Part shown: piece after piece, positions 1 to 49,885 of the stretch
Numbering within the stretch: position 1 is the stretch's first letter
Layout of the letters: the number at the start of each line of letters is the position of its first letter
Assembly (NCBI GenBank): GCA_013203315.1
Contig: JABMQJ010000005.1
Span: 1-49,885 of the forward strand
Direction of reading: 5' to 3'
DNA length: 49,885 nucleotides
DNA from: Candidatus Omnitrophota bacterium
GTDB taxonomy: Bacteria > Omnitrophota > Gorgyraeia > JABMRN01 > RBG-13-46-9
The notes under the pieces: model-generated
Told to the model about the DNA's origin: nothing
The model's database searches: none
Seen by the model: only the letters and a program-made list of their open reading frames with translations
Program-made: the position numbers and the translations under genes

Positions 1-1185
1 ATCGTTACGGTCATAGTAGTAAGCGGACATATACAAAGATGAGTATGTCTTTTGGCTGTCGAGATTGAACGTTGCCTTAAGCGAAGGATTCAGGGTGTAG
101 CTTATATTTTGATCGGAATAATAGCTCTGGTAGCAATTGAGATAATTGTAGGAGAGCATCTTATAGACTTCTATATTTGTGCCTTCACGGGGCTCATATT
201 TATAGAGGGTCCCGTCCGAACATATTACCTTATTGCCTTCCAGATAAAATGTATTCCCTTGGTTATCCATTATTTCTTTAAGCTTTACGACATATACCGT
301 ATTTCCTTCTTGGATTTCTTCCACTTCTTCGTAGATATATCTTATGCCGTTTTCATCGGTAGCGGAGGAAAGTACGCCTCCTGTATATTCAATGGTTTTG
401 CCTGTATTAAATTCGACTTTCTTAAGTAGGCCTTCACTATCGTAATAACAGGTTTTTTCCGCATCGGTAAGAACTGTTTCGAGAACGTTATCTTCGGCAT
501 CAAGAGTATAGGAGTAAGTTACAACCGTTCCATCGCTATAAACAACCGACGCGATAAGGCCTTCATATACTCCTTCTGTGCAATAATTAAATATGGTTTC
601 GTCAGGGGTGATTATCCGGGTAACCTTTCCGGCTTCCAGAATTTGTATCGTTCCGTCCGTGTATTCTATTATGGCATCAAGAAGCTGGCCGGCATCGTCT
701 AATACGATATCTCTTATAATGGTGCCGTCGGCTTTTTCGACTCTTTCTATTGCATTATCCCGGTAGTAGATAATATCGCCGTCCTGGGTGGTAATGGAGA
801 AAACTGTATCTTCAGTAGGCGGGTCGCCTTCACCTTCTACTGCTGGCTCGTTTCCTATGGGGGTTTGGCTTATTTCTATAGCACCGTTAGGACCTTGCAA
901 CTCAAGAGACGCCTCTTCCTCCGGCTCAGCAGCGGTTAAATCATTTTGGGTAAACGTGGCGAGGGCATTTTCGATGTCCTTCTGCTTGCTAATAAGGTTT
1001 TCTTGCACGGCTTGTTGGTTCTGAAGGTACTCGGGCGCAAACATCTGGGTTTGTTCTACGGCGGCTTCCTCCAGCGCGACGTTTATGAAGTCTCCTGCCC
1101 ATGCAATTTGGTTCCATAAAAAAATCCCGGCTATGCAAGCCGAGATTGTCTTAAAAACTATTCTTAATTTATGTGGCCACATCAT
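1..1185 (-). CDS. Giant secreted YD/RHS-like repeat protein, N-terminal 395 aa (runs off the window); paralog of 15158..20488
   Basis: Not in the ORF track. Manual translation gives an open frame from ATG at 1185 (GGAGGT SD just upstream) to position 1: MMWPHKLRIVFKTISACIAGIFLWNQIAWAGDF...QMFAPEYLQNQQ...LELQGP...NPSLKATFNLDSQK. This is colinear with the 1776-aa protein (SQIAWAGE, QFAPDYVNNQQ, IELQGP, NPSLKATFNLDGAK). Confidence 0.9.
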   Translation of the reverse strand, partial: MMWPHKLRIVFKTISACIAGIFLWNQIAWAGDFINVALEEAAVEQTQMFAPEYLQNQQAVQENLISKQKDIENALATFTQNDLTAAEPEEEASLELQGPNGAIEISQTPIGNEPAVEGEGDPPTEDTVFSITTQDGDIIYYRDNAIERVEKADGTIIRDIVLDDAGQLLDAIIEYTDGTIQILEAGKVTRIITPDETIFNYCTEGVYEGLIASVVYSDGTVVTYSYTLDAEDNVLETVLTDAEKTCYYDSEGLLKKVEFNTGKTIEYTGGVLSSATDENGIRYIYEEVEEIQEGNTVYVVKLKEIMDNQGNTFYLEGNKVICSDGTLYKYEPREGTNIEVYKMLSYNYLNCYQSYYSDQNISYTLNPSLKATFNLDSQKTYSSLYMSAYYYDRND

Positions 1186-1216
1186 GGCGCACCTCCCATT
1201 TTTTGTAAACACCCTA

Positions 1217-1245
1217 ATTTTAGCAGAAAATTTACCTTTTGTCAA
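1217..1245 (-). promoter_or_regulatory. sigma70-type promoter for the giant protein gene
   Basis: Minus strand TTGACA-17 nt-TAAAAT, with TGn before the -10, ~30 nt upstream of the start codon. Confidence 0.65.
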
Positions 1246-1366
1246 GGATAATTTGATTATTTATCAAAATACATGTTATAAAAAAGTGAGGGTCACAATC
1301 CCTTTTGTTTTATGTATTTAGTATACCTATGCTATCGGTTTCTGTGGTAACAGGAATGTAAAAACT

Positions 1367-1459
1367 TGTATCTTAGAGGTGGTGACGCTTCGTGTTGCCC
1401 CATATCTTCTTTTTTTTCGAAGACGAAACGAAACACTCCGACGATGATGGGATCAAATT
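1367..1459 (-). pseudogene. Decayed duplicate of the 3' end of the HD-GYP gene (direct repeat of 6326..6417)
   Basis: tgtatcttagaggtggtgacgcttcgtgttgccccatatcttc... aligns with tgtattttagaggtggtggcgctttgtgttgccccatatcttc...; it has an extra T in a homopolymer (frameshift) and CAA->TAA. Confidence 0.9.
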
Positions 1460-1480
1460 ACGCTGTGGAGCCATAAGGGA

Positions 1481-2371
1481 TTATTTATTTCTTGCCAAGT
1501 TGGGCTGCTGATAGAAAACGATAGCATTCTCAATCCAGCCATCCGTATGTGTTGCATCTTCAATTATAATAATCTGGGCACACGCGGGATTGCCGGCTGA
1601 ATCCACGAAGCTCTCCGCGACAGTGCGCGGAATGATCCTGTCTTTTGCGGCGACAAAATGTCGTTGCGGAAGTGCCTTTAGTAGATATGCTTCATCGATA
1701 GGGTTTAAAGAGTTTGTCATGGGGGACACATTGTGATATTTACTCACGGCTTCAGAATCCAGGTTACCGGCAATAGTCGTTAAACTTAAAACGTCCTGAC
1801 GCCTTGAGGCGATCAACGCCGCTATGGCGGCGCCGCCGGAATATCCTATAAGATTTATTCCTTCGGACCGCGAAATATTCAAAAGATCGTCAATGGCCCG
1901 ATTCATCGATTCCACAACAGTGTTTGAAAAACGGCTATCTGACCAATATACAGGATCGCACGCGGGATAACCCCTATCGGCATATTGACCGGGCCTGGCA
2001 ATATAGGCTACATTTAGAGATGGGTCTCGTGAAGCAAGTTTTAAAACAAGCGGATTTCGCGGTGTTGGGTCCTTTGAAAGGCGTCTCCTTGTTTCCCAGG
2101 CGGCTCCATCACCTTCGATATATACCGTTAAAGGTTTACCGGGTAGGTCAAAACGATAATAAGACGTAAGCGTAAAAGGATCTGTTTCTATAAATGTTTT
2201 TTTTAATTTGGCTTCGGAGGCGATTTTATCGGCTCCTGAATAGCGGCCGTTAAAACAGGCTCTGGTTGCGCAACCAGAGCCTGTGATCAAAAAAAACAGA
2301 AAAAAAACTCCTATGAGGTTTTTGATAAAATTGCTTCTTCGGGTTTTATCCACGCATGCCTTAGAAATCAT
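1481..2371 (-). CDS. alpha/beta hydrolase, probable lipoprotein
   Basis: GYSGG nucleophile elbow, VYIEGDG motif, C-terminal Asp/His (KDRII, ATHTDGW), hydrophobic stretch ending ITGSGC (lipobox-like). The true start may be slightly downstream. Confidence 0.8.
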   Translation of the reverse strand: MISKACVDKTRRSNFIKNLIGVFFLFFLITGSGCATRACFNGRYSGADKIASEAKLKKTFIETDPFTLTSYYRFDLPGKPLTVYIEGDGAAWETRRRLSKDPTPRNPLVLKLASRDPSLNVAYIARPGQYADRGYPACDPVYWSDSRFSNTVVESMNRAIDDLLNISRSEGINLIGYSGGAAIAALIASRRQDVLSLTTIAGNLDSEAVSKYHNVSPMTNSLNPIDEAYLLKALPQRHFVAAKDRIIPRTVAESFVDSAGNPACAQIIIIEDATHTDGWIENAIVFYQQPNLARNK

Positions 2372-5300
2372 ATTTTACAGTTACAACACCTGAATGACCG
2401 ACCAAATCTCTCCTGAGCTGGCAATCATAACTGGCCGTTATGGAAACACCTAAATCCGTGTCCAATGAAAGCGATGCTCCGAGATCATGGGTATTTCGAT
2501 CGGGCCTGACTCCATATGTATCAAATGCTGTGCCTCCGCCTTCGTAAGTATTTCCAATTGATTGCTGCATCTTGCCTACAAAATCATGCAGCCATACCCA
2601 ACGAAATTCGGGCGTTACCTCATATCGTGACAATTTCAAGGGATAATTAACTTTAACGCCCACGCCGGATTGCACGAGATCGTAGTCCTGGCTGCCAATA
2701 TTAAGATTAAGCGCGCCTGCTTCGGTTTCTTTGTAGGCGTTCAGATGTAAGTGCATATACTGCATGGATCCTATAGGAGTGATTTCAAGCCCCTTCCCCT
2801 TGTTAAATGTATATCCCATGCCGAGGTATCCTGAATATTGCTGGCCATAATAATCCGAATTTGCCGTACGCCAAGCGTTCGCAATTCTAATGTTTCTCTT
2901 GCCAAGATATTTGTTAAGAGCAAAACTAAATGCGGCATCAAAATAAAGAGAATTCCAGTCATAGGTCCCGTACGTTGTCACCTGTGAGCTGTGAATTATT
3001 GTGCGATTGTTTTTGTTCTTTGAATTCACATAGCCGTTTACATAGCCGCCGCTTAATCCTACTTTCGAATTATGAGAAATTATCTCTCTATCTGCCCCGG
3101 CTGTAACCCCCCATAAGGCCGCTTTGTAACCGTCTATGCCGTTACTGCTATATTGATGCAGATAATTACCGAATCCTTCGCCCCAAATTTCTATGCCTTT
3201 TTTTGTTTCATCGCCTGTCGAGATTCCGGTTCTTGCCGTATTCTTTGCCAGTCTCACAACGCTCAAGCGCCTTTCAACGGTATTAATTGACTGATTCAGT
3301 GCCGAATAGCTCGCCTGAATCGTACCATTATCTACCGACGGATAATAAGTCGCCACGCTTGCGCCTATTTCACTCGCAGGAGAAGCTTCCAGGGTATTCA
3401 AAATATTAAGCATATCAGCCGTGGCATTAGGATCCGCACCTGCTGCTTCAAGCGCTGTTGCCGCAGCCGAGGCATCACTATCACCTAATGTTGAAGCTAT
3501 AGCAGCAAAAGAATTAGTACGGTTTGCAACTAATATAAGATCTCCTAACAACGAAGTTCCCGTAAATGTAACGAAGGTGCTGTTATCCGTTATTGACGGG
3601 ACGTTTACACCCCCGCCACCAGCTCCGTCAACGACCGTGTATGTTGTTCCGTCAGGTATAAAATCGCTGGTAACAGAAACGTTTACCGTACTTCCGGTAT
3701 TCACCACTGCATTGCCGGAGCCTACAACTTGGCCTGACGAAGTACCGGCTACGCCAAGCATAAGCGTTGTATTGTCGCCTTGCGTATAAACTCCGGATGC
3801 CCCGTCCAAAGTAAGCGTACTGGTTCCAATACTTAAAGTGCTTGTGTCGGCAAGAGTAAAATTACCGGTAATAGTCCTGTCAGCATTTACCGCGACCGTC
3901 GCCGCATTGTTAGCTGTGGTAGTGGTAGCGACAACGTCATGCCCAAGGGTAAATGTACCACCGTTTAGGTTAAGGGCCGCCAATCCAAAACCGGCAGCGC
4001 CGATAGTGCCGCCTGAAGTTGAAGTGCCAAGATAGGTTAATGTTCCCTGGTTGTTGGCGCTGGTTGTAACGGCCATGCTCGGTGACAGTCCGTCCGTAAC
4101 GTTTACTGTTCCGGTGCCTGAGAAAGTAAGCGCATCGCCTGTGGCAGAGGCATTCTGAATATTGAGCACACCCGCATTTACCGTGGTGGTCCCGGTGTAA
4201 GTGTTGGCGCCGGAAAGATTTGTTGTGCCTGCTGTGGTTTTGGTCAGGCCGCTGGCTCCGCCAAGTATGGCTGAAACATCGCCGGCCTGCATATCATAAT
4301 CCCCTTGGCTAATTAATGTGCCGCTAGTGCCGCTGATGGTACCGCCGGTCTGTTGAAGGATTATGACGGTTTCATCGAACGACTGAATGTTGAAAGTGCC
4401 GGAGCTTACGGCGACACTACTCCCATTCGCTATCTGGTCGGATGCCAGCAGCTTCGCAGTACCGCCTGCCACCGTTAGGTTGCCGTCGATCGCGCCAGCG
4501 GCTGCATTTAGGTCAAGCTCGCCCTCGCTTACCGTGGTGGTCCCGGTGTAAGTGTTAGCACCGGTTAAAGTGAGAGTGCCTGCGCCGTCTTTTGTGAGAG
4601 TGTTTGCGCCGGTGCCAATAATGCCTGATATAGTGGTATTGCCACCACCTCCAACTGTGAGACCAAAGGCACCGCCGGTCGCGCCGCTAAGTGTAAGAGT
4701 GCCGTCATCTGAGTTGATACGCGTAGCACTTCCTAGCGTTATATCCCCCGCCCAACTGTTATTGCCACTTATGTTCCTAAGCGCACCGGCGCCTTCAATA
4801 CCGGTGCCGTTTAAGGTTAATGCTTCGGCTCCTACTGTGATGTCTCCTTGAGTCTCAAGAGCTGCGCCATCCGTTACTGTAACGCCTCCTGCCGTGGTGC
4901 CTGTGGCAGTGGCCCTCCGAATATTGAGCACACCCGCACTTACCGTGGTAAGCCCGGTGTAACTGTTGCTACTGCCTATAGTGAAAGTGCCTGAGCCGTC
5001 TTTTGTGATAGTGCTTGCGCTGGGGGCAATACTAGATGAGCCAGCAATAGTGGTATTGCCACTGCCTCCTACTGTGAGAGCAAAGCCGTCGAGGAAGATG
5101 CTCACCCCGCTAAGTGTAAGAGTGCCGGAATCTGAGTTGATACGCGTAGCACTTCCTAGCGTTATCTGTCCTCCCCAATCGTTATCGCCACTTATGTTCC
5201 TAAGCGCACCGGCACCTTCGATACCGGTGCCATTTAAGGTTAATGCTTCGCCTCCTACTGCAATGCCTCCTTGAGTCTCAAGAGCCGCGCCATCCGCTAC

Positions 5301-6200
5301 TGTAGTACCCCAGGCCGTAGTGCCTGTGGCAGAGTCATTCCGGATATTGAGCACACCCGCATTTACCGTGGTGGCCGCGGTGTAGGTGTTGGCGCCGGAA
5401 AGAATCGTTGTGCCTGCTGTGGTCTTGGCCAGGCCGCTGGCCCCGCCAAGTATGGCTGAAACAGTGCCGGCCTGCATATTAAAATCCGAACTGCTGGTTA
5501 ATGTGCCGCTGGTGCCGCTGATGGTACCGCCGGTCTGTTCAAGTGACATGACCTTGTCATCGAACGACTGAATGTTGAAGGTGCCGGAGTTGACGACGAG
5601 GAACGCATCATCCGCTATCTGGGCGGATGCCAGCAGTTTCGCGGTACCGCCGGCCACCGTTAGGTCATCGGCGAGCGCACCACCGGCCGCATTTAGGTCA
5701 AGCTCGCCTGCGTTTACCGTGGTAAGTCCAGCGTAAGTGTTGACACCGGTTAAAGTAAGAGTTCCTGTGCCGTCTTTTGTAAGCCCACCCGCGCCACTAA
5801 GGGTCTGGCTAAGAGCGATACTTCCGGTGTTGGCTGTAAAGGTACGTGTGGCACCCATAATCATAGGGATATCGATCGTTTGGAGGCTGATACTATCGTT
5901 CGCGACGTTGCCGCCCAGCGTGATTCGGTTGCCTTCGAGCGTGAACGTGCTAGCGCCGGCATTAAAGGTGATGCCACCAAAATTCGTATCGGCGACAATG
6001 TCGTTGTTGGGCGTGAGTCTCGTAGCCCCGTCGAAAAACAATGCATCATTGGCAATGGGTGCTGCGCCGCCCCAGTTGTCGCCGGTATTCCAGTTATTAT
6101 TAAGCCCGCCGCCGTTCCAAGTTTTGTCTGCCGCAAAAGCTGTGGAGAAAAAAGAAAAGGCATATATAACCACTGTTGACACTGCTAATATTTTTCGCAC
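2361..6200 (-). CDS. Autotransporter (type Va) with autotransporter-associated beta-strand (PATR) repeats
   Basis: Signal peptide (AFA-A), repeated LTKxGxGTLTLxGxNTYTGxTTVxxGxL motifs, C-terminal beta-barrel (WGEGFG...VTVKYDF) ending in Phe. Confidence 0.92.
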   Translation of the reverse strand: MRKILAVSTVVIYAFSFFSTAFAADKTWNGGGLNNNWNTGDNWGGAAPIANDALFFDGATRLTPNNDIVADTNFGGITFNAGASTFTLEGNRITLGGNVANDSISLQTIDIPMIMGATRTFTANTGSIALSQTLSGAGGLTKDGTGTLTLTGVNTYAGLTTVNAGELDLNAAGGALADDLTVAGGTAKLLASAQIADDAFLVVNSGTFNIQSFDDKVMSLEQTGGTISGTSGTLTSSSDFNMQAGTVSAILGGASGLAKTTAGTTILSGANTYTAATTVNAGVLNIRNDSATGTTAWGTTVADGAALETQGGIAVGGEALTLNGTGIEGAGALRNISGDNDWGGQITLGSATRINSDSGTLTLSGVSIFLDGFALTVGGSGNTTIAGSSSIAPSASTITKDGSGTFTIGSSNSYTGLTTVSAGVLNIRRATATGTTAGGVTVTDGAALETQGDITVGAEALTLNGTGIEGAGALRNISGNNSWAGDITLGSATRINSDDGTLTLSGATGGAFGLTVGGGGNTTISGIIGTGANTLTKDGAGTLTLTGANTYTGTTTVSEGELDLNAAAGAIDGNLTVAGGTAKLLASDQIANGSSVAVSSGTFNIQSFDETVIILQQTGGTISGTSGTLISQGDYDMQAGDVSAILGGASGLTKTTAGTTNLSGANTYTGTTTVNAGVLNIQNASATGDALTFSGTGTVNVTDGLSPSMAVTTSANNQGTLTYLGTSTSGGTIGAAGFGLAALNLNGGTFTLGHDVVATTTTANNAATVAVNADRTITGNFTLADTSTLSIGTSTLTLDGASGVYTQGDNTTLMLGVAGTSSGQVVGSGNAVVNTGSTVNVSVTSDFIPDGTTYTVVDGAGGGGVNVPSITDNSTFVTFTGTSLLGDLILVANRTNSFAAIASTLGDSDASAAATALEAAGADPNATADMLNILNTLEASPASEIGASVATYYPSVDNGTIQASYSALNQSINTVERRLSVVRLAKNTARTGISTGDETKKGIEIWGEGFGNYLHQYSSNGIDGYKAALWGVTAGADREIISHNSKVGLSGGYVNGYVNSKNKNNRTIIHSSQVTTYGTYDWNSLYFDAAFSFALNKYLGKRNIRIANAWRTANSDYYGQQYSGYLGMGYTFNKGKGLEITPIGSMQYMHLHLNAYKETEAGALNLNIGSQDYDLVQSGVGVKVNYPLKLSRYEVTPEFRWVWLHDFVGKMQQSIGNTYEGGGTAFDTYGVRPDRNTHDLGASLSLDTDLGVSITASYDCQLRRDLVGHSGVVTVKYDF
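4155..5785 (-). repeat. Internal A-B-B'-A' duplications in the autotransporter passenger
   Basis: ~5340-5785 matches ~4155-4600 (GELDLNAA...QTGGTISGTSGTL...MQAG.VSAILGGASGL), and ~5045-5335 matches ~4630-4915 (DGAALETQG...EALTLNGTGIEGAGALRNISG...ITLGSATRINSD), with high nucleotide identity. Confidence 0.85.
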
Positions 6201-6331
6201 AAATTCCCTTTTATTATGATTTGGATATTATATTATCTACTATTAAGAGTATAGCGTATAAAATGCTCATACACAAATATTTTTTTTCTGCGTAGAACAA
6301 GCACAAGATGGTGTTTTTTGTTATCTGTATT

Positions 6332-7696
6332 TTAGAGGTGGTGGCGCTTTGTGTTGCCCCATATCTTCTTTTTTTCGAAGGCGAGGCGAAACGCTCCTAC
6401 AATGATAGGGTCAAATTGTGTGCCGGACTTTTCTTGAATCTCATTTATGGCAATTTCCGGAGATTTTCCGCGGCGGTAGGGTCTGTCTGTAGTCATGGCA
6501 TCGAATGCGTCACATACCGCGATTATCCTGGCCACAAGCGGTATTGCGCTACCCTTTAATTTTTCTGGATAACCGTTTCCGTCAAATTGCTCCTGGTGAT
6601 ACATGACTTCACGCACTACATCATTTAATTCCTTGATAGGTTTTAGAATAGTTGCGCCTATGGCGGGGTGTTCTTTAACTTTCTCAAATTCCTTCTTGGT
6701 AAGCTTGCCATGTTTATTCAGTATCTGGTCTGGAAGGCCTATTTTCCCGACATCATGCAAAAGAGCCGATATGTGTAAGGTTTCCCGAAAATTCTTATAG
6801 GCTTGAGCTTCCGGTATTACATCTAACTCATCGGCTACAGCGAGGCAATATTGAGTTACACGCTCTGTATGACCGTGCGTATAAGGATCTCTTGCGTCGA
6901 TGGCCGCCGCGAGTGCAATCGCGGTATGGACGAAGACGCGGTGCTCTCTTGTATATAAATCCTTGATTTCGTCGATCCGATATTGCAGGCTTTCGATAAG
7001 CTGGGCATTTGAAATCGCCATGGCCGCGTCATTGGCCAGCGTCATGAAAAAGCCTATCTCCTGCCGGGTGAATTTCTCCTTCGACATCTTATTGCCTAAA
7101 ACAAGAACGCCTATTAAACTCTTTTTGTAGTAAAGCGGTATACAGATATTTGCCTTCAGAAGGTCCATCTGCCTCAGGACAAGCTCTATTATTTCAGCAA
7201 GTTCCTCAAATTTCGCAAGCGATTCTTTATTTTTTAAAAGCGCAGCAATGTCTTCGTAGACTAAAACGCCGTTTTCCGAAATTACGTAATTTTTTCTTTC
7301 ATTAAAAATCTTAATAAGCGGATTCTCAAATGTCATGCGGATAAAGCCGACGGGAATTTTGACACCGCCCTCGCCTTTACTATCGATGAGGATAAATGAG
7401 TTTTTCTGTTCCTTATATAAGAGGATTGCGGTGTGCGTAATTCCGAGTTGTTCGTCAATGACATTTACGATCATTTTTATCAGGCGCTCGGGCTTTTTGA
7501 AGCGTATCATGAGCCTTGAGGCATTTTCCAGGAAAACCTGATAATCTTTTTCAGGTTTCGGCCACTTCTTTATGTCTTCGGGGTTTATAGGTATAAGTGC
7601 GCCTTCTGTGTCGTTTAGTTTATCTATCATCCACTGTTGAACTTTCGACCAGCCCCTGCGATTTTCGTCGCCGCTTTTTTTAAGCTCCCTATACAT
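6332..7696 (-). CDS. GAF + HD-GYP domain protein (cyclic-dinucleotide phosphodiesterase)
   Basis: ARDPYTHGHTERV, LLHDVGKIG, HQEQFDGNGYP, ARIIAVCDAFDAMTTDRPYR motifs; N-terminal GAF (GVLVLGNK...LANDAAMAISNA). Confidence 0.92.
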   Translation of the reverse strand: MYRELKKSGDENRRGWSKVQQWMIDKLNDTEGALIPINPEDIKKWPKPEKDYQVFLENASRLMIRFKKPERLIKMIVNVIDEQLGITHTAILLYKEQKNSFILIDSKGEGGVKIPVGFIRMTFENPLIKIFNERKNYVISENGVLVYEDIAALLKNKESLAKFEELAEIIELVLRQMDLLKANICIPLYYKKSLIGVLVLGNKMSKEKFTRQEIGFFMTLANDAAMAISNAQLIESLQYRIDEIKDLYTREHRVFVHTAIALAAAIDARDPYTHGHTERVTQYCLAVADELDVIPEAQAYKNFRETLHISALLHDVGKIGLPDQILNKHGKLTKKEFEKVKEHPAIGATILKPIKELNDVVREVMYHQEQFDGNGYPEKLKGSAIPLVARIIAVCDAFDAMTTDRPYRRGKSPEIAINEIQEKSGTQFDPIIVGAFRLAFEKKKIWGNTKRHHL

Positions 7697-8060
7697 TTTT
7701 ACCTTCTTTCACGTGTGCCTTAACTGCCGATTCTAGTTCCTCTAACACGAGTGGTTTTGTAATATATTTGGAGGCTCCTAATTTTTTTGCAGCTTCCATT
7801 TTATCCTGATCTTCGACGGCGCTTACCATTATTACTTTAACATTTTTATCTAGTTTTCTTATCCTCTCTAGGGTCTGGATACCGTCCATTTCCTTCATTT
7901 TAATGTCTAATAGTATTAAATCGGGTTTTTCTTTTCGTAGTATTCTTAATGCTTCGGAACCGCCCAGGGCCACAAAAACCCGGAAATTTCTTTCTTCAAA
8001 AAAATTCTTCACAAAATCGCAAATGTCTATTTCATCGTCAACAACAAGGATCTTTATCAT
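7689..8060 (-). CDS. Single-domain response regulator (receiver)
   Basis: ILVVDDE, DLILLDIKM, IMVSA, YITKP. Confidence 0.93.
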   Translation of the reverse strand: MIKILVVDDEIDICDFVKNFFEERNFRVFVALGGSEALRILRKEKPDLILLDIKMKEMDGIQTLERIRKLDKNVKVIMVSAVEDQDKMEAAKKLGASKYITKPLVLEELESAVKAHVKEGKNV

Positions 8061-8072
8061 ATCAGTGCCTCC

Positions 8073-8456
8073 TTAGAAGCTCTCGGAATATGCCTTATTG
8101 ACCAGTTCCTCCAACTCTCTTAATGAATTAAGTGGCTTGTCAAGATATCCATATGCGCCTGCGTTTTTCAGACGGGCTTTTGTTTTTCCTGCATCGTCAA
8201 AAGCGGTAACAAAGATCACCTTGGTTTTTGGTTGTTTGGATTTTACCATTGCCAATACCTCATCACCGCTTATACCCGGCATCTTTAGATCTAACACGAT
8301 TACATCGGGCTTTTTATCATTAATCAATTCTATCCCCTGCACGCCCTTGGATGCGGTATTTATTTCGTATCCACGAAGCTCAAAATACTCTTTAAGCATA
8401 CTCGTAAATTCTATTTCGTCATCTATCGCTACTATTTTTGGTTTTTTATCTGCCAT
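8073..8456 (-). CDS. Single-domain response regulator (receiver)
   Basis: IVAIDDE, DVIVLDLKMPGISG, IFVTAF, YLDKP. Confidence 0.93.
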   Translation of the reverse strand: MADKKPKIVAIDDEIEFTSMLKEYFELRGYEINTASKGVQGIELINDKKPDVIVLDLKMPGISGDEVLAMVKSKQPKTKVIFVTAFDDAGKTKARLKNAGAYGYLDKPLNSLRELEELVNKAYSESF

Positions 8457-8472
8457 TTGACTTACCTCTTTT

Positions 8473-10602
8473 TTACGCTTTTGATTTCACCTCGAGAGGA
8501 AATTCCAGCGTAAATGTCGTCCCTTCGCCTACCTTGCTTTTAACGGATATCTTGCCGTGGTTGCGTTCTACAACCTGGCGTACTATAAAAAGACCGAGCC
8601 CTGTTCCCTTGCCCGGATCCTTCGTAGTGTAGAATGGATTGAATATCTGTTCGAGTTTATTTTCAGGGATACCATGCCCTGTATCCTCGATATCTATGAA
8701 AATCTTATCGTCGGCTTGCCTTGCTTTTATAGTAATTTTGCCTCTCTCATTTATTGCCTGTGCCGCGTTACGAATCAAATTGAAGAATACTTCCTGAATT
8801 TGTTTTTTATCACCGGTAAGCAAAGGAAGGCTTTCTTCTATATCTTTTACAATGTCTACCTTATCTAGTTTTAATTCATAACCGACTAAAGCCAAAACTT
8901 CATCTATTTCATCTTTTACATTAATATTTGCAGAAATTATTCCCTTTGACGGCTTCGCAAAGCTAGAAAGCCTCTTTGTTATGGCGGTTGCCCTATCGGT
9001 CTCGTGTATAACCTTCCCCATAATGTTCTGGGCTTTTTCTAAAAGTTCTCCCTGTGATTTATCTTTATAAAGTCCGTCTTTTATGTTTAACAAAAAAGCC
9101 TCGCATTGACCCCTGGCAATTCCCAGCGGATTACAGATCTCGTGATTTATGCCAGCTGAGAGTGTTCCAATAACCGCCATTTTCTCTTTCTGAGCGGCCT
9201 CAGCCTGCGTCTTTCCTAATTCATCAAACATTTCAGCGTTATTAATTGCTATTGCAAGTGTTCGCGCCAGAGGAACAAGTATGTCCATGTCATCCTGCGT
9301 GTAATTCTCATCGGACTTCTTTTTCCCCAGGGTAAGTACGCCTACCATGTCCCCTTGTAATGTCATAAGCGGAATAGCGAGTTCAAACTTCAATCGATTC
9401 ATGTCTTCAATGATTTGTTGCGGCATATGCAATTCTTTTTCATGCGGCTTTATTGAAAGGTATGTCTTTGCTCTCGAGAGGAATGTTATAAGCGTATTCT
9501 CTTTCCCCAAAGCAATATTTCTTTCCGCTATACCTTGTGAAGCTACAAGGTCATACTTACCTTTATCTTCATCTAGAAGAAGAATTCCGCAGCTTTGGAG
9601 CTTCATAATATCTGAGAGCTTACTTACTGTTAACCGAACAAGTCTATTTAAGTCCAAAACGGTCAGAACTTCACTTGTAAACGTCTTCAGTAATTCTTTG
9701 TAGTTATATTTCTTTTGAAACAGGAATTTATCTGTTACGTTTATAAGGAAATTCTCGATTCTTCGCAGCGCTAGCATAATTATTATGCCACTTATTGTTA
9801 GGCCTATTACCTTTCCTCCGGTCCCCGTACCCCTAAATATATATTCCTGTATAACCAATGTTGGCAAAAGCAACATTGCGAACACCGAAGCCAAAAGACC
9901 CGCAAACACAAGGGTCTTCTTTATGATGACTTCGATGTCGAGTAATTTATACGCGACTATTGCGTAAGCAAACATGGCAACATAAATAAATCCTACAACG
10001 TTTAAATATGGAGGAAATGAAAGCTTGAAAAATAGCAAATAGTTACTTGAGCAACCCACATATCCTATAATCATTCCTATTAAAATATACGAGATTTGAC
10101 TTCTCAAAATACCTTCTGCTTTTCTAAATGAAGAATATAGCAACACACATGCATACACCGCATATCCGACAAACGTTATCAAGAATAAGTAATATAGCAT
10201 CCCTGCTGTACCCCAATATTTGAATATTGAAACAGGGCGCATATCTTTTATAAATAGTGGGCTAAATGAGAACGCCGTAAAGAATAATGCTATTAAATAT
10301 CCAAAATTTAATATCTTTTTCTTATTTAGTTTTAGGAAAGCGGTAACGAAATGCAAAAAACAAACAGGTATAAAAATTGCTCCGATATGTAGAACTCTAA
10401 ACCAGTAAAGACACGCTTCTTTATTACCTTGATTAAGTGGCCAAAAAATGTACCCGACACTCCATACGAAAACTGCCAAATTGAAAAGAGCATACCGCTG
10501 ATTTACCTCTGATTTTTTATTATGATAATAGACAAATAGGCCCAACGTTATTGCGGCAATTGCATTTATTAAACCTGTAATCGAAAAATAATAATAGTTC
10601 AT
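8473..10602 (-). CDS. Sensor histidine kinase: N-terminal multi-TM (HisKA_7TM-like) sensor, GAF, HisKA, HATPase_c
   Basis: About 9 hydrophobic segments in the first 280 aa, H-box AGINHEICNPL, N-box QVFFNLIRNA-like, G1 DTGHGI, F-box FNPFYTTK, G2 GTGLGL. Confidence 0.93.
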   Translation of the reverse strand: MNYYYFSITGLINAIAAITLGLFVYYHNKKSEVNQRYALFNLAVFVWSVGYIFWPLNQGNKEACLYWFRVLHIGAIFIPVCFLHFVTAFLKLNKKKILNFGYLIALFFTAFSFSPLFIKDMRPVSIFKYWGTAGMLYYLFLITFVGYAVYACVLLYSSFRKAEGILRSQISYILIGMIIGYVGCSSNYLLFFKLSFPPYLNVVGFIYVAMFAYAIVAYKLLDIEVIIKKTLVFAGLLASVFAMLLLPTLVIQEYIFRGTGTGGKVIGLTISGIIIMLALRRIENFLINVTDKFLFQKKYNYKELLKTFTSEVLTVLDLNRLVRLTVSKLSDIMKLQSCGILLLDEDKGKYDLVASQGIAERNIALGKENTLITFLSRAKTYLSIKPHEKELHMPQQIIEDMNRLKFELAIPLMTLQGDMVGVLTLGKKKSDENYTQDDMDILVPLARTLAIAINNAEMFDELGKTQAEAAQKEKMAVIGTLSAGINHEICNPLGIARGQCEAFLLNIKDGLYKDKSQGELLEKAQNIMGKVIHETDRATAITKRLSSFAKPSKGIISANINVKDEIDEVLALVGYELKLDKVDIVKDIEESLPLLTGDKKQIQEVFFNLIRNAAQAINERGKITIKARQADDKIFIDIEDTGHGIPENKLEQIFNPFYTTKDPGKGTGLGLFIVRQVVERNHGKISVKSKVGEGTTFTLEFPLEVKSKA

Positions 10603-10603
10603 A

Positions 10604-11833
10604 TTATTTTATCTTTTGCAAAATTGCTACTGAATCTTTACCATGAAAGGCAAAACTATTATTTAATATGGCGTTCACTTTTCCCTCTTCTGGTTTTGTA
10701 ACAACGCTTAGATTGTTACATTTGGGATCTATTACGCTAAAATTAATAACAGGTGGGATTATATTATGTTTTATCGAAAGCATAGAAGTAGCTAGCTGTA
10801 TTGCCCCTCCACCTGCTAATGCGTGGCCTACAGATGCCTTGATTGAAGTAGTCTTCATTTTTTTATTATCAAATATTTTTTTTATCGCCATTGCCTCAAA
10901 GATATCTGCCGTTACGCCCCCTAAGCCATGTGCATTTATATAGGTTATATCTTTTATATTCATTTTTGCATCTTTTAAGGCAGCTTTTATTGCCCTTGAG
11001 GCCTGTTCTGCATTTCGTTCATGATGAAGCATATTATGGGCCTCACACGTAGTGCTAACACCTGATACTTCGCTATAAATCTTTGCTTTTCGCTTTACTG
11101 CATGCGCATATTCTTCCACTACAAATACAGCCGCGCCTTCCCCTAATACCATGCCATCTCTATCGTTGCTAAATGGTCTGCATGCACCTGCTGGATCGCT
11201 ATTTTTCTGTGAAAGTATTCCAAGTGCGCTTAATGTTGCATAAGGAAGGGGGCACAATGGAGCATCCCCGCCTCCAACAAATACCACTTCTACATCGTTT
11301 GTTCTAATTTTCCGCAGAGCATATGCCAAAGCGCTATATACAGATGAGCAAGCCACGGAAAAAGTCTCACTAGGGCCTTTTGCACCTAATTCGACAGAGA
11401 CTTCGCCTGAATTAGCATTAGCTAATCCTATAGCAGCTGTAAACTTATGTATAGAATTTAAGCCTTTTTTAAATAAATTCATCTGTTGATCCAGAACCCA
11501 GGATAACCCTCCTAAAGCAGTGCCCATCATAACATGTACATGTTCGGCATTTTCTTTGTTTATAATAAATTGAGAGTCCTTCTGTGCCAATTTCGCTGCA
11601 CTTACTGTTAATTGTGTAGAGCGATCCATGGCTGAAGATCTGTGATTATTAATAAATTTAGTAGGTTCGAATTCTTTTATTTCTGCTGCCATCTTAGAAG
11701 GATAGTCTGATGTATCAAAAAAAGAAATCTCGGTAACGCCAGATTTACCTGCAATTAAATTTTGCCAATAATTTTCATGCCCTATCCCTAGTGGAGAAAT
11801 AATTCCTATACCTGTTATCACTGCTCTTCTCAT
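10604..11833 (-). CDS. FabF-like beta-ketoacyl-ACP synthase (ketosynthase)
   Basis: MRRAVITGIGIISPLG start, catalytic Cys (VACSS), His (INAHG), His (SIKASVGH), CRPF..RDGMVLGEGA, NSFAFHG. Divergent from housekeeping FabF. Confidence 0.88.
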   Translation of the reverse strand: MRRAVITGIGIISPLGIGHENYWQNLIAGKSGVTEISFFDTSDYPSKMAAEIKEFEPTKFINNHRSSAMDRSTQLTVSAAKLAQKDSQFIINKENAEHVHVMMGTALGGLSWVLDQQMNLFKKGLNSIHKFTAAIGLANANSGEVSVELGAKGPSETFSVACSSVYSALAYALRKIRTNDVEVVFVGGGDAPLCPLPYATLSALGILSQKNSDPAGACRPFSNDRDGMVLGEGAAVFVVEEYAHAVKRKAKIYSEVSGVSTTCEAHNMLHHERNAEQASRAIKAALKDAKMNIKDITYINAHGLGGVTADIFEAMAIKKIFDNKKMKTTSIKASVGHALAGGGAIQLATSMLSIKHNIIPPVINFSVIDPKCNNLSVVTKPEEGKVNAILNNSFAFHGKDSVAILQKIK

Positions 11834-11845
11834 AGTAAACCTATT

Positions 11846-12628
11846 TTACGCCTTCCTTCCAGTGCAATATTCATACATGCCCCACTGGTCAACGCTTATA
11901 ATGACATCTCTAAAATTTAAATTTATCATCATTTCACGCAAATACTCCGGGGTTCTAAAAAACATATTCCAGCTTTGTCCGTCTTGTTTTTTCCCTATCT
12001 TACTCATTAGTTTCTTGCTTGGGTTATCGCTTTGTGCTGTAAATAATATAAGTCCATTTTTTTCCAAGTGGCTGTATGCATCCTTCAACATGTCTTCAAA
12101 AGTAGCATCTGATAACATCTCAAAAAAACCTGTTGTAATAATTATGTTCGGTATCCATGAAATTCTTCTTGATAGCGCTTTTAGATGAGCTAATTTAAAA
12201 ACATTGGCTTTCGCATATCTGATAGGCCTTTTTCCAGCTAATGCTTTCCCGAAGTTAATAGAACGTTTGTCAGAATCGAGACATAGGACATCAATTTTAT
12301 CCTGATTATAGGTGGTAAGTACATCGACAATATAGCGAGCAGGACCGGAGGCAATATCTAATATCTTGCTTTTTTTATTTAACAGTATATTATTTGCTAT
12401 TTCATTTCGTAGGATTTTCATAATGATGTCTTTTTTGCGGCGAGTTGCTTTTACGGATGGCAGGTTTAATAATACACCATCAACAAATTTTCCGACGCGA
12501 GTAACGCCTTTTGGTCTATTCCTATACATATGATCTATATTAAGCCCGGAATCAGCTTTTCCACCTATAACATTTCTTCCCAATTTACTAATGGCCATTA
12601 TAGATTTTATAATTTTTTGAGTAATCAT
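11846..12628 (-). CDS. Class I SAM-dependent methyltransferase-like protein (resembles the YnbC C-terminal / Methyltransf_20 family)
   Basis: ILDIASGPARY motif I; N-terminal ADSG..IDHMYRNRPKG...GKFVD..LLN, recalled as typical of the YnbC-type domain; TGFFE motif. Confidence 0.72.
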   Translation of the reverse strand: MITQKIIKSIMAISKLGRNVIGGKADSGLNIDHMYRNRPKGVTRVGKFVDGVLLNLPSVKATRRKKDIIMKILRNEIANNILLNKKSKILDIASGPARYIVDVLTTYNQDKIDVLCLDSDKRSINFGKALAGKRPIRYAKANVFKLAHLKALSRRISWIPNIIITTGFFEMLSDATFEDMLKDAYSHLEKNGLILFTAQSDNPSKKLMSKIGKKQDGQSWNMFFRTPEYLREMMINLNFRDVIISVDQWGMYEYCTGRKA

Positions 12629-12629
12629 T

Positions 12630-13838
12630 TTATTTATAAAAAAACTTTTTTAGGCTTTTTAATAATCTGTCAATATCTTCTTTAGTGTGTTCGCTTGTTA
12701 TTTGAAATCTAATCCTGCAAGCATCTATTGGTACTGCCGGCGGTATTATAGGAATAGCTATAATACCTTCTTTCTTTAATAGCATGCTTAATTTGCACGT
12801 TCTATCCATTGATCCAATAATAAGTGGGATTATGGGTGTAATGTCCTCTGGTACAGGTAAATTTAAATTTATTAAATTTGTACGAAAATATATAACATTG
12901 TCTTTAAGTTTTTGGACATAAGTTTTGTTGTTCTTTATTTCCTGTAAAGACGTATGCGCAGCAGCCATCGACATAGCTGGTAAACTCGAAGTAAATATCA
13001 ATTCATGTGATTTCATCTTTATCAAATCTATATTTTTCCTTGATGAAAGTATATAGCCACCGTTTGAACCAAGTGATTTATTCATTGCGCCTGTTAAGAT
13101 ATGGATATCTTTTGCGGTTAAATTGCAATGTTCCAAAATCCCATATCCATTTTTGCCAATTGTTCCTAATCCATGAGCATCATCTACTACAAGAATTGCC
13201 TTATGCTCTTTGGCAATAGTGGCAATTTTGTTTATTTTTGCAATATTACCGTGTTGACTAAAAAGACTTTCTGTTATTATCATTTTTTTTATTGCATTAT
13301 CATGCATTTTTATTTTATTGTATAAATCATTAACATCGTTGTGTTCAAATTTTATTGATTCTATGCCATGGAGTTTAAAAGCTTTTATAAAACTTATATG
13401 TAAATATTTATCAAAAAACACCTTAACGTTATCTTCTGCAAATGCTGTTATGACTGCGCTATTCGCCATATATCCACTGGATAATACAATGCCAGCTTCA
13501 TAATTATAAAACTTTTTTAATGCATCTGCCAATAATTCATGATATAAAGTTCCGCCTGTAACTGCAAACGACGCACCTGTTCCTATGCCATATTTTTTTG
13601 CTGCCTCAATGGCGCTGTTAATAACTTTGCGGTTTTTTGATAGACCTAAATAATTGTTTGTACTAAAAAGGATATAATTCTTACCTTTCAAGCGAACCTC
13701 AACAGGTCTTGTGCCAGGTTCATAATAATCATAATAAAACCAGAGGTTTTCATTTTTTAATTTAGCGTATTGATTTAATAGCTCTTTTATCTTCTGCCAT
13801 TTATCTACGCCCTTGTGTACATTAGAAATTAGATTCAT
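12630..13838 (-). CDS. PLP-dependent alpha-oxoamine synthase family enzyme (BioF/Kbl/SPT/CqsA family)
   Basis: STNNYLGLS, SSGYMAN, FEHND, ESLFS.HG, VDDAHGLG, PLP lysine in GAMNKSLG, FTSSLP, PPAVP...RIRF. Confidence 0.9.
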   Translation of the reverse strand: MNLISNVHKGVDKWQKIKELLNQYAKLKNENLWFYYDYYEPGTRPVEVRLKGKNYILFSTNNYLGLSKNRKVINSAIEAAKKYGIGTGASFAVTGGTLYHELLADALKKFYNYEAGIVLSSGYMANSAVITAFAEDNVKVFFDKYLHISFIKAFKLHGIESIKFEHNDVNDLYNKIKMHDNAIKKMIITESLFSQHGNIAKINKIATIAKEHKAILVVDDAHGLGTIGKNGYGILEHCNLTAKDIHILTGAMNKSLGSNGGYILSSRKNIDLIKMKSHELIFTSSLPAMSMAAAHTSLQEIKNNKTYVQKLKDNVIYFRTNLINLNLPVPEDITPIIPLIIGSMDRTCKLSMLLKKEGIIAIPIIPPAVPIDACRIRFQITSEHTKEDIDRLLKSLKKFFYK

Positions 13839-13849
13839 TTAAAACCTCG

Positions 13850-14044
13850 TTACTTCTTATTTGACTTCTCTTTGTCCGTGATCCACTTGTCGACGCTTGT
13901 TTTTTTAAATCGCCACTTTGAACCTACCTTGAAACCGGGAATTTTACCCTCCTGGGCGTGTTTATAGATCGTAACTTTTTTCATCCGGAGGTATTTGGCG
14001 ATTTCGTCGAGGGTCATAAGAGTAGGTTTGTTATTTGGTACCAT
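13850..14044 (-). CDS. Small excisionase/MerR-like helix-turn-helix protein (HTH_17 type)
   Basis: LMTLDEIAKYLRMKKVTIYK...GKIPGFKVGSKWRF; AAGGAAGG SD. Confidence 0.9.
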   Translation of the reverse strand: MVPNNKPTLMTLDEIAKYLRMKKVTIYKHAQEGKIPGFKVGSKWRFKKTSVDKWITDKEKSNKK

Positions 14045-14120
14045 GCAACACCTTCCTTATGTTAATACTTTTTGTTATGCCTTAATATGCTATGATACAG
14101 GCTGATATGCAGAGATATAA

Positions 14121-14149
14121 AGTATACATAGTAAGTTGAAATTTGTCAA
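14121..14149 (-). promoter_or_regulatory. sigma70-type promoter of the HTH-synthase-kinase operon
   Basis: Minus strand TTGACA-17 nt-TATACT, ~75 nt upstream of the HTH start. Confidence 0.75.
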
Positions 14150-14165
14150 GTGAGGCAGAAAAAAC

Positions 14166-14420
14166 CTAGAGCAGGTTCCAGTAGGCGTTTGTTTCGGTAA
14201 GTATGAGGTCTGATGTGGTTTGGATTGTCTCGTTTTCGGTAAGTTCCTTGATAAAATTGCCTTTGGATATTACGTTTGACATGGCTTCCCGGCATTTAAA
14301 TGCATGGATCAGGGATTCAATCTCACCTATAGCCTTTTTATTGAACAATTCGACCATAAGGCGCGTCTTATTATGGCTTTTTCTTCCGGTTATTATTATA
14401 ATTTTCATACAGAACACCAC
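14166..14420 (-). CDS. Small hypothetical protein (start possibly 14408, MKIIIITG...)
   Basis: ORF only, fills an otherwise empty gap; no recognised motif. Confidence 0.35.
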   Translation of the reverse strand: MVFCMKIIIITGRKSHNKTRLMVELFNKKAIGEIESLIHAFKCREAMSNVISKGNFIKELTENETIQTTSDLILTETNAYWNLL

Positions 14421-14550
14421 CCTAAGATGTGCGAATATTAATCTAACTTTATATTAACTCAACTATAAATCAACTTTATCATATTTAGCCACGCTAATGG
14501 TAACCATATGGTAACAATACCGTAATAGACGCGTAAACTCGCATGAAACT

Positions 14551-14579
14551 TTGACTTTTCCCTCATCTTTCATTATACT
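14551..14579 (+). promoter_or_regulatory. sigma70-type promoter for the VanZ-like gene
   Basis: TTGACT-17 nt-TATACT, 30 nt before the ATG. Confidence 0.6.
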
Positions 14580-14608
14580 TATAACAAGAAAGGATAATAC
14601 AAAACAAA

Positions 14609-15127
14609 ATGAAACGGCTTTCCTGGATAACTATATGTGTAGGTATATATATTATTATATCTGCCTCCTTTATGCTTCAATTCAGAGATTTCCTCGTAAG
14701 CACTATTGGCGATCAAGCGATGAAGCTTGGATTTTTCTTTATATTTCTGCTTCTTCTTCTAAATTATGCGCATTATATCATCTTAACAGGGCTACCGGCA
14801 TATAGAATCAGGCAGTCTATCTATGTTTTTGCGTTGGCTACTGTACTCATCCTGCTGCAGACATACTTTGCCGAGCGGTTGCATGTCATAGAATACGGGC
14901 TTTTGGGGTATCTTGCTTTAAGGGACTTTTCCGGGAAGGGATTGCGCGGTACAATATCCGATTGCATTAAACCCGCGCTTCTTTTTGTACTATGGGTTAG
15001 CATGCTAGATGAAGGATTCCAGTGGATTCTACCCTACAGGACCGGTGACATAAGGGATGTTATAACAAATATGGCAAGCGGCTTTTTAGGCGTGATTCAA
15101 TTCTCTATTTTCCGTGGTAGAAATTAA
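14609..15127 (+). CDS. VanZ-like family membrane protein
   Basis: ERLHVIEYGLLG, LDEGFQWILPYRTGDIRDVITN motifs; multiple TM segments. Confidence 0.8.
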   Translation: MKRLSWITICVGIYIIISASFMLQFRDFLVSTIGDQAMKLGFFFIFLLLLLNYAHYIILTGLPAYRIRQSIYVFALATVLILLQTYFAERLHVIEYGLLGYLALRDFSGKGLRGTISDCIKPALLFVLWVSMLDEGFQWILPYRTGDIRDVITNMASGFLGVIQFSIFRGRN

Positions 15128-15157
15128 CACAAACTTGAGAAGAAAGCAACCTCTGCA

Positions 15158-18100
15158 TTAATAATCGATGATAGTGCCCGAGAACCAGTCTTTGATTTCC
15201 GCGTATTCTTCGTCGTCGATAACAAACCAGTCGTCTTCCCAGAAGAAACCACCCGCATAACCGTTATTTTTTAACGTGTTAAGCTTATAGGTAAACGAAG
15301 TCGGTTCCAGTTCGCCGGCAAGCACAGGCTTATCCAGTCCGAGATTTGCGGCCGGATAGTTAAGCGGCGTAAAGCCTTCGTGATTGTTGTAGTAATGGAA
15401 TTGGTATAAATCAAGCCCGCAATCCGTCCAGTAGGTAACAAGGTCATCCCTGTTTCTGCTTCCTACAGTCGTGACCGCATCGGGTGCCTTGGAATGAATC
15501 AAATCCACAAAGTCTCTCACAAAGTCCTGCCTGGACGGCATGGAAACAGCCGTCGCGTATTCAGGCTCGTTTATAATATCCCAGGCATATATCGAATCAT
15601 GCCCCGCAAATTGATCGAAGAAACCGTCAAATAAATCGAGAAGCGCCTGTTTTTTAGCAGGGTCCGTAAAGAGTCCGGGATGTTCGCCCACTTCATATTC
15701 CCCTTCAAAGCTCACGCCATCGGCTATGCCATAATCAAACAGTGTCGGCATGACTTTTATATTAAAAGCCTCTGCTGCATCTAAAAGGGCCTGCATATCT
15801 TCATAAACCTGGCCCGTAAAACCTAGCGGGGTTCCGGATGCGTCAAACCTAATACTTGACCGCAAATCGCAGAAGAGGAATAGTCTTACAAAGTCACCCT
15901 TTCGTGAATCGAGTTTCGTATAAAGCGCTTCTAAGTCTGTCGAATAGCCTATATGATATGTCGAACCCGGAACTAGCCCAAGGTCGTAACCATAATTCAT
16001 CCACGCCAGATTTACGCCTTTCAGGAAGCTCGTATCCGGTATTCTTCTTTGACGAAGAACGTTATCTGCGTCATAGATTTCAATTTCGCCGTTCGAGAGC
16101 GTCTTTACGGAACCCGTAAAAGTTCCGTTTTCATAATTGAAAACCGTAAACGTGCCGTCTGCTTCCGTATAGCTGTTTACAAGAAACGTAGTGCCGAACT
16201 TTTTATATGTCGCAACCCTGCCTACTGCATTTTCACCGACACAGTAACTATCGGAGACCCGGTTAATGCTTCCCGCGTCTACGGCGAGTGAGTTCACATA
16301 ATTATTAATCGTCTCGTATGCATCAATATCCCCGGGTGAACCCGTCAAAACAGTACTGGAAACGCCCGTCAGGAAACACGTGGGTAAGCCATCGGGATAA
16401 GTTAAAATTGCGCCATCCGGTTTTACTATTTCTTTTATCAGACTGTCATCGTCATATTTAACAACGTTAAAATACGGTTTGTTTTGACCGTCAAAGTCGT
16501 ATCCGGGAACAATCTCGCCGTTTGCACCGAACATGTTGCCCGGAAGTGTAATTGAAAAACCAAAATTAGGCGCTATGCCATTGACGATGTCGGTTACGCC
16601 ATCCGGAAATATAAGTGGCGCCCGGGGCGTATAAACGTATCCAGGCAAGGTTTTATTCATGTCACCTAGGATTGTGTTTTTATTTCGCATGTTTTCATCT
16701 ACGTCTTTATCGGATAGGGTTTCCACCGTACCGGTAGCATATTCATAAGTCTCCAGATTATCGTATGCCTCTGCCGTTATCTCGCCGCCGTTGATAGAAG
16801 ATACTATGCTCGGATCCCAGGAAATATTTTCCAGCGTGTAAATCGGATCCCCGGGGGCCTGGCCGTTTTCATACAGGTAAATACTGAGCGTACCGTCTTC
16901 TACTTTCGTTTTAACAATATAGGTGGTGTTATCATTTAAATTTACGTTAAGCGGGATTTGTCCATAAACAGACTCGTGTGTTTGGTAATCGTAGGACCGA
17001 TGATAAAAATACGCGGTACCGTTGTAATAGCTCAAGTTGATATATTCATACAAAATATCGGTTTGCCCTTGAACTTGGTAATAGAAAGATTTGGAAGCGG
17101 CGTTCCCGTCAAATGTAAACTCCGCGGTGTGAACAGGGGCGCCCTGCAAAGGGTTGTTATAGTCGGTGTAAAATCTCTTGGATTCGTTGTATTCGCCGCT
17201 TGAAGACGGATCTACCGCTAAACCGGCGTTCTGGCCGCTTATAGTAAAAAGTGGGTCCCATTCGGCGTCGGAGAGTGTATACGCAGGCGTACCCGGCCTT
17301 GGTTGGGAAGCTTCGTAAATATAGACGTTTACGTTCGAGCCTTCCCACAGGTATTCTATCGTGTAATCGGTATCTTTGTTTATCGTTATGTCTAATGCCT
17401 GGGTCTCGATTTCCCGCGCGCCGGTGGTGTAATCGTAGGAGTAGTAGGTCATTTTCGGTGTTTGGCCGCGTAGATTAAAAGTAAGATACACGTACCTATC
17501 GCCGGGTTCATAGTAATAAGCGTGCGCGTAGACGGAAGGATACGCTTTCGAGCTATCGAGATTAAGGCTCGCTTTCAGATAAGGATTGTTCGCACGATCT
17601 ACGCGCGAGGTGCCGCCATAACTCTGATAAAAATTTAAATAATTATATGAGAATCTTTTAGAAACCGCGAGATTCTGTTCATCGGTAATTCTGTATTCAA
17701 AATATATGGATGAGCCGTCGGGCAGAATTACTTTTTCGAGATTGCCGGTAAAATCGCCTGAATTGTAATAAATCAAAACGGAACCTGGCGGAAATGCGGG
17801 CGTTACGGATATGAGGTTTCCATCGGCGTCGTAAGCGTACTCGGTAACTTCGCCGTTGGGTTTTTCTTCTCTCACCAACCTGTTATCCGTATTGTATTTT
17901 TTTACTGTTCCGTCTGCCAGAATAAGTTCTTTAAAAATTAAATCCCCGTTTCCGTCATATAAATATGTAACCGTTTCATTCTCAGTTGCCCTTCTGCACA
18001 CCAACATATTTCCTGTCGCGTCATCGTATTCATACACTTCCGCATCAGCATATGCCTCTTGCGCTATTTCGCCGCCATATATAGTGGAAGAAAACGAGGG

Positions 18101-20488
18101 ATCCCAGGAAACATTTTCCATTGTGTATACAGGATCTCCCGGAGCGGTGCCCTTTTCGTAAACATAAAGCTTCAGGGCCCCCTCTTCAACATCCGTTTGG
18201 ATAATATAGGTTGTGTCGGCGTCAAAAGTAATATTAACCGGCGTCGTATTGTACGTGCGTTCCTGCGTATCGTAATCGTAACGGTACGTTCTAAGATGGG
18301 CGCTATCGTTGTAATAATTAAAATATATGGCATCGTAAGTTTCTGTCGTATCACCCTCGATAGTGTGATACAGCGTTTTGTTCTGAGCCGTTCCGTCGAA
18401 AGTAACTTCTGTCAAATAGCTTGGGTGGCCCCCCGGTGGATTACTAGCGTTTGTATATATGCGCTTGTAGTCGGTATAGGAACCACTTGAAGACGGATCA
18501 AGCACAATATTTGCATCGGTGCCGCTTATGCTGAATTTCGGATCCCACTCATAATTGTCCAGGGTATAAAGAGGCGTGCCCGGCCTGGGTCCGGAGGATT
18601 CATATACGTATACCTCAACTGCTGTGCCGGTCCATACGTATTCGAGGGTATAATCAACATCGTCATTTATTGTTATGCCTAATGTTTCTCTTTCGGAGAC
18701 ATTGTCCGGGGTCTGGTAGTTGTAATAATAGTAACTTAAGTCGGCTTTCTGATTAGAAAAATTAATCGATAGGCCTATCCGCTTATCTCCGGATGCGTAA
18801 TAAGATGCATTAGCATAAATGGAAGGATATGATTTGGCGCCATCTAAATTGAATGTTGCCTTAAGTGAAGGATTTTGAGTGTTGTTTAAAGGATTTTCCG
18901 AATAAAAATATTGGTAAGAGCTATTATCCTCATATGTAAATTTCTTGTAGACGACCAGATCCTGTGATTCTGTCATTCCATAAGTATAAAAAACGGAGTT
19001 ACCTTCAGAGTCGACTACTTTTTTCAGGTTGCCGGCAAACGGCCCGCTTTCGTAATATTCAAAGATTGTGCCATCCGGAGGAATTATCTCGGTAATATTC
19101 CCATTGGCATCATATACCTCGACTGTTCCGTCCTGTAATGTTAAATTCGCACCGAGATAAGTATCGCCGACATCGTAGGAGTGCTCGAGAATACCCGCAT
19201 CATCTATGAACCTTTCCAGCCTCCCAAGCGCGTTAAACTCGTATGTTCGATTTTCGTTATCCGTCTCTTCTATTGTTATCGCGCCTGTTTGCGGATTCGC
19301 CGTATACGTGTAATGCGTTATATCCCCATGGTCGTCTATCGTGACGTTGCATGATAAAACATCATCGCTTCCGTCAAGAATATACTGATACGTGGTAATT
19401 ATACCGTTTACATCTTCTATTTCGGCGAGCTTTCCGCTTTCCACCAGGAGAATAGTCCCATCTGCATATTCTATCGTCGCATCTAGAATATTGCCGCTTC
19501 CGTCAAGTTGGAAATTGCTTATCAGGGTGCCGTCGGTAAGCTCGATTATCGTAATATCATTATTCGCGATATGATACGTGATCCCGGAGGCATCTACTAT
19601 CTCTTTTAGCGTTACGACATGCTGTATCTGACCACCTACAGTGACTTGGGTTTCTTCGTAAACATAAACCTTTCCGTCCACATCTGTGATTTGCGAAAGA
19701 ATGCCGTTATCATACGTGATTGTCTTGCCCGTTATGTATTCAACGCTGGTAAGTTTGTTTTCGCTGTTGTAATGAGTGGTCTTCTCGACGTCTGTTAGAA
19801 TTGTCTCGACAATGCTTCCACCTATCTTTACGTAGGAATACGTTACAAGGCTTTCATCCGGATATACGACTGACGCAATAAGGCCGTCCGCATTGTAGTT
19901 AATGACGGTTCCGTCGGGATTGGTTATACTGGAAATTTTATAATTGGTTATCGTTTGAATTGTTCCGTCGAGATATACTATCTCACCGCTTACCAAGTTG
20001 TTGCTTGCATCCAGGATCAGATTTTGAAAGATTCTCCCGTCCGCTTTTTCAATAGAAGTTACTTGGCCGTCTTGAAAGCGTACAACATCTCCGGTTTCTA
20101 CGGTAACGTAAATAGGCGCGCTGATAGTAGCGGCCATCGTATACATCGGGGCCTCTAAGAGAAGGCCCTCGTAAGCGGCCGGTTCTTCCGTAGGTTCTTC
20201 AGCGACTCCTGACGGCCCCTGCAGCTCGATGTCCTCCTGGCTTTCTTCGGCATCTGCTGAATCTTGTGTTGAATTTTGGGTGACAGCCTGCATAACCAGA
20301 GCGCTTTCTACATCCTGATCGTGGCTTACCAGGCTTTCATGGGCATTCTGCTGATTATTTACATAATCAGGGGCGAATTGGTTTGAGTGCTGTTCGTTAA
20401 AAGCGTCTATCGGAGAATAGAGTTCCCCTGCCCAAGCTATCTGACTTAGCAACAAAATACCGGCTAGTAATACTCTATATATTTTCAT
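15158..20488 (-). CDS. Giant secreted protein (1776 aa): YD/RHS-like repeats, a duplicated Tyr-rich beta module, C-terminal clan-A (GH5-like) glycoside hydrolase
   Basis: Signal peptide (IAWA-G), many PDGT..xYxY / YDxxGxL repeats, C-terminal GVNLAWMNYGYD...WDIINEPE...QFHYY...VLAGEL. Confidence 0.85.
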   Translation of the reverse strand: MKIYRVLLAGILLLSQIAWAGELYSPIDAFNEQHSNQFAPDYVNNQQNAHESLVSHDQDVESALVMQAVTQNSTQDSADAEESQEDIELQGPSGVAEEPTEEPAAYEGLLLEAPMYTMAATISAPIYVTVETGDVVRFQDGQVTSIEKADGRIFQNLILDASNNLVSGEIVYLDGTIQTITNYKISSITNPDGTVINYNADGLIASVVYPDESLVTYSYVKIGGSIVETILTDVEKTTHYNSENKLTSVEYITGKTITYDNGILSQITDVDGKVYVYEETQVTVGGQIQHVVTLKEIVDASGITYHIANNDITIIELTDGTLISNFQLDGSGNILDATIEYADGTILLVESGKLAEIEDVNGIITTYQYILDGSDDVLSCNVTIDDHGDITHYTYTANPQTGAITIEETDNENRTYEFNALGRLERFIDDAGILEHSYDVGDTYLGANLTLQDGTVEVYDANGNITEIIPPDGTIFEYYESGPFAGNLKKVVDSEGNSVFYTYGMTESQDLVVYKKFTYEDNSSYQYFYSENPLNNTQNPSLKATFNLDGAKSYPSIYANASYYASGDKRIGLSINFSNQKADLSYYYYNYQTPDNVSERETLGITINDDVDYTLEYVWTGTAVEVYVYESSGPRPGTPLYTLDNYEWDPKFSISGTDANIVLDPSSSGSYTDYKRIYTNASNPPGGHPSYLTEVTFDGTAQNKTLYHTIEGDTTETYDAIYFNYYNDSAHLRTYRYDYDTQERTYNTTPVNITFDADTTYIIQTDVEEGALKLYVYEKGTAPGDPVYTMENVSWDPSFSSTIYGGEIAQEAYADAEVYEYDDATGNMLVCRRATENETVTYLYDGNGDLIFKELILADGTVKKYNTDNRLVREEKPNGEVTEYAYDADGNLISVTPAFPPGSVLIYYNSGDFTGNLEKVILPDGSSIYFEYRITDEQNLAVSKRFSYNYLNFYQSYGGTSRVDRANNPYLKASLNLDSSKAYPSVYAHAYYYEPGDRYVYLTFNLRGQTPKMTYYSYDYTTGAREIETQALDITINKDTDYTIEYLWEGSNVNVYIYEASQPRPGTPAYTLSDAEWDPLFTISGQNAGLAVDPSSSGEYNESKRFYTDYNNPLQGAPVHTAEFTFDGNAASKSFYYQVQGQTDILYEYINLSYYNGTAYFYHRSYDYQTHESVYGQIPLNVNLNDNTTYIVKTKVEDGTLSIYLYENGQAPGDPIYTLENISWDPSIVSSINGGEITAEAYDNLETYEYATGTVETLSDKDVDENMRNKNTILGDMNKTLPGYVYTPRAPLIFPDGVTDIVNGIAPNFGFSITLPGNMFGANGEIVPGYDFDGQNKPYFNVVKYDDDSLIKEIVKPDGAILTYPDGLPTCFLTGVSSTVLTGSPGDIDAYETINNYVNSLAVDAGSINRVSDSYCVGENAVGRVATYKKFGTTFLVNSYTEADGTFTVFNYENGTFTGSVKTLSNGEIEIYDADNVLRQRRIPDTSFLKGVNLAWMNYGYDLGLVPGSTYHIGYSTDLEALYTKLDSRKGDFVRLFLFCDLRSSIRFDASGTPLGFTGQVYEDMQALLDAAEAFNIKVMPTLFDYGIADGVSFEGEYEVGEHPGLFTDPAKKQALLDLFDGFFDQFAGHDSIYAWDIINEPEYATAVSMPSRQDFVRDFVDLIHSKAPDAVTTVGSRNRDDLVTYWTDCGLDLYQFHYYNNHEGFTPLNYPAANLGLDKPVLAGELEPTSFTYKLNTLKNNGYAGGFFWEDDWFVIDDEEYAEIKDWFSGTIIDY

Positions 20489-20601
20489 ATATATATAATA
20501 GCATATATAGATTATATTTGGTCATAATAATGTAAAGCAATAGTAATAGAATTGTCACAAGTGGGGGTAATGGAAAAGGTGCTGTGATGCCCGGGATCGT
20601 G

Positions 20602-21951
20602 CTATTTTGCGCAGATGGTAAGGACGAATATGTCGTCTGTGAATTTCCCGCCTGAAAATGAATTGAGTTCGGCCACAAGCTGCTGGTTGAAAAGTTCAAG
20701 CGACATGCCATGGTTTTTTCTTATAAAGTTTTCGAGTTTTCTCTCTCCGTATTGTTCGCCTGCAGTATTTTTCGTCTCGGTAACGCCGTCTGTAAACAGA
20801 ATTATATGGTCCCCTTTCCTGAAAGGCATCTCGTTTTGATAAATATTTTCATCATCCGTGGGCAACCCCAGAAAGCTTGACTGAGCGAAAATTTTCTCGA
20901 TCGCGGAATCCGCTGTTTTCCAGATATATTGCGGCAGGTGCCCGTAACTCGAATAGATAAACTTCCTGGACCGGTAATCCAGAAGGCCGCAAAACGCGCT
21001 CAAGTACATGTTTACCCCGGCAAAATCCTCCCTGATGAATTGATCCATTTCTTTTAACAAAATACCGGGAGGTTTTCCTTCTTTCGCCAGACGTTCGAAT
21101 TCGGCGTTTAAGGCATTCACCAATAGTGCCGCAGAAACACCGTGCCCGGTAACATCGCAGATAATAAAAATGAGTTTGTTCCTATCGACAACGTAAAATT
21201 TTGCGTAATCCCCTCCCATGTAAGACACGGGCAGGTACGTTACGGCTATCTCTCCCAGGCGCGTATCTGTCGAGTGAGGTATGAGCCTGGAATGGACGCG
21301 AGTTGCCAGCTCCAGTTCTTTCTGCACCTGGTTATTCGTATTTTCGATTTCCTTAAGAAGGATAAAGTTTTCAGCTTCCCGATTGCGTTCATTTTTGATG
21401 ACAATATAGCATACCCACGTAGATAAAAACATTGTAATAAGGCCCTGGATATAATCAGGAAGCTCTGTTGTGAACGTTTTATCCTTAAAAATATATGTGT
21501 GCGTGTTCAGTATGTAAAACCCATATACCCCGATATGTAGAAGCGCAACCCATACTATCTCAAGGGGTTTCCACGGGAAAATAAGTGAAAATGCAAAAAA
21601 TATAAAAATATATGATATCGCCGCGTTAAACGGGGCTTCGCTTGTAAGCATCTGGTATCTAGCTATAAAACTCAGAACAATTATCATAAATAGCGTTGCA
21701 ATTGTTTTTGCCTTTCGGAATGTCGAGACTTTCCGGGCTAACATGATTATCGCGGTAGATATAAATACGGTAAATACCCAATCGAGGATTAACTGGCGGG
21801 TGATTGCTTCATTCAAAGCCAGAGAGCCGATAAGGGTTCCGGCAAAAAAAGTTCCCATGAAAAGAATTGCGGCAATTTGGACGCGGTTTTTTAGAAGGGC
21901 TGTCTGCTGTTTAAAAAATTCATCTAAATATATTTTTGGTATTTTTTTCAT
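20602..21951 (-). CDS. Membrane-bound PP2C/SpoIIE-family protein phosphatase
   Basis: N-terminal TMs; MGGDY, ICDVTGHGVSAAL, LFTDGVTE, DDIFVL motifs. Confidence 0.9.
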   Translation of the reverse strand: MKKIPKIYLDEFFKQQTALLKNRVQIAAILFMGTFFAGTLIGSLALNEAITRQLILDWVFTVFISTAIIMLARKVSTFRKAKTIATLFMIIVLSFIARYQMLTSEAPFNAAISYIFIFFAFSLIFPWKPLEIVWVALLHIGVYGFYILNTHTYIFKDKTFTTELPDYIQGLITMFLSTWVCYIVIKNERNREAENFILLKEIENTNNQVQKELELATRVHSRLIPHSTDTRLGEIAVTYLPVSYMGGDYAKFYVVDRNKLIFIICDVTGHGVSAALLVNALNAEFERLAKEGKPPGILLKEMDQFIREDFAGVNMYLSAFCGLLDYRSRKFIYSSYGHLPQYIWKTADSAIEKIFAQSSFLGLPTDDENIYQNEMPFRKGDHIILFTDGVTETKNTAGEQYGERKLENFIRKNHGMSLELFNQQLVAELNSFSGGKFTDDIFVLTICAK

Positions 21952-22442
21952 GTAAAAATTTTAGAAATTGCGCGCGCGATTAAGCCCGCTATCGGAGGAA
22001 AAAAGAATACGCTCGCAAAGCGTATCAGCGCAAATTTCCATCCGAGTATACCTATTTCCAAGGGAAGCCGCCCGAGTCCCCACAGCGACCACGCCGTCAC
22101 AAAAGCTACGACAGTGCCTATCCCCGCTCCGGATCGCAGGAGCCCGGCTGCAAACGGCAGGCTAACGTAAGGCCCTCCCAGCGCAACCGCCCCGGATATC
22201 GTGCCTATGAATATACCTTTCAGGCCGGACTCGTTCCCTATCCATTTGGATAAAACTTCGTGCGGTAGAATTACTTTTGTCATGCCGGCTACGATGAAGG
22301 CACATATTAACAAAGGTAATACTTCCAGGATCATGTTCACCGTAGACCTTGCACCTTCAATATGCTGGCCCTTATTATACGCTATTACGGAAAGAACCAG
22401 AGCCAGGATACCCATCATTATCGTGGGAATAATCATATTCAT
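21948..22442 (-). CDS. Small permease (ArsP/DUF318-like half)
   Basis: KWIGNESGLKGIFIG..GGPYVSLP...GAGIG..VAFVTAWS; start moved to the ATG at 22442 behind an AGGGGAG SD. Confidence 0.75.
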   Translation of the reverse strand: MNMIIPTIMMGILALVLSVIAYNKGQHIEGARSTVNMILEVLPLLICAFIVAGMTKVILPHEVLSKWIGNESGLKGIFIGTISGAVALGGPYVSLPFAAGLLRSGAGIGTVVAFVTAWSLWGLGRLPLEIGILGWKFALIRFASVFFFPPIAGLIARAISKIFT

Positions 22443-22515
22443 ATTTCTCCCCTTCTTATCTGTGTCTTTCATTGTCTTCAATTATACCTTGAAAACAAAA
22501 CAGCCTCAAGAAAAT

Positions 22516-22552
22516 AAAAAAAGAAGGGGAGATTTAAGCCTCCCCTTCTTTT
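22516..22552. terminator. Rho-independent terminator
   Basis: AAGAAGGGGAG-loop-CTCCCCTTCTT hairpin flanked by A and T runs. Confidence 0.75.
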
Positions 22553-22611
22553 ATAGTCAAGCTATAAAATTTATTATCTGGTGCCCATCTTTCCTTTCAT
22601 TCCACCTTGCG

Positions 22612-23067
22612 TTATTTTTTTTTGCATTTTTTGTAGATATCCTTCAATTTCGCTTTCTGATCATCTGTCAGCGTGTCTTTTAGCGTTGCGTACGCCGCAA
22701 CCAGAGACTTCGTCTTTTCCTTTTTAATTTCGTATTTTTTGTCGATCAGTTTATTAACGGCATCCGTATCGATCGTGTCTCCGTACATTGCCATTTTGAT
22801 ATCGAGCGCCAGGATATCGATTTCGGCCTTTTTCCGAATCACATCCTTCTTGGTCTTAAGCTTCAAGTCTTTAATCTTTTTGACTTGATTGTCCGAAAGA
22901 CCTAATTCTTCCTTGTTCACAAGGATCATATGGGCCTTGCACGAGAATTTCTCTTTAAGACCCTTTTTACCGTGGCCACCCATGCCTTTTGCATAGGTTT
23001 CAATAGCCGCACCGCTGAAAACCAAAGTGAGGACTAAGAACGCAACAAGTACACGTTTTTTACTCAT
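22612..23067 (-). CDS. Periplasmic Spy/CpxP/metal-resistance-like helical protein
   Basis: Likely start MSKKRVL at 23067 (AAGGAG SD), signal peptide, ELGLSDNQ and LTDDQK (LTxxQ) motifs. Confidence 0.7.
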   Translation of the reverse strand: MSKKRVLVAFLVLTLVFSGAAIETYAKGMGGHGKKGLKEKFSCKAHMILVNKEELGLSDNQVKKIKDLKLKTKKDVIRKKAEIDILALDIKMAMYGDTIDTDAVNKLIDKKYEIKKEKTKSLVAAYATLKDTLTDDQKAKLKDIYKKCKKK

Positions 23068-23226
23068 AATCCACTCTCCTTTCGTTAATCTTACCTTAAT
23101 ACGGGAGGTATAGCATATAAGTGGTGTTAAGTCAATAAAGACCCGGCTTACTTTTTTGTTTCTAACAGGCCTATGCTTTCTTCTTACGTAATACCCCAAA
23201 GATAATGTGTATTCCGAGAATAATAA

Positions 23227-24042
23227 TCAGGATTTGTGTCCCTCTACATACATACTGGCTATATAATCATCTATAGACTCGCCTTCCCCTAAACCATCTA
23301 AAGCGGCCTTGCTTATCGGATCTTTCGTATCAGGACCAACGCAATTGGACGTGCCTTTTACGGTAATCTTTACATCCTTTAATCCCGACCCTACGACAAT
23401 CTTTTTGTATTCGTCAATAAGTACTGCCCCTCCGACACAGCCTATGTACGCGGCAACATTCTCGCGAACCTTCGCGGGTAGCTCTTTCTTAAGCGCTATA
23501 TCGGATATCGCTATTCTGCCACCGGGCACAAGGACTCTCTGGATTTCCTGAAAAACCTGCTGTTTATCGATTGAGAGATTAATGACACAATTACTTATGA
23601 CAACATCGACCGAGTTATTATCTACCGGTAATTTTTCAATATCACCTAACCTAAAATCAACGTTATCAATGCCGTTTTTCTTCGCGTTAGCTTTTGCCTT
23701 CTTGATCATGTCGGGAGTCATGTCTATGCCTATAATACTGCCTTCCTTGCCGACTTTCGCTGCCGCTAAAAAGCAGTCAAATCCGGCGCCTGAGCCAAGG
23801 TCAAGTACAACCTCGCCCTTTTTCAAGCTGGCAAGGGCTGTTGGGTTTCCGCAACTCAAACCCAGATTGGCGTCTTTAGGTATATTATTTAACTCTTCCT
23901 CTGTATATCCGATTGACTTTGCAAATTTCCCCGTATCCGTTCCGCAGGCGCCGGCAGGGCCACACCCGCATTTTCCGTTATTACGGGCAATTTTTCCATA
24001 GGCTTCTTTTACGTTTTCCTTCATTTTCTTTTTATTCTTCAT
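23227..24042 (-). CDS. arsM: Arsenite methyltransferase
   Basis: LGLSCGNP, DLGSGAGFD, IGIDMT, ISNCVINL, YIGCVGGA, N-terminal Cys cluster. Confidence 0.88.
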   Translation of the reverse strand: MKNKKKMKENVKEAYGKIARNNGKCGCGPAGACGTDTGKFAKSIGYTEEELNNIPKDANLGLSCGNPTALASLKKGEVVLDLGSGAGFDCFLAAAKVGKEGSIIGIDMTPDMIKKAKANAKKNGIDNVDFRLGDIEKLPVDNNSVDVVISNCVINLSIDKQQVFQEIQRVLVPGGRIAISDIALKKELPAKVRENVAAYIGCVGGAVLIDEYKKIVVGSGLKDVKITVKGTSNCVGPDTKDPISKAALDGLGEGESIDDYIASMYVEGHKS

Positions 24043-24105
24043 GTCATTGCCTCCTAAAACGCTTACTCTCTCTTATCTTTATTTTCTAGATGGTTTTACC
24101 GTTTC

Positions 24106-25056
24106 TTAATCGGCTTCGGTATCTGCAAGGCTTTCGTAGAATTCGCGGTAATTTTCTTTTTTAGCGGATTTGCGAAGCGCCATCGCCGCCCTGGGATGCT
24201 CATTCATCATGCCGGATATGGCATAGGGAATAATATAACCCCATTCGATTTTTTTCTTAAGCGGTACTAATTCGCTTGATATCAAGTCCAGAATCGGGCG
24301 CATGTCAAATTTCGGATTTTTTAAAAACCCTATTAAAAGTTCCAGCGGACAGTTGCCTGCCGCGCGGCCTATTCCAAAAACCGTACCGTCAAGATAATTT
24401 GCGTCGTGAATAATCGCTTCGATAGTATTGCCAAACCCAAGTTGCTGATGATTGTGGCCGTGAAAACCTACCTCTTTTGTTTTTAAAATACCCCTGGCCA
24501 GTTTTATCAAGCGCTCTACGGGTTCCTGATACAGCGATCCGAAACTGTCAACGATATAAAGAACGTTAATTTTACATTCTTCCTCAATCTGGTGGAGCGC
24601 TTCGTCTAATTCACTGCCCTGGTCTCTTGATATCGCCATGATATTAATGGTTGTTTCGTAGCCCTTGTCGGCAAAATGGTTTGCCATGAATATAGACTTA
24701 TCAATGTCTTTAACGTAGGCGGCAGTCCGTATCATGTCTACCGGGCTCTCGGAAGCCGGCTTTACGTCTTCAAGCCTTACCCGGCCCACGTCAACCATGA
24801 TAGAGATCTTCATTTTTGACTCTATCCCGTCAATTATCTTTTTTATCTCTTCATCTTCGCAGAACTTCCAAAGGCCGTACTCCTTCGATGAAAAAAGTTC
24901 CTTGGAATTCTTATATCCCATTTCCATGTAGTCGACACCTGCCTCGGAAAGCGCTTTATATACCTCGCGGACAAACCGCCGGTCAAAGTCATGATTATTT
25001 ATAAGGCCTCCGTCACGAATAGTGCAATCGAGTACCTTAATCTTTTCCCTGAACAT
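24106..25056 (-). CDS. DRE-TIM (HMGL-like) aldolase catalytic domain protein
   Basis: LDCTIRDGG, VDSFG, GFHGHNH, GIGRAAGNCPLE. Confidence 0.82.
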   Translation of the reverse strand: MFREKIKVLDCTIRDGGLINNHDFDRRFVREVYKALSEAGVDYMEMGYKNSKELFSSKEYGLWKFCEDEEIKKIIDGIESKMKISIMVDVGRVRLEDVKPASESPVDMIRTAAYVKDIDKSIFMANHFADKGYETTINIMAISRDQGSELDEALHQIEEECKINVLYIVDSFGSLYQEPVERLIKLARGILKTKEVGFHGHNHQQLGFGNTIEAIIHDANYLDGTVFGIGRAAGNCPLELLIGFLKNPKFDMRPILDLISSELVPLKKKIEWGYIIPYAISGMMNEHPRAAMALRKSAKKENYREFYESLADTEAD

Positions 25057-25078
25057 GATGCCTCCTTAATCTTCCTTT

Positions 25079-25528
25079 TTAATTATTAGATAGCTTCTCG
25101 ATGATCTCGGAAAGTATTTCGTTAATCGCCGTAAAGAATCGCATGAGAGCCGTTCTCAGAGCGTCTGATATTGTATATTTCTTTTCGATGTCTGCGTTAT
25201 CCAAAATAGCCAGCTTTACCGTGACGTGAGTGCGGCCTTGCCAGGGCCTGAACATCGCGACTATCGTGACGGTGTCGAATTTTTTTGCAAATAATTGCTG
25301 ATGTTGTTGAATTCCGCCGAATTTTCTTGTCAAGCGCTTATCGTACCCGCTGGGTTTTCGCCACATAGGTTTTACCGCAAATCCTAAAATATCGGTAAAT
25401 ACGTCGTTCAAGTTTTTACTTTTATCGTCTGAAAAAACTAATTCGCAGGAGCTATCAGTAACGTGTCTTTTTTCGAGGATGCGTAATTTGTCGCATTTTT
25501 CGATAATTTCTTTTAATGTAGGAGTCAT
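25079..25528 (-). CDS. Hypothetical protein
   Basis: 149-aa ORF in operon context, codirectional with its neighbours. Confidence 0.65.
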   Translation of the reverse strand: MTPTLKEIIEKCDKLRILEKRHVTDSSCELVFSDDKSKNLNDVFTDILGFAVKPMWRKPSGYDKRLTRKFGGIQQHQQLFAKKFDTVTIVAMFRPWQGRTHVTVKLAILDNADIEKKYTISDALRTALMRFFTAINEILSEIIEKLSNN

Positions 25529-25543
25529 TTTGGCGGCCTTTCG

Positions 25544-26536
25544 TTAAACGACTTCCATAGTCGACGGCGGCTTGGAACCTATATGATAGGTAACGCTAAC
25601 CACCCCGGGCACTTGATTAACCATTCTATCTGCAACCTTGCATAAAATATTGAAAGGCACATTAGTAGGCTTAGCAACCCTTGCGTCAATGCTGTCCCAG
25701 CATCTTACTTCTATTTGTAGTCCGAAATCACGTTTTCCGTTACGCATGCCTGTTACCCTGTCCTGATGCAAAATTGCCATATACTGAAAGGCGCCCGTGC
25801 TAGCGAGTTCTTCCTCAACAACAGTGGTAGCTTTTCTTACCGTATTTATTTTTTCTTCGGTTACTTCTCCGATTACTCTTGCCGCGAGAGCCGGTCCCGG
25901 AAAAGGTATGCGTTTATACGCTGATTCCGGCAATCCGGAAGCCTCGGCGACTTTTCGTACACCGTCTTTGCGTAACTGTATTAACGGTTCAATGATCTTA
26001 TAACCGAGAGTTGCCTGGGGATCAATACCTAATTGCTCAAAAACATTATGCTGTCTTTTAATCCCCGCAACCGTCTCGTCCACATCCGTTAAAATAGTGC
26101 CCTGAAGAAGGTGCTTTGCGCCGCTTTCTTTTACAAGTTTACCGAAGACATCTTTATAAAAAGTCTGTGTAATCGCTTCTCTTTTTTCTTCGGGGTCAGT
26201 TATATTTTTTAACGCATTAAAGAATTTCTTCTTGGCATCCAGGATTTCTACATGGACTCCCAGTTTTTTAAATAATGTTACTATCTGCTGGGGTTCACCC
26301 TCTCTCATTAACCCATTATCAATAAAATATGTTTTAAGCCTGTCACCTAACGCCTTATGTCCTAGCATTGTAACCGCGCAGGAATCAACACCCCCGGAGA
26401 GCGCGTTTATCGCAAGACCGTCGCCTACCAGCGCGGATATCTCCCCTGCCTTTTCATTTATAAATTCCTGGGTATTAAGTTGACTTGCTTTTATTTCTTT
26501 GATTTTTACCATTTTTTTCTCCTTTGATTTTTTCAT
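25544..26536 (-). CDS. GMP synthase ATP-pyrophosphatase (subunit B-like) without a glutaminase domain
   Basis: PP-loop ALSGGVDS, DNGLMREGE, DPEEKR, LLQGT, IKRQHNV, PFPGPALAARVIG, KPPSTME. Confidence 0.85.
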   Translation of the reverse strand: MKKSKEKKMVKIKEIKASQLNTQEFINEKAGEISALVGDGLAINALSGGVDSCAVTMLGHKALGDRLKTYFIDNGLMREGEPQQIVTLFKKLGVHVEILDAKKKFFNALKNITDPEEKREAITQTFYKDVFGKLVKESGAKHLLQGTILTDVDETVAGIKRQHNVFEQLGIDPQATLGYKIIEPLIQLRKDGVRKVAEASGLPESAYKRIPFPGPALAARVIGEVTEEKINTVRKATTVVEEELASTGAFQYMAILHQDRVTGMRNGKRDFGLQIEVRCWDSIDARVAKPTNVPFNILCKVADRMVNQVPGVVSVTYHIGSKPPSTMEVV

Positions 26537-27186
26537 TCCATTTCCGCTTCGAGCTTTGAAAGAAGTTTATTGGTATCGTTTAAAACTTGCATAGGTAACA
26601 TCTTCGAGGCCCTCACTTCGTCCCTGATTGATTTTAACGTACTTATAAAACGCTTGAGGACTGCCTGTCTTCTTTTCTGACGCGCGGCGTCCGGGTCAAG
26701 TTCTTCGCGCTGCCTGATAAGTTGAGTTAGATTCTTTCTTACGTCCTGGGCGCCTCTGCCTTCTTCAAACACTTTTTTCCTGATACCGGCATAGTCGTCT
26801 GCGTCGATTATTTTCTTTTTCTTCGCCATGCGCAACGCGTCAACGGCTTCAAAGCTGGGAACGGAGGCGGCATCTTTTTTTTCGCGATATTCGTTATTGA
26901 GATAACCCGGTTCTTCTTTTTCAAGAAAGTAGTAAGATCGGAGTAGTTTTAGCGCGGTTTGCTTTCGTATGCCGATCTCTTTTATGGTGTACAAATCAAA
27001 TTCGCTGTATCCCCAATTCTTGTACAACTTGTCCTTCCAGACCGTGTAAAGGGCCTGGCCGAGGCCTATCCACGATTCTTTAAAAGACTTGGCATTTTGC
27101 AAAACCAGGTACCGCACAGAATCCGGATCCATGCCCTCCATCTTGGTTTCTAGGTTATCAATGGCTTTTGTCTTTATTTCACTCAT
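26533..27186 (-). CDS. Conserved hypothetical helical protein, possibly DNA-binding
   Basis: 217-aa ORF overlapping the next start; WIGLGQAL..V...LYKNWGY.EF..Y...EIGI pattern resembles DUF3102-like helical domains. Confidence 0.7.
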   Translation of the reverse strand: MSEIKTKAIDNLETKMEGMDPDSVRYLVLQNAKSFKESWIGLGQALYTVWKDKLYKNWGYSEFDLYTIKEIGIRKQTALKLLRSYYFLEKEEPGYLNNEYREKKDAASVPSFEAVDALRMAKKKKIIDADDYAGIRKKVFEEGRGAQDVRKNLTQLIRQREELDPDAARQKRRQAVLKRFISTLKSIRDEVRASKMLPMQVLNDTNKLLSKLEAEME

Positions 27187-27203
27187 ATAAAACCCTTTCG
27201 GTT

Positions 27204-27237
27204 AAATAAGGGAGGTTTAAAAACACCTCCCTTATTT
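27204..27237. terminator. Hairpin, possible terminator
   Basis: AAATAAGGGAGGT / ACCTCCCTTATTT perfect 13-bp stem between genes. Confidence 0.5.
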
Positions 27238-27286
27238 GCTATTATACACAAAAATGCGGCGGCCTCAAGGTTTATCTTAATAGATT

Positions 27287-28360
27287 TTATTCGTAAATTG
27301 GTGTGTGTTTAAAGGCGTTGACTTTATCAAGCCATCCCGTGTCTCCGTAACGCTCCTTGCGGTAAAGCCAATATTCGGCTCCCCACAAAAGAACCGTATC
27401 GATGCCAAGTGACAATACCTCATCTAAATATTCTGCCATAAGAGACGGGCTCACTGTAAGCGGATCTTCTTCTCCCTCATGAACAACTTGGCCGGGCTCC
27501 CAGGGTTCTGCCTGAAGCTCAGTAACCCATACATCTTTTCCTTCTTTCTTCGCGTTTTGGATAATCGGCGCAAAATATTTTATGCGCTCCTCCGGACTCG
27601 TCCGAAAGTAGAATTTTAACGCCTGCATTTTATGGCCGACAACGGGATAAATATTAAGCCCCAGAATATCAGCAAGCTTCGTGGCCTCGCTAGCAGCGTC
27701 GGTAGGACGGGTGATTTCATTTAAGAAGTGTAAAATTTTATTGGGGTAGGTCGCCACATTAATCATAATGGGCCTTTTTTCTGGGTCAAGGGATCTTACA
27801 AGACCCACTTCTTCTTTTAAAAATGCGGGCCCTATCCAAAATCTGTCGGGGCCGGACTTATCAAAAGGCTCATTCTCAACCTGCCAACAACAGATGATAG
27901 ACTCATCCCTATAGCGATTAACTACTTTTTTTACAAATTCGATTGTTTCTTTTCTCAAATAATCGCTTTTGGAAACGTCCTGCCCGGACTTTAACTGTAT
28001 TTTCTCAAGGATTCTCTCCGGTATAAAATATTCGGGCCAGCGCGGCGCTTTCATGCCGACGGTAAGGATAACCGGTATATTTCTTTTTTTCGCTTCACTT
28101 ATTTGCCAGTCCAGATATTTGAAGTCGTAACGGCCTTTCTTTTCTTCTATTCTGCTCCAGTATGCCCCGAGACGAATAATATCGATCCCCATGTCAAGAA
28201 TCGAAATATACACCTCTTTCCAATTCTGGCCGAAATATTCACACTGAACCTTGCTGTAGGTCGTGCCTATCCGGGGTTCCTCGGCAAAAAGAAATGCAGG
28301 TTGAGAGAAAATGAAAGAGGGCAGCATGATGATGGCTAGCGTATAGCGCAGTATTCTCAC
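27287..28360 (-). CDS. Secreted clan-A glycoside hydrolase (GH5/GH42-like)
   Basis: Signal peptide, IRLGAYWSRIE..KGRYDF..LDW, QVENEP acid/base, VTELQAEPW nucleophile, LLWGAEYW. Confidence 0.8.
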   Translation of the reverse strand: MRILRYTLAIIMLPSFIFSQPAFLFAEEPRIGTTYSKVQCEYFGQNWKEVYISILDMGIDIIRLGAYWSRIEEKKGRYDFKYLDWQISEAKKRNIPVILTVGMKAPRWPEYFIPERILEKIQLKSGQDVSKSDYLRKETIEFVKKVVNRYRDESIICCWQVENEPFDKSGPDRFWIGPAFLKEEVGLVRSLDPEKRPIMINVATYPNKILHFLNEITRPTDAASEATKLADILGLNIYPVVGHKMQALKFYFRTSPEERIKYFAPIIQNAKKEGKDVWVTELQAEPWEPGQVVHEGEEDPLTVSPSLMAEYLDEVLSLGIDTVLLWGAEYWLYRKERYGDTGWLDKVNAFKHTPIYE

Positions 28361-30003
28361 TTGGTGTTTTCCCGTTTTTTGGCCGCGACCCAGAACTCCA
28401 TGCGCTTTCCCATCATGAGGCGCGTTTGCGCGTCAAGCGCCGGAATGGCTCCGAGAAATAAGAATATTACCGGCACAAACAGCCATTGTAAGGCAAATAT
28501 AATTCGGTGTAGAATACGATATCGCACTTTTTGTGGCGGCAGGAGCAATATGCTGAGTATTATACTAGTTACCAGAGAGAATGACGCCAGATTAAAGATA
28601 ATACCCGCTACTCTGGGCGCGCTATAATAAAGTACGGAGTGTTGGAAGGCCTTGCCCGCAAAAAGCGCCGGTAATCCCCCAATAAAGGTGAGTAAAAACG
28701 CCCACGTGGCCCAAGAAATATGCCCTTCGAACAGTTTAAAGCCCAGTCTTATTTTATTATAAAAGGGAATTTTATTATTTTTCAGAAATCCTCTCATTAC
28801 GATAGGAAAATTCTCCACGCCCCAGGCCCATCTTCGCTTCTGTTTGTATTCATTAATGACCGTTTTGCGCCAAGAATCGGCCGCCACTATATCCATTGAA
28901 ACCGTCGTGTATATGGGCACCACTTTGTAATTACCGTCATAGTGAATATAGGCTTTCCAGAATATAGCCGAATCGTCGGAAACCATGTCCACCGGCCAGT
29001 ACCCTACTTCTACTAAGGCCGCAAAGCTCATGCTGTGGCTGGAAAACGTCACAAGTTTCTCCGGGTTCGTGGCCTCGATAAGCTGGAAAAATGATGATCC
29101 CGCTTCGATAACCCTCGCGAAGGCGGGCACATCCCAGATATTGTTGTAATAAACAGGTATCGGTTGGAAACTGGCTCGATACCTGTCGGGACAAACCATA
29201 AAGTTGTAAGTAAGACAGGCGAAATACACAGGCTTTACGACCGTATCGGAATCAAAACAGGAGACAATGACATTTTTAAATGCAATGCCTTTGGATTTCA
29301 GAAATTCGGCCGCTTCCCTGGCAGCATGACTTGCGTTAGCACCTTTTACGCGCGCCTCACCGGGAATACCGTTGGGATGCACAGAAACAAGGATATCGAA
29401 AAAACTATTCTTAAATTCGGCTTGGATGCCATAGACGCCTTCCTTGACAGTTTCGGGCGAGCGTTCTTCCAGCGCCAAAACAATGAGTATTTTCCTGGAA
29501 GGAAAGGTGCTGGCGGCAATACTCCGAATACCCGGCTCAACAACGCTCCTTACTTCATTTGCTATCGGTATTATGACAAGCTGATAAATATCGTCTAATG
29601 CCGGAATTTCTATGTTTCTCTTTTTAAAAGACTCCAGCTCCTTTCTGTGAAAGAGCCGGGAAAGCCTGTCTTTCAATTTGATACCCGGAACTAAAGCTTG
29701 CAAGCCCTTGAGATAATCATCAAAGTTGCCAAGCCCCCTTGCCCTCGTAATCCAATCAACACCTTTCTCTATAGAAAGCCTGTTGTAGGACAGTATAAGA
29801 AATATCGTAAGATAAAAAATGCGCATGAGCCAATACAAGTAAAAGGCGATTATTATAACAGCGGCCAATTCCTCTTCCCAGAAGGAAAGTATAATCATAC
29901 CTATAATAATGGCCCAGCTTGTAGCCCCCGGGATAATTTCGAACAGGCGCTGCACCTTTTTTTCGATTCCCTTTAAGCCGTGCCTTGAAAAATTAAATTC
30001 CAT
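28357..30003 (-). CDS. Integral-membrane processive GT2 glycosyltransferase
   Basis: KGAN, FDSD (DxD), VSDDS, QKRRWAWG (QxxRW); TMs at both ends. Confidence 0.85.
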   Translation of the reverse strand: MEFNFSRHGLKGIEKKVQRLFEIIPGATSWAIIIGMIILSFWEEELAAVIIIAFYLYWLMRIFYLTIFLILSYNRLSIEKGVDWITRARGLGNFDDYLKGLQALVPGIKLKDRLSRLFHRKELESFKKRNIEIPALDDIYQLVIIPIANEVRSVVEPGIRSIAASTFPSRKILIVLALEERSPETVKEGVYGIQAEFKNSFFDILVSVHPNGIPGEARVKGANASHAAREAAEFLKSKGIAFKNVIVSCFDSDTVVKPVYFACLTYNFMVCPDRYRASFQPIPVYYNNIWDVPAFARVIEAGSSFFQLIEATNPEKLVTFSSHSMSFAALVEVGYWPVDMVSDDSAIFWKAYIHYDGNYKVVPIYTTVSMDIVAADSWRKTVINEYKQKRRWAWGVENFPIVMRGFLKNNKIPFYNKIRLGFKLFEGHISWATWAFLLTFIGGLPALFAGKAFQHSVLYYSAPRVAGIIFNLASFSLVTSIILSILLLPPQKVRYRILHRIIFALQWLFVPVIFLFLGAIPALDAQTRLMMGKRMEFWVAAKKRENTK

Positions 30004-30019
30004 GAACCTTTCCTTTTAT

Positions 30020-31441
30020 TTATTTTTTGCTTTGGTTCTGTTGTAGCTCAAGAATCGTTACCGACATGAATTTCCCGGACTGCGGCTCCAGGTAATAGAG
30101 CAATCCTTCTCTTTCTGAATAAGAAACCGAACTTCCGTTTTTCACGGTACAAAGGCGCATGGGGCTATGGTTAGCGTAATCCTGAATGTCAATAATCGAA
30201 ATAGTGTCGCCGTCTTTAAAAAGAACGTGCGAGCTGCCGTAGACCCAAAAAGCTTCTTCAATATTGCTGCCTTCGGAAAAAACCCACTCAAAGGTGGGTG
30301 GTATTTCAAACGTGATATTTCCGGTCGTTTCGGTCGAAAAATCTAAAACACCTATCTTGTCCTTCCTCCACACAAGAAAACGCCCGTCGGATTCCGAAAG
30401 CGCTATCCCCTTTACGCCGCCGGAGACGAATCTATACGGAAGGCGGTTAGCCAAAAGTTCGCCGCTTTTTTCACCGATAAAAAGTATTATGTTGTTCGGC
30501 AACGGCATGACGCGGTAGTAATCCGCCATGTCAAAGATTTCCCTACCAAGTTCGGTGTCGTTTAGAATTTCCTTTACGCTGCTTTTGTCATAGCCCATCG
30601 AAACAAAAACATCCTTGTCGTTCAATAAGTAGATCGACCCGTTAAAAATGCCGAATCCACGAACATTTTTAATGTATTCCGGATAAAGCGCTTTGGACTT
30701 AATGTCTATCTTATTTACGTGTTCCCCCTGCAAGGCAAATACATCGTTTTTATTTCCCGCTTCCCACAACACTTGTCTTGGTATTTCCGGGAAAAGCTCG
30801 GTAATATCGCCAAGCAGCGGCTCTTTCGCGCTAAGGTCAAGCTGCAACGCTTTATATTCGCTTTTTGACCCTACCATTAATATCACATAGGGGCTCTTTT
30901 TCACTGTGAAATAAGCGTAGACAGGGTACCCGGCATACGGCGACCCGGAAGGAACGGCAGGATAGAAATTCTTTGCGTTACGGTCATATATCAGCCAGTC
31001 CCCTAAGATCGCGCTTTTTGCCAAAACAACAAAAGGCGTCCCGCGAATAAGCAATAAGTTTTCAAATTCATGCGGTGAAATAATTTCTATTTCGGGGGCC
31101 TTCGGGAGAAGTATTATTTTGTCTAAAACCGTGGCTTTGCCCGCCCGGACCGGAAGGGTTTGGCTCCATATCCCATAGCCATCCAAAAACAACCTTACCG
31201 TATACTCTCCCGAAGACAGCTGTTCAATGAGGGCCGGGGTTTTGCCGTCAAAAATCTTATCATTTATATATACCGATGCCCCGGTGGGCAGTGTCGAGAG
31301 ATGTATGTCCCCCGTAACCATTATGTGCGTTTCTACGTCGGGTTTATATATATAGCCCAGGGCATAGAGAATGATAAGCGGGCACAGTATAATATAGGTA
31401 AAGACAAAGATATAAAAAACAATTTTTCGTAACAATACCAT
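30020..31441 (-). CDS. PEGA-domain membrane-anchored protein
   Basis: N-terminal TM, then TGDIHLSTLPTGASVYIN...TP...GEYTVRL..DGY PEGA signature, followed by a beta-rich region. Confidence 0.8.
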   Translation of the reverse strand: MVLLRKIVFYIFVFTYIILCPLIILYALGYIYKPDVETHIMVTGDIHLSTLPTGASVYINDKIFDGKTPALIEQLSSGEYTVRLFLDGYGIWSQTLPVRAGKATVLDKIILLPKAPEIEIISPHEFENLLLIRGTPFVVLAKSAILGDWLIYDRNAKNFYPAVPSGSPYAGYPVYAYFTVKKSPYVILMVGSKSEYKALQLDLSAKEPLLGDITELFPEIPRQVLWEAGNKNDVFALQGEHVNKIDIKSKALYPEYIKNVRGFGIFNGSIYLLNDKDVFVSMGYDKSSVKEILNDTELGREIFDMADYYRVMPLPNNIILFIGEKSGELLANRLPYRFVSGGVKGIALSESDGRFLVWRKDKIGVLDFSTETTGNITFEIPPTFEWVFSEGSNIEEAFWVYGSSHVLFKDGDTISIIDIQDYANHSPMRLCTVKNGSSVSYSEREGLLYYLEPQSGKFMSVTILELQQNQSKK

Positions 31442-31463
31442 ATTTTTTATTTCAGTAATTTAC

Positions 31464-31712
31464 TTATTTAGAGAATTTGTTGTAAAGCCAGGCTATAAGA
31501 ACTCCGCCAATACCGGCGTCACAGAACCCCCAGAGGCCTCCTATAACACTACCCTTGATAGAAGTGCTATAACCGATGTATTTTGACCCTATTGAGCTCA
31601 CCATATCAGCAGCATAGCCTGTCTGCCTGGCGGCTATCCCCAGCATGACCAAAGACGCGCCCCAGAGGATGCCGAGAGCAAGGCCTAGGGCCTTTACATT
31701 CAATTTTACCAT
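31464..31712 (-). CDS. Small 2-TM membrane protein (holin-like family)
   Basis: Likely start MVKLNVKALGL at 31712 (AGGAGGTG SD); YIGYS....GSVIGGLWGF.D...G...AWLYN. Confidence 0.7.
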   Translation of the reverse strand: MVKLNVKALGLALGILWGASLVMLGIAARQTGYAADMVSSIGSKYIGYSTSIKGSVIGGLWGFCDAGIGGVLIAWLYNKFSK

Positions 31713-31769
31713 GATACACCTCCTGTTTTTTAAAGTATATCCGTAAAAAGGCAAAAATGCAAAAAAATC

Positions 31770-31798
31770 TTGACATTTACGCAAAAACCGTGTATATT
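31770..31798 (+). promoter_or_regulatory. sigma70-type promoter for rpsU and the RRM gene
   Basis: TTGACA-17 nt-TATATT. Confidence 0.65.
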
Positions 31799-31943
31799 TA
31801 TACATACGTAAGTGGTTATTTCTGAGATTTGATTGATGTATGATTCTTCCTATCAGCTTCACTCCACTCATGAATATTCCCAAACACATAGTAGAAGTTG
31901 TTTACAAACCGCGAAGCGGTAACTATATATTAAGAAAGGCATT

Positions 31944-32105
31944 ATGGCAAAAATAGAGATCTACAACGAGCGAGACTTCGAAAGATCGTTAAAGCGTTTT
32001 AAGATGCGCTGTTTAAAAGAAGGTATTTTTAGAGAGTGCCGCGAAAGGCGCCATTTTGTTAAACCATCACAAAAAAGGAGGGAAAAGGGAAAGAAAAAAA
32101 GATAA
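31944..32105 (+). CDS. rpsU: 30S ribosomal protein S21
   Basis: Below the ORF-track cutoff. Manual translation MAKIEIYNERDFERSLKRFKMRCLKEGIFRECRERRHFVKPSQKRREKGKKKR* matches the S21 pattern (LKRFK, E.R.R..F.KPS.KRR). Confidence 0.9.
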   Translation: MAKIEIYNERDFERSLKRFKMRCLKEGIFRECRERRHFVKPSQKRREKGKKKR

Positions 32106-32173
32106 GTATTTGATTTGTGTTTTGAAAAAATGTTGTTCCGCCATAGGCGGAAAATGAAAAAGGAGAATTGATA

Positions 32174-32503
32174 ATGGAACAAAGCAAACTGTACGTAGGC
32201 AACTTGGATTACAACACAACGGAAGACGAACTAAAGAGCCACTTCGAGACAAAAGGAGTACAAACAAAGTCGGTAACCCTTATAAAGGATAAATATACGG
32301 GCCGAGCGAAAGGCTTTGGTTTTGTTGAAGTTGAATCAGAAGAAGCAATCCAGAAGGCAATTGAAGCCCTAGACGGCCAAGAGCTTAATGGACGCAAACT
32401 GACCGTAAATAAAGCCAAACCTCCGAGAGAAAGAGGTAGCGGCGGATTCGGCGGCGGATCAGGCGGCTCAGGCGGCGGTGGCGGAAGACGCTCACGCTTC
32501 TAA
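32174..32503 (+). CDS. RRM-domain RNA-binding protein with Gly-rich tail
   Basis: RNP2 LYVGNL, RNP1 KGFGFVE, GRKLTVNKAKP; AGGAG SD. Confidence 0.93.
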   Translation: MEQSKLYVGNLDYNTTEDELKSHFETKGVQTKSVTLIKDKYTGRAKGFGFVEVESEEAIQKAIEALDGQELNGRKLTVNKAKPPRERGSGGFGGGSGGSGGGGGRRSRF

Positions 32504-32525
32504 TTCGTAAATATTTACGAAAAGC

Positions 32526-32558
32526 AAAAAGGCGGGTGAAATCACCCGCCTTTTTTTT
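32526..32558. terminator. Bidirectional rho-independent terminator
   Basis: AAAAAGGCGGGTGA-AA-TCACCCGCCTTTTTTTT between convergent genes. Confidence 0.85.
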
Positions 32559-32580
32559 ATTTGAATAAATGGTTAAAGAT

Positions 32581-33126
32581 CTATTTATTCATTTTCGTAA
32601 TTTTGGAACCTTCAAGCGTAAGGTTATACATTAAACCCTTTTGATCGAAGATAAACGCGACAATGGGCTGATTAATATCAGCCGTGCTGATCTCTCCCCC
32701 TGCCCCGACTGCAATTACGGCGACAGAAGCATCTACCCCGACTTTCCAACCGGCGCTTGCGCGAAACTTATCGAGCGCGTTTTGATCCATAAATGCTATG
32801 ATAATCGTCTTCTTTTGCGCGCCAAGCTGCAAACCAAATGATGCTGCTGCGGTATTGTAATAACCGGCTGTCTTGCCTCTTACTACAAGAGCACCTTCTC
32901 CGTATTCGCCACCTATGCCAATTCCCGCTTTGAAAACTTTCGGAAAAACTAAAATTCCCCTTGCCCTCTTTATGAGACCGCTCGATCCTCTCACTTCCTC
33001 AAAAAGTTTCAAGGAAGCGCTTACGTCTTTGTCAATCTGCTTGGCCGTCGCGGCCATCGCATCGCCGGCTACTAGTAGCCCCACAACGCTTACTGCTAAG
33101 GCAGTTACTAAAAAAAGTTTGGCCAC
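32581..33126 (-). CDS. Ysc84/SYLF lipid-binding domain secreted protein
   Basis: Signal peptide; GILVFPKVFKAGIGIGGEYGEG, SFGLQLGAQ, KGLMYNLTLEGSKI. Confidence 0.85.
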   Translation of the reverse strand: MAKLFLVTALAVSVVGLLVAGDAMAATAKQIDKDVSASLKLFEEVRGSSGLIKRARGILVFPKVFKAGIGIGGEYGEGALVVRGKTAGYYNTAAASFGLQLGAQKKTIIIAFMDQNALDKFRASAGWKVGVDASVAVIAVGAGGEISTADINQPIVAFIFDQKGLMYNLTLEGSKITKMNK

Positions 33127-33128
33127 CC

Positions 33129-33722
33129 CTACCTCCTTTTGTTACTTGTGCCTAAAAGATCCACACCTAATTTTCTAAAAAGCTCACCGAGCTTTATCAT
33201 TGGCAATCCTAAAACATTATAAAACGAGCCGTTTATGTTGTCAAATATAAATGCGCCGGGGCCCTCTATTGAGAAACCTCCCGCCTTGTCGTGCGGGCCG
33301 GCTATTTTCACAAATTTATTTATTTCTCCGCGCGAAAGTTTTCTGACGCACACCCTTGAGATATCGACAGCGCTTGCCGATTTTCCGGTTTTCGAGTCTA
33401 TTACGCAAAGGCCCGTATAGACAAGCATTTTTTTTCCCGAAAATGCCCGAAGAAGCAACTTTGCCTCTTTTCTAGTTTTTGGCTTTCCGATGATGCGCTT
33501 TCCCAATAAAACAAGCGTGTCAGCGCCTATGATAACGCTTTTTTTATATCTATCCGCTATTTTTTCCGCCTTTATGCGGGCGTTATGCAAAACGTTGAAT
33601 TTAGCCCCCTTCTTGCGGTCCATCTTTTCAGAAACGCCGCTTTTAGCGACCCTGTGCGGTATCCCGCAGCTTTCAAGTATCTTCGAGCGCCTCTTTGACG
33701 CTGAGGCTAATACTATCTTCAT
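33129..33722 (-). CDS. maf: Maf family nucleoside triphosphate pyrophosphatase
   Basis: IVLASASKRR, IIGADTLV, GKP, DKAGGFSI, NVLGLP. Confidence 0.92.
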   Translation of the reverse strand: MKIVLASASKRRSKILESCGIPHRVAKSGVSEKMDRKKGAKFNVLHNARIKAEKIADRYKKSVIIGADTLVLLGKRIIGKPKTRKEAKLLLRAFSGKKMLVYTGLCVIDSKTGKSASAVDISRVCVRKLSRGEINKFVKIAGPHDKAGGFSIEGPGAFIFDNINGSFYNVLGLPMIKLGELFRKLGVDLLGTSNKRR

Positions 33723-34951
33723 ATGTTATCTCCGCAAACCCATCCGGTAGAAAATGCCGCCTGCATGTTATACCCGCCTGTCTTGGCGTCTATGTCTATT
33801 ACCTCGCCCGCAAAAAAAAGCCCCTTCACGAGCCTTGATTCCATGGTTTTCGGGTTTATCTCTTTTGTGTCAACGCCGCCCCTTGTAACGATGCCGTCTT
33901 CGACCGGCATTACGCCCGATACCGTCAACCTTAAATCAAACAGGCCCTTTATGAGCCTTTTTCTCTCCTCGGCCGTAACCTGGTTGGCGCTTTTATTGGC
34001 GTCTATCTTGCAGTATTCAAGAAACCGTTCTATTATACCCTGGGGGAGAAGATTCTTAAATATATTTTTTATTGCTTTGCCGGAATTTGTCCTGAATTCG
34101 CGCAGTAATCTGGCATCCAGCTTTTTGCGGTCAAGGGCCGGCTTAAAGTTAATGGAAATCTCGGTGGTAGCCTTAAGCTTTAAGGCGTCGTAAACGGCCG
34201 CACTCATGTCAAGAATGACGGGGCCCGATAGACCAACGTGCGTAAAAAGCATCTCGCCAAATCTTTCGTCTATTTTTTTGCCTCCGGCAAAAAGCGTTAA
34301 GCGCACGTTTTTAAGAGATATGCCCTTCCAGTCTTTCATAAAGCTTTCTTTGATAAGAATAGGTGAAAGGGCCGGTTTTGCGGGTATGACCGCGTGCCCG
34401 AGCTTCAGGATAATCTTGTACCCGTCGCCGGTTGAACCTGTTCGGGGATAGCTAAGCCCGCCTGTAGTGACGGCAACGCGCGGGGCCGTAAAAAGCTTAC
34501 CGGAATACGTAAGTACGCCCTCTATTTTTTTGTTTTTTATGAGGATCTCCCGCACGCGAACGCCGGTAAGAACTTCGATATTTTTGTTTTTTAATTTTGA
34601 TTTTAATACGTTCAGGATATCGCCCGACCTATCGCTTACCGGAAATACGCGCTCGCCCCGCTCTGTTTTGAGCCTAACACCGGCATCTTCGAAAAATGAC
34701 ATGAGATCAGTATTAAAAAATTTTGCGAAGGAGTTTCTAAGGAAATTGCGCGACTGTGAGAATTTCCCGAGAAAGTCTTCAGTATCGCAGGCATTCGTGA
34801 GATTACACCTGCCCTTCCCAGAGATTAGGAGTTTCTTGCCGAGGGTATTGTTCCGCTCAATGAGGAGGATAGATCTATTTTTTTCAGCTGCGCGGATCGC
34901 GGCCATCATGCCGGCCGGTCCGGCCCCGATTATGATCGCGTCATATGGCAT
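33719..34951 (-). CDS. HI0933/YhiN (BaiN-like) flavoprotein
   Basis: GAGPAG, GKKLLISGKGRCNLTN, TGGLSYP.TGSTGDG, GEMLFTH.GLSGP, GEVIDID..TGGYN.Q.A.STG. Confidence 0.9.
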   Translation of the reverse strand: MPYDAIIIGAGPAGMMAAIRAAEKNRSILLIERNNTLGKKLLISGKGRCNLTNACDTEDFLGKFSQSRNFLRNSFAKFFNTDLMSFFEDAGVRLKTERGERVFPVSDRSGDILNVLKSKLKNKNIEVLTGVRVREILIKNKKIEGVLTYSGKLFTAPRVAVTTGGLSYPRTGSTGDGYKIILKLGHAVIPAKPALSPILIKESFMKDWKGISLKNVRLTLFAGGKKIDERFGEMLFTHVGLSGPVILDMSAAVYDALKLKATTEISINFKPALDRKKLDARLLREFRTNSGKAIKNIFKNLLPQGIIERFLEYCKIDANKSANQVTAEERKRLIKGLFDLRLTVSGVMPVEDGIVTRGGVDTKEINPKTMESRLVKGLFFAGEVIDIDAKTGGYNMQAAFSTGWVCGDNI

Positions 34952-35954
34952 GTTCTGTAAACTTTATGATATCGTTCATCATCTTTACCACCAGGGCAGG
35001 GTGCGCGCCTACTGCGGTTTCCCCGGAGAGCATCAGGTAGCCGGAACCGTCGATTATGGCGTTTGCGACGTCACTTACTTCAGCGCGTGTCGGCCTTTTG
35101 TGCTCGGTCATACTTTCAAGCATCTGAGTGGCCGTTATTACCATTTTTTTGCGTTTGATACATTTTTTTATAATCATTTTTTGCATTATGGGAACTTCGT
35201 ATATGGGCAAAGATACTCCCATGTCCCCTCGCGCTATCATGATACCATCGGCGACATCCAGTATTTCATCAATATTTTTAATGCCTTCTTTGTTTTCAAT
35301 TTTTGCGATGATACCGGGCCGGGCTGGCCGGCAATCGGTGAATTTCCTTACGTTTAGAACGTCTTTTTTATTTCTTACAAATGATTGTGCGACAAAATCA
35401 ACTTTGTTTTTTATGCCGAATTGCAGGTCCTTTTTATCTTTTTCGGTCATGTCTTTGAATTTAAGTTTAATGCCGGGTATATTAACGCCCTTATTTTCCT
35501 TTACGATCCCGGGCGTAATCACCTCTGCGGTTATCCTGTTCCTTGAAGAGGATTTTACCAAGAGCGCTATGTTACCGTCGTCTATATATAGGGAGCTACC
35601 TTTTTTTATATCACGCAAGGGGCCATCGTAATCAAACGGTATGGTTCCCTGAGAATCTATCTTTTCCTGATTACTCAAATAAACTGTTTGTCTTTTTTTT
35701 AATTCTACGTATTTTCTGTTTTTGAATTTTCCTATTCTTATCCGATAACCCTCCAGGTCCTGGAGAACCTTTATGCTGCGACGGTACTTTTTGTTTAACT
35801 TTCTTATTAAGTCCATGCGGCCGGCGTGTTCAGCATGACTTCCGTGCGAAAAATTAAGCCGGGCTACATCCATCCCCGCCAGCATCATTTTTCGAAGCGT
35901 GGTGACATTTCCGCTTGAAGGGCCCAGCGTACATATTATTTTTGTCTTAACCAT
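34941..35954 (-). CDS. pyk: Pyruvate kinase lacking the C-terminal domain
   Basis: KTKIICTLGP, RLNFSHG, IIAKIE, MIARGDMG, ATQMLESM, PTRAEVSDVANA, MLSGETA; only 337 aa. Confidence 0.9.
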   Translation of the reverse strand: MVKTKIICTLGPSSGNVTTLRKMMLAGMDVARLNFSHGSHAEHAGRMDLIRKLNKKYRRSIKVLQDLEGYRIRIGKFKNRKYVELKKRQTVYLSNQEKIDSQGTIPFDYDGPLRDIKKGSSLYIDDGNIALLVKSSSRNRITAEVITPGIVKENKGVNIPGIKLKFKDMTEKDKKDLQFGIKNKVDFVAQSFVRNKKDVLNVRKFTDCRPARPGIIAKIENKEGIKNIDEILDVADGIMIARGDMGVSLPIYEVPIMQKMIIKKCIKRKKMVITATQMLESMTEHKRPTRAEVSDVANAIIDGSGYLMLSGETAVGAHPALVVKMMNDIIKFTEHAI

Positions 35955-36017
35955 TAGTTAGATTATACACTTTGAGGCCGTAAATCCCAAGTAAAAAAGC
36001 AATGTAGGCTAAAAGAG

Positions 36018-36046
36018 TTGCAAGGCGGCGCTCTTTCTGATATATT
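36018..36046 (+). promoter_or_regulatory. sigma70-type promoter
   Basis: TTGCAA-17 nt-TATATT with TGn, upstream of the REC-EAL gene. Confidence 0.55.
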
Positions 36047-36075
36047 GATACATTGAAAGGCGCTAATGGCTAATC

Positions 36076-37209
36076 ATGGGAAATAAGCATATATTATTAG
36101 TTGACGATGATGTTGGTTTCGCGAAAATACTGGGTATAAACCTACAAGCCCATAGTTATTCGGTTACCACTGTTCATACCGGTAAAGACGCGCTTGAGAA
36201 GGCAAAATTAAAACCAGACCTCATTTTATTAGACATCGTCCTACCTGATATAACCGGTTATGAAGTTTGCCATAAGTTGCGCCAGAATAAAGCGACTAGC
36301 CGAATACCGATCGTAATACTGACAGCAAAAGGCGCGCCCCGGGAAAAGGTTGAGGCCCTTCATATCGGTGCCGATGACTACATTACAAAGCCTTTCCAGA
36401 CAGAAGAGCTTATTGCGCGCGTAGAATCCCTCTTAAGACGCAGCCACTATTTTCAAGAAGAGGTAAACGGTAAACCCGAGGTAATTAATGAAATAAAAGA
36501 GATTATTGAGAATGGCCTTATTATCCCTCATTTTCAGCCGATATTTAGTTTAAAGCCGCGGAAATTACTAGGCTTAGAAGTATTAAGCCGCCCTATGCCG
36601 AAAACATATTTTAGTAACACCGAGGTCTTGTTTAGCGCTGCTTTTCGATTAGGCATGCTTTTTGATTTAGAGATGGCCTGTCATAAAAAAGCCCTGGCCG
36701 AACTGGGTAACAAGGTAAAGAAAAATCTTGTTTTTTTCAATATAAGCCCCTACATCATTCAGGATCCAAAGTTTAGAGATATAACCTCTTTCTATAAACC
36801 TTATAGCGACCTTGAAGCAGTAGTTTTTGAATTAACCGAGCGCATAGCGATTGAGGATTTTGATGTTTTCCTGAAAAATACGAAGAATTTGAAAAAATAC
36901 GGTTTTAAAATAGCTATTGACGATATCGGAAGCGGATATGCCAGCCTTAATTCAGTAGTAGAACTTAAACCTGATTTTATAAAAATTGACATACACCTCA
37001 TTCATGACATTCACATTGATCCGGTAAGACAGAATTTACTGAAAGCGATAATGACTTTTTGCAAAGATAGCGGCATTACTGCTATTGCCGAAGGTATTGA
37101 AAAACCGGAAGAACTGGAAACGATAATTGCTTTCGGCGTGAATGCGGCACAAGGATATTTTTTGGGAAGACCTAACCCTAATATTGAAGAAATTATCCAG
37201 ACTCTTTGA
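36076..37209 (+). CDS. Response regulator with EAL c-di-GMP phosphodiesterase domain
   Basis: Receiver (LLVDDD, LLDIVLP, YITKPF), then FQPI, EVLSR, ELTE, IDDIGSGY, IKID, AEGIE, QGYFLGRP. Confidence 0.92.
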   Translation: MGNKHILLVDDDVGFAKILGINLQAHSYSVTTVHTGKDALEKAKLKPDLILLDIVLPDITGYEVCHKLRQNKATSRIPIVILTAKGAPREKVEALHIGADDYITKPFQTEELIARVESLLRRSHYFQEEVNGKPEVINEIKEIIENGLIIPHFQPIFSLKPRKLLGLEVLSRPMPKTYFSNTEVLFSAAFRLGMLFDLEMACHKKALAELGNKVKKNLVFFNISPYIIQDPKFRDITSFYKPYSDLEAVVFELTERIAIEDFDVFLKNTKNLKKYGFKIAIDDIGSGYASLNSVVELKPDFIKIDIHLIHDIHIDPVRQNLLKAIMTFCKDSGITAIAEGIEKPEELETIIAFGVNAAQGYFLGRPNPNIEEIIQTL

Positions 37210-37225
37210 ACCTGCCAAATTTAAT

Positions 37226-38170
37226 ATGAATCCAAAAATATACATGGCCCCGATGTCGGGCATAACAGATCTATCCTTTCGGCTCATAAGCCGCAAATTA
37301 GGCGCAACGCAATGTTTTTTTGAGATGCTGGACGCTAACGCCATGATGCACGACCATCCGAAAAATGCGCGCCTCCAGAAGACTCTAAAAATTGACTTAC
37401 CACTAGCTGCGCAGCTAGTGGGCGCGGAGCCTTCTACAATGCTTGATGCCGCAGAAAAGCTCACAAGCCTTAAGGATATATCTTTTCTGGACATAAATAG
37501 CGCTTGTCCCGCAAAAAAAATACTAAAAAAAGGCGCCGGCGCTGCCCTGCTTAAGGACACCGCAAGGCTCGGTAAAATAGTTAAAAATCTGGCTTCCGGG
37601 CTCAGGATACCCGTCACGGTTAAATTAAGGTCCGGTTTTGATAAGAAGGACGTTGCCGAATGCGTCAAGACCGCTAAAGTATGCGAGGCAAACGGCGCGA
37701 GAGTTGTGTTTATACACGGTAGGACTGTGTCCCAGGGGTACTCCGGGGATGTTGACTACGAATCCATAAAAGCCGTTAAAAACGCTTTAAAGATACCTGT
37801 TTTCGGAAGCGGAAATATTTTTAATCACTTAATGGCTAAAAAGATGATTGATGAGACCGGTTGCGACGGAATCCTGGTCGCCAGGGGCGGACTCGGTAAT
37901 CCCTGGATATTTAAAAACATTGAAAATTATCTGAAAAACGGCACCATCCCCCAAACCCTGAGCCTCTCCGTAAAGAAAAAAGTCCTGAAAGAGCACCTTG
38001 CATGCATAGAAAAATATAAGGAAATTACAGAAGCCAATAAGATAGGTTTCATGGGCAAGGTAACGATGTGGTATTCCAAGGGGCTTTACAACGCCAAGAG
38101 AATCCGCGAGCATATATCCAAAGTAAGGTCATACAAAGATCTGCTCAATCTAATAGACCGCGTAGTATGA
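37226..38170 (+). CDS. dusB: tRNA-dihydrouridine synthase (DusB-like)
   Basis: Likely start MNPKIYMAPMSGITD at 37226; DINSACP, GAGAALL, VTVKLR, HGRT, GCDGILVARG.LGNPWIF. Confidence 0.88.
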   Translation: MNPKIYMAPMSGITDLSFRLISRKLGATQCFFEMLDANAMMHDHPKNARLQKTLKIDLPLAAQLVGAEPSTMLDAAEKLTSLKDISFLDINSACPAKKILKKGAGAALLKDTARLGKIVKNLASGLRIPVTVKLRSGFDKKDVAECVKTAKVCEANGARVVFIHGRTVSQGYSGDVDYESIKAVKNALKIPVFGSGNIFNHLMAKKMIDETGCDGILVARGGLGNPWIFKNIENYLKNGTIPQTLSLSVKKKVLKEHLACIEKYKEITEANKIGFMGKVTMWYSKGLYNAKRIREHISKVRSYKDLLNLIDRVV

Positions 38171-38182
38171 AAATAGGGACAC

Positions 38183-38222
38183 AAAAAAGGACGGTTCTAT
38201 TTATTTAGAACCGTCCTTTTTT
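38183..38222. terminator. Bidirectional terminator hairpin
   Basis: AAAAAAGGACGGTTCTA-loop-TAGAACCGTCCTTTTTT between convergent genes. Confidence 0.8.
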
Positions 38223-38591
38223 TTATTTAGATTCGCCTTTTATTTCGGATGACTTACTGCTATCAAACGGATGGTAAAGCGGCTCTACCAACGGCTGATC
38301 ATAAGGCGGGATGAAAAAGAACACTGTGTCAACAGCGCCCGCGCTCGTTCTTCCTATCGCGTGTATAAAGCCCTTAAGAGTGCCCACTATCGCTGTTTCG
38401 GCTACGTTTTTGGTATCGTCATAAGTCGCGATTATCTGCTTTGGTATCTCCACCCAGCCTGTCAATAAGTTGACTAATCCGTTACCCAGCTTATTGAAGC
38501 ATTCTCCGCATTTTTCGCCGGCAAAACTGGTCGGGCTCATGAGCAACATTAACAAGCTAACCGCTACTAAAGCTATTCCAAATTTTGACAT
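38223..38591 (-). CDS. Exosortase-system-associated protein, TIGR04073-like
   Basis: Signal peptide; KLGNGLVNLLTGWVEIPKQI...G.LKG....IGR..AG..D...F.IP. Confidence 0.8.
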   Translation of the reverse strand: MSKFGIALVAVSLLMLLMSPTSFAGEKCGECFNKLGNGLVNLLTGWVEIPKQIIATYDDTKNVAETAIVGTLKGFIHAIGRTSAGAVDTVFFFIPPYDQPLVEPLYHPFDSSKSSEIKGESK

Positions 38592-38619
38592 TCTGCACCT
38601 CCTTTTTTTTTACCTCTTA

Positions 38620-38648
38620 AGTATACAGTATAGAATGTGATAGGTCAA
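38620..38648 (-). promoter_or_regulatory. sigma70-type promoter
   Basis: Minus strand TTGACC-17 nt-TATACT. Confidence 0.6.
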
Positions 38649-38676
38649 GTTACCGGGCAAAAATAAGGTAAAAAAT

Positions 38677-38710
38677 AAAAATAGGCAGGATTACGATCCT
38701 GCCTATTTTT
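38677..38710. terminator. Rho-independent terminator
   Basis: AAAAATAGGCAGGAT-TACG-ATCCTGCCTATTTT downstream of the beta-barrel gene. Confidence 0.8.
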
Positions 38711-38730
38711 CAATACGTAAAACGCGCTCC

Positions 38731-39561
38731 TCAGAACTTAACTGTTGCGCCTGTGGTAACGGCCGTTTCTCCGATAAATCTACCTTCTATGTTGATGGTA
38801 GCGTATTTGGTAATATCGATATCCATACCCAGCAAGAGACCGAATGCCAATGCGTCAAAAGCGCCCACTATGTCATGTGACACTTCTGCTTTATTTCTTG
38901 TGTATGTTATGGAGTCCGCCGTGCCTGTAGTTATCCATGACTGGTACACGCCGATATAAGGAACTAAAGAGGTCTTTAGTTTTTCGATGTCATATTTGCA
39001 GGTTATAAATACGCTATTTTCGCCGTCAAAAGTGTAGAGCGTTCCGTCCTCATTTGTCAGGGTTGAATTGTCTCTTGTTATGTTTTTGACGTCGTTTAAA
39101 GCTGCGTTTGCCTGCGTATTAAATCCGTATCCTATGTCAAGCATGCCCATATTTCCCACAGAAACCTCACCCCAAGGGTATTGGGCGCCTAAGGCTATCC
39201 CTGCATAGATACCACTTTTTACGTCAATAGATATTTTTTCGTCCGAATCCTTGTCTCTAAATTGCATGTCATAAGTAGACGAACCTACTCTGACGGTCAA
39301 ATTCATGTTCTCATTAAGGCCTATCGGGACTTGCCCATAAACCTGGCTGATTGCGTCAATATGTATATTCTTTTCATCGTTGCCGTAATTATATAAATCG
39401 AGCAATCTTGCACCTACATAATTATAGCCGAATGCTGCGCCGAGCGCATAACGATCCGTGGTGGTTTTTAAAGGCTCTATACAGTTACCTGATCCACCCG
39501 CAAAAACACTTGCGTATCCCAAAAACAAAACTGCCAACGCCAAACTAACTACTTTTCGCAT
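38731..39561 (-). CDS. Probable outer-membrane beta-barrel protein
   Basis: Likely start MRKVVSL at 39561 (AAAGGGGG SD), signal peptide, amphipathic strands, VPYIG, C-terminal ATVKF. Confidence 0.7.
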   Translation of the reverse strand: MRKVVSLALAVLFLGYASVFAGGSGNCIEPLKTTTDRYALGAAFGYNYVGARLLDLYNYGNDEKNIHIDAISQVYGQVPIGLNENMNLTVRVGSSTYDMQFRDKDSDEKISIDVKSGIYAGIALGAQYPWGEVSVGNMGMLDIGYGFNTQANAALNDVKNITRDNSTLTNEDGTLYTFDGENSVFITCKYDIEKLKTSLVPYIGVYQSWITTGTADSITYTRNKAEVSHDIVGAFDALAFGLLLGMDIDITKYATINIEGRFIGETAVTTGATVKF

Positions 39562-39674
39562 ACACAATCCCCCTTTCATCCACAAAGACCCTAAAACTTT
39601 ATATACATTACGATAATGATATTGACTTTTAGTATACACGCTCCTTTTAAAATGTCAAGTCAATCGCGCGTTTT

Positions 39675-40895
39675 TTACTTACTCATTTCACCCGATTCTT
39701 TTAGCGCTTTTTTGACAAAAATAGGGCCGATGAGTTCGTTAATGATAGTGGCGCCCACGATGGTATTCACGATAAAAGTCGATATCTTGCTGAACGCCGG
39801 GTCCTGCTGCATAATCAAGGCAAGGCCTATAACGATTCCGCCGAACGGTATAAGGGCGCTTGCGGTATATTTTTTTATTTTGGGGGAAGATTTCGCAGCG
39901 GCTGCGCCGAGCGCCGTACCGGTGAATTTTCCCGCTATCCTGAATACGATGAAGAAAACCAATAAGATTACCGCAACCCATGCCCCGCTAAAACTTAAAT
40001 GCATGCCGCTTAAGGTAAAAAATACCAAAAAGATGAGCTCCTCGGAATACCTCTCTAGCATGGCAAAAATGTCTTTGGAATGCGGGTTAAAATTCGCGAC
40101 AACTATGGCCATTATCATGATCGAAAGAATCTCTTCGGCGTGGACAAGGGTCGCAAGACCCCAGCAAAGCGTAAGAAAACTAAGTATCAAGACAAATAAT
40201 GTACCCTGCGTTTTTTCCTTTAACCTCTTTGTAATAAGGTTAAAGGCAGTTCCCATTACAGCACCCAGAACAACTGATCCCGCGATAATCAAAAAAGGCG
40301 CAAGCAAGGCATTATATGCGTTGAAAGACGCATGCGTTATCATTGCCCTTGCAATGACCATGGCAACGCTGAAGTTTATTATGCCGAGCACGTCATCAAA
40401 CGCGGCGACGGTTAACATCGTTGAGGTAACTTCACCTTTTGTGTTGTATTCGTGGCTGACCGCCAGGGCAACCGAGGGGTCTGTCGGGGACCCCAGACAC
40501 CCCAATATCAAGCTTATAGGTATAAATGTCGCCAGCCAAGTGGCGCCGGGTGTATGCACGACAAAAGGAAGGACAATAAGAAACCCACCCACAATGAAAA
40601 GAAAAGTGGTTTCGGCCTCAAGTAGCGTGATATAAGCAATGCCTTTGCCTAGCTTCTTTACCTCGGAAAACACTATTGTGCCCCCTACGGCAAATGCGAT
40701 GAAGGCAATCGCGATATTCTCGATTATATCAGTCTGCGAGGCGATGTTTTTCGGAACAAAGCGACAGATGTTCGGATTCAGCAAAACCCCTGCCAGGATG
40801 TACCCTACTATCTTGGGAAATTTCAGCCTTTTGAATTCCTGCCCCAGAACAAAGCCCACAAAAAGCACAATACCTACAATTAAAATACCACTCAT
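39675..40895 (-). CDS. Cation:proton antiporter (CPA family)
   Basis: About 12 TMs; FPKIVGYILAGVLL, PTDP, AAFDDV, FFTLSG, RIAGK, NELIGP. Confidence 0.85.
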   Translation of the reverse strand: MSGILIVGIVLFVGFVLGQEFKRLKFPKIVGYILAGVLLNPNICRFVPKNIASQTDIIENIAIAFIAFAVGGTIVFSEVKKLGKGIAYITLLEAETTFLFIVGGFLIVLPFVVHTPGATWLATFIPISLILGCLGSPTDPSVALAVSHEYNTKGEVTSTMLTVAAFDDVLGIINFSVAMVIARAMITHASFNAYNALLAPFLIIAGSVVLGAVMGTAFNLITKRLKEKTQGTLFVLILSFLTLCWGLATLVHAEEILSIMIMAIVVANFNPHSKDIFAMLERYSEELIFLVFFTLSGMHLSFSGAWVAVILLVFFIVFRIAGKFTGTALGAAAAKSSPKIKKYTASALIPFGGIVIGLALIMQQDPAFSKISTFIVNTIVGATIINELIGPIFVKKALKESGEMSK

Positions 40896-40905
40896 TTTAT
40901 ACTCC

Positions 40906-41877
40906 TTATCTTATGGACTCCGGAGATTCTAAATTCTGATAAATATCACACAAGACACCGGCTGCAATTCGAGGTTTTGATATCATGAGCTTTCTTGCTG
41001 ATACCGTTAGTTTGGTCTCTTTATCATTTTGCCTTACTATTTTTATCGTAACGTTAGCGCCGGGTACTCTTAACCTTATCACCCCAAGAGCCTTATCTCC
41101 ATATATATCTCCCCCCATCTCTTTAGCTGACTCCATGCAAGCATCGTATGCACCGTCATAAGTTTCCTCAATGGTCACCTTATAGCTATCTTTCCCGGAG
41201 AGAACAATCGCCGCGATTCCAACAGGAATTATGACAGGGCCCGCCACCACACCGCCTGCGACTGCGGCAAGCCCGACTACCGCCATACCTTTTATCGCGG
41301 TTTTGCTTAAAGACTCCATTAAAATTTTGCCGAATACGTCATCGACGCTCGGTATGGATTCAAAGCTTTGTGCCCTGATATTCACGCTATACGCTTCTGT
41401 CCGGGGCTTTCCGCCTTTCGAGTAATCTTTATAAACAACCTCATCAACGGTTAGAATCAATTTGTCGAACTCTATCGGCATTATATCTAAATTATCTAAA
41501 GAAATTTTTAGCGTACTCACGTTCATCCTGCCGTTTTTATCTTTTACGACGTTTAGCATCCTCATACTTACTTCAAGCTCTTTCATGTGTATCTTTTTGT
41601 TTTCAATCAAATTTTTTACATCATACCAAACGACTATTTCAGGCAAATATGCAACCGCGTGATCCCGGTTAAATCCTTCCGGGTTATATACGACACAATC
41701 CTTCATGTGTAAAACATGGTTTTTGGTATCTAAAGAAATCTTGCCCATCGTTACGCGGGTTCCGAGCTCATGGCCCAAGACAAGTTCAAGTAAGTGCTTT
41801 GACAGGTGGGTTAATGTGACTATCAGGCAGATTATTATTATGGCTATTATTGCGACGGATAGTAATACTTTTTTCAT
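40906..41877 (-). CDS. AsmA-like N-terminal region fused to a DUF3568-like C-terminal domain
   Basis: N-terminal TM, VYNPEGF, VVKDKNGRMNV (AsmA-like); C-terminal VTIKIVRQNDKETKLTVSAR. Confidence 0.55.
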   Translation of the reverse strand: MKKVLLSVAIIAIIIICLIVTLTHLSKHLLELVLGHELGTRVTMGKISLDTKNHVLHMKDCVVYNPEGFNRDHAVAYLPEIVVWYDVKNLIENKKIHMKELEVSMRMLNVVKDKNGRMNVSTLKISLDNLDIMPIEFDKLILTVDEVVYKDYSKGGKPRTEAYSVNIRAQSFESIPSVDDVFGKILMESLSKTAIKGMAVVGLAAVAGGVVAGPVIIPVGIAAIVLSGKDSYKVTIEETYDGAYDACMESAKEMGGDIYGDKALGVIRLRVPGANVTIKIVRQNDKETKLTVSARKLMISKPRIAAGVLCDIYQNLESPESIR

Positions 41878-41885
41878 GCAGTAAA

Positions 41886-42221
41886 TTATTTCTCGTATTT
41901 TACGTCACTGACAAGCCCGTCAATAAAGGTAATTGTTATTTGATCCTCGCCATAATCGAAGGGCCTGTATATCCAAATTTCTTTTTTTTCTTCCTTTTTA
42001 CTTTCTTTTAAAGGAATTTTTTTTCTGAAAACGGGGTAGCCGAACATGAGCTCTATAGAATGCTTGTCTTTTCCCGTCAAATCCGGTTTTTCGTTTATAG
42101 CTTTTGCGATACTTGCCTGCTTCTCGAAATCAGATTCAAGCGCACGTAAGCTGGTTATGGAATATGCGCAAAAAAATATAAGAAGGCAGAAAAATATTAT
42201 TTTTTTCATTTTTTTCCTCAT
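41886..42221 (-). CDS. Small exported protein, SmpA/BamE-like fold
   Basis: Signal peptide; G.DK..I...FG.P...WIYR...ITITF.DG.V. Confidence 0.55.
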   Translation of the reverse strand: MRKKMKKIIFFCLLIFFCAYSITSLRALESDFEKQASIAKAINEKPDLTGKDKHSIELMFGYPVFRKKIPLKESKKEEKKEIWIYRPFDYGEDQITITFIDGLVSDVKYEK

Positions 42222-42245
42222 ACCCTCCTTATACCCTCCTTTTTA

Positions 42246-43016
42246 TCACGGTACAAACTCTACCTGATAAAGATCTTCTTTGCTGCCGGTCATCCAGAAG
42301 CTTTTCCCGTCCCAGGCAATACCCGTAACCTTTTCTATGCGGGAACGGAAATAACCTTTGATCTCAAATGTTTTAATGTCTATTCTATACACGCGCCTGT
42401 CGAACCAGCTCGAAATCCAGAGATCCTTTCCGTCCCATGTTATTTGTGACGGTTCCGGAATTCTTTTTATTCTAACTTTATTAAGCACGTTTCCGGATTT
42501 ATCCGCTACAAGAATGTGGTACCGTGTCCCTCGTGCGCCCCTTGTCCATGTAAGAATATAAAGATTGGTTCCGTTCCAGGCAATACCCGTAGGATGCGAA
42601 GGCGCCAGGGATAATTCGGACTCAGTTACCAATTTGCTTCCTTCTCTCCTTACAAGGTAAACCTTTTTCGTGTCCCAGTCCGAGGCCCAATACTTGCCGT
42701 CCGGCGCGGAAGTTATGCCTTCGGAAAAAGTCGCTACGGACTCGATTTCTGATATTACTTTTCCTGAATTTGAATTTATGACCCAGGTCTTGCCGCCTTC
42801 ACCGTTTACCACCCAGACATTATCTCCCTCTACAAGGAGGCCTTCATGATATCCTTTCGGAAGCCCTATTTTGTGTATTATTTTTATGGGGATCATGGCA
42901 CGGTGGTCTTTTGCCCTTTTGAAGGCTCTGCCTGTTTGGATGGATTCTTCGGAGAAAACAAAAGTATTAAAAGCAGTCGCCAAACCTATGATTGCGATTA
43001 TTATATATTTTTTCAA
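42246..43016 (-). CDS. Exported beta-propeller protein (glutaminyl cyclase/YncE-like)
   Basis: TTG start, signal peptide, repeated (T/E)GI(A/T)WDG blades. Confidence 0.7.
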   Translation of the reverse strand: MKKYIIIAIIGLATAFNTFVFSEESIQTGRAFKRAKDHRAMIPIKIIHKIGLPKGYHEGLLVEGDNVWVVNGEGGKTWVINSNSGKVISEIESVATFSEGITSAPDGKYWASDWDTKKVYLVRREGSKLVTESELSLAPSHPTGIAWNGTNLYILTWTRGARGTRYHILVADKSGNVLNKVRIKRIPEPSQITWDGKDLWISSWFDRRVYRIDIKTFEIKGYFRSRIEKVTGIAWDGKSFWMTGSKEDLYQVEFVP

Positions 43017-43054
43017 TTCTTATCTTTCTTTCGGCCAAGCCTCTCCTATTACTA

Positions 43055-43357
43055 TCATCTGCGACTTCGACGATACCATTGTTCGTGGCCGCCGCGATAA
43101 TCACGATCTCCCCTCTCGCATTCGGCCCGGCTTCTTTCCTTCGCCCCCATCAAATCTTCGGGATCAGGGTTATACGGGGCTCCTTCAATTCCGTCCTGAG
43201 TAGCGTATTGTTCCCGCCCCTCAACCTCCTCCAGGAGGCCCGGATGGAATGCGTTAGGGTCATCCGGTTCGTCGGCCCGGACAAGGTAAGGACTTGCACA
43301 CAATAAAACTAAGGTTAAACATACTGCTATTGGTTTTACATACTTTATAGAATTCAT
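43055..43357 (-). CDS. Small exported hypothetical protein
   Basis: Likely start MNSIKYVK at 43357 (GGAGGT SD), signal peptide VRA-D. Confidence 0.6.
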   Translation of the reverse strand: MNSIKYVKPIAVCLTLVLLCASPYLVRADEPDDPNAFHPGLLEEVEGREQYATQDGIEGAPYNPDPEDLMGAKERSRAECERGDRDYRGGHEQWYRRSRR

Positions 43358-43415
43358 TATTACCTCCGTGTATAAAGTATACACGCATCTTCGTGCAAAA
43401 TCAATTGCTATCAAG

Positions 43416-44360
43416 TTATGCTTGTGGCGGGGGTGTTGTAGGTTGGGCGAGTGAAGCAAAGTCGGCCGAAGTGCCGAGGTTCATTACTTTGAGGGACTTA
43501 TCGATTCTTCGCATAAGGCCTTTGAGAACTATTCCCGGACCTATCTCAAGATACGTCTTTATGCCCTGCGAAGCAACGTATTTAATTGAGGCTTCCAGGA
43601 GGGTTTTTGTATTTACTTGTGTTATGAGGTTTTGCTTTATTTTTTCGGGGTCCTGGGTAGGTTTTGCGGTAACGTTACTTATAATCGGGTATTTCGGGGG
43701 GTTAAAGGTAATTTCATTTATTTCTTTTTCGAGTTTATCTTTTGCCGGATCCATAAGCGATGAATGAAAAGCTCCGGCAACATCAAGCAAGATCGCTCTT
43801 TTGGCGCCTTTTTCCTTCGCCATGCTTGTGGTAAGTTCAACGCTTGAGCTTGTCCCTGAAATTACCACCTGGCCCGGGCAGTTAAGATTAGCAATTTCAC
43901 AGCCAAATCCTTTGCATAGTTTCTCAAGCTCGGCAGGGTCCATACCTATAATAGAGGCCATCTTGCCCGGGTTTTTGTCGCAAGCCTTTTGCATAAACTG
44001 GCCGCGCTTCCTGACAAGCTTTACCCCATCCTCGAATGTTAAAGAGCCTGAGGCTATAAGCGCCGTATACTCGCCAAGGCTTAAACCAAGGGCAAAACTC
44101 GGGTTAAATTGCTCGGGGGCTATTTTTCCAAGGATTCGTAGCGCCGCGATACTATGAACCAGGATCGCAACCTGTGAATTTGATGTGTTGGTAAGATCTT
44201 CCTGCGGGCCCTCAAAACAGAGTTTGGTTAGATCGAACTTTAAAATTTCATTCGCTTTGTCGAAAACCTCTTTTGCTTCCGGGTATGCGTCGTAAAGGTC
44301 CTTCCCCATTCCTATAGTCTGCGCACCTTGTCCCGGAAATATATACGCTATTTGCTCCAC
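43416..44360 (-). CDS. fabD: Malonyl-CoA:ACP transacylase
   Basis: FPGQGAQ, GLSLGEY, R.RG..MQ, ANLNCPGQVV, AFHS. Confidence 0.95.
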   Translation of the reverse strand: MEQIAYIFPGQGAQTIGMGKDLYDAYPEAKEVFDKANEILKFDLTKLCFEGPQEDLTNTSNSQVAILVHSIAALRILGKIAPEQFNPSFALGLSLGEYTALIASGSLTFEDGVKLVRKRGQFMQKACDKNPGKMASIIGMDPAELEKLCKGFGCEIANLNCPGQVVISGTSSSVELTTSMAKEKGAKRAILLDVAGAFHSSLMDPAKDKLEKEINEITFNPPKYPIISNVTAKPTQDPEKIKQNLITQVNTKTLLEASIKYVASQGIKTYLEIGPGIVLKGLMRRIDKSLKVMNLGTSADFASLAQPTTPPPQA

Positions 44361-44369
44361 GTTGCTCCT

Positions 44370-45356
44370 TTACCATTTAATGACGATTGCGCCCCAGGTA
44401 AGCCCTGCGCCGAAGGCGTCCAAAAGAATCGTGTCGCCTTTTTTAACCCGGCCTTCCTCTACGGCCTCGCAGAGCGCCACAGCGCTTGAAGCGGCTGACA
44501 TGTTTCCGTATTTTTCGATATTCAGATATACTTTTTTCGCGGGGTCTATGCCCATGCGCTTTGCTACGGCATTTAGAATTCTTATATTCGCCTGGTGCGG
44601 AATAATAAGACTTATATCGTCTGCTTTCAAGCCAAGCGGCTCTGTCGCTTTTAAAGCGGCTTCTGCCATGATTTTAACAGCGTGCCTGAATAATTCGTTT
44701 CCCTGCATTTTTAGAAAATGCATTCTCGCCTCAACTGTTGATATAGATGCCGGCAATCTTGATCCGCCTGCCGGCATTTTCAGTAAATCGCCTTTTGAGC
44801 CGTCAGCGCCTAAGTGAATAGAAAGAATTCCGCCGTCTTTAACTTCTCCCAGGATGGCCGCGCCCGCGCCATCTCCCATGAGAACGCAGGTCGAGCGGTC
44901 CTTCCAGTCGGTTACGCTTGACATTTTTTCCGCAGCCATTACTAAAACGTGTTTATATATTCCTGATTTTATGAATTGACTCGCTATCGCGATAGCGTAT
45001 ATGAATCCTGAACACGCTACGCTTACATCGAAAGCGGGAGTGCGATTGATACCAAGTTTATTTTGGACAATGCATGCGGTGGATGGAAAAAACATATCGG
45101 GCGTTATGGTAGCTACGATAATAAGATCTATATCCTCGGGTTTTAATTTCGCGCTCTTAAGCGCCATCTTCGCGGCGTGCACCGCCATGTCACTAGTCGC
45201 CTCATCGTCCCTGGCGATCCTTCTTTCTTTTATACCGGTCCTGCCCATTATCCAATCGTCGGTGGTATCGACGATTTTCTCCAGATCCTTATTGGTAAGA
45301 CGGTTTTCCGGTAGATATTTTCCTAAACCTATAATGCCTACTTTTTTTTCATCCAT
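44370..45356 (-). CDS. fabH: 3-oxoacyl-ACP synthase III
   Basis: RTGIKERR, VACSGF, GDGAGA, PHQAN, YGNMS, FGAGLTWG. Confidence 0.96.
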   Translation of the reverse strand: MDEKKVGIIGLGKYLPENRLTNKDLEKIVDTTDDWIMGRTGIKERRIARDDEATSDMAVHAAKMALKSAKLKPEDIDLIIVATITPDMFFPSTACIVQNKLGINRTPAFDVSVACSGFIYAIAIASQFIKSGIYKHVLVMAAEKMSSVTDWKDRSTCVLMGDGAGAAILGEVKDGGILSIHLGADGSKGDLLKMPAGGSRLPASISTVEARMHFLKMQGNELFRHAVKIMAEAALKATEPLGLKADDISLIIPHQANIRILNAVAKRMGIDPAKKVYLNIEKYGNMSAASSAVALCEAVEEGRVKKGDTILLDAFGAGLTWGAIVIKW

Positions 45357-46347
45357 TTAAATCCTCTAATCCCTCCAATATGTGTTTGTTTAATTTATGT
45401 TTTACGTATTCGATAGTGACGCGGACGGCATTTTTTATCGTTTTGGCATTTGAGGAGCCGTGACTGATCAAAACCCTACCGTCAACACCAAGAAGCGGCG
45501 CTCCGCCGTACTCGGTATAGTCGGTCTTCCTTTTAATAGCCCTATAGGCAGGCAAACTTAAAATGGCCCCTATTTTCGGAAGGAGCCTTTTCGTAATTTC
45601 TCTTTTAAGAAGCTCGCTCGAAGCCTCGGCGAAACTTTCGGTAACCTTTATTAGTATATTTCCCACAAACCCCTCACATACAACGACATTCACCTTCCCC
45701 TTATAGACGTCTCTTGCCTCTACATTGCCTACGAAATTTAACTTGCTTTTTTCTAAAAGCACGCGCGCCTCTTTGATAAGTTCGGTGCCCTTGGATTCTT
45801 CCTGGCCTATATTGAGTAGCCCCACGCTTGGATTATACGCCCCTAAGATATACTTAAAATATGCGGCTCCCATAATTCCGTAATGCAAGAGGTGAGCGGG
45901 CTTTGCATCGATATTGGCGCCCACATCTATTATCATGCAGGGCTTGTTTAGTGACGGAAGCACCACGCCTATCCCGGGCCGCTCGATACCCGGCAGGGTT
46001 CGGAGCTTAAGCGCTGCCGCGCACACTACCGCACCCGTATTACCCGCGCTAATAAAGGCGTCGACTTTTTTATCTTTCAAAAGCTCAATACCGACTGAGA
46101 TAGAAGAATCTTTTTTACGCCTCACGCTGACAGCGGCGGGATCGTCCATCTTGATTATCTCGGAGGCATCTTTTACTGAAATCCTATCTTTTACATAATC
46201 GTTCCTTTTTAAAAATTTATTAATGTGGCGTTCCTTGCCCACAAGAACGATGTGGCATTTATATTCTCGCGTGGCGCGCGCCGCGCCCTCGATTATAGCG
46301 CGCGGGGCCCTGTCGCCTCCCATCGCGTCTAATGCTATTTTAATCAT
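45349..46347 (-). CDS. plsX: Phosphate acyltransferase
   Basis: DAMGGD, SAGNTGA, DVGAN, LLNIG.E..KG, GGAPLLGV, HGSS. Confidence 0.96.
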   Translation of the reverse strand: MIKIALDAMGGDRAPRAIIEGAARATREYKCHIVLVGKERHINKFLKRNDYVKDRISVKDASEIIKMDDPAAVSVRRKKDSSISVGIELLKDKKVDAFISAGNTGAVVCAAALKLRTLPGIERPGIGVVLPSLNKPCMIIDVGANIDAKPAHLLHYGIMGAAYFKYILGAYNPSVGLLNIGQEESKGTELIKEARVLLEKSKLNFVGNVEARDVYKGKVNVVVCEGFVGNILIKVTESFAEASSELLKREITKRLLPKIGAILSLPAYRAIKRKTDYTEYGGAPLLGVDGRVLISHGSSNAKTIKNAVRVTIEYVKHKLNKHILEGLEDLNG

Positions 46348-46348
46348 T

Positions 46349-46573
46349 TTACTTACCCGTCTTTTTCTTTTCTCTTTGCTTTTTCTTCTCTTCCTTGCTG
46401 ATTATTATAACCTGAGCCTTGCCCTTATAATACCCGCAAAAGGGACATATTCTGTGTGGGAGCTTCGGTTTACCGCACTGCGTGCACTTTGACAAACTTT
46501 TAGTCTTAAGCTTGTAGTGCGTCCTTCTAAGCCTGCCTCGTTGTTTTGAGTGTCTGCGTTTTGGATTTGGCAT
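46349..46573 (-). CDS. rpmF: 50S ribosomal protein L32
   Basis: PKRRHSK, CxxC..K.PHRICxxCGYY. Confidence 0.95.
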   Translation of the reverse strand: MPNPKRRHSKQRGRLRRTHYKLKTKSLSKCTQCGKPKLPHRICPFCGYYKGKAQVIIISKEEKKKQREKKKTGK

Positions 46574-46579
46574 TCCGTA

Positions 46580-47689
46580 TTATCTCCTTCCGTATTTGCT
46601 TTTTATTTTAATCAATCTGTAAGTGTCGCGCGCAATTAAAAGTTCTTCGTTCGTGGGTATCGTCAAAAATTTTGTTTTTGTGCCGAGGATCGGCTTAAGC
46701 TCTCTTGCAAGCGCTTGTTTCAGCTCCGGCATTTTCTCGCCAATCCCACCCGTAAGAATAACCGCGTCCAATCCCTTCATGACGGCCGCATACGCACCTA
46801 TATATTTTCTAATGCGATATGCGAATATGTCATAGGCAAGACGCGCCCTTTTCTTACCCTTCCTAATATAGCAAAGAATATCTCTCATGTCATTACTTAT
46901 TCCGGAAACACCAAGAAGACCGCTTTCCTTATTAAGAAGTTCTTCCACCCTGCTTACGCTTAAATTCTCTTTTTTCATGAGAAACGGAACTATGGCCGGA
47001 TCCATGTCTCCTGAGCGCGTTCCCATTAAAAGTCCTTCAAGCGGCGTAAGGCCCATTGTTGTATCCACGGACTTTCCATTTAAAACGGCCGTCATGCTGC
47101 ATCCGTTGCCGAGATGCGCTGTTATTATTTTCAATTTTCCGAGAGGTTTTTTTAATTTCTTCGCCGCCTCATTAGCTACGAATCTATGGCTCGTGCCATG
47201 GAACCCATATCTTCTGATTTTATATTTTTTGTAAAACCTAAAAGGTATGCCATAGATATAGGCGTGGGGCGGTATTGATTGATGAAACGCAGTGTCAAAA
47301 ACCGCAACTTGGCGTATTCCGGGAAAAAGTTTGCTGCAGGCCTTTATGCCGGAAAGGGACGGCGGATTGTGTAGGGGCGCCAGTTCGATCATTTTCTCGA
47401 TTGATTTTATTACCGGTTTTTTTATTATAACTGCTTCGCCAAAATTTTCCCCGCCGTGGACAACCCTGTGGCCTATCCCTACTATATCGCCTACGGATTT
47501 TAGAATAGGCTTCCTCCCGGACAAAAGCTCTTCCTTTATGAGAGCCATGGCCCGGTAGTGGTTTTTACATTTGGAATTTTTTTGCCCTATTCTTTCAATA
47601 ACTCCTTTTGCCAAGGGTTTCCCGAAATTTATGTTAAAGAGCTGATATTTGGCAGAAGAACTGCCACAATTTATAACAAGTATTAACAC
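46580..47689 (-). CDS. ackA: Acetate kinase
   Basis: INCGSSS.KY, GHRVVHGG, APLHN, FDTAFH, YGFHGTSH, HLGNGCS, GTRSGD, TNEE. Confidence 0.95.
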   Translation of the reverse strand: MLILVINCGSSSAKYQLFNINFGKPLAKGVIERIGQKNSKCKNHYRAMALIKEELLSGRKPILKSVGDIVGIGHRVVHGGENFGEAVIIKKPVIKSIEKMIELAPLHNPPSLSGIKACSKLFPGIRQVAVFDTAFHQSIPPHAYIYGIPFRFYKKYKIRRYGFHGTSHRFVANEAAKKLKKPLGKLKIITAHLGNGCSMTAVLNGKSVDTTMGLTPLEGLLMGTRSGDMDPAIVPFLMKKENLSVSRVEELLNKESGLLGVSGISNDMRDILCYIRKGKKRARLAYDIFAYRIRKYIGAYAAVMKGLDAVILTGGIGEKMPELKQALARELKPILGTKTKFLTIPTNEELLIARDTYRLIKIKSKYGRR

Positions 47690-47692
47690 GTC

Positions 47693-48697
47693 TTATTCCT
47701 CTTGCGCCCTTATAACCGTTGCAACGCAAGTATCGATAATTTCTTCAAGGCCGCATCCGCGTGAGAGATCGCTTGCCGGCCTATTCAGGCCCTGTAAGAG
47801 CGGCCCTACTACCCGGGCCCTTCCCAGGCGCTGTACCAGTTTATAAGAAATGTTGCCCGCATCCAGATTTGGAAATATTAAAACGTTTGCTTTTCCCGCA
47901 ACACGGCTTCCCGGTGCTTTTATTTTAGCTACTTCGGGTACAATGGCCGCATCAAGCTGCAGCTCGCCGTCAACTAACAATCCGGGCGCCTTTTTTCTTA
48001 TTATTTCGAGTGCTTTTAAAACTTTGTCTACGGAATCTCCGCGCGCACTTCCCTTTGTCGAATAACTGAGCAACGCAACGCGCGCCTTTTGTTTAAAAAA
48101 TTCTTCATAAAGCCGGCTTGAAGAAATAGCTATGCCGGCAAGCCTTTCAGGGTTTGGGTCCGGCACGATACCGCAATCACCGAAAATAAAGATCCCGTTA
48201 TCTCCGTAAGTAGTGTCGTCGAGCTCAATTATAAAAGAACTCGACATCACCCCTATCTCTTTATCTAGTCCCAGGCCATAAAGCGCGGCCCTGGCTACAT
48301 TGGAAGTCGTGTGGCTTGCGCCGGCAACAAAGCCGTCCGCAGCCTCAATTCTTACTAAAAGAGACGCGAAATATATGCGGTTACCTAAAACCGCGCTCCT
48401 TGCATCGTCTTTTGTTATGCCCTTATGTTTTCTCGCCTTGTAAAATGCATCGACCAGTACCTCGCGCCTGGGGTATGTTCCGGGATCAATAATCTGAATT
48501 TTATCAAGTGAGATAGAGTTGCGTCTGGCGAGTGTTTCGATTTCGGCAGGGTTTCCGACTAATATTATTTTCGCCAGGCCCTTTGAAGTTAAAATGCTTG
48601 CGGCTTTAAGAATTCTTGGCTCGTCGCCTTCGGGAAGAACAATTTTTTTAGGGTTTTTTTTGGCGAGATCTTTTAGTTTTTCTATCCGGTTAGCCAT
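47693..48697 (-). CDS. pta: Phosphate acetyltransferase
   Basis: IVLPEG.E.R, LSYSTKGS, DGELQLDAA, FPNLDAGNI.YK, DLSRGC. Confidence 0.95.
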   Translation of the reverse strand: MANRIEKLKDLAKKNPKKIVLPEGDEPRILKAASILTSKGLAKIILVGNPAEIETLARRNSISLDKIQIIDPGTYPRREVLVDAFYKARKHKGITKDDARSAVLGNRIYFASLLVRIEAADGFVAGASHTTSNVARAALYGLGLDKEIGVMSSSFIIELDDTTYGDNGIFIFGDCGIVPDPNPERLAGIAISSSRLYEEFFKQKARVALLSYSTKGSARGDSVDKVLKALEIIRKKAPGLLVDGELQLDAAIVPEVAKIKAPGSRVAGKANVLIFPNLDAGNISYKLVQRLGRARVVGPLLQGLNRPASDLSRGCGLEEIIDTCVATVIRAQEE

Positions 48698-48703
48698 TCT
48701 TTA

Positions 48704-49186
48704 TTACTTGGAAAGTTTTATTTTTAGTTTTTTCGCCACGGAAGCCGGAACAAAACTTTTAACATCCGCGCCAAGGCTTACCGCTTCTTTAATCAATTTA
48801 CTCGAAAGATACGAGTAGCTATCGTTTGTCATCATAAAAATGGTTTCGATATCTTCTGATAATTTTCTGTTGGTAAGGGCCATTTGAAATTCGAATTCAA
48901 AGTCAGAAATCATGCGAAGGCCCCTTATGATAACGCAGGTTTTTTTTCTTTTCGCATGGTTAATAACAAGCCCCTTAAAATCCTCTATCTCTACATTCTT
49001 CAGGTGCCTGGTTGCGTTTTTTAACATAGAGACCCTCTCCTTTACGCTAAATAGAGGTTTTTTCTCCTTGCTGTGGGCGACACCTATAAAAACACAGTCG
49101 TAGATTCTGGAGGCCCTTTCCATAATGTCTAGGTGGCCGTATGTAACGGGGTCAAATGTCCCCGGATAAAGCGCTTTTCTGTTCAT
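48704..49186 (-). CDS. coaD: Phosphopantetheine adenylyltransferase
   Basis: YPGTFDPVTYGH, RGLR..SDFE.E, LSS..IKE. Confidence 0.96.
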   Translation of the reverse strand: MNRKALYPGTFDPVTYGHLDIMERASRIYDCVFIGVAHSKEKKPLFSVKERVSMLKNATRHLKNVEIEDFKGLVINHAKRKKTCVIIRGLRMISDFEFEFQMALTNRKLSEDIETIFMMTNDSYSYLSSKLIKEAVSLGADVKSFVPASVAKKLKIKLSK

Positions 49187-49188
49187 TG

Positions 49189-49749
49189 TTACCCTTCGTG
49201 CTTACGATAGAAAGATATTACGGTATCCCCATACTTCTTTTCTCTAAAAAGAAAAAGGTTATCCGTTTTTTCGGGCATAGCATCTTTCTTAAAATGCTCC
49301 GCTATGACCAAACTTTGAGGTGATAATATATCACAAGCGTCTATCTTTAGCAAGGAATTTCTGGCAAGTTCCTTATAGTAAGGGGGATCCAGGAATATTA
49401 TGTCGAATTTCCTGCTTTCTTTTCCAAATCCTGAAATTGACCTAACTGCATCTATCTTAAGGACTTCGGAAGATTGCGCCATTTTGACCAGCGCCGAGAG
49501 GTTGGACTTTATGATCTTTACGCAATTAATATTATCATCTACAAATACTGATAAGAGCGCTCCCCGCGAAAGCGCCTCTATGCCGAATGCGCCGCTACCG
49601 GCGTATAAATCGAGCACACTGCTTCCGGGAACGCGCTCGCGGATAATGTTGAATATGGCCTCGCGAACCCTGTCCTGCGTGGGCCGCACTTTAGCACCCT
49701 TCGGCATCTTTAAGATTCTGCCCCTATATTCTCCGGCTATTATTCGCAT
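49189..49749 (-). CDS. rsmD: 16S rRNA m2G966 methyltransferase
   Basis: MRIIAG..RG, RPT.DRVRE, DLYAGSG..GIEALSRG, DPPY, YGDT. Confidence 0.95.
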   Translation of the reverse strand: MRIIAGEYRGRILKMPKGAKVRPTQDRVREAIFNIIRERVPGSSVLDLYAGSGAFGIEALSRGALLSVFVDDNINCVKIIKSNLSALVKMAQSSEVLKIDAVRSISGFGKESRKFDIIFLDPPYYKELARNSLLKIDACDILSPQSLVIAEHFKKDAMPEKTDNLFLFREKKYGDTVISFYRKHEG

Positions 49750-49772
49750 TTTTGTTCGCTATTGTACCGTTT

Positions 49773-49885
49773 GCGATTTTCCGTTCAACCTGTCCCTAAT
49801 TCTGAGCGTAAAGGTGTCCCTTCTTTGTATTTCTATCGGGACATCTTTAATTTCAGAATTAGGGACGGGTTGCATTGGAAATCGC
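49773..49885. repeat. Long imperfect inverted repeat (REP/MITE-like)
   Basis: 49773-49805 pairs with 49853-49885; inner stem 49809-49820 pairs with 49838-49849. Confidence 0.75.

Follow-up and report, generated by a model that had tools for sequence, protein, structure and literature searches.

One operon of an uncultivated freshwater Omnitrophota bacterium carries biosynthetic enzymes and signaling genes together, and comparisons across the phylum support the view that they form one conserved functional unit and are not accidental neighbors. The enzyme cassette and the 7TM sensor module of the kinase are inherited separately from the remaining genes, and sequence comparisons suggest that the two are exchanged together as one block. 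We slightly favor a reading in which the cassette would make a methylated, hydrophobic acyl/aminoketone metabolite that the 7TM domain would sense, and c-di-GMP hydrolysis would be the output.

The operon spans positions 6332-14044 on the minus strand of the window (the whole 49,885-nucleotide stretch analyzed). ORF coordinates and Pfam matches bear out the eight closely packed genes, and their order, given in a preliminary description of this DNA (Table 1). Spacings, 5' to 3' along the operon, are 11, 1, 12, 1, 16, and 12 nt, followed by an 8-nt overlap of the receiver 2 stop with the HD-GYP start. Because no gap exceeds 16 nt there is no room for an ACP gene, in agreement with its reported absence. 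The single promoter proposed for the operon exists as sequence, but promoter-like sites in the region are no more common than in shuffled sequence (32 versus 30.7 expected), so that it is a plausible candidate at a chance-level site count. Housekeeping fab genes had also been placed 30 kb away; this holds for a FabD-like gene (43416-44360) but not for the housekeeping FabF, which lies on another contig (C17).

Table 1 Features of the operon, in 5' to 3' order along the minus strand.
Feature	Coordinates	Strand	Evidence
Sigma-70-like promoter candidate, TTGACA-17-TATACT	14121..14149	-	Best regional match, 11/12
HTH_17 protein (excisionase/MerR-like), 64 aa	13850..14044	-	PF12728, 60.8 bits
Alpha-oxoamine synthase (AOS), 402 aa	12630..13838	-	Aminotran_1_2, 162.7 bits
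PF12147 methyltransferase (MT; Methyltransf_20, YnbC-like), 260 aa	11846..12628	-	Pfam, 106.5 bits
FabF-like ketosynthase (KS), divergent, 409 aa	10604..11833	-	ketoacyl-synt + Ketoacyl-synt_C; triad
Kinase 7TM sensor module, residues 1-240	9883..10602	-	HisKA_7TM over residues 14-223
Kinase linker, GAF, HisKA, HATPase_c (backbone part)	8473..9882	-	Pfam + H-box, N, G1, G2 boxes
Receiver 1, single-domain, 127 aa	8073..8456	-	Response_reg, 88.2 bits
Receiver 2, single-domain, 123 aa	7689..8060	-	Response_reg, 107.6 bits
GAF-HD-GYP protein, 454 aa	6332..7696	-	HD_5, 134.6 bits; GAF, 36 bits

Catalytic motifs are intact throughout the operon. The 709-residue kinase has an H-box (GINHEICNPL) and the N, G1, and G2 ATP-binding boxes, and both receivers keep the acidic pocket, acceptor Asp, Thr/Ser, and Lys. 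The GAF-HD-GYP protein, which itself lacks a receiver domain, is a predicted c-di-GMP phosphodiesterase with LLHDVGK and DGNGYP motifs. The HTH protein matches TIGR01764 and, at 75.8 bits (cut-off 80), a MAD1-like NCBIfam model. Its homologues occur in 14/48 related loci (BLAST, E<=1e-8); copies 58-81% identical stand first in operons L153, L158, and L160, and that of L017 is 72% identical. Judged by these homologues, the HTH_17 gene is the first gene of a conserved backbone.

The AOS, the only one in the genome, falls short of every equivalog cut-off (bioF, 330 versus 426 bits; SPT, 273 versus 500; Kbl, 270 versus 460; CqsA-type NF005526, 194.5 versus 428). Among solved structures SPT and ThAOS match best (212 bits), as compared to 101 bits for CqsA, and both Lys254 and His222 are retained. 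A search of 401 Omnitrophota genomes found no homologue above 40% identity; the AOS of locus L016 is 51% identical. By these scores the enzyme is a divergent lineage and a predicted PLP-dependent acyl-thioester:amino-acid C-acyltransferase. The model and structure scores led us to reject a CqsA/LqsA-type assignment, a kinship that had been drawn earlier. A functional BioF was likewise rejected because neither bioB nor bioA was found above cut-off in the genome (97% complete).

The MT has an invariant SAM motif (D-x-A-S-G-P-A-R-Y) and an AF2 model with pLDDT 88, and it matches small-molecule and PKS methyltransferases. It is 24-26% identical to annotated YnbC-like proteins and matched none of the NCBIfam families, BioC included; a literature search for PF12147 returned no paper. 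We predict a class I SAM-dependent methyltransferase, which is the constant enzyme of MT-type cassettes. Alignment confirms the intact Cys162/His302/His337 triad of the KS. With about 387 bits on the fabF model (cut-off 494), as compared to 649 bits for the FabF on C17, the KS is, by homology, an extra, specialized paralogue of the housekeeping enzyme.

MT homologues occur in 26/401 Omnitrophota genomes and in none of four genomes of the same family. In 32/36 MT loci the MT is followed downstream on its own strand, at a distance of 0-5 genes, by a homologue of the window kinase that aligns with it from the first residues on; among the 36, L014 and L015 are near-identical and L022 and L096 are one contig. 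Of the four loci without a sensor, L022 (= L096) has a truncated MT, L102 lies at a contig end, and L024 has a Chloroflexi MT of 28% identity. HisKA_7TM was matched in 23/27 of the MT-linked sensors. The enzyme-kinase linkage expected from the window is thereby borne out elsewhere. In L011 and L018, 7TM-GAF-HD-GYP fusions lacking a kinase tie the sensor directly to HD-GYP output. Sensors of the 7TM family are much more widespread than the MT (186/401 versus 26/401 genomes), so the sensor does not need this particular enzyme.

The MT is the sole constant enzyme among MT-bearing cassettes; a KS is present in some, and an AOS in three (the window, L016, and L093). The closest backbone relatives carry a quite different two-KS/reductase cassette, and the fixed three-enzyme pathway first envisaged for the AOS, MT, and KS is not supported. 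The MT is partnered only by acyl-chain enzymes: a FabK-like NMO with a GDSL hydrolase, KS-ACP-crotonase-GDSL, an alpha/beta hydrolase, or the AOS. Gene fusions, MT::AOS (L093), MT::NMO (L025), and PilZ::MT (P0048; 1/70 homologues), tie the MT and partner enzymes together. The PilZ::MT fusion would suit c-di-GMP controlling the enzyme, the opposite direction to our proposal. A GDSL or alpha/beta hydrolase stands beside the MT in most other cassettes, and the window chemistry may differ because its cassette has none. Locus L025 includes an aldehyde dehydrogenase, crotonase and hydrolase are found in sibling cassettes (L019, L087, L090, L097, L099, and L101), and L153 has a hydrolase-type::MT fusion of a LuxD-like Acyl_transf_2 domain and an MT of other Pfam families. 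Many Omnitrophota loci are simply MT-HK-REC(-REC), and genomes G080, G131, and G225 each hold two different cassettes. FadL/TodX-like ORFs occur in 5/48 related loci (BLAST; Pfam-confirmed in L018 and L100), where a hydrophobic molecule could possibly cross the outer membrane. Other 7TM kinases of the phylum adjoin a PlsC-like acyltransferase and an SRPBCC lipid-binding-type protein.

The boundary between the conserved and the replaceable parts runs through the kinase. As compared to L160, a locus of the same family, the window is 81% identical in the HTH protein, 74% in receiver 1, and 79% in the HD-GYP protein. Kinase identity is 79% over residues 461-709 and 71% over residues 241-460 but 29% in the 7TM region, and the L160 cassette (KS, thioester reductase, KR, FabA, KS, FAD oxidase, nitroreductase) is entirely unlike that of the window. 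The 7TM region of the L019 kinase is 49% identical to that of L087, a sensor of a distant family that shares its KS-ACP-ECH-GDSL cassette, and the L019 kinase core is 63% identical to the window kinase core. On two trees of the 7TM region, cassette labels change 6 times (minimum 5, shuffled mean 17.6) and 10 times (minimum 7, shuffled 25.9), counts in which related genomes share labels and clustering overstates independence. Two loci depart from this tracking: L152 has a two-KS cassette and a 7TM region 51% identical to that of the window, and the L025 sensor falls in one group with the sensors of two-KS loci. GC3 is 0.25-0.33 in the AOS, MT, KS, and 7TM region (0.33 for the 7TM region) and 0.34-0.54 in the backbone, where receiver 2 has the minimum (0.34) and the remaining parts have at least 0.39. 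The cassette and 7TM region look jointly swapped because of the 29% versus 79% identity to L160 and the lowest GC3 in both.

The analogy with lipid-signal systems drawn in the preliminary description is apt. By operon logic the closest analogue would be Ralstonia solanacearum phcBSRQ, for which two papers (PMC11960443, PMC6989110) describe a methyltransferase, PhcB, making methyl 3-hydroxymyristate/palmitate, a kinase, PhcS, and two receivers, PhcR and PhcQ. Both operons combine a SAM-dependent methyltransferase, a sensor kinase, and two receivers; the Ralstonia signal is a lipid-derived methylated molecule, and a methylated product would be its counterpart here. In the window, however, an AOS and a KS join the MT, the sensor kinase is of the HisKA_7TM-GAF type, a GAF-HD-GYP enzyme stands at the output where Ralstonia has the LysR regulator PhcA, and the host belongs to the Omnitrophota and not the Betaproteobacteria. 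The Xanthomonas Rpf/DSF system (RpfF crotonase synthase, RpfC kinase, RpfG REC-HD-GYP) routes a fatty-acid-derived signal to c-di-GMP hydrolysis by HD-GYP. It resembles the window in coupling a membrane kinase to an HD-GYP (HD_5) domain, and the sibling cassettes in their crotonase and hydrolase. Unlike that system, the window has no crotonase, its kinase lacks the REC and HPt domains of a hybrid kinase, and its HD-GYP protein carries a GAF domain instead of a receiver, the receivers being separate proteins.

Vibrio CqsA/CqsS and Legionella LqsA/LqsS likewise place an AOS-family PLP enzyme gene beside a multi-pass membrane kinase gene, and their product class (acyl plus amino acid to amino/hydroxy ketone) is plausible for the window; the AOS scores given above, and its accessory place in cassettes whose constant enzyme is the MT, set the window operon apart. 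The BioC-BioH-BioF route to pimeloyl-ACP and KAPA uses a methyltransferase, fatty-acid elongation, an esterase, and an AOS. Across cassettes the same classes recur (MT, KS, enoyl-reductase-like NMO, esterase-type hydrolase, AOS), and by analogy the MT may "disguise" a carboxylate as its methyl ester while the chain is elongated. Here, in contrast, the MT has no BioC match, the AOS scores below the bioF cut-off, the genome yielded no bioB or bioA above cut-off, and the genes are embedded in a signaling operon. E. coli YnbC, a bifunctional alpha/beta hydrolase/PF12147 methyltransferase, belongs to the Pfam family of the MT, and most Omnitrophota cassettes have the same hydrolase and MT pair, encoded by two genes, with an analogous fusion in L153; identity to YnbC-like proteins is low, and the window operon has no hydrolase.

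Cell-autonomous lipid homeostasis or remodeling is the alternative that survives best, although we regard it as unlikely. The enzymes would make or modify a membrane lipid (an amino lipid, sphingoid-like base, or methylated lipid) in place of an intercellular signal, and the 7TM kinase would monitor membrane state or the c-di-GMP output would govern the enzymes. Patchy occurrence of the MT, different cassettes on the same backbone in close relatives, and coexistence of two cassettes in one genome are not what a core membrane-lipid pathway usually shows; such features typify variable signaling or secondary-metabolite loci. FadL-type channels beside several cassettes also count against it. In favor of this alternative, the AOS has its closest relatives of solved structure among bacterial serine palmitoyltransferases, but the SPT equivalog models are widely missed (273 versus 500 bits and worse). 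It gains from the YnbC-like hydrolase::methyltransferase fusions among PF12147 relatives (YnbC lies in a predicted phospholipid operon), from the c-di-GMP control suggested by PilZ::MT, and from the PlsC-like and SRPBCC neighbors of other 7TM kinases. Co-variation of the 7TM region and cassette would also be expected from a sensor that reads a product residing in the membrane.

Detection of an imported lipid or hydrocarbon-like molecule by the 7TM kinase, with the enzymes modifying, detoxifying, or assimilating it, strikes us as improbable. The FadL/TodX channels of five loci, the hydrolases that accompany the MT in most loci, and the L025 aldehyde dehydrogenase would fit such a role, but the KS (its decarboxylative triad intact), ACP, KR, FabA-type dehydratase, and AOS serve chain building and not catabolism, and hydrolases, transporters, and oxidative enzymes are all missing from the window cassette. 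A housekeeping BioF and FabF with an unrelated methyltransferase, beside a two-component system by chance, is already contradicted and retains hardly any probability: bioF (330 bits) and fabF (about 388 bits) are the top NCBIfam models, but both scores are under the curated cut-offs (426 and 494), bioB and bioA were not found in the 97% complete genome, the true FabF is elsewhere, enzyme-sensor linkage is kept in 32/36 loci, and the genes are joined by 1-16 nt gaps and one overlap.

The lipid-signal reading that we favor keeps, from its first formulation, the enzyme-sensor unit, now seen to be conserved, and gains the mosaic kinase and two 7TM-GAF-HD-GYP fusions; the fixed AOS-MT-KS trio is given up. 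Its backbone would consist of HTH_17, the part of the kinase that follows about residue 240, the two single-domain receivers, and the GAF-HD-GYP protein, and its replaceable block of a lipid-type cassette (here AOS, PF12147 MT, and KS) and the kinase 7TM module. We infer the chemistry as follows: acyl-ACP from fatty-acid synthesis would be tailored by the KS, the AOS would join the acyl thioester and an amino acid into an alpha-amino ketone, and the MT would methylate an intermediate or the product. The matching 7TM domain would bind the resulting hydrophobic metabolite as its ligand; this metabolite may act between cells and could be a secreted autoinducer. Bound ligand would set kinase activity and phosphate would pass to the two receivers, one of which, probably the translationally coupled second, would control the GAF-HD-GYP enzyme and thus the c-di-GMP level. 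If the sensor detects what the enzymes make, its membrane part would be expected to be exchanged jointly with them.

The operon consists of eight co-directional minus-strand ORFs spanning 6332–14044. From first to last, the intergenic gaps measure 11, 1, 12, 1, 16, and 12 nt, followed by an 8-nt overlap between genes 7 and 8; ORF calls and Pfam bear out the tightly packed eight-gene arrangement of the preliminary description. Alignment likewise upheld its claim of an intact Cys-His-His set in the FabF-like ketosynthase (KS), where Cys162, His302, and His337 are all kept. In the kinase, HisKA_7TM (PF16927) covers residues 14–223 (62.3 bits, cut-off 28.6) and is followed by a kinase core with its H, N, and G boxes; the acceptor Asp is retained in each receiver. 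The protein of gene 8 combines an HD_5 domain (134.6 bits, Pfam) with the motifs LLHDVGK and DGNGYP, as in HD-GYP c-di-GMP phosphodiesterases, an activity that is predicted here. The TTGACA-17-TATACT site reported earlier as the promoter exists and is the top match of the region, although promoter-like sites occur there no more often than by chance. Sequencing runs containing the region were DNA runs only (a freshwater metagenome study, which may have yielded this DNA, and small shares elsewhere), with no RNA run among them.

Features of the operon and its surroundings (positions in the window)
Feature	Position	Strand	Description	Basis
Gene 1		minus	HTH_17 protein, 64 aa	Pfam
Gene 2	12630–13838	minus	alpha-oxoamine synthase (AOS), Aminotran_1_2	Pfam, NCBIfam
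Gene 3	11846–12628	minus	methyltransferase (MT), PF12147/Methyltransf_20	Pfam; no NCBIfam model matched
Gene 4	10604–11833	minus	FabF-like KS	Pfam, NCBIfam
Gene 5	8473–10602	minus	HisKA_7TM-GAF-HisKA-HATPase_c kinase	Pfam
Genes 6, 7		minus	two single-domain receivers	Pfam
Gene 8		minus	GAF-HD_5 (HD-GYP) protein	Pfam
Candidate promoter	14149–14121		TTGACA-17-TATACT
84-aa ORF	14166–14420		just before the promoter-like site; no family match
VanZ-like gene	14609–15127		directly upstream of the operon, divergently oriented
RHS-repeat protein, 1776 aa	15158–20488		upstream of the operon
Direct repeat, ~93 nt	1367–1459 and 6326–6417		halves 94% and 84% identical; repeats the HD-GYP gene's 3' end
Autotransporter, 1279 aa	2361–6200		GC 0.51, PATR repeats; inside the 4.96-kb segment
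Weak alpha/beta-hydrolase-like gene	1481–2371		inside the 4.96-kb segment
Passenger-domain repeats	4137–5805		long internal direct repeats of the autotransporter; units 105–290 nt, 62–87% identical, spacing 351–423 and 1185 nt

Downstream of the operon, the ~93-nt repeat brackets a 4.96-kb segment that looks like an insertion with target duplication. A second HisKA_7TM kinase of the same genome (contig C2, 28621–30591; locus L105) is 24% identical to that of the operon. A histone-deacetylase-family gene lies directly upstream of it and an AMMECR1 gene shortly downstream, with no lipid enzymes among these neighbors.

The AOS, the only one of its genome (1.5 Mb, 97% complete, GC 0.43, assigned to Omnitrophota by named homologues), was classed by HMM scores and by scores against PDB structures. 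It falls below all curated NCBIfam cut-offs, that for Kbl among them (270 against 460 bits). Assignment as BioF was rejected on 330.2 bits against a TIGR00858 cut-off of 426.45 and a lack of biotin context: no gene in the genome reached the cut-off for bioB (best 25.8 bits versus 225) or bioA (best 228.9 bits versus 405), which for these two genes confirms the earlier statement that no other bio genes are present. A CqsA/LqsA-type enzyme was rejected as well (NF005526, 194.5 bits versus 428); against structures, CqsA scored 101 bits versus 212 bits for SPT/ThAOS. The serine palmitoyltransferase equivalog cut-offs were also missed (272.8/500, 269.6/640, and 209.9/670 bits, NCBIfam). With the PLP-binding Lys254 and His222 conserved, the AOS is active-looking. 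Of 401 Omnitrophota genomes, 242 encode homologues, none exceeding 40% identity to the AOS of the window; the nearest relative, and the only close one found, is at locus L016 (51% identical). The KS is not the housekeeping FabF, scoring 387 bits with TIGR03150 (cut-off 493.75), while a separate FabF on contig C17 of the same genome scores 649 bits with the fabF model. This split was repeated in all four other genomes tested, and the Cys-His-His-Lys residues are kept in all ten cassette KSs examined. Judged by family models, the cassette enzymes of the window, encoded ahead of the kinase gene, are not housekeeping enzymes.

In an effort to determine whether these enzymes belong with the sensor, we examined 36 MT loci (L010–L025 and L085–L104, of which L014 and L015 are near-identical and L022 and L096 are one contig). 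A kinase homologue lies 0–5 genes downstream of the MT gene on the same strand in 32 of them, counting homologues whose alignment to the kinase of the window begins within the first dozen residues; the proposed linkage of enzymes to kinase thus holds in other genomes. Four loci lack the linkage: L022 and L096, which are the same truncated MT; L102, where the MT abuts a contig end; and L024, a Chloroflexi locus whose MT is 28% identical. Among 27 sensors from MT loci, HisKA_7TM was found in 23 and a kinase ATPase domain in 25. The two sensors lacking the ATPase domain (L011 and L018) are 7TM-GAF-HD-GYP fusions, in which the same sensor type is wired straight to the same output as in the window. 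No other operon genes were found near the distant MT homologues of 27 further loci (24–35% identity; Gastranaerophilales and other phyla), the one exception being L033, where the opposite strand has a weak and partial kinase-type match; this indicates that the linkage is specific to the Omnitrophota-type MT.

The MT family itself, with homologues 50–80% identical, is named only in Omnitrophota records. In the phylum sample, 26 of 401 genomes, representing 21 of 282 genera, encode it, and none of the four other genomes of the window's own family does; 7TM-region homologues are far commoner (186 of 401). The partners of MT differ between loci, all being acyl-chain enzymes, so the AOS, MT, and KS proposed earlier as one set are not the conserved unit. 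AOS recurs three times counting the window, once fused to MT, which argues that AOS and MT share one pathway. From this comparison, AOS and KS are best described as accessory parts of MT cassettes.

Cassette types at MT loci
Partners of MT	Loci
FabK-like NMO enzyme and GDSL hydrolase	L011, L012, L014, L015, L018, L020, L021, L023
GDSL hydrolase alone	L010
MT::NMO fusion and aldehyde dehydrogenase	L025
KS-ACP-crotonase-GDSL	L019, L087, L090, L097, L099, L101; L102 (cut by contig end)
alpha/beta hydrolase	L085 (Pfam-confirmed); L086, L089 (blast matches)
MT immediately before kinase, alpha/beta hydrolase elsewhere in the stretch	L088, L091, L092, L094, L095, L098, L100, L103, L104
MT-KS	L013, L017
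AOS-MT	L016
MT::AOS fusion protein (PF12147 and Aminotran_1_2)	L093

Two MT cassettes of unlike type coexist in each of three genomes (G080 with L095 and L097; G131 with L087 and L089; G225 with L092 and L099); every cassette has its own 7TM kinase, and the two fall in separate clades on the MT and sensor trees. At L014 (4833–9178), L015, and L025 (4640–8968), a PlsC-like acyltransferase and a 523-aa protein joining SRPBCC/polyketide-cyclase and NAD-binding parts precede another 7TM kinase in tandem with the MT cassette, giving two enzyme-plus-sensor units per locus. The truncated MT of genome G260 (contig C22; ~166 aa, 68–69% identical) contains an in-frame TGA, has no kinase nearby, and probably survives from a cassette since lost; at another locus (L152), the same genome has the backbone with a two-KS cassette.

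We also sampled twelve of the best 7TM-region matches in genomes lacking an intact MT, the same-family genomes G003, G002, and G009 among them. A two-KS cassette lies directly upstream of the sensor kinase in eight of the twelve, and the full backbone (HTH, kinase, two receivers, HD-GYP) is seen in the two-KS loci not cut by a contig end. Pfam scans of L160, L153, and L152 place a thioester-reductase-type NAD_binding_4 protein, an SDR ketoreductase, a FabA-like dehydratase, an amine-oxidase-like flavoprotein, and a nitroreductase among or after the two KSs. Some two-KS cassettes add an ACP, and L152 adds ICMT-like and Methyltransf_11 methyltransferases. Elsewhere among the twelve, a distant MT (26–27% identical) adjoins the kinase at L154 and L163, L155 has no cassette, and L161 is too short for typing. 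Just before the kinase of L153 (6313–7998) is a 561-aa fusion of a LuxD-like acyltransferase/thioesterase (Acyl_transf_2) to a class I methyltransferase, which echoes the YnbC-type hydrolase::MT architecture.

Comparison of the window with L160, a same-family relative with a two-KS cassette, separates the conserved from the divergent parts. The HTH protein (81% identical), receiver 1 (74%), and HD-GYP protein (79%) are well matched, as are kinase residues 461–709 (79%) and 241–460 (71%), whereas the 7TM region (residues 1–240) falls to 29% and the cassettes are entirely unlike. At L016, with its AOS-MT cassette, the sensor region is 62% identical to that of the window over ~290 aligned columns. 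The kinase of L019 is a clear mosaic. Over the 7TM region it shares 49% identity with L087, a locus from a distant family that has the same KS-ACP-ECH-GDSL cassette, and 35% with the window; over the kinase core the figures are 22% for L087 and 63% for the window. Mapped onto maximum-likelihood 7TM-region trees, the cassette labels require 6 changes for 29 rows (minimum 5, shuffled mean 17.6) and 10 changes for 39 rows (minimum 7, shuffled mean 25.9), counts that overstate independence because related genomes have labels in common. The MT tree positions L019 and L093 elsewhere than the 7TM-region tree does. Two exceptions were found: L152 pairs a two-KS cassette with a 7TM region 51% identical to that of the window, and the L025 sensor clusters with two-KS sensors. 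GC3 is lower in the AOS (0.25), MT (0.31), KS (0.27), and 7TM region (0.33) than in the rest of the kinase and receiver 1 (0.39–0.40), HD-GYP (0.48), and HTH (0.54) genes, with receiver 2 at 0.34, which agrees with a block model. By these identities and trees, cassette and 7TM module seem to be exchanged together as a single block, an unusual modular feature.

What the block makes is best approached through the MT. Its AF2 model (pLDDT 88) has the uncharacterised Bordetella protein 3ocj as top Foldseek match, and the others are methyltransferases of small-molecule or PKS type, among them the CurJ C-MT and AprA MT2; these matches are generic and give no readable function. Searching solved structures with the MT sequence profile gave no match below E = 0.5, the PF12147 clusters in Protein Atlas are all unnamed, and a literature search on PF12147/Methyltransf_20 returned no paper. 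Distant sequence relatives are YnbC-like hydrolase::methyltransferase fusions, and tblastn against plasmid records gave YnbC-like proteins only, with no Ralstonia match. A hydrolase and MT recur as a pair of separate genes in most cassettes. This pairing fits either of two roles suggested by analogy: PhcB-like formation of a methyl ester on the released acid, or BioC-like capping of the carboxylate during chain elongation. The hydrolase is missing from the cassette of the window; the weak hydrolase-like gene of the 4.96-kb segment was rejected as its counterpart, having no similarity to cassette hydrolases. In the cassette of the window, chain release could instead fall to the AOS, through a Claisen condensation.

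In operon logic, the nearest analogue is Ralstonia phcBSRQ, which PMC11960443 and PMC6989110 describe as methyltransferase, kinase, and two receivers. The window likewise joins a SAM-dependent methyltransferase gene, a sensor kinase, and two receivers in one operon, and such layouts recur in 32/36 loci. The likeness is one of operon composition: phc acts through the LysR regulator PhcA and uses a methyl 3-hydroxy fatty acid ester as its signal, whereas the operon of the window has no LysR gene and has GAF-HD-GYP as output. That output recalls Rpf/DSF, but ECH_1 is found in none of the eight proteins, an RpfF-type crotonase being confined to sibling cassettes such as L019. In place of an RpfG-type receiver::HD-GYP fusion, the HD_5 protein has an N-terminal GAF domain and the receivers are separate genes. 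The AOS recalls CqsA/LqsA, but not at the level of family-model membership. The available portion of PMC5847659 states no ligand for HisKA_7TM, and among the titles listed for Omnitrophota and quorum sensing none dealt with such a system.

Combined, the data lead us to lean towards a mechanism in which the cassette product would bind the matched 7TM domain as its ligand and the relay from the 7TM kinase would end in c-di-GMP hydrolysis. More tentatively, Omnitrophota may possess "plug-and-play" private chemical channels, in which a constant backbone of HTH, kinase core, paired receivers, and HD-GYP takes interchangeable blocks, each a small lipid- or polyketide-type cassette with its matching 7TM module, so that a strain could swap signal and receptor in one recombination event; the window would hold a so far undescribed AOS, PF12147-methyltransferase, and KS version, whose product would be an autoinducer of the methylated acyl amino-ketone class acting to lower c-di-GMP. 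The main rival, cell-autonomous lipid remodelling with feedback, would fit the SPT-like affinity of the AOS and the one MT homologue in 70 (P0048) that is fused to a PilZ domain. We consider it rather unlikely; FadL-type channels adjoining five loci, the patchy strain-level distribution, and the presence of two cassette types within one genome all argue for a signal between cells, or at least one leaving the cytoplasm. Sensing of an exogenous compound is improbable, as chain-building enzymes fit poorly with it. Set beside the family scores and the recurrent linkage, a chance placement of housekeeping genes next to a two-component system is contradicted and barely credible. The lipid-signal interpretation of the preliminary description is thus partly supported: its enzyme–sensor linkage stands, while its fixed three-enzyme set does not. 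The operon is a further form of signal synthase paired with a cognate two-component system, and it is unusual in the joint exchange of cassette and 7TM module.

With three enzymes plus a kinase, a pair of receivers, and a phosphodiesterase, the system is compact enough for heterologous reconstitution. If the signalling interpretation is true, it would provide a testable ligand class for HisKA_7TM and a function for the uncharacterised PF12147 methyltransferase family. It would also be the first candidate chemical signalling system, cell–cell or self-sensing, in Omnitrophota, an uncultivated phylum with very small cells and a wide distribution, in which signal and receptor specificity would diversify together through block exchange of the cassette and the kinase membrane module.

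Follow-up and report, generated by a model that had tools for sequence, protein, structure and literature searches.

A replaceable AT-rich cartridge of enzyme genes and a kinase sensor head within a conserved operon of Candidatus Omnitrophota

Introduction

Pheromone loci with hypervariable cores include agr (agrB, agrD, agrC, agrA) of staphylococci and comQXP of Bacillus subtilis. The Rpf/DSF system of Xanthomonas is built from the crotonase RpfF, the sensor kinase RpfC and the REC-HD-GYP protein RpfG, and to our knowledge no swappable cartridge has been described for it. Candidatus Omnitrophota, the phylum considered here, comprises very small and possibly host-attached cells, and we know of no cultured model for it.

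Hypervariable regions and allelic types of agr are mentioned in passages of a published account (PMC6834553). In Vibrio and Legionella, CqsA/CqsS and LqsA/LqsS are described in excerpts of two reports as systems of alpha-hydroxyketone autoinducers (PMC3376566, PMC3285556), in which the lipid-like signal is made by a PLP-dependent enzyme of the oxoamine-synthase fold (PMC3376566). The Phc system of the Ralstonia solanacearum complex comprises the methyltransferase PhcB, the kinase PhcS and the receivers PhcR and PhcQ; according to excerpts of the source, a methylated fatty-acid signal from the methyltransferase is read by the histidine kinase, and the trees of synthase and sensor split strains by signal type, independently of phylotype (PMC11960443).

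Here, we analyze a window of 49,885 nucleotides from a Candidatus Omnitrophota bacterium (GenBank assembly GCA_013203315.1, contig JABMQJ010000005.1, positions 1 to 49,885), to which all coordinates refer. An initial annotation had proposed that an AT-rich cassette at 9960..13845 holds three synthases plus the sensor domain of a kinase, exchanged as one unit in the manner of agr. We find that this block is one replaceable cartridge, consisting of three enzyme genes and the first ~212 codons of the kinase gene. The frames of different species carry different cartridges, exchanged by recombination at two fixed joints, namely the 3' end of an HTH gene and a conserved kinase motif at residues 213-232. 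A literature search found no paper on this Omnitrophota cartridge system.

Organization of the operon

The features of the locus, all on the minus strand, are as follows.

14166..14420, minus strand: orf84, small protein with no family match (ORF; GC3 0.506)
13850..14044, minus strand: HTH_17 DNA-binding protein, 64 aa, conserved 5' flank (Pfam HTH_17, E 1.5e-16; GC3 0.538)
12630..13838, minus strand: PLP-dependent alpha-oxoamine synthase, cartridge gene 1 (Pfam Aminotran_1_2, E 1.8e-47)
11846..12628, minus strand: Methyltransf_20 SAM-dependent methyltransferase, cartridge gene 2 (Pfam PF12147, E 2e-30)
10604..11833, minus strand: FabF-like beta-ketoacyl synthase, cartridge gene 3 (Pfam ketoacyl-synt N and C domains)
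9967..10602, minus strand: kinase residues 1-212, seven-helix sensor head, variable (Pfam HisKA_7TM, residues 14-223)
9907..9966, minus strand: joint motif YAIVAYKLLDIEVIIKKTLV, kinase residues 213-232, onset of conservation
8473..9906, minus strand: kinase residues 233-709, conserved flank (Pfam GAF_2, HisKA, HATPase_c)
8073..8456, minus strand: single-domain receiver 1 (Pfam Response_reg, E 5e-25; DLKMPG stretch)
7689..8060, minus strand: single-domain receiver 2 (Pfam Response_reg, E 5e-31)
6332..7696, minus strand: GAF-HD-GYP protein, last gene of the operon (Pfam HD_5, E 3.6e-39, and GAF)

From the HTH gene through the HD-GYP gene the operon is tight, with intergenic gaps of -8 to 16 nt, and Pfam detected no exporter gene in it. 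The frame is conserved across Candidatus Omnitrophota, with the HTH gene on one side of the cartridge and, on the other, what remains of the kinase followed by two receivers and the GAF-HD-GYP protein. Among 80 loci fetched from the 134 relatives found, most have the HTH gene upstream of the kinase. Its identity in orthologs of the window's taxonomic family is 72-81%, and that of the C part of the kinase is 66-78%; across conserved-frame loci the values are 65-78% for receiver 1, 60-75% for receiver 2 and 67-81% for the GAF-HD-GYP gene, which overlaps receiver 2 by 8 nt. Kinase residues 233-709 contain two conserved membrane helices followed by GAF, phospho-acceptor and ATPase domains, with the H-box GINHEICNPL. 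In the GAF-HD-GYP protein the HD-GYP motif is present as HDVGK (residue 314) and GYP (residue 375), and the protein is a probable c-di-GMP phosphodiesterase. Both joints are bridged by contigs from another sample with 0 differences, and the block is not an assembly chimera.

Enzymes of the cartridge

The first cartridge enzyme reaches 162.7 bits against Pfam Aminotran_1_2 (cut-off 19.7), which places it in the alpha-oxoamine synthase superfamily (BioF/Kbl/SPT type), and stays under the cut-offs of the bioF, Kbl-related, SPT and CqsA-type NCBIfam models. The CqsA/LqsA synthase model (NF005526) gave 194.5 bits against a cut-off of 428, and the bioF, Kbl-related and SPT models scored higher. Among solved structures, those closest to the enzyme are of bacterial serine palmitoyltransferase and of BioF/Kbl (E 1e-61), with CqsA at 6e-28. 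Residues H147, D219, H222 and K254 are invariant within a 15-member clade, and by analogy to BioF we take them to be the catalytic/PLP residues.

The methyltransferase is related to 69 clusters at 50-81% identity, few of which carry a name; the named ones are mostly from Omnitrophota, and the name PhcB is absent among these 69 other matches. A structural model of the enzyme (pLDDT 88.9) folds as a class I small-molecule methyltransferase, the best match being 3ocj (TM 0.74). For the ketosynthase, a housekeeping FabF was considered and rejected on scores of 387.9 bits for TIGR03150 (cut-off 493.75) and 380 for PRK07314 (cut-off 387). The active-site cysteine is present as C162 within VACSS, as is a GH motif at 336, and an AHGLGG motif was read by eye; since the protein falls below the FabF cut-offs with its active-site Cys and GH in place, it is taken as a specialised condensing enzyme. 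We infer that the product of the three enzymes is a small hydrophobic molecule, in this bacterium probably a long-chain alpha-amino-ketone that has been methylated, or a related amino lipid; "signal synthases" may be a suitable label for them.

Base composition of the block

The initial annotation rested on hand counts of GC in four 60-mers (11, 15, 32 and 25 of 60), all of which proved exact on recounting. The GC of block 9960-13845 is 0.343, against a genome mean of 0.430 (sd 0.023) in sliding windows of the same length; it is at or below all but 0.04% of 6931 such windows over the 1.5-Mb genome, and the block is the third distinct region of the whole genome by lowest GC. GC3 is 0.248 in the oxoamine synthase, 0.314 in the methyltransferase and 0.268 in the ketosynthase, and the three rank 2nd, 4th and 15th lowest among 1109 crude genes of the genome (mean 0.452, sd 0.050).

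Along the operon, GC3 stays at ~0.27 from the first enzyme gene through kinase codon ~208-215, with ~0.51 upstream of this low block and 0.39-0.49 downstream. When third positions are fitted with two breakpoints along the entire operon, the edges fall at 13785 and 9955 (segment GC3 0.509, 0.274 and 0.427), in agreement with the proposed span of 9960..13845. A fit restricted to the kinase gene prefers a break at codon 208 (coordinate 9976; 0.288 before vs 0.405 after), with a permutation p of 0.083, which is not significant, and a wide support interval of 10285-8623. The break within the kinase that the initial annotation had predicted is thus found by the operon-wide fit and is weak in the gene-alone test; its position rests on the operon-wide fit and the protein alignment. 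Estimates near the joint span 9955-9982, and the break coincides with the onset of protein conservation.

It had been cautioned that codons of membrane helices are naturally T-rich. This does not account for the drop, which is explained neither by amino-acid make-up nor by membrane helices: the amino-acid-matched GC3 z is -4.84 for kinase residues 1-212 and +0.72 for the conserved membrane stretch 213-290, with -8.09 for the synthase, -5.00 for the methyltransferase, -8.38 for the ketosynthase and +1.44 for the HTH gene. Hydrophobic genes of this genome have no GC3 deficit (r = -0.03).

The joint within the kinase gene

The sensor head scores 62.3 bits against HisKA_7TM (PF16927; cut-off 28.6) over residues 14-223, and HATPase_c scores 100.2 bits, which assigns the protein to this kinase family. 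Invariant alignment columns start at Y213 of YAIVAYKLLDIEV (coordinates 9966-9928). At the joint of residues 213-232, identity to family orthologs climbs from 0.2-0.3 to 0.75-0.83, and just past it identity to locus L119 drops from 0.77 to 0.27. In the six closest full-length orthologs, residues 1-212 are 20-35% identical and the C part 74-77%; the same residues are 66-68% identical in L117 and L119, which have another kinase backbone. When 2016 kinase pairs are sorted into classes by the identity of their C parts, the N parts have a median identity of 0.22 in each class, even at 0.84-0.91. Among the best 29 matches, 24 have an N part nearer to that of the window than their C part, and the window's sensor type also occurs on short kinases, on a hybrid kinase and on GAF-GGDEF proteins. 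In locus L099 the slot is empty: 50 nt beyond the HTH gene a kinase begins at the position equivalent to residue 224, and both the enzymes and the seven-helix head are missing.

Cartridge content and its linkage to the sensor

The slot between the flanks of the frame holds 0 to 10 genes of changing enzyme families. The alignment of orthologous loci thus bears out the expectation that relatives carry different enzyme sets between a conserved HTH gene and a conserved kinase C-terminus. The oxoamine synthase was found in none of the 80 fetched loci. Other cartridges hold a PlsC-type acyltransferase, HMG-CoA reductase, fatty-acyl reductase and desaturase-like enzymes, and some also encode a FadL/TodX channel, by which hydrophobic molecules pass the outer membrane. 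G001, another genome of this bacterium's genus, has a different cartridge. The genome collections hold one genome per species, and other-sample runs are assembled contigs, in which rare variants drop out; the variation seen is between species and genera.

Compared with 47 other loci that have an HTH-bounded slot, the same three-enzyme set occurs only in L121 and L122 (the ORF caller missed the synthase of L117 in this comparison), with N parts 44-50% and C parts 63-65% identical to those of the window. The synthase and the methyltransferase are also present in L117 and L119, the latter having the window's set minus the ketosynthase; their C parts are 54% (L117, over 97 C columns only) and 40% (L119, 294 columns) identical. 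The ketosynthases of L121 and L122 share only 39% identity with that of the window, and L117, L119 and L123 have none. Since this enzyme is diverged or absent in loci that share the sensor, the cartridge itself is a mosaic.

The trees of the two kinase parts conflict, as had been anticipated. The N tree groups loci by enzyme type and the C tree by taxonomy, and AU tests reject the groupings of each by the other: for the C part, a clade uniting the window with the other loci of its sensor type is rejected (delta lnL 291, p-AU 5e-54), and for the N part, the monophyly of the window's taxonomic family (delta lnL 665, p-AU 3e-6). These are "quick" IQ-TREE trees of 40-41 hand-picked rows out of 66 aligned, and L040 joined one of the AU-tested groups after the tree had been seen. 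In the C-part tree the window's family is recovered with an SH-aLRT of 90, and the next larger clade, starred, has 96.

N-part identity is correlated with enzyme-set similarity given C-part identity (partial Mantel r 0.168, p 0.001), where the p values of the Mantel and Wilcoxon tests overstate support because the loci are related. The kinase-adjacent enzyme family is shared in 50% of 20 pairs with an N identity of at least 0.4, and in 6% of 870 pairs below 0.3. The same set of oxoamine synthase, methyltransferase and sensor is found on other kinase backbones. On the other hand, L040 has a sensor of the window's clade (48% identical) beside a different enzyme set, and L040 and L056 have similar enzymes and flanks and C parts 78% identical, with N parts only 22% identical. 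The linkage of enzymes and sensor is therefore moderate, not absolute. The proposed exchange of enzymes and sensor as a unit is supported by the conserved flanks, the ~22% identity of N parts and the tree conflict; as to a matched unit, the linkage holds and its rigidity does not.

Comparison with known signaling systems

The locus resembles agr and comQXP in that signal-making genes, here putative ones, and the N-terminus of the kinase sensor vary jointly while the rest of the kinase and the flanks are conserved, and in that the break falls within the kinase gene; here the variable block of enzymes and sensor extends from the end of the HTH gene to kinase residue ~213. The signals of agr and comQXP are ribosomal peptides, in agr AgrD processed by AgrB, whereas the Omnitrophota slot holds lipid/polyketide-type enzymes of changing families, and Pfam detected neither AgrB nor AgrD in the window. 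Their variants are alleles within a species, which in agr form specificity groups with cross-inhibition, unlike the variation between species and genera seen here, and their output is a DNA-binding regulator instead of two bare receivers and an HD-GYP enzyme. By analogy, the locus may represent the hypervariable synthase-plus-sensor type known from peptide pheromones, with lipid-type enzymes.

Like Rpf/DSF, the locus would couple a signal derived from fatty acids to a sensor kinase in the membrane, with a c-di-GMP phosphodiesterase of the HD-GYP type as its output. In Omnitrophota, however, the HD-GYP protein carries GAF and no receiver domain, the receivers being separate proteins, and the RpfF crotonase has no counterpart in the window; one crotonase was found, in relative L074. 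CqsA and LqsA belong to the same superfamily as the window's first enzyme, which is closer to serine palmitoyltransferase and BioF than to CqsA; the sensor differs in its HisKA_7TM head, the cartridge has a methyltransferase and a ketosynthase besides, and the window has no LuxU/LuxO or LqsR partner. Phc likewise combines a methyltransferase with a histidine kinase and downstream receiver proteins. Two signal types are described in the excerpts on Phc, in contrast to dozens of enzyme sets in Omnitrophota, and the Phc output is the regulator PhcA, whereas that of the Omnitrophota operon would be c-di-GMP.

Discussion

We consider it likely that the exchanged cartridge makes the ligand of its own sensor within a conserved frame whose output is c-di-GMP. 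The cartridge enzymes would build a hydrophobic small molecule that serves as the ligand of the matched seven-helix head; the kinase would then phosphorylate the two receivers, which would act on the HD-GYP enzyme and thereby on c-di-GMP. The product may travel between cells as quorum-sensing dialects or may report only the cell's own lipid state. Such a pattern would be expected if the cells made their own chemical signal, in a dialect particular to each species. A bolder reading, which is possible and to us rather doubtful, is a phylum-wide chemical language of cartridges, each species plugging a private set of lipid-signal synthases with its matched receptor head into the one shared c-di-GMP frame. 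Cartridges would be traded at the two joints between species and even between different kinase backbones, and would do for lipids what pherotypes do for peptides, serving these cells in recognising kin or partners.

The enzymes could instead produce or modify a lipid with a structural role in the membrane or envelope, with the head sensing lipid or membrane state within the cell and the c-di-GMP output adjusting envelope or lifestyle genes, a scheme under which matched variation of enzymes and sensor would be expected too. It would fit the first enzyme's kinship to serine palmitoyltransferases, which are makers of sphingolipid bases, the enzyme types listed above for other cartridges, which are typical of bulk lipid pathways, and the lack of an encoded exporter in the window's operon. 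We nevertheless regard it as unlikely: structural lipid pathways are usually conserved in a family, whereas here the set differs in nearly every species; L099 has no enzymes at all; and the FadL/TodX channel of some cartridges fits traffic across the envelope, all of which is suggestive. As for composition, low GC could be the signature of an AT-rich donor in one recent, one-off import of the block, which is among the genome's three most AT-rich regions, and the loci with the closest sensor heads, L119 and L123, lie on contigs that are AT-rich overall (GC 0.35-0.36). Such an import is improbable, given that the GC3 step occurs across the phylum in 60 of 64 kinases and 41 of 44 enzyme sets, that sensor GC3 tracks host GC3 weakly (slope 0.37, 64 kinases), and that L119's own kinase has the step as well (N part 0.27 vs C part 0.46). 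Because the AT-richness is general to the slot, it neither dates an import nor gives evidence of a recent one, and the nearest relatives of the enzymes, at protein identities of just 57-80%, point to no recent donor. The AT-richness may as likely have a general cause: cartridges may form a shared AT-rich mobile pool, or diverged cartridges may miss the homologous recombination of the flanks together with any GC-biased conversion.

Kinase sensor domains generally evolve faster than catalytic cores, and N parts, with a median identity of 0.22, are close to saturation, as would follow if head and neighboring genes evolved fast in place under diversifying or relaxed selection, with composition drifting along and no exchange. 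We find this hardly credible, since N parts can be nearer than C parts (0.74 vs 0.52 for L033/L065; 0.68 vs 0.40 for the window and L119), congruent trees are rejected by the AU tests, and enzymes of unrelated families in different loci are not producible by point mutation. It might also be the flanks that moved, the C part of the kinase being homogenised by gene conversion among paralogues while the N part and the enzymes are old residents. Many Omnitrophota genomes do have several paralogous seven-helix kinases, some in tandem, and recombination at the joint alone does not tell which side moved. Against this very improbable course stands the recovery of the window's family by the C-part tree; moreover, the HTH, receivers and HD-GYP protein are at the identity level of the C part, so the frame as a whole looks like the product of vertical inheritance, with the cartridge as the exception.

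Should the enzymes make the ligands of the matched heads, the locus would be a natural library of dozens of orthogonal signal-receptor pairs with one output, the ligand of the orphan kinase family HisKA_7TM would be directly testable from its own cartridge, and hypervariable synthase-plus-sensor loci would extend from the peptide pheromones of Firmicutes to lipid chemistry and c-di-GMP control. Under lipid homeostasis too, a sensor head that co-varies with the adjacent enzyme set helps to pair kinases with ligands. For receptor engineering, the locus marks residue 213 as an exchange point for the receptor head.

Upstream of the HTH gene, orf84 has no match in Pfam or NCBIfam. In L034 and L037, tblastn places it at the corresponding position before the HTH gene with 50-60% identity, and in other relatives at different places of the locus with 30-41%; in some relatives it thus belongs to the conserved upstream flank.

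Organization of the operon

The window is one whole contig of a 1.5-Mb, 97% complete Candidatus Omnitrophota genome, and ORF calls combined with a domain search place nine genes on its minus strand, from 14420 to 6332.

Genes of the operon, 14420 to 6332, in order
First gene, minus strand: orf84
Second gene, minus strand: HTH_17 protein, 64 aa
Third gene, minus strand: alpha-oxoamine synthase, PLP-dependent
Fourth gene, minus strand: Methyltransf_20 methyltransferase
Fifth gene, minus strand: FabF-like ketosynthase
Sixth gene, minus strand: kinase, 709 aa, with HisKA_7TM head, GAF, phospho-acceptor and ATPase domains
Seventh and eighth genes, minus strand: two single-domain receivers
Ninth gene, minus strand: GAF-HD-GYP protein

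From the HTH gene through the HD-GYP gene the intergenic gaps run from -8 to 16 nt, and the HD and GYP motifs, the kinase H-box and the ketosynthase cysteine were all found. Scans of 6000-15200 were uninformative for both promoters (32 promoter-like sites vs 30.7 expected) and terminators (6 terminator-like sites vs 6.6 expected); the top promoter-like site (14149-14121, minus strand, 11/12), upstream of the HTH gene, is not counted. Below, the three enzyme genes and the seven-helix sensor head (kinase residues 1-212, the N part) are referred to as the cartridge, the HTH gene together with the kinase C part, receivers and HD-GYP gene as the frame, and the stretch between the HTH gene and the kinase as the slot.

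Conserved flanks around a variable slot

The initial annotation had proposed that signal synthases and their cognate sensor domain were exchanged as one unit between conserved flanks, in the manner of staphylococcal agr. A search of 41 related genomes found kinase orthologs of the same family, and 14 loci were fetched for a first comparison. Across these loci the receivers are 60-78%, the HD-GYP protein 67-81% and the HTH protein 72-81% identical, and the kinase C part reaches 66-78% in family orthologs and 51-54% in two further loci of the same class, while the first 230 kinase residues are only 25-38% identical. In an alignment of ten orthologs the invariant columns start at Y213, within the motif at which the annotation had placed the shift, and the sequences upstream barely align; in 30-residue windows, identity to six family orthologs is 0.20-0.31 until residues 211-240, where it leaps to 0.75-0.83. 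Scanning species genomes by pattern gave 134 relatives, 80 of which were fetched, nearly all titled Omnitrophota or labelled uncultured Planctomycetia. The frame recurs in these 80, bearing out the conserved flanks; the oxoamine synthase is absent from all of them, and a distant methyltransferase match occurs in four.

Slot genes were called in 48 loci, and their 194 products were clustered and the clusters named with Pfam. Relatives do carry different enzyme sets, as had been predicted: slots range in length from 69 to 9375 nt and hold genes of changing families, among which several combinations recur.

Recurrent slot contents in the relatives
Methyltransferase alone
HMG-CoA reductase alone
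Fatty-acyl reductase and GMC oxidoreductase
SRPBCC protein and dehydrogenase
Seven to ten genes: ketosynthases, carrier protein, dehydratase, reductase, amine-oxidase-like flavoenzyme and nitroreductase

Some slots also hold a crotonase, a thioesterase, a LuxD-like acyltransferase in fusion with a methyltransferase, or a FadL/TodX channel; the last, an outer-membrane type for hydrophobic compounds, comes first in the cartridges of three loci (L052, L077 and L091). Two loci, L053 and L063, were left out of the enzyme-set statistics because the ORF caller was blank in their 1.4-kb slots, although L053 gives a weak methyltransferase match. Even a genome of the same genus (G001, locus L027), with eight called slot ORFs and a ninth gene, a ketosynthase, also seen, shares with the window only a ketosynthase at 34% identity. 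At the other extreme, a Candidatus Tantalella remota MAG (L099, 9645-11464) has its kinase 50 nt after the HTH gene, with no enzymes and no seven-helix head; this kinase of 525 aa aligns from residue 224 of the window's kinase, residues 1-223 being absent. This single case supports the two joints: enzymes and head are absent together, with ends at the same two places.

Exchange of the sensor head

Quick maximum-likelihood trees were built from 40 rows for the C part and 41 for the N part, hand-picked from 66 aligned, with most loci of <53% C-part identity left out. As the annotation had anticipated, the two halves conflict. In the C-part tree the window falls within its taxonomic family, grouping with L027 and L031 (SH-aLRT 97), whereas in the N-part tree it joins L117 and L119 (97) and then L121, L122 and L040 (96); the N-part tree also brings the HMG-CoA-reductase loci together and the GMC-oxidoreductase loci into two neighbouring groups. 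In AU tests the C-part data reject the sensor-type clade (delta lnL 291, p 5e-54) and the N-part data reject the family clade (delta lnL 665, p 3e-6), the family group having been preset by genome taxonomy and L040 having joined the sensor-type group only after the tree was seen.

Mosaic identities point the same way. Methyltransferase and seven-helix kinase adjoin the synthase in five fetched loci of the synthase's clade, three others being too short to judge. Two of the five (L121, L122) have the window's three enzymes on the same frame, with kinase C parts 63-65% and N parts 44-50% identical; the other three (L117, L119, L123) are without the ketosynthase and sit on another kinase, and their N parts are 66-68% identical to the window's (72% by tblastn for the short N piece of L123). 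The C part of the L119 kinase is only 40% identical, and identity to L119 along the alignment stays at 0.77-0.80 up to residue 230, then drops to 0.27 by 231-260. Residues 213-232, common to all, lie between the two crossovers and are thus the likely joint within the kinase; the HTH gene's 3' end forms the other.

More broadly, the correlation between N and C identity is close to nil (r 0.108; 64 complete kinases, 2016 pairs), with a median N identity of 0.22 in every C-identity class. Pairs whose C parts are 0.84-0.91 identical have N parts at 0.19-0.34, the sole pair at 1.00 being a duplicate record. The N part is the more alike half in four of 946 pairs, as between L033 and L065 (N 0.74, C 0.52), both of which have a reductase and a GMC oxidoreductase. 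Heads of the window's sensor type, 40-68% identical, occur in a large protein collection on several outputs, namely GAF kinases, short kinases without GAF, an 1115-aa hybrid kinase and GAF-GGDEF proteins, and in 24 of the 29 best hits the N part is closer to the window's than the C part is. Five proteins (P0239, P0241, P0242, P0245 and P0248) join a seven-helix head of this type, 41-44% identical, to GAF and GGDEF (diguanylate cyclase) domains with no kinase.

Exchange and an association of enzymes with sensor therefore stand, but the proposed single unit is not rigid. N identity increases with enzyme-set similarity when C identity is controlled for (partial Mantel r 0.168, p 0.001; computed over the 44 loci whose HTH-bounded slot holds one or more called genes, L117 and L119 excluded as partial), and the enzyme family adjacent to the kinase is shared by 10 of 20 pairs with N identity of at least 0.4, against 6% of 870 pairs below 0.3; L117, whose synthase was missed by the ORF caller, was left out of both statistics. 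On the other side, the sensor of L040 falls in the window's clade (48% identical) but is accompanied by another enzyme set, L040 and L056 agree in most enzyme families and have C parts 78% identical with N parts only 22% identical, and the ketosynthase is the least conserved cartridge member (39% identity to L121 and L122, absent from three clade loci). This loose linkage, together with the variable ketosynthase, indicates that the cartridge is itself mosaic. Enzymes of one family may, moreover, make different products.

Base composition of the cartridge

The block 9960-13845 had been described as AT-rich from four 60-mer GC counts, which a recount reproduces exactly. Its GC of 0.343, against a genome mean of 0.430, falls in the lowest 0.04% of 6931 equal-length windows, and the GC3 values of its enzyme genes rank 2nd, 4th and 15th lowest among 1109 crude genes. 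A two-breakpoint fit to third positions operon-wide sets the edges at 13785 and 9955, giving segments with GC3 of 0.509, 0.274 and 0.427 in gene order. A third break falls at 7694, with GC3 of 0.390 over the kinase C part and receivers and 0.485 over the HD-GYP gene. The kinase gene on its own gives only a weak break (codon 208, p 0.083), so the placement of a breakpoint inside it depends on the operon-wide fit and the alignment. The caveat that membrane-helix codons are T-rich falls away against an amino-acid-matched GC3 expectation, under which z is -4.84 for the sensor head, -5.0 to -8.4 for the three enzymes and +0.72 for residues 213-290, a conserved membrane stretch; the genome's hydrophobic genes are not depleted in GC3.

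Though genuine, the step is a general feature of the slot. In 60 of 64 kinases the N part is lower in GC3 than the C part (mean -0.174), and in 41 of 44 loci the enzyme genes are lower than the kinase C part; L119 has the same step though on a different kinase, and the GC3 of sensor heads tracks that of the host only weakly (slope 0.37). What composition identifies is the cartridge as a class; it is silent on when this genome received its copy, so the case for exchange is carried by the trees and mosaic identities. A possible general cause of the AT-richness is a shared AT-rich pool of traded cartridges; another is that diverged cartridges go without the homologous recombination that their flanks undergo.

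Enzyme families

The clade of the window's oxoamine synthase comprises 14 proteins at 52-69% identity, beyond which matches are at most 38% identical and of housekeeping type. Across the phylum, 401 sampled genomes other than the window's own yield a best match of only 37-40% identity, housekeeping-type, and a separate pattern scan of species genomes gave one clade member, L117. Another Omnitrophota genome (G031:C19:55019-58363) has a gene resembling oxoamine synthases (31% identical) immediately upstream of a paralogous seven-helix kinase (27% identical), a second and more remote pairing of these families.

Against solved structures, the methyltransferase sequence gives one weak match, a cyclopropane-fatty-acyl-phospholipid synthase (E 0.008), and a fold search returns the class I small-molecule methyltransferase fold with generic matches only, so no substrate can be named. 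Among 14 named control genomes, PF12147 (Methyltransf_20) is above cut-off only in Escherichia coli. In two relatives PilZ, a domain that binds c-di-GMP, is fused to HTH_17 and the oxoamine synthase (P0014, 597 aa) or to the Methyltransf_20 enzyme (P0168, 383 aa), fusions that hint at a putative feedback link from c-di-GMP onto signal synthesis.

Proposed function and known systems

Oxoamine synthases join an amino acid and an acyl thioester into an alpha-amino ketone. By family knowledge, the window's enzyme would yield such a ketone from an acyl chain supplied or lengthened by the ketosynthase, and the methyltransferase would methylate the product. The hydrophobic product could reach the seven-helix head in the membrane, whereupon the kinase would phosphorylate the two receivers and these would act on the GAF-HD-GYP enzyme. 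The sequence comparisons demonstrate the layout of the locus, both joints, the exchange and the association of enzymes with sensor. We lean slightly towards enzymes that make the ligand of their own sensor; that the molecule acts between cells is possible but less likely than not.

The system is a member of none of agr, comQXP, CqsA/LqsA and Rpf, and probably not of Phc. The loci agr and comQXP have hypervariable cores, and the cartridge works like these in pattern, but the window has no peptide genes. Its output resembles that of Rpf. Ralstonia PhcB and PhcS co-vary with signal type (PMC11960443), a likeness of pattern, and CqsA/LqsA are relatives of the window's first enzyme (PMC3376566), which is itself not CqsA-type (model score 194.5 bits vs a cut-off of 428). 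Within literature outside subscription journals, searches on Omnitrophota (quorum sensing; histidine kinase and c-di-GMP), HisKA_7TM and Methyltransf_20/PF12147 found no paper on the system among the matches listed: none joined Omnitroph* with histidine kinase and c-di-GMP, none concerned Methyltransf_20/PF12147, and the HisKA_7TM papers concern archaeal and eukaryotic kinases.

Assembly, public runs and neighbouring genes

A second sample from the window's own study yields independent contigs that span 9605-10080 and 12527-14274 with no difference, so the block is not an assembly artefact. No alternative cartridge on the same frame was found in the assembled contigs of that study's runs, which are blind to rare variants. 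Runs from other studies, X5 (aquatic) and X6 (marine), have contigs on the frame and HTH side at ~88-94% DNA identity, and their summed depth over 10136-13697 is mostly near zero, the uncovered part being no evidence of absence; X6 has a single 340-nt contig, carrying 15 differences, on 11557-11896. Depth in the bin 10136-10409 is two to five times that of the neighbouring bins in runs X1 and X4, and a contig diverges at 10325, which is suggestive of another organism carrying a similar short stretch of the sensor head. Of the 80 loci, 16 have a contig end within the kinase gene, 11 of these between residues 160 and 320, and ends 400-800 nt from the anchor number nine upstream and two downstream (six downstream at 800-1200 nt); these small numbers may reflect assembly forks between strains sharing the frame but not the cartridge.

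Directly downstream of the operon, 2361-6200 encode a 1279-aa autotransporter with five PATR repeats, in a GC-rich region (0.55-0.56 over 4001-6000 vs 0.43 for the window) whose anomaly is opposite to the cartridge's. Upstream of the locus, 15158-20488 encode an RHS-repeat protein of 1776 aa; a relative with 47% identity across the first 557 residues follows the HD-GYP gene downstream in L029 (L017), and several other loci have weaker matches at that place.
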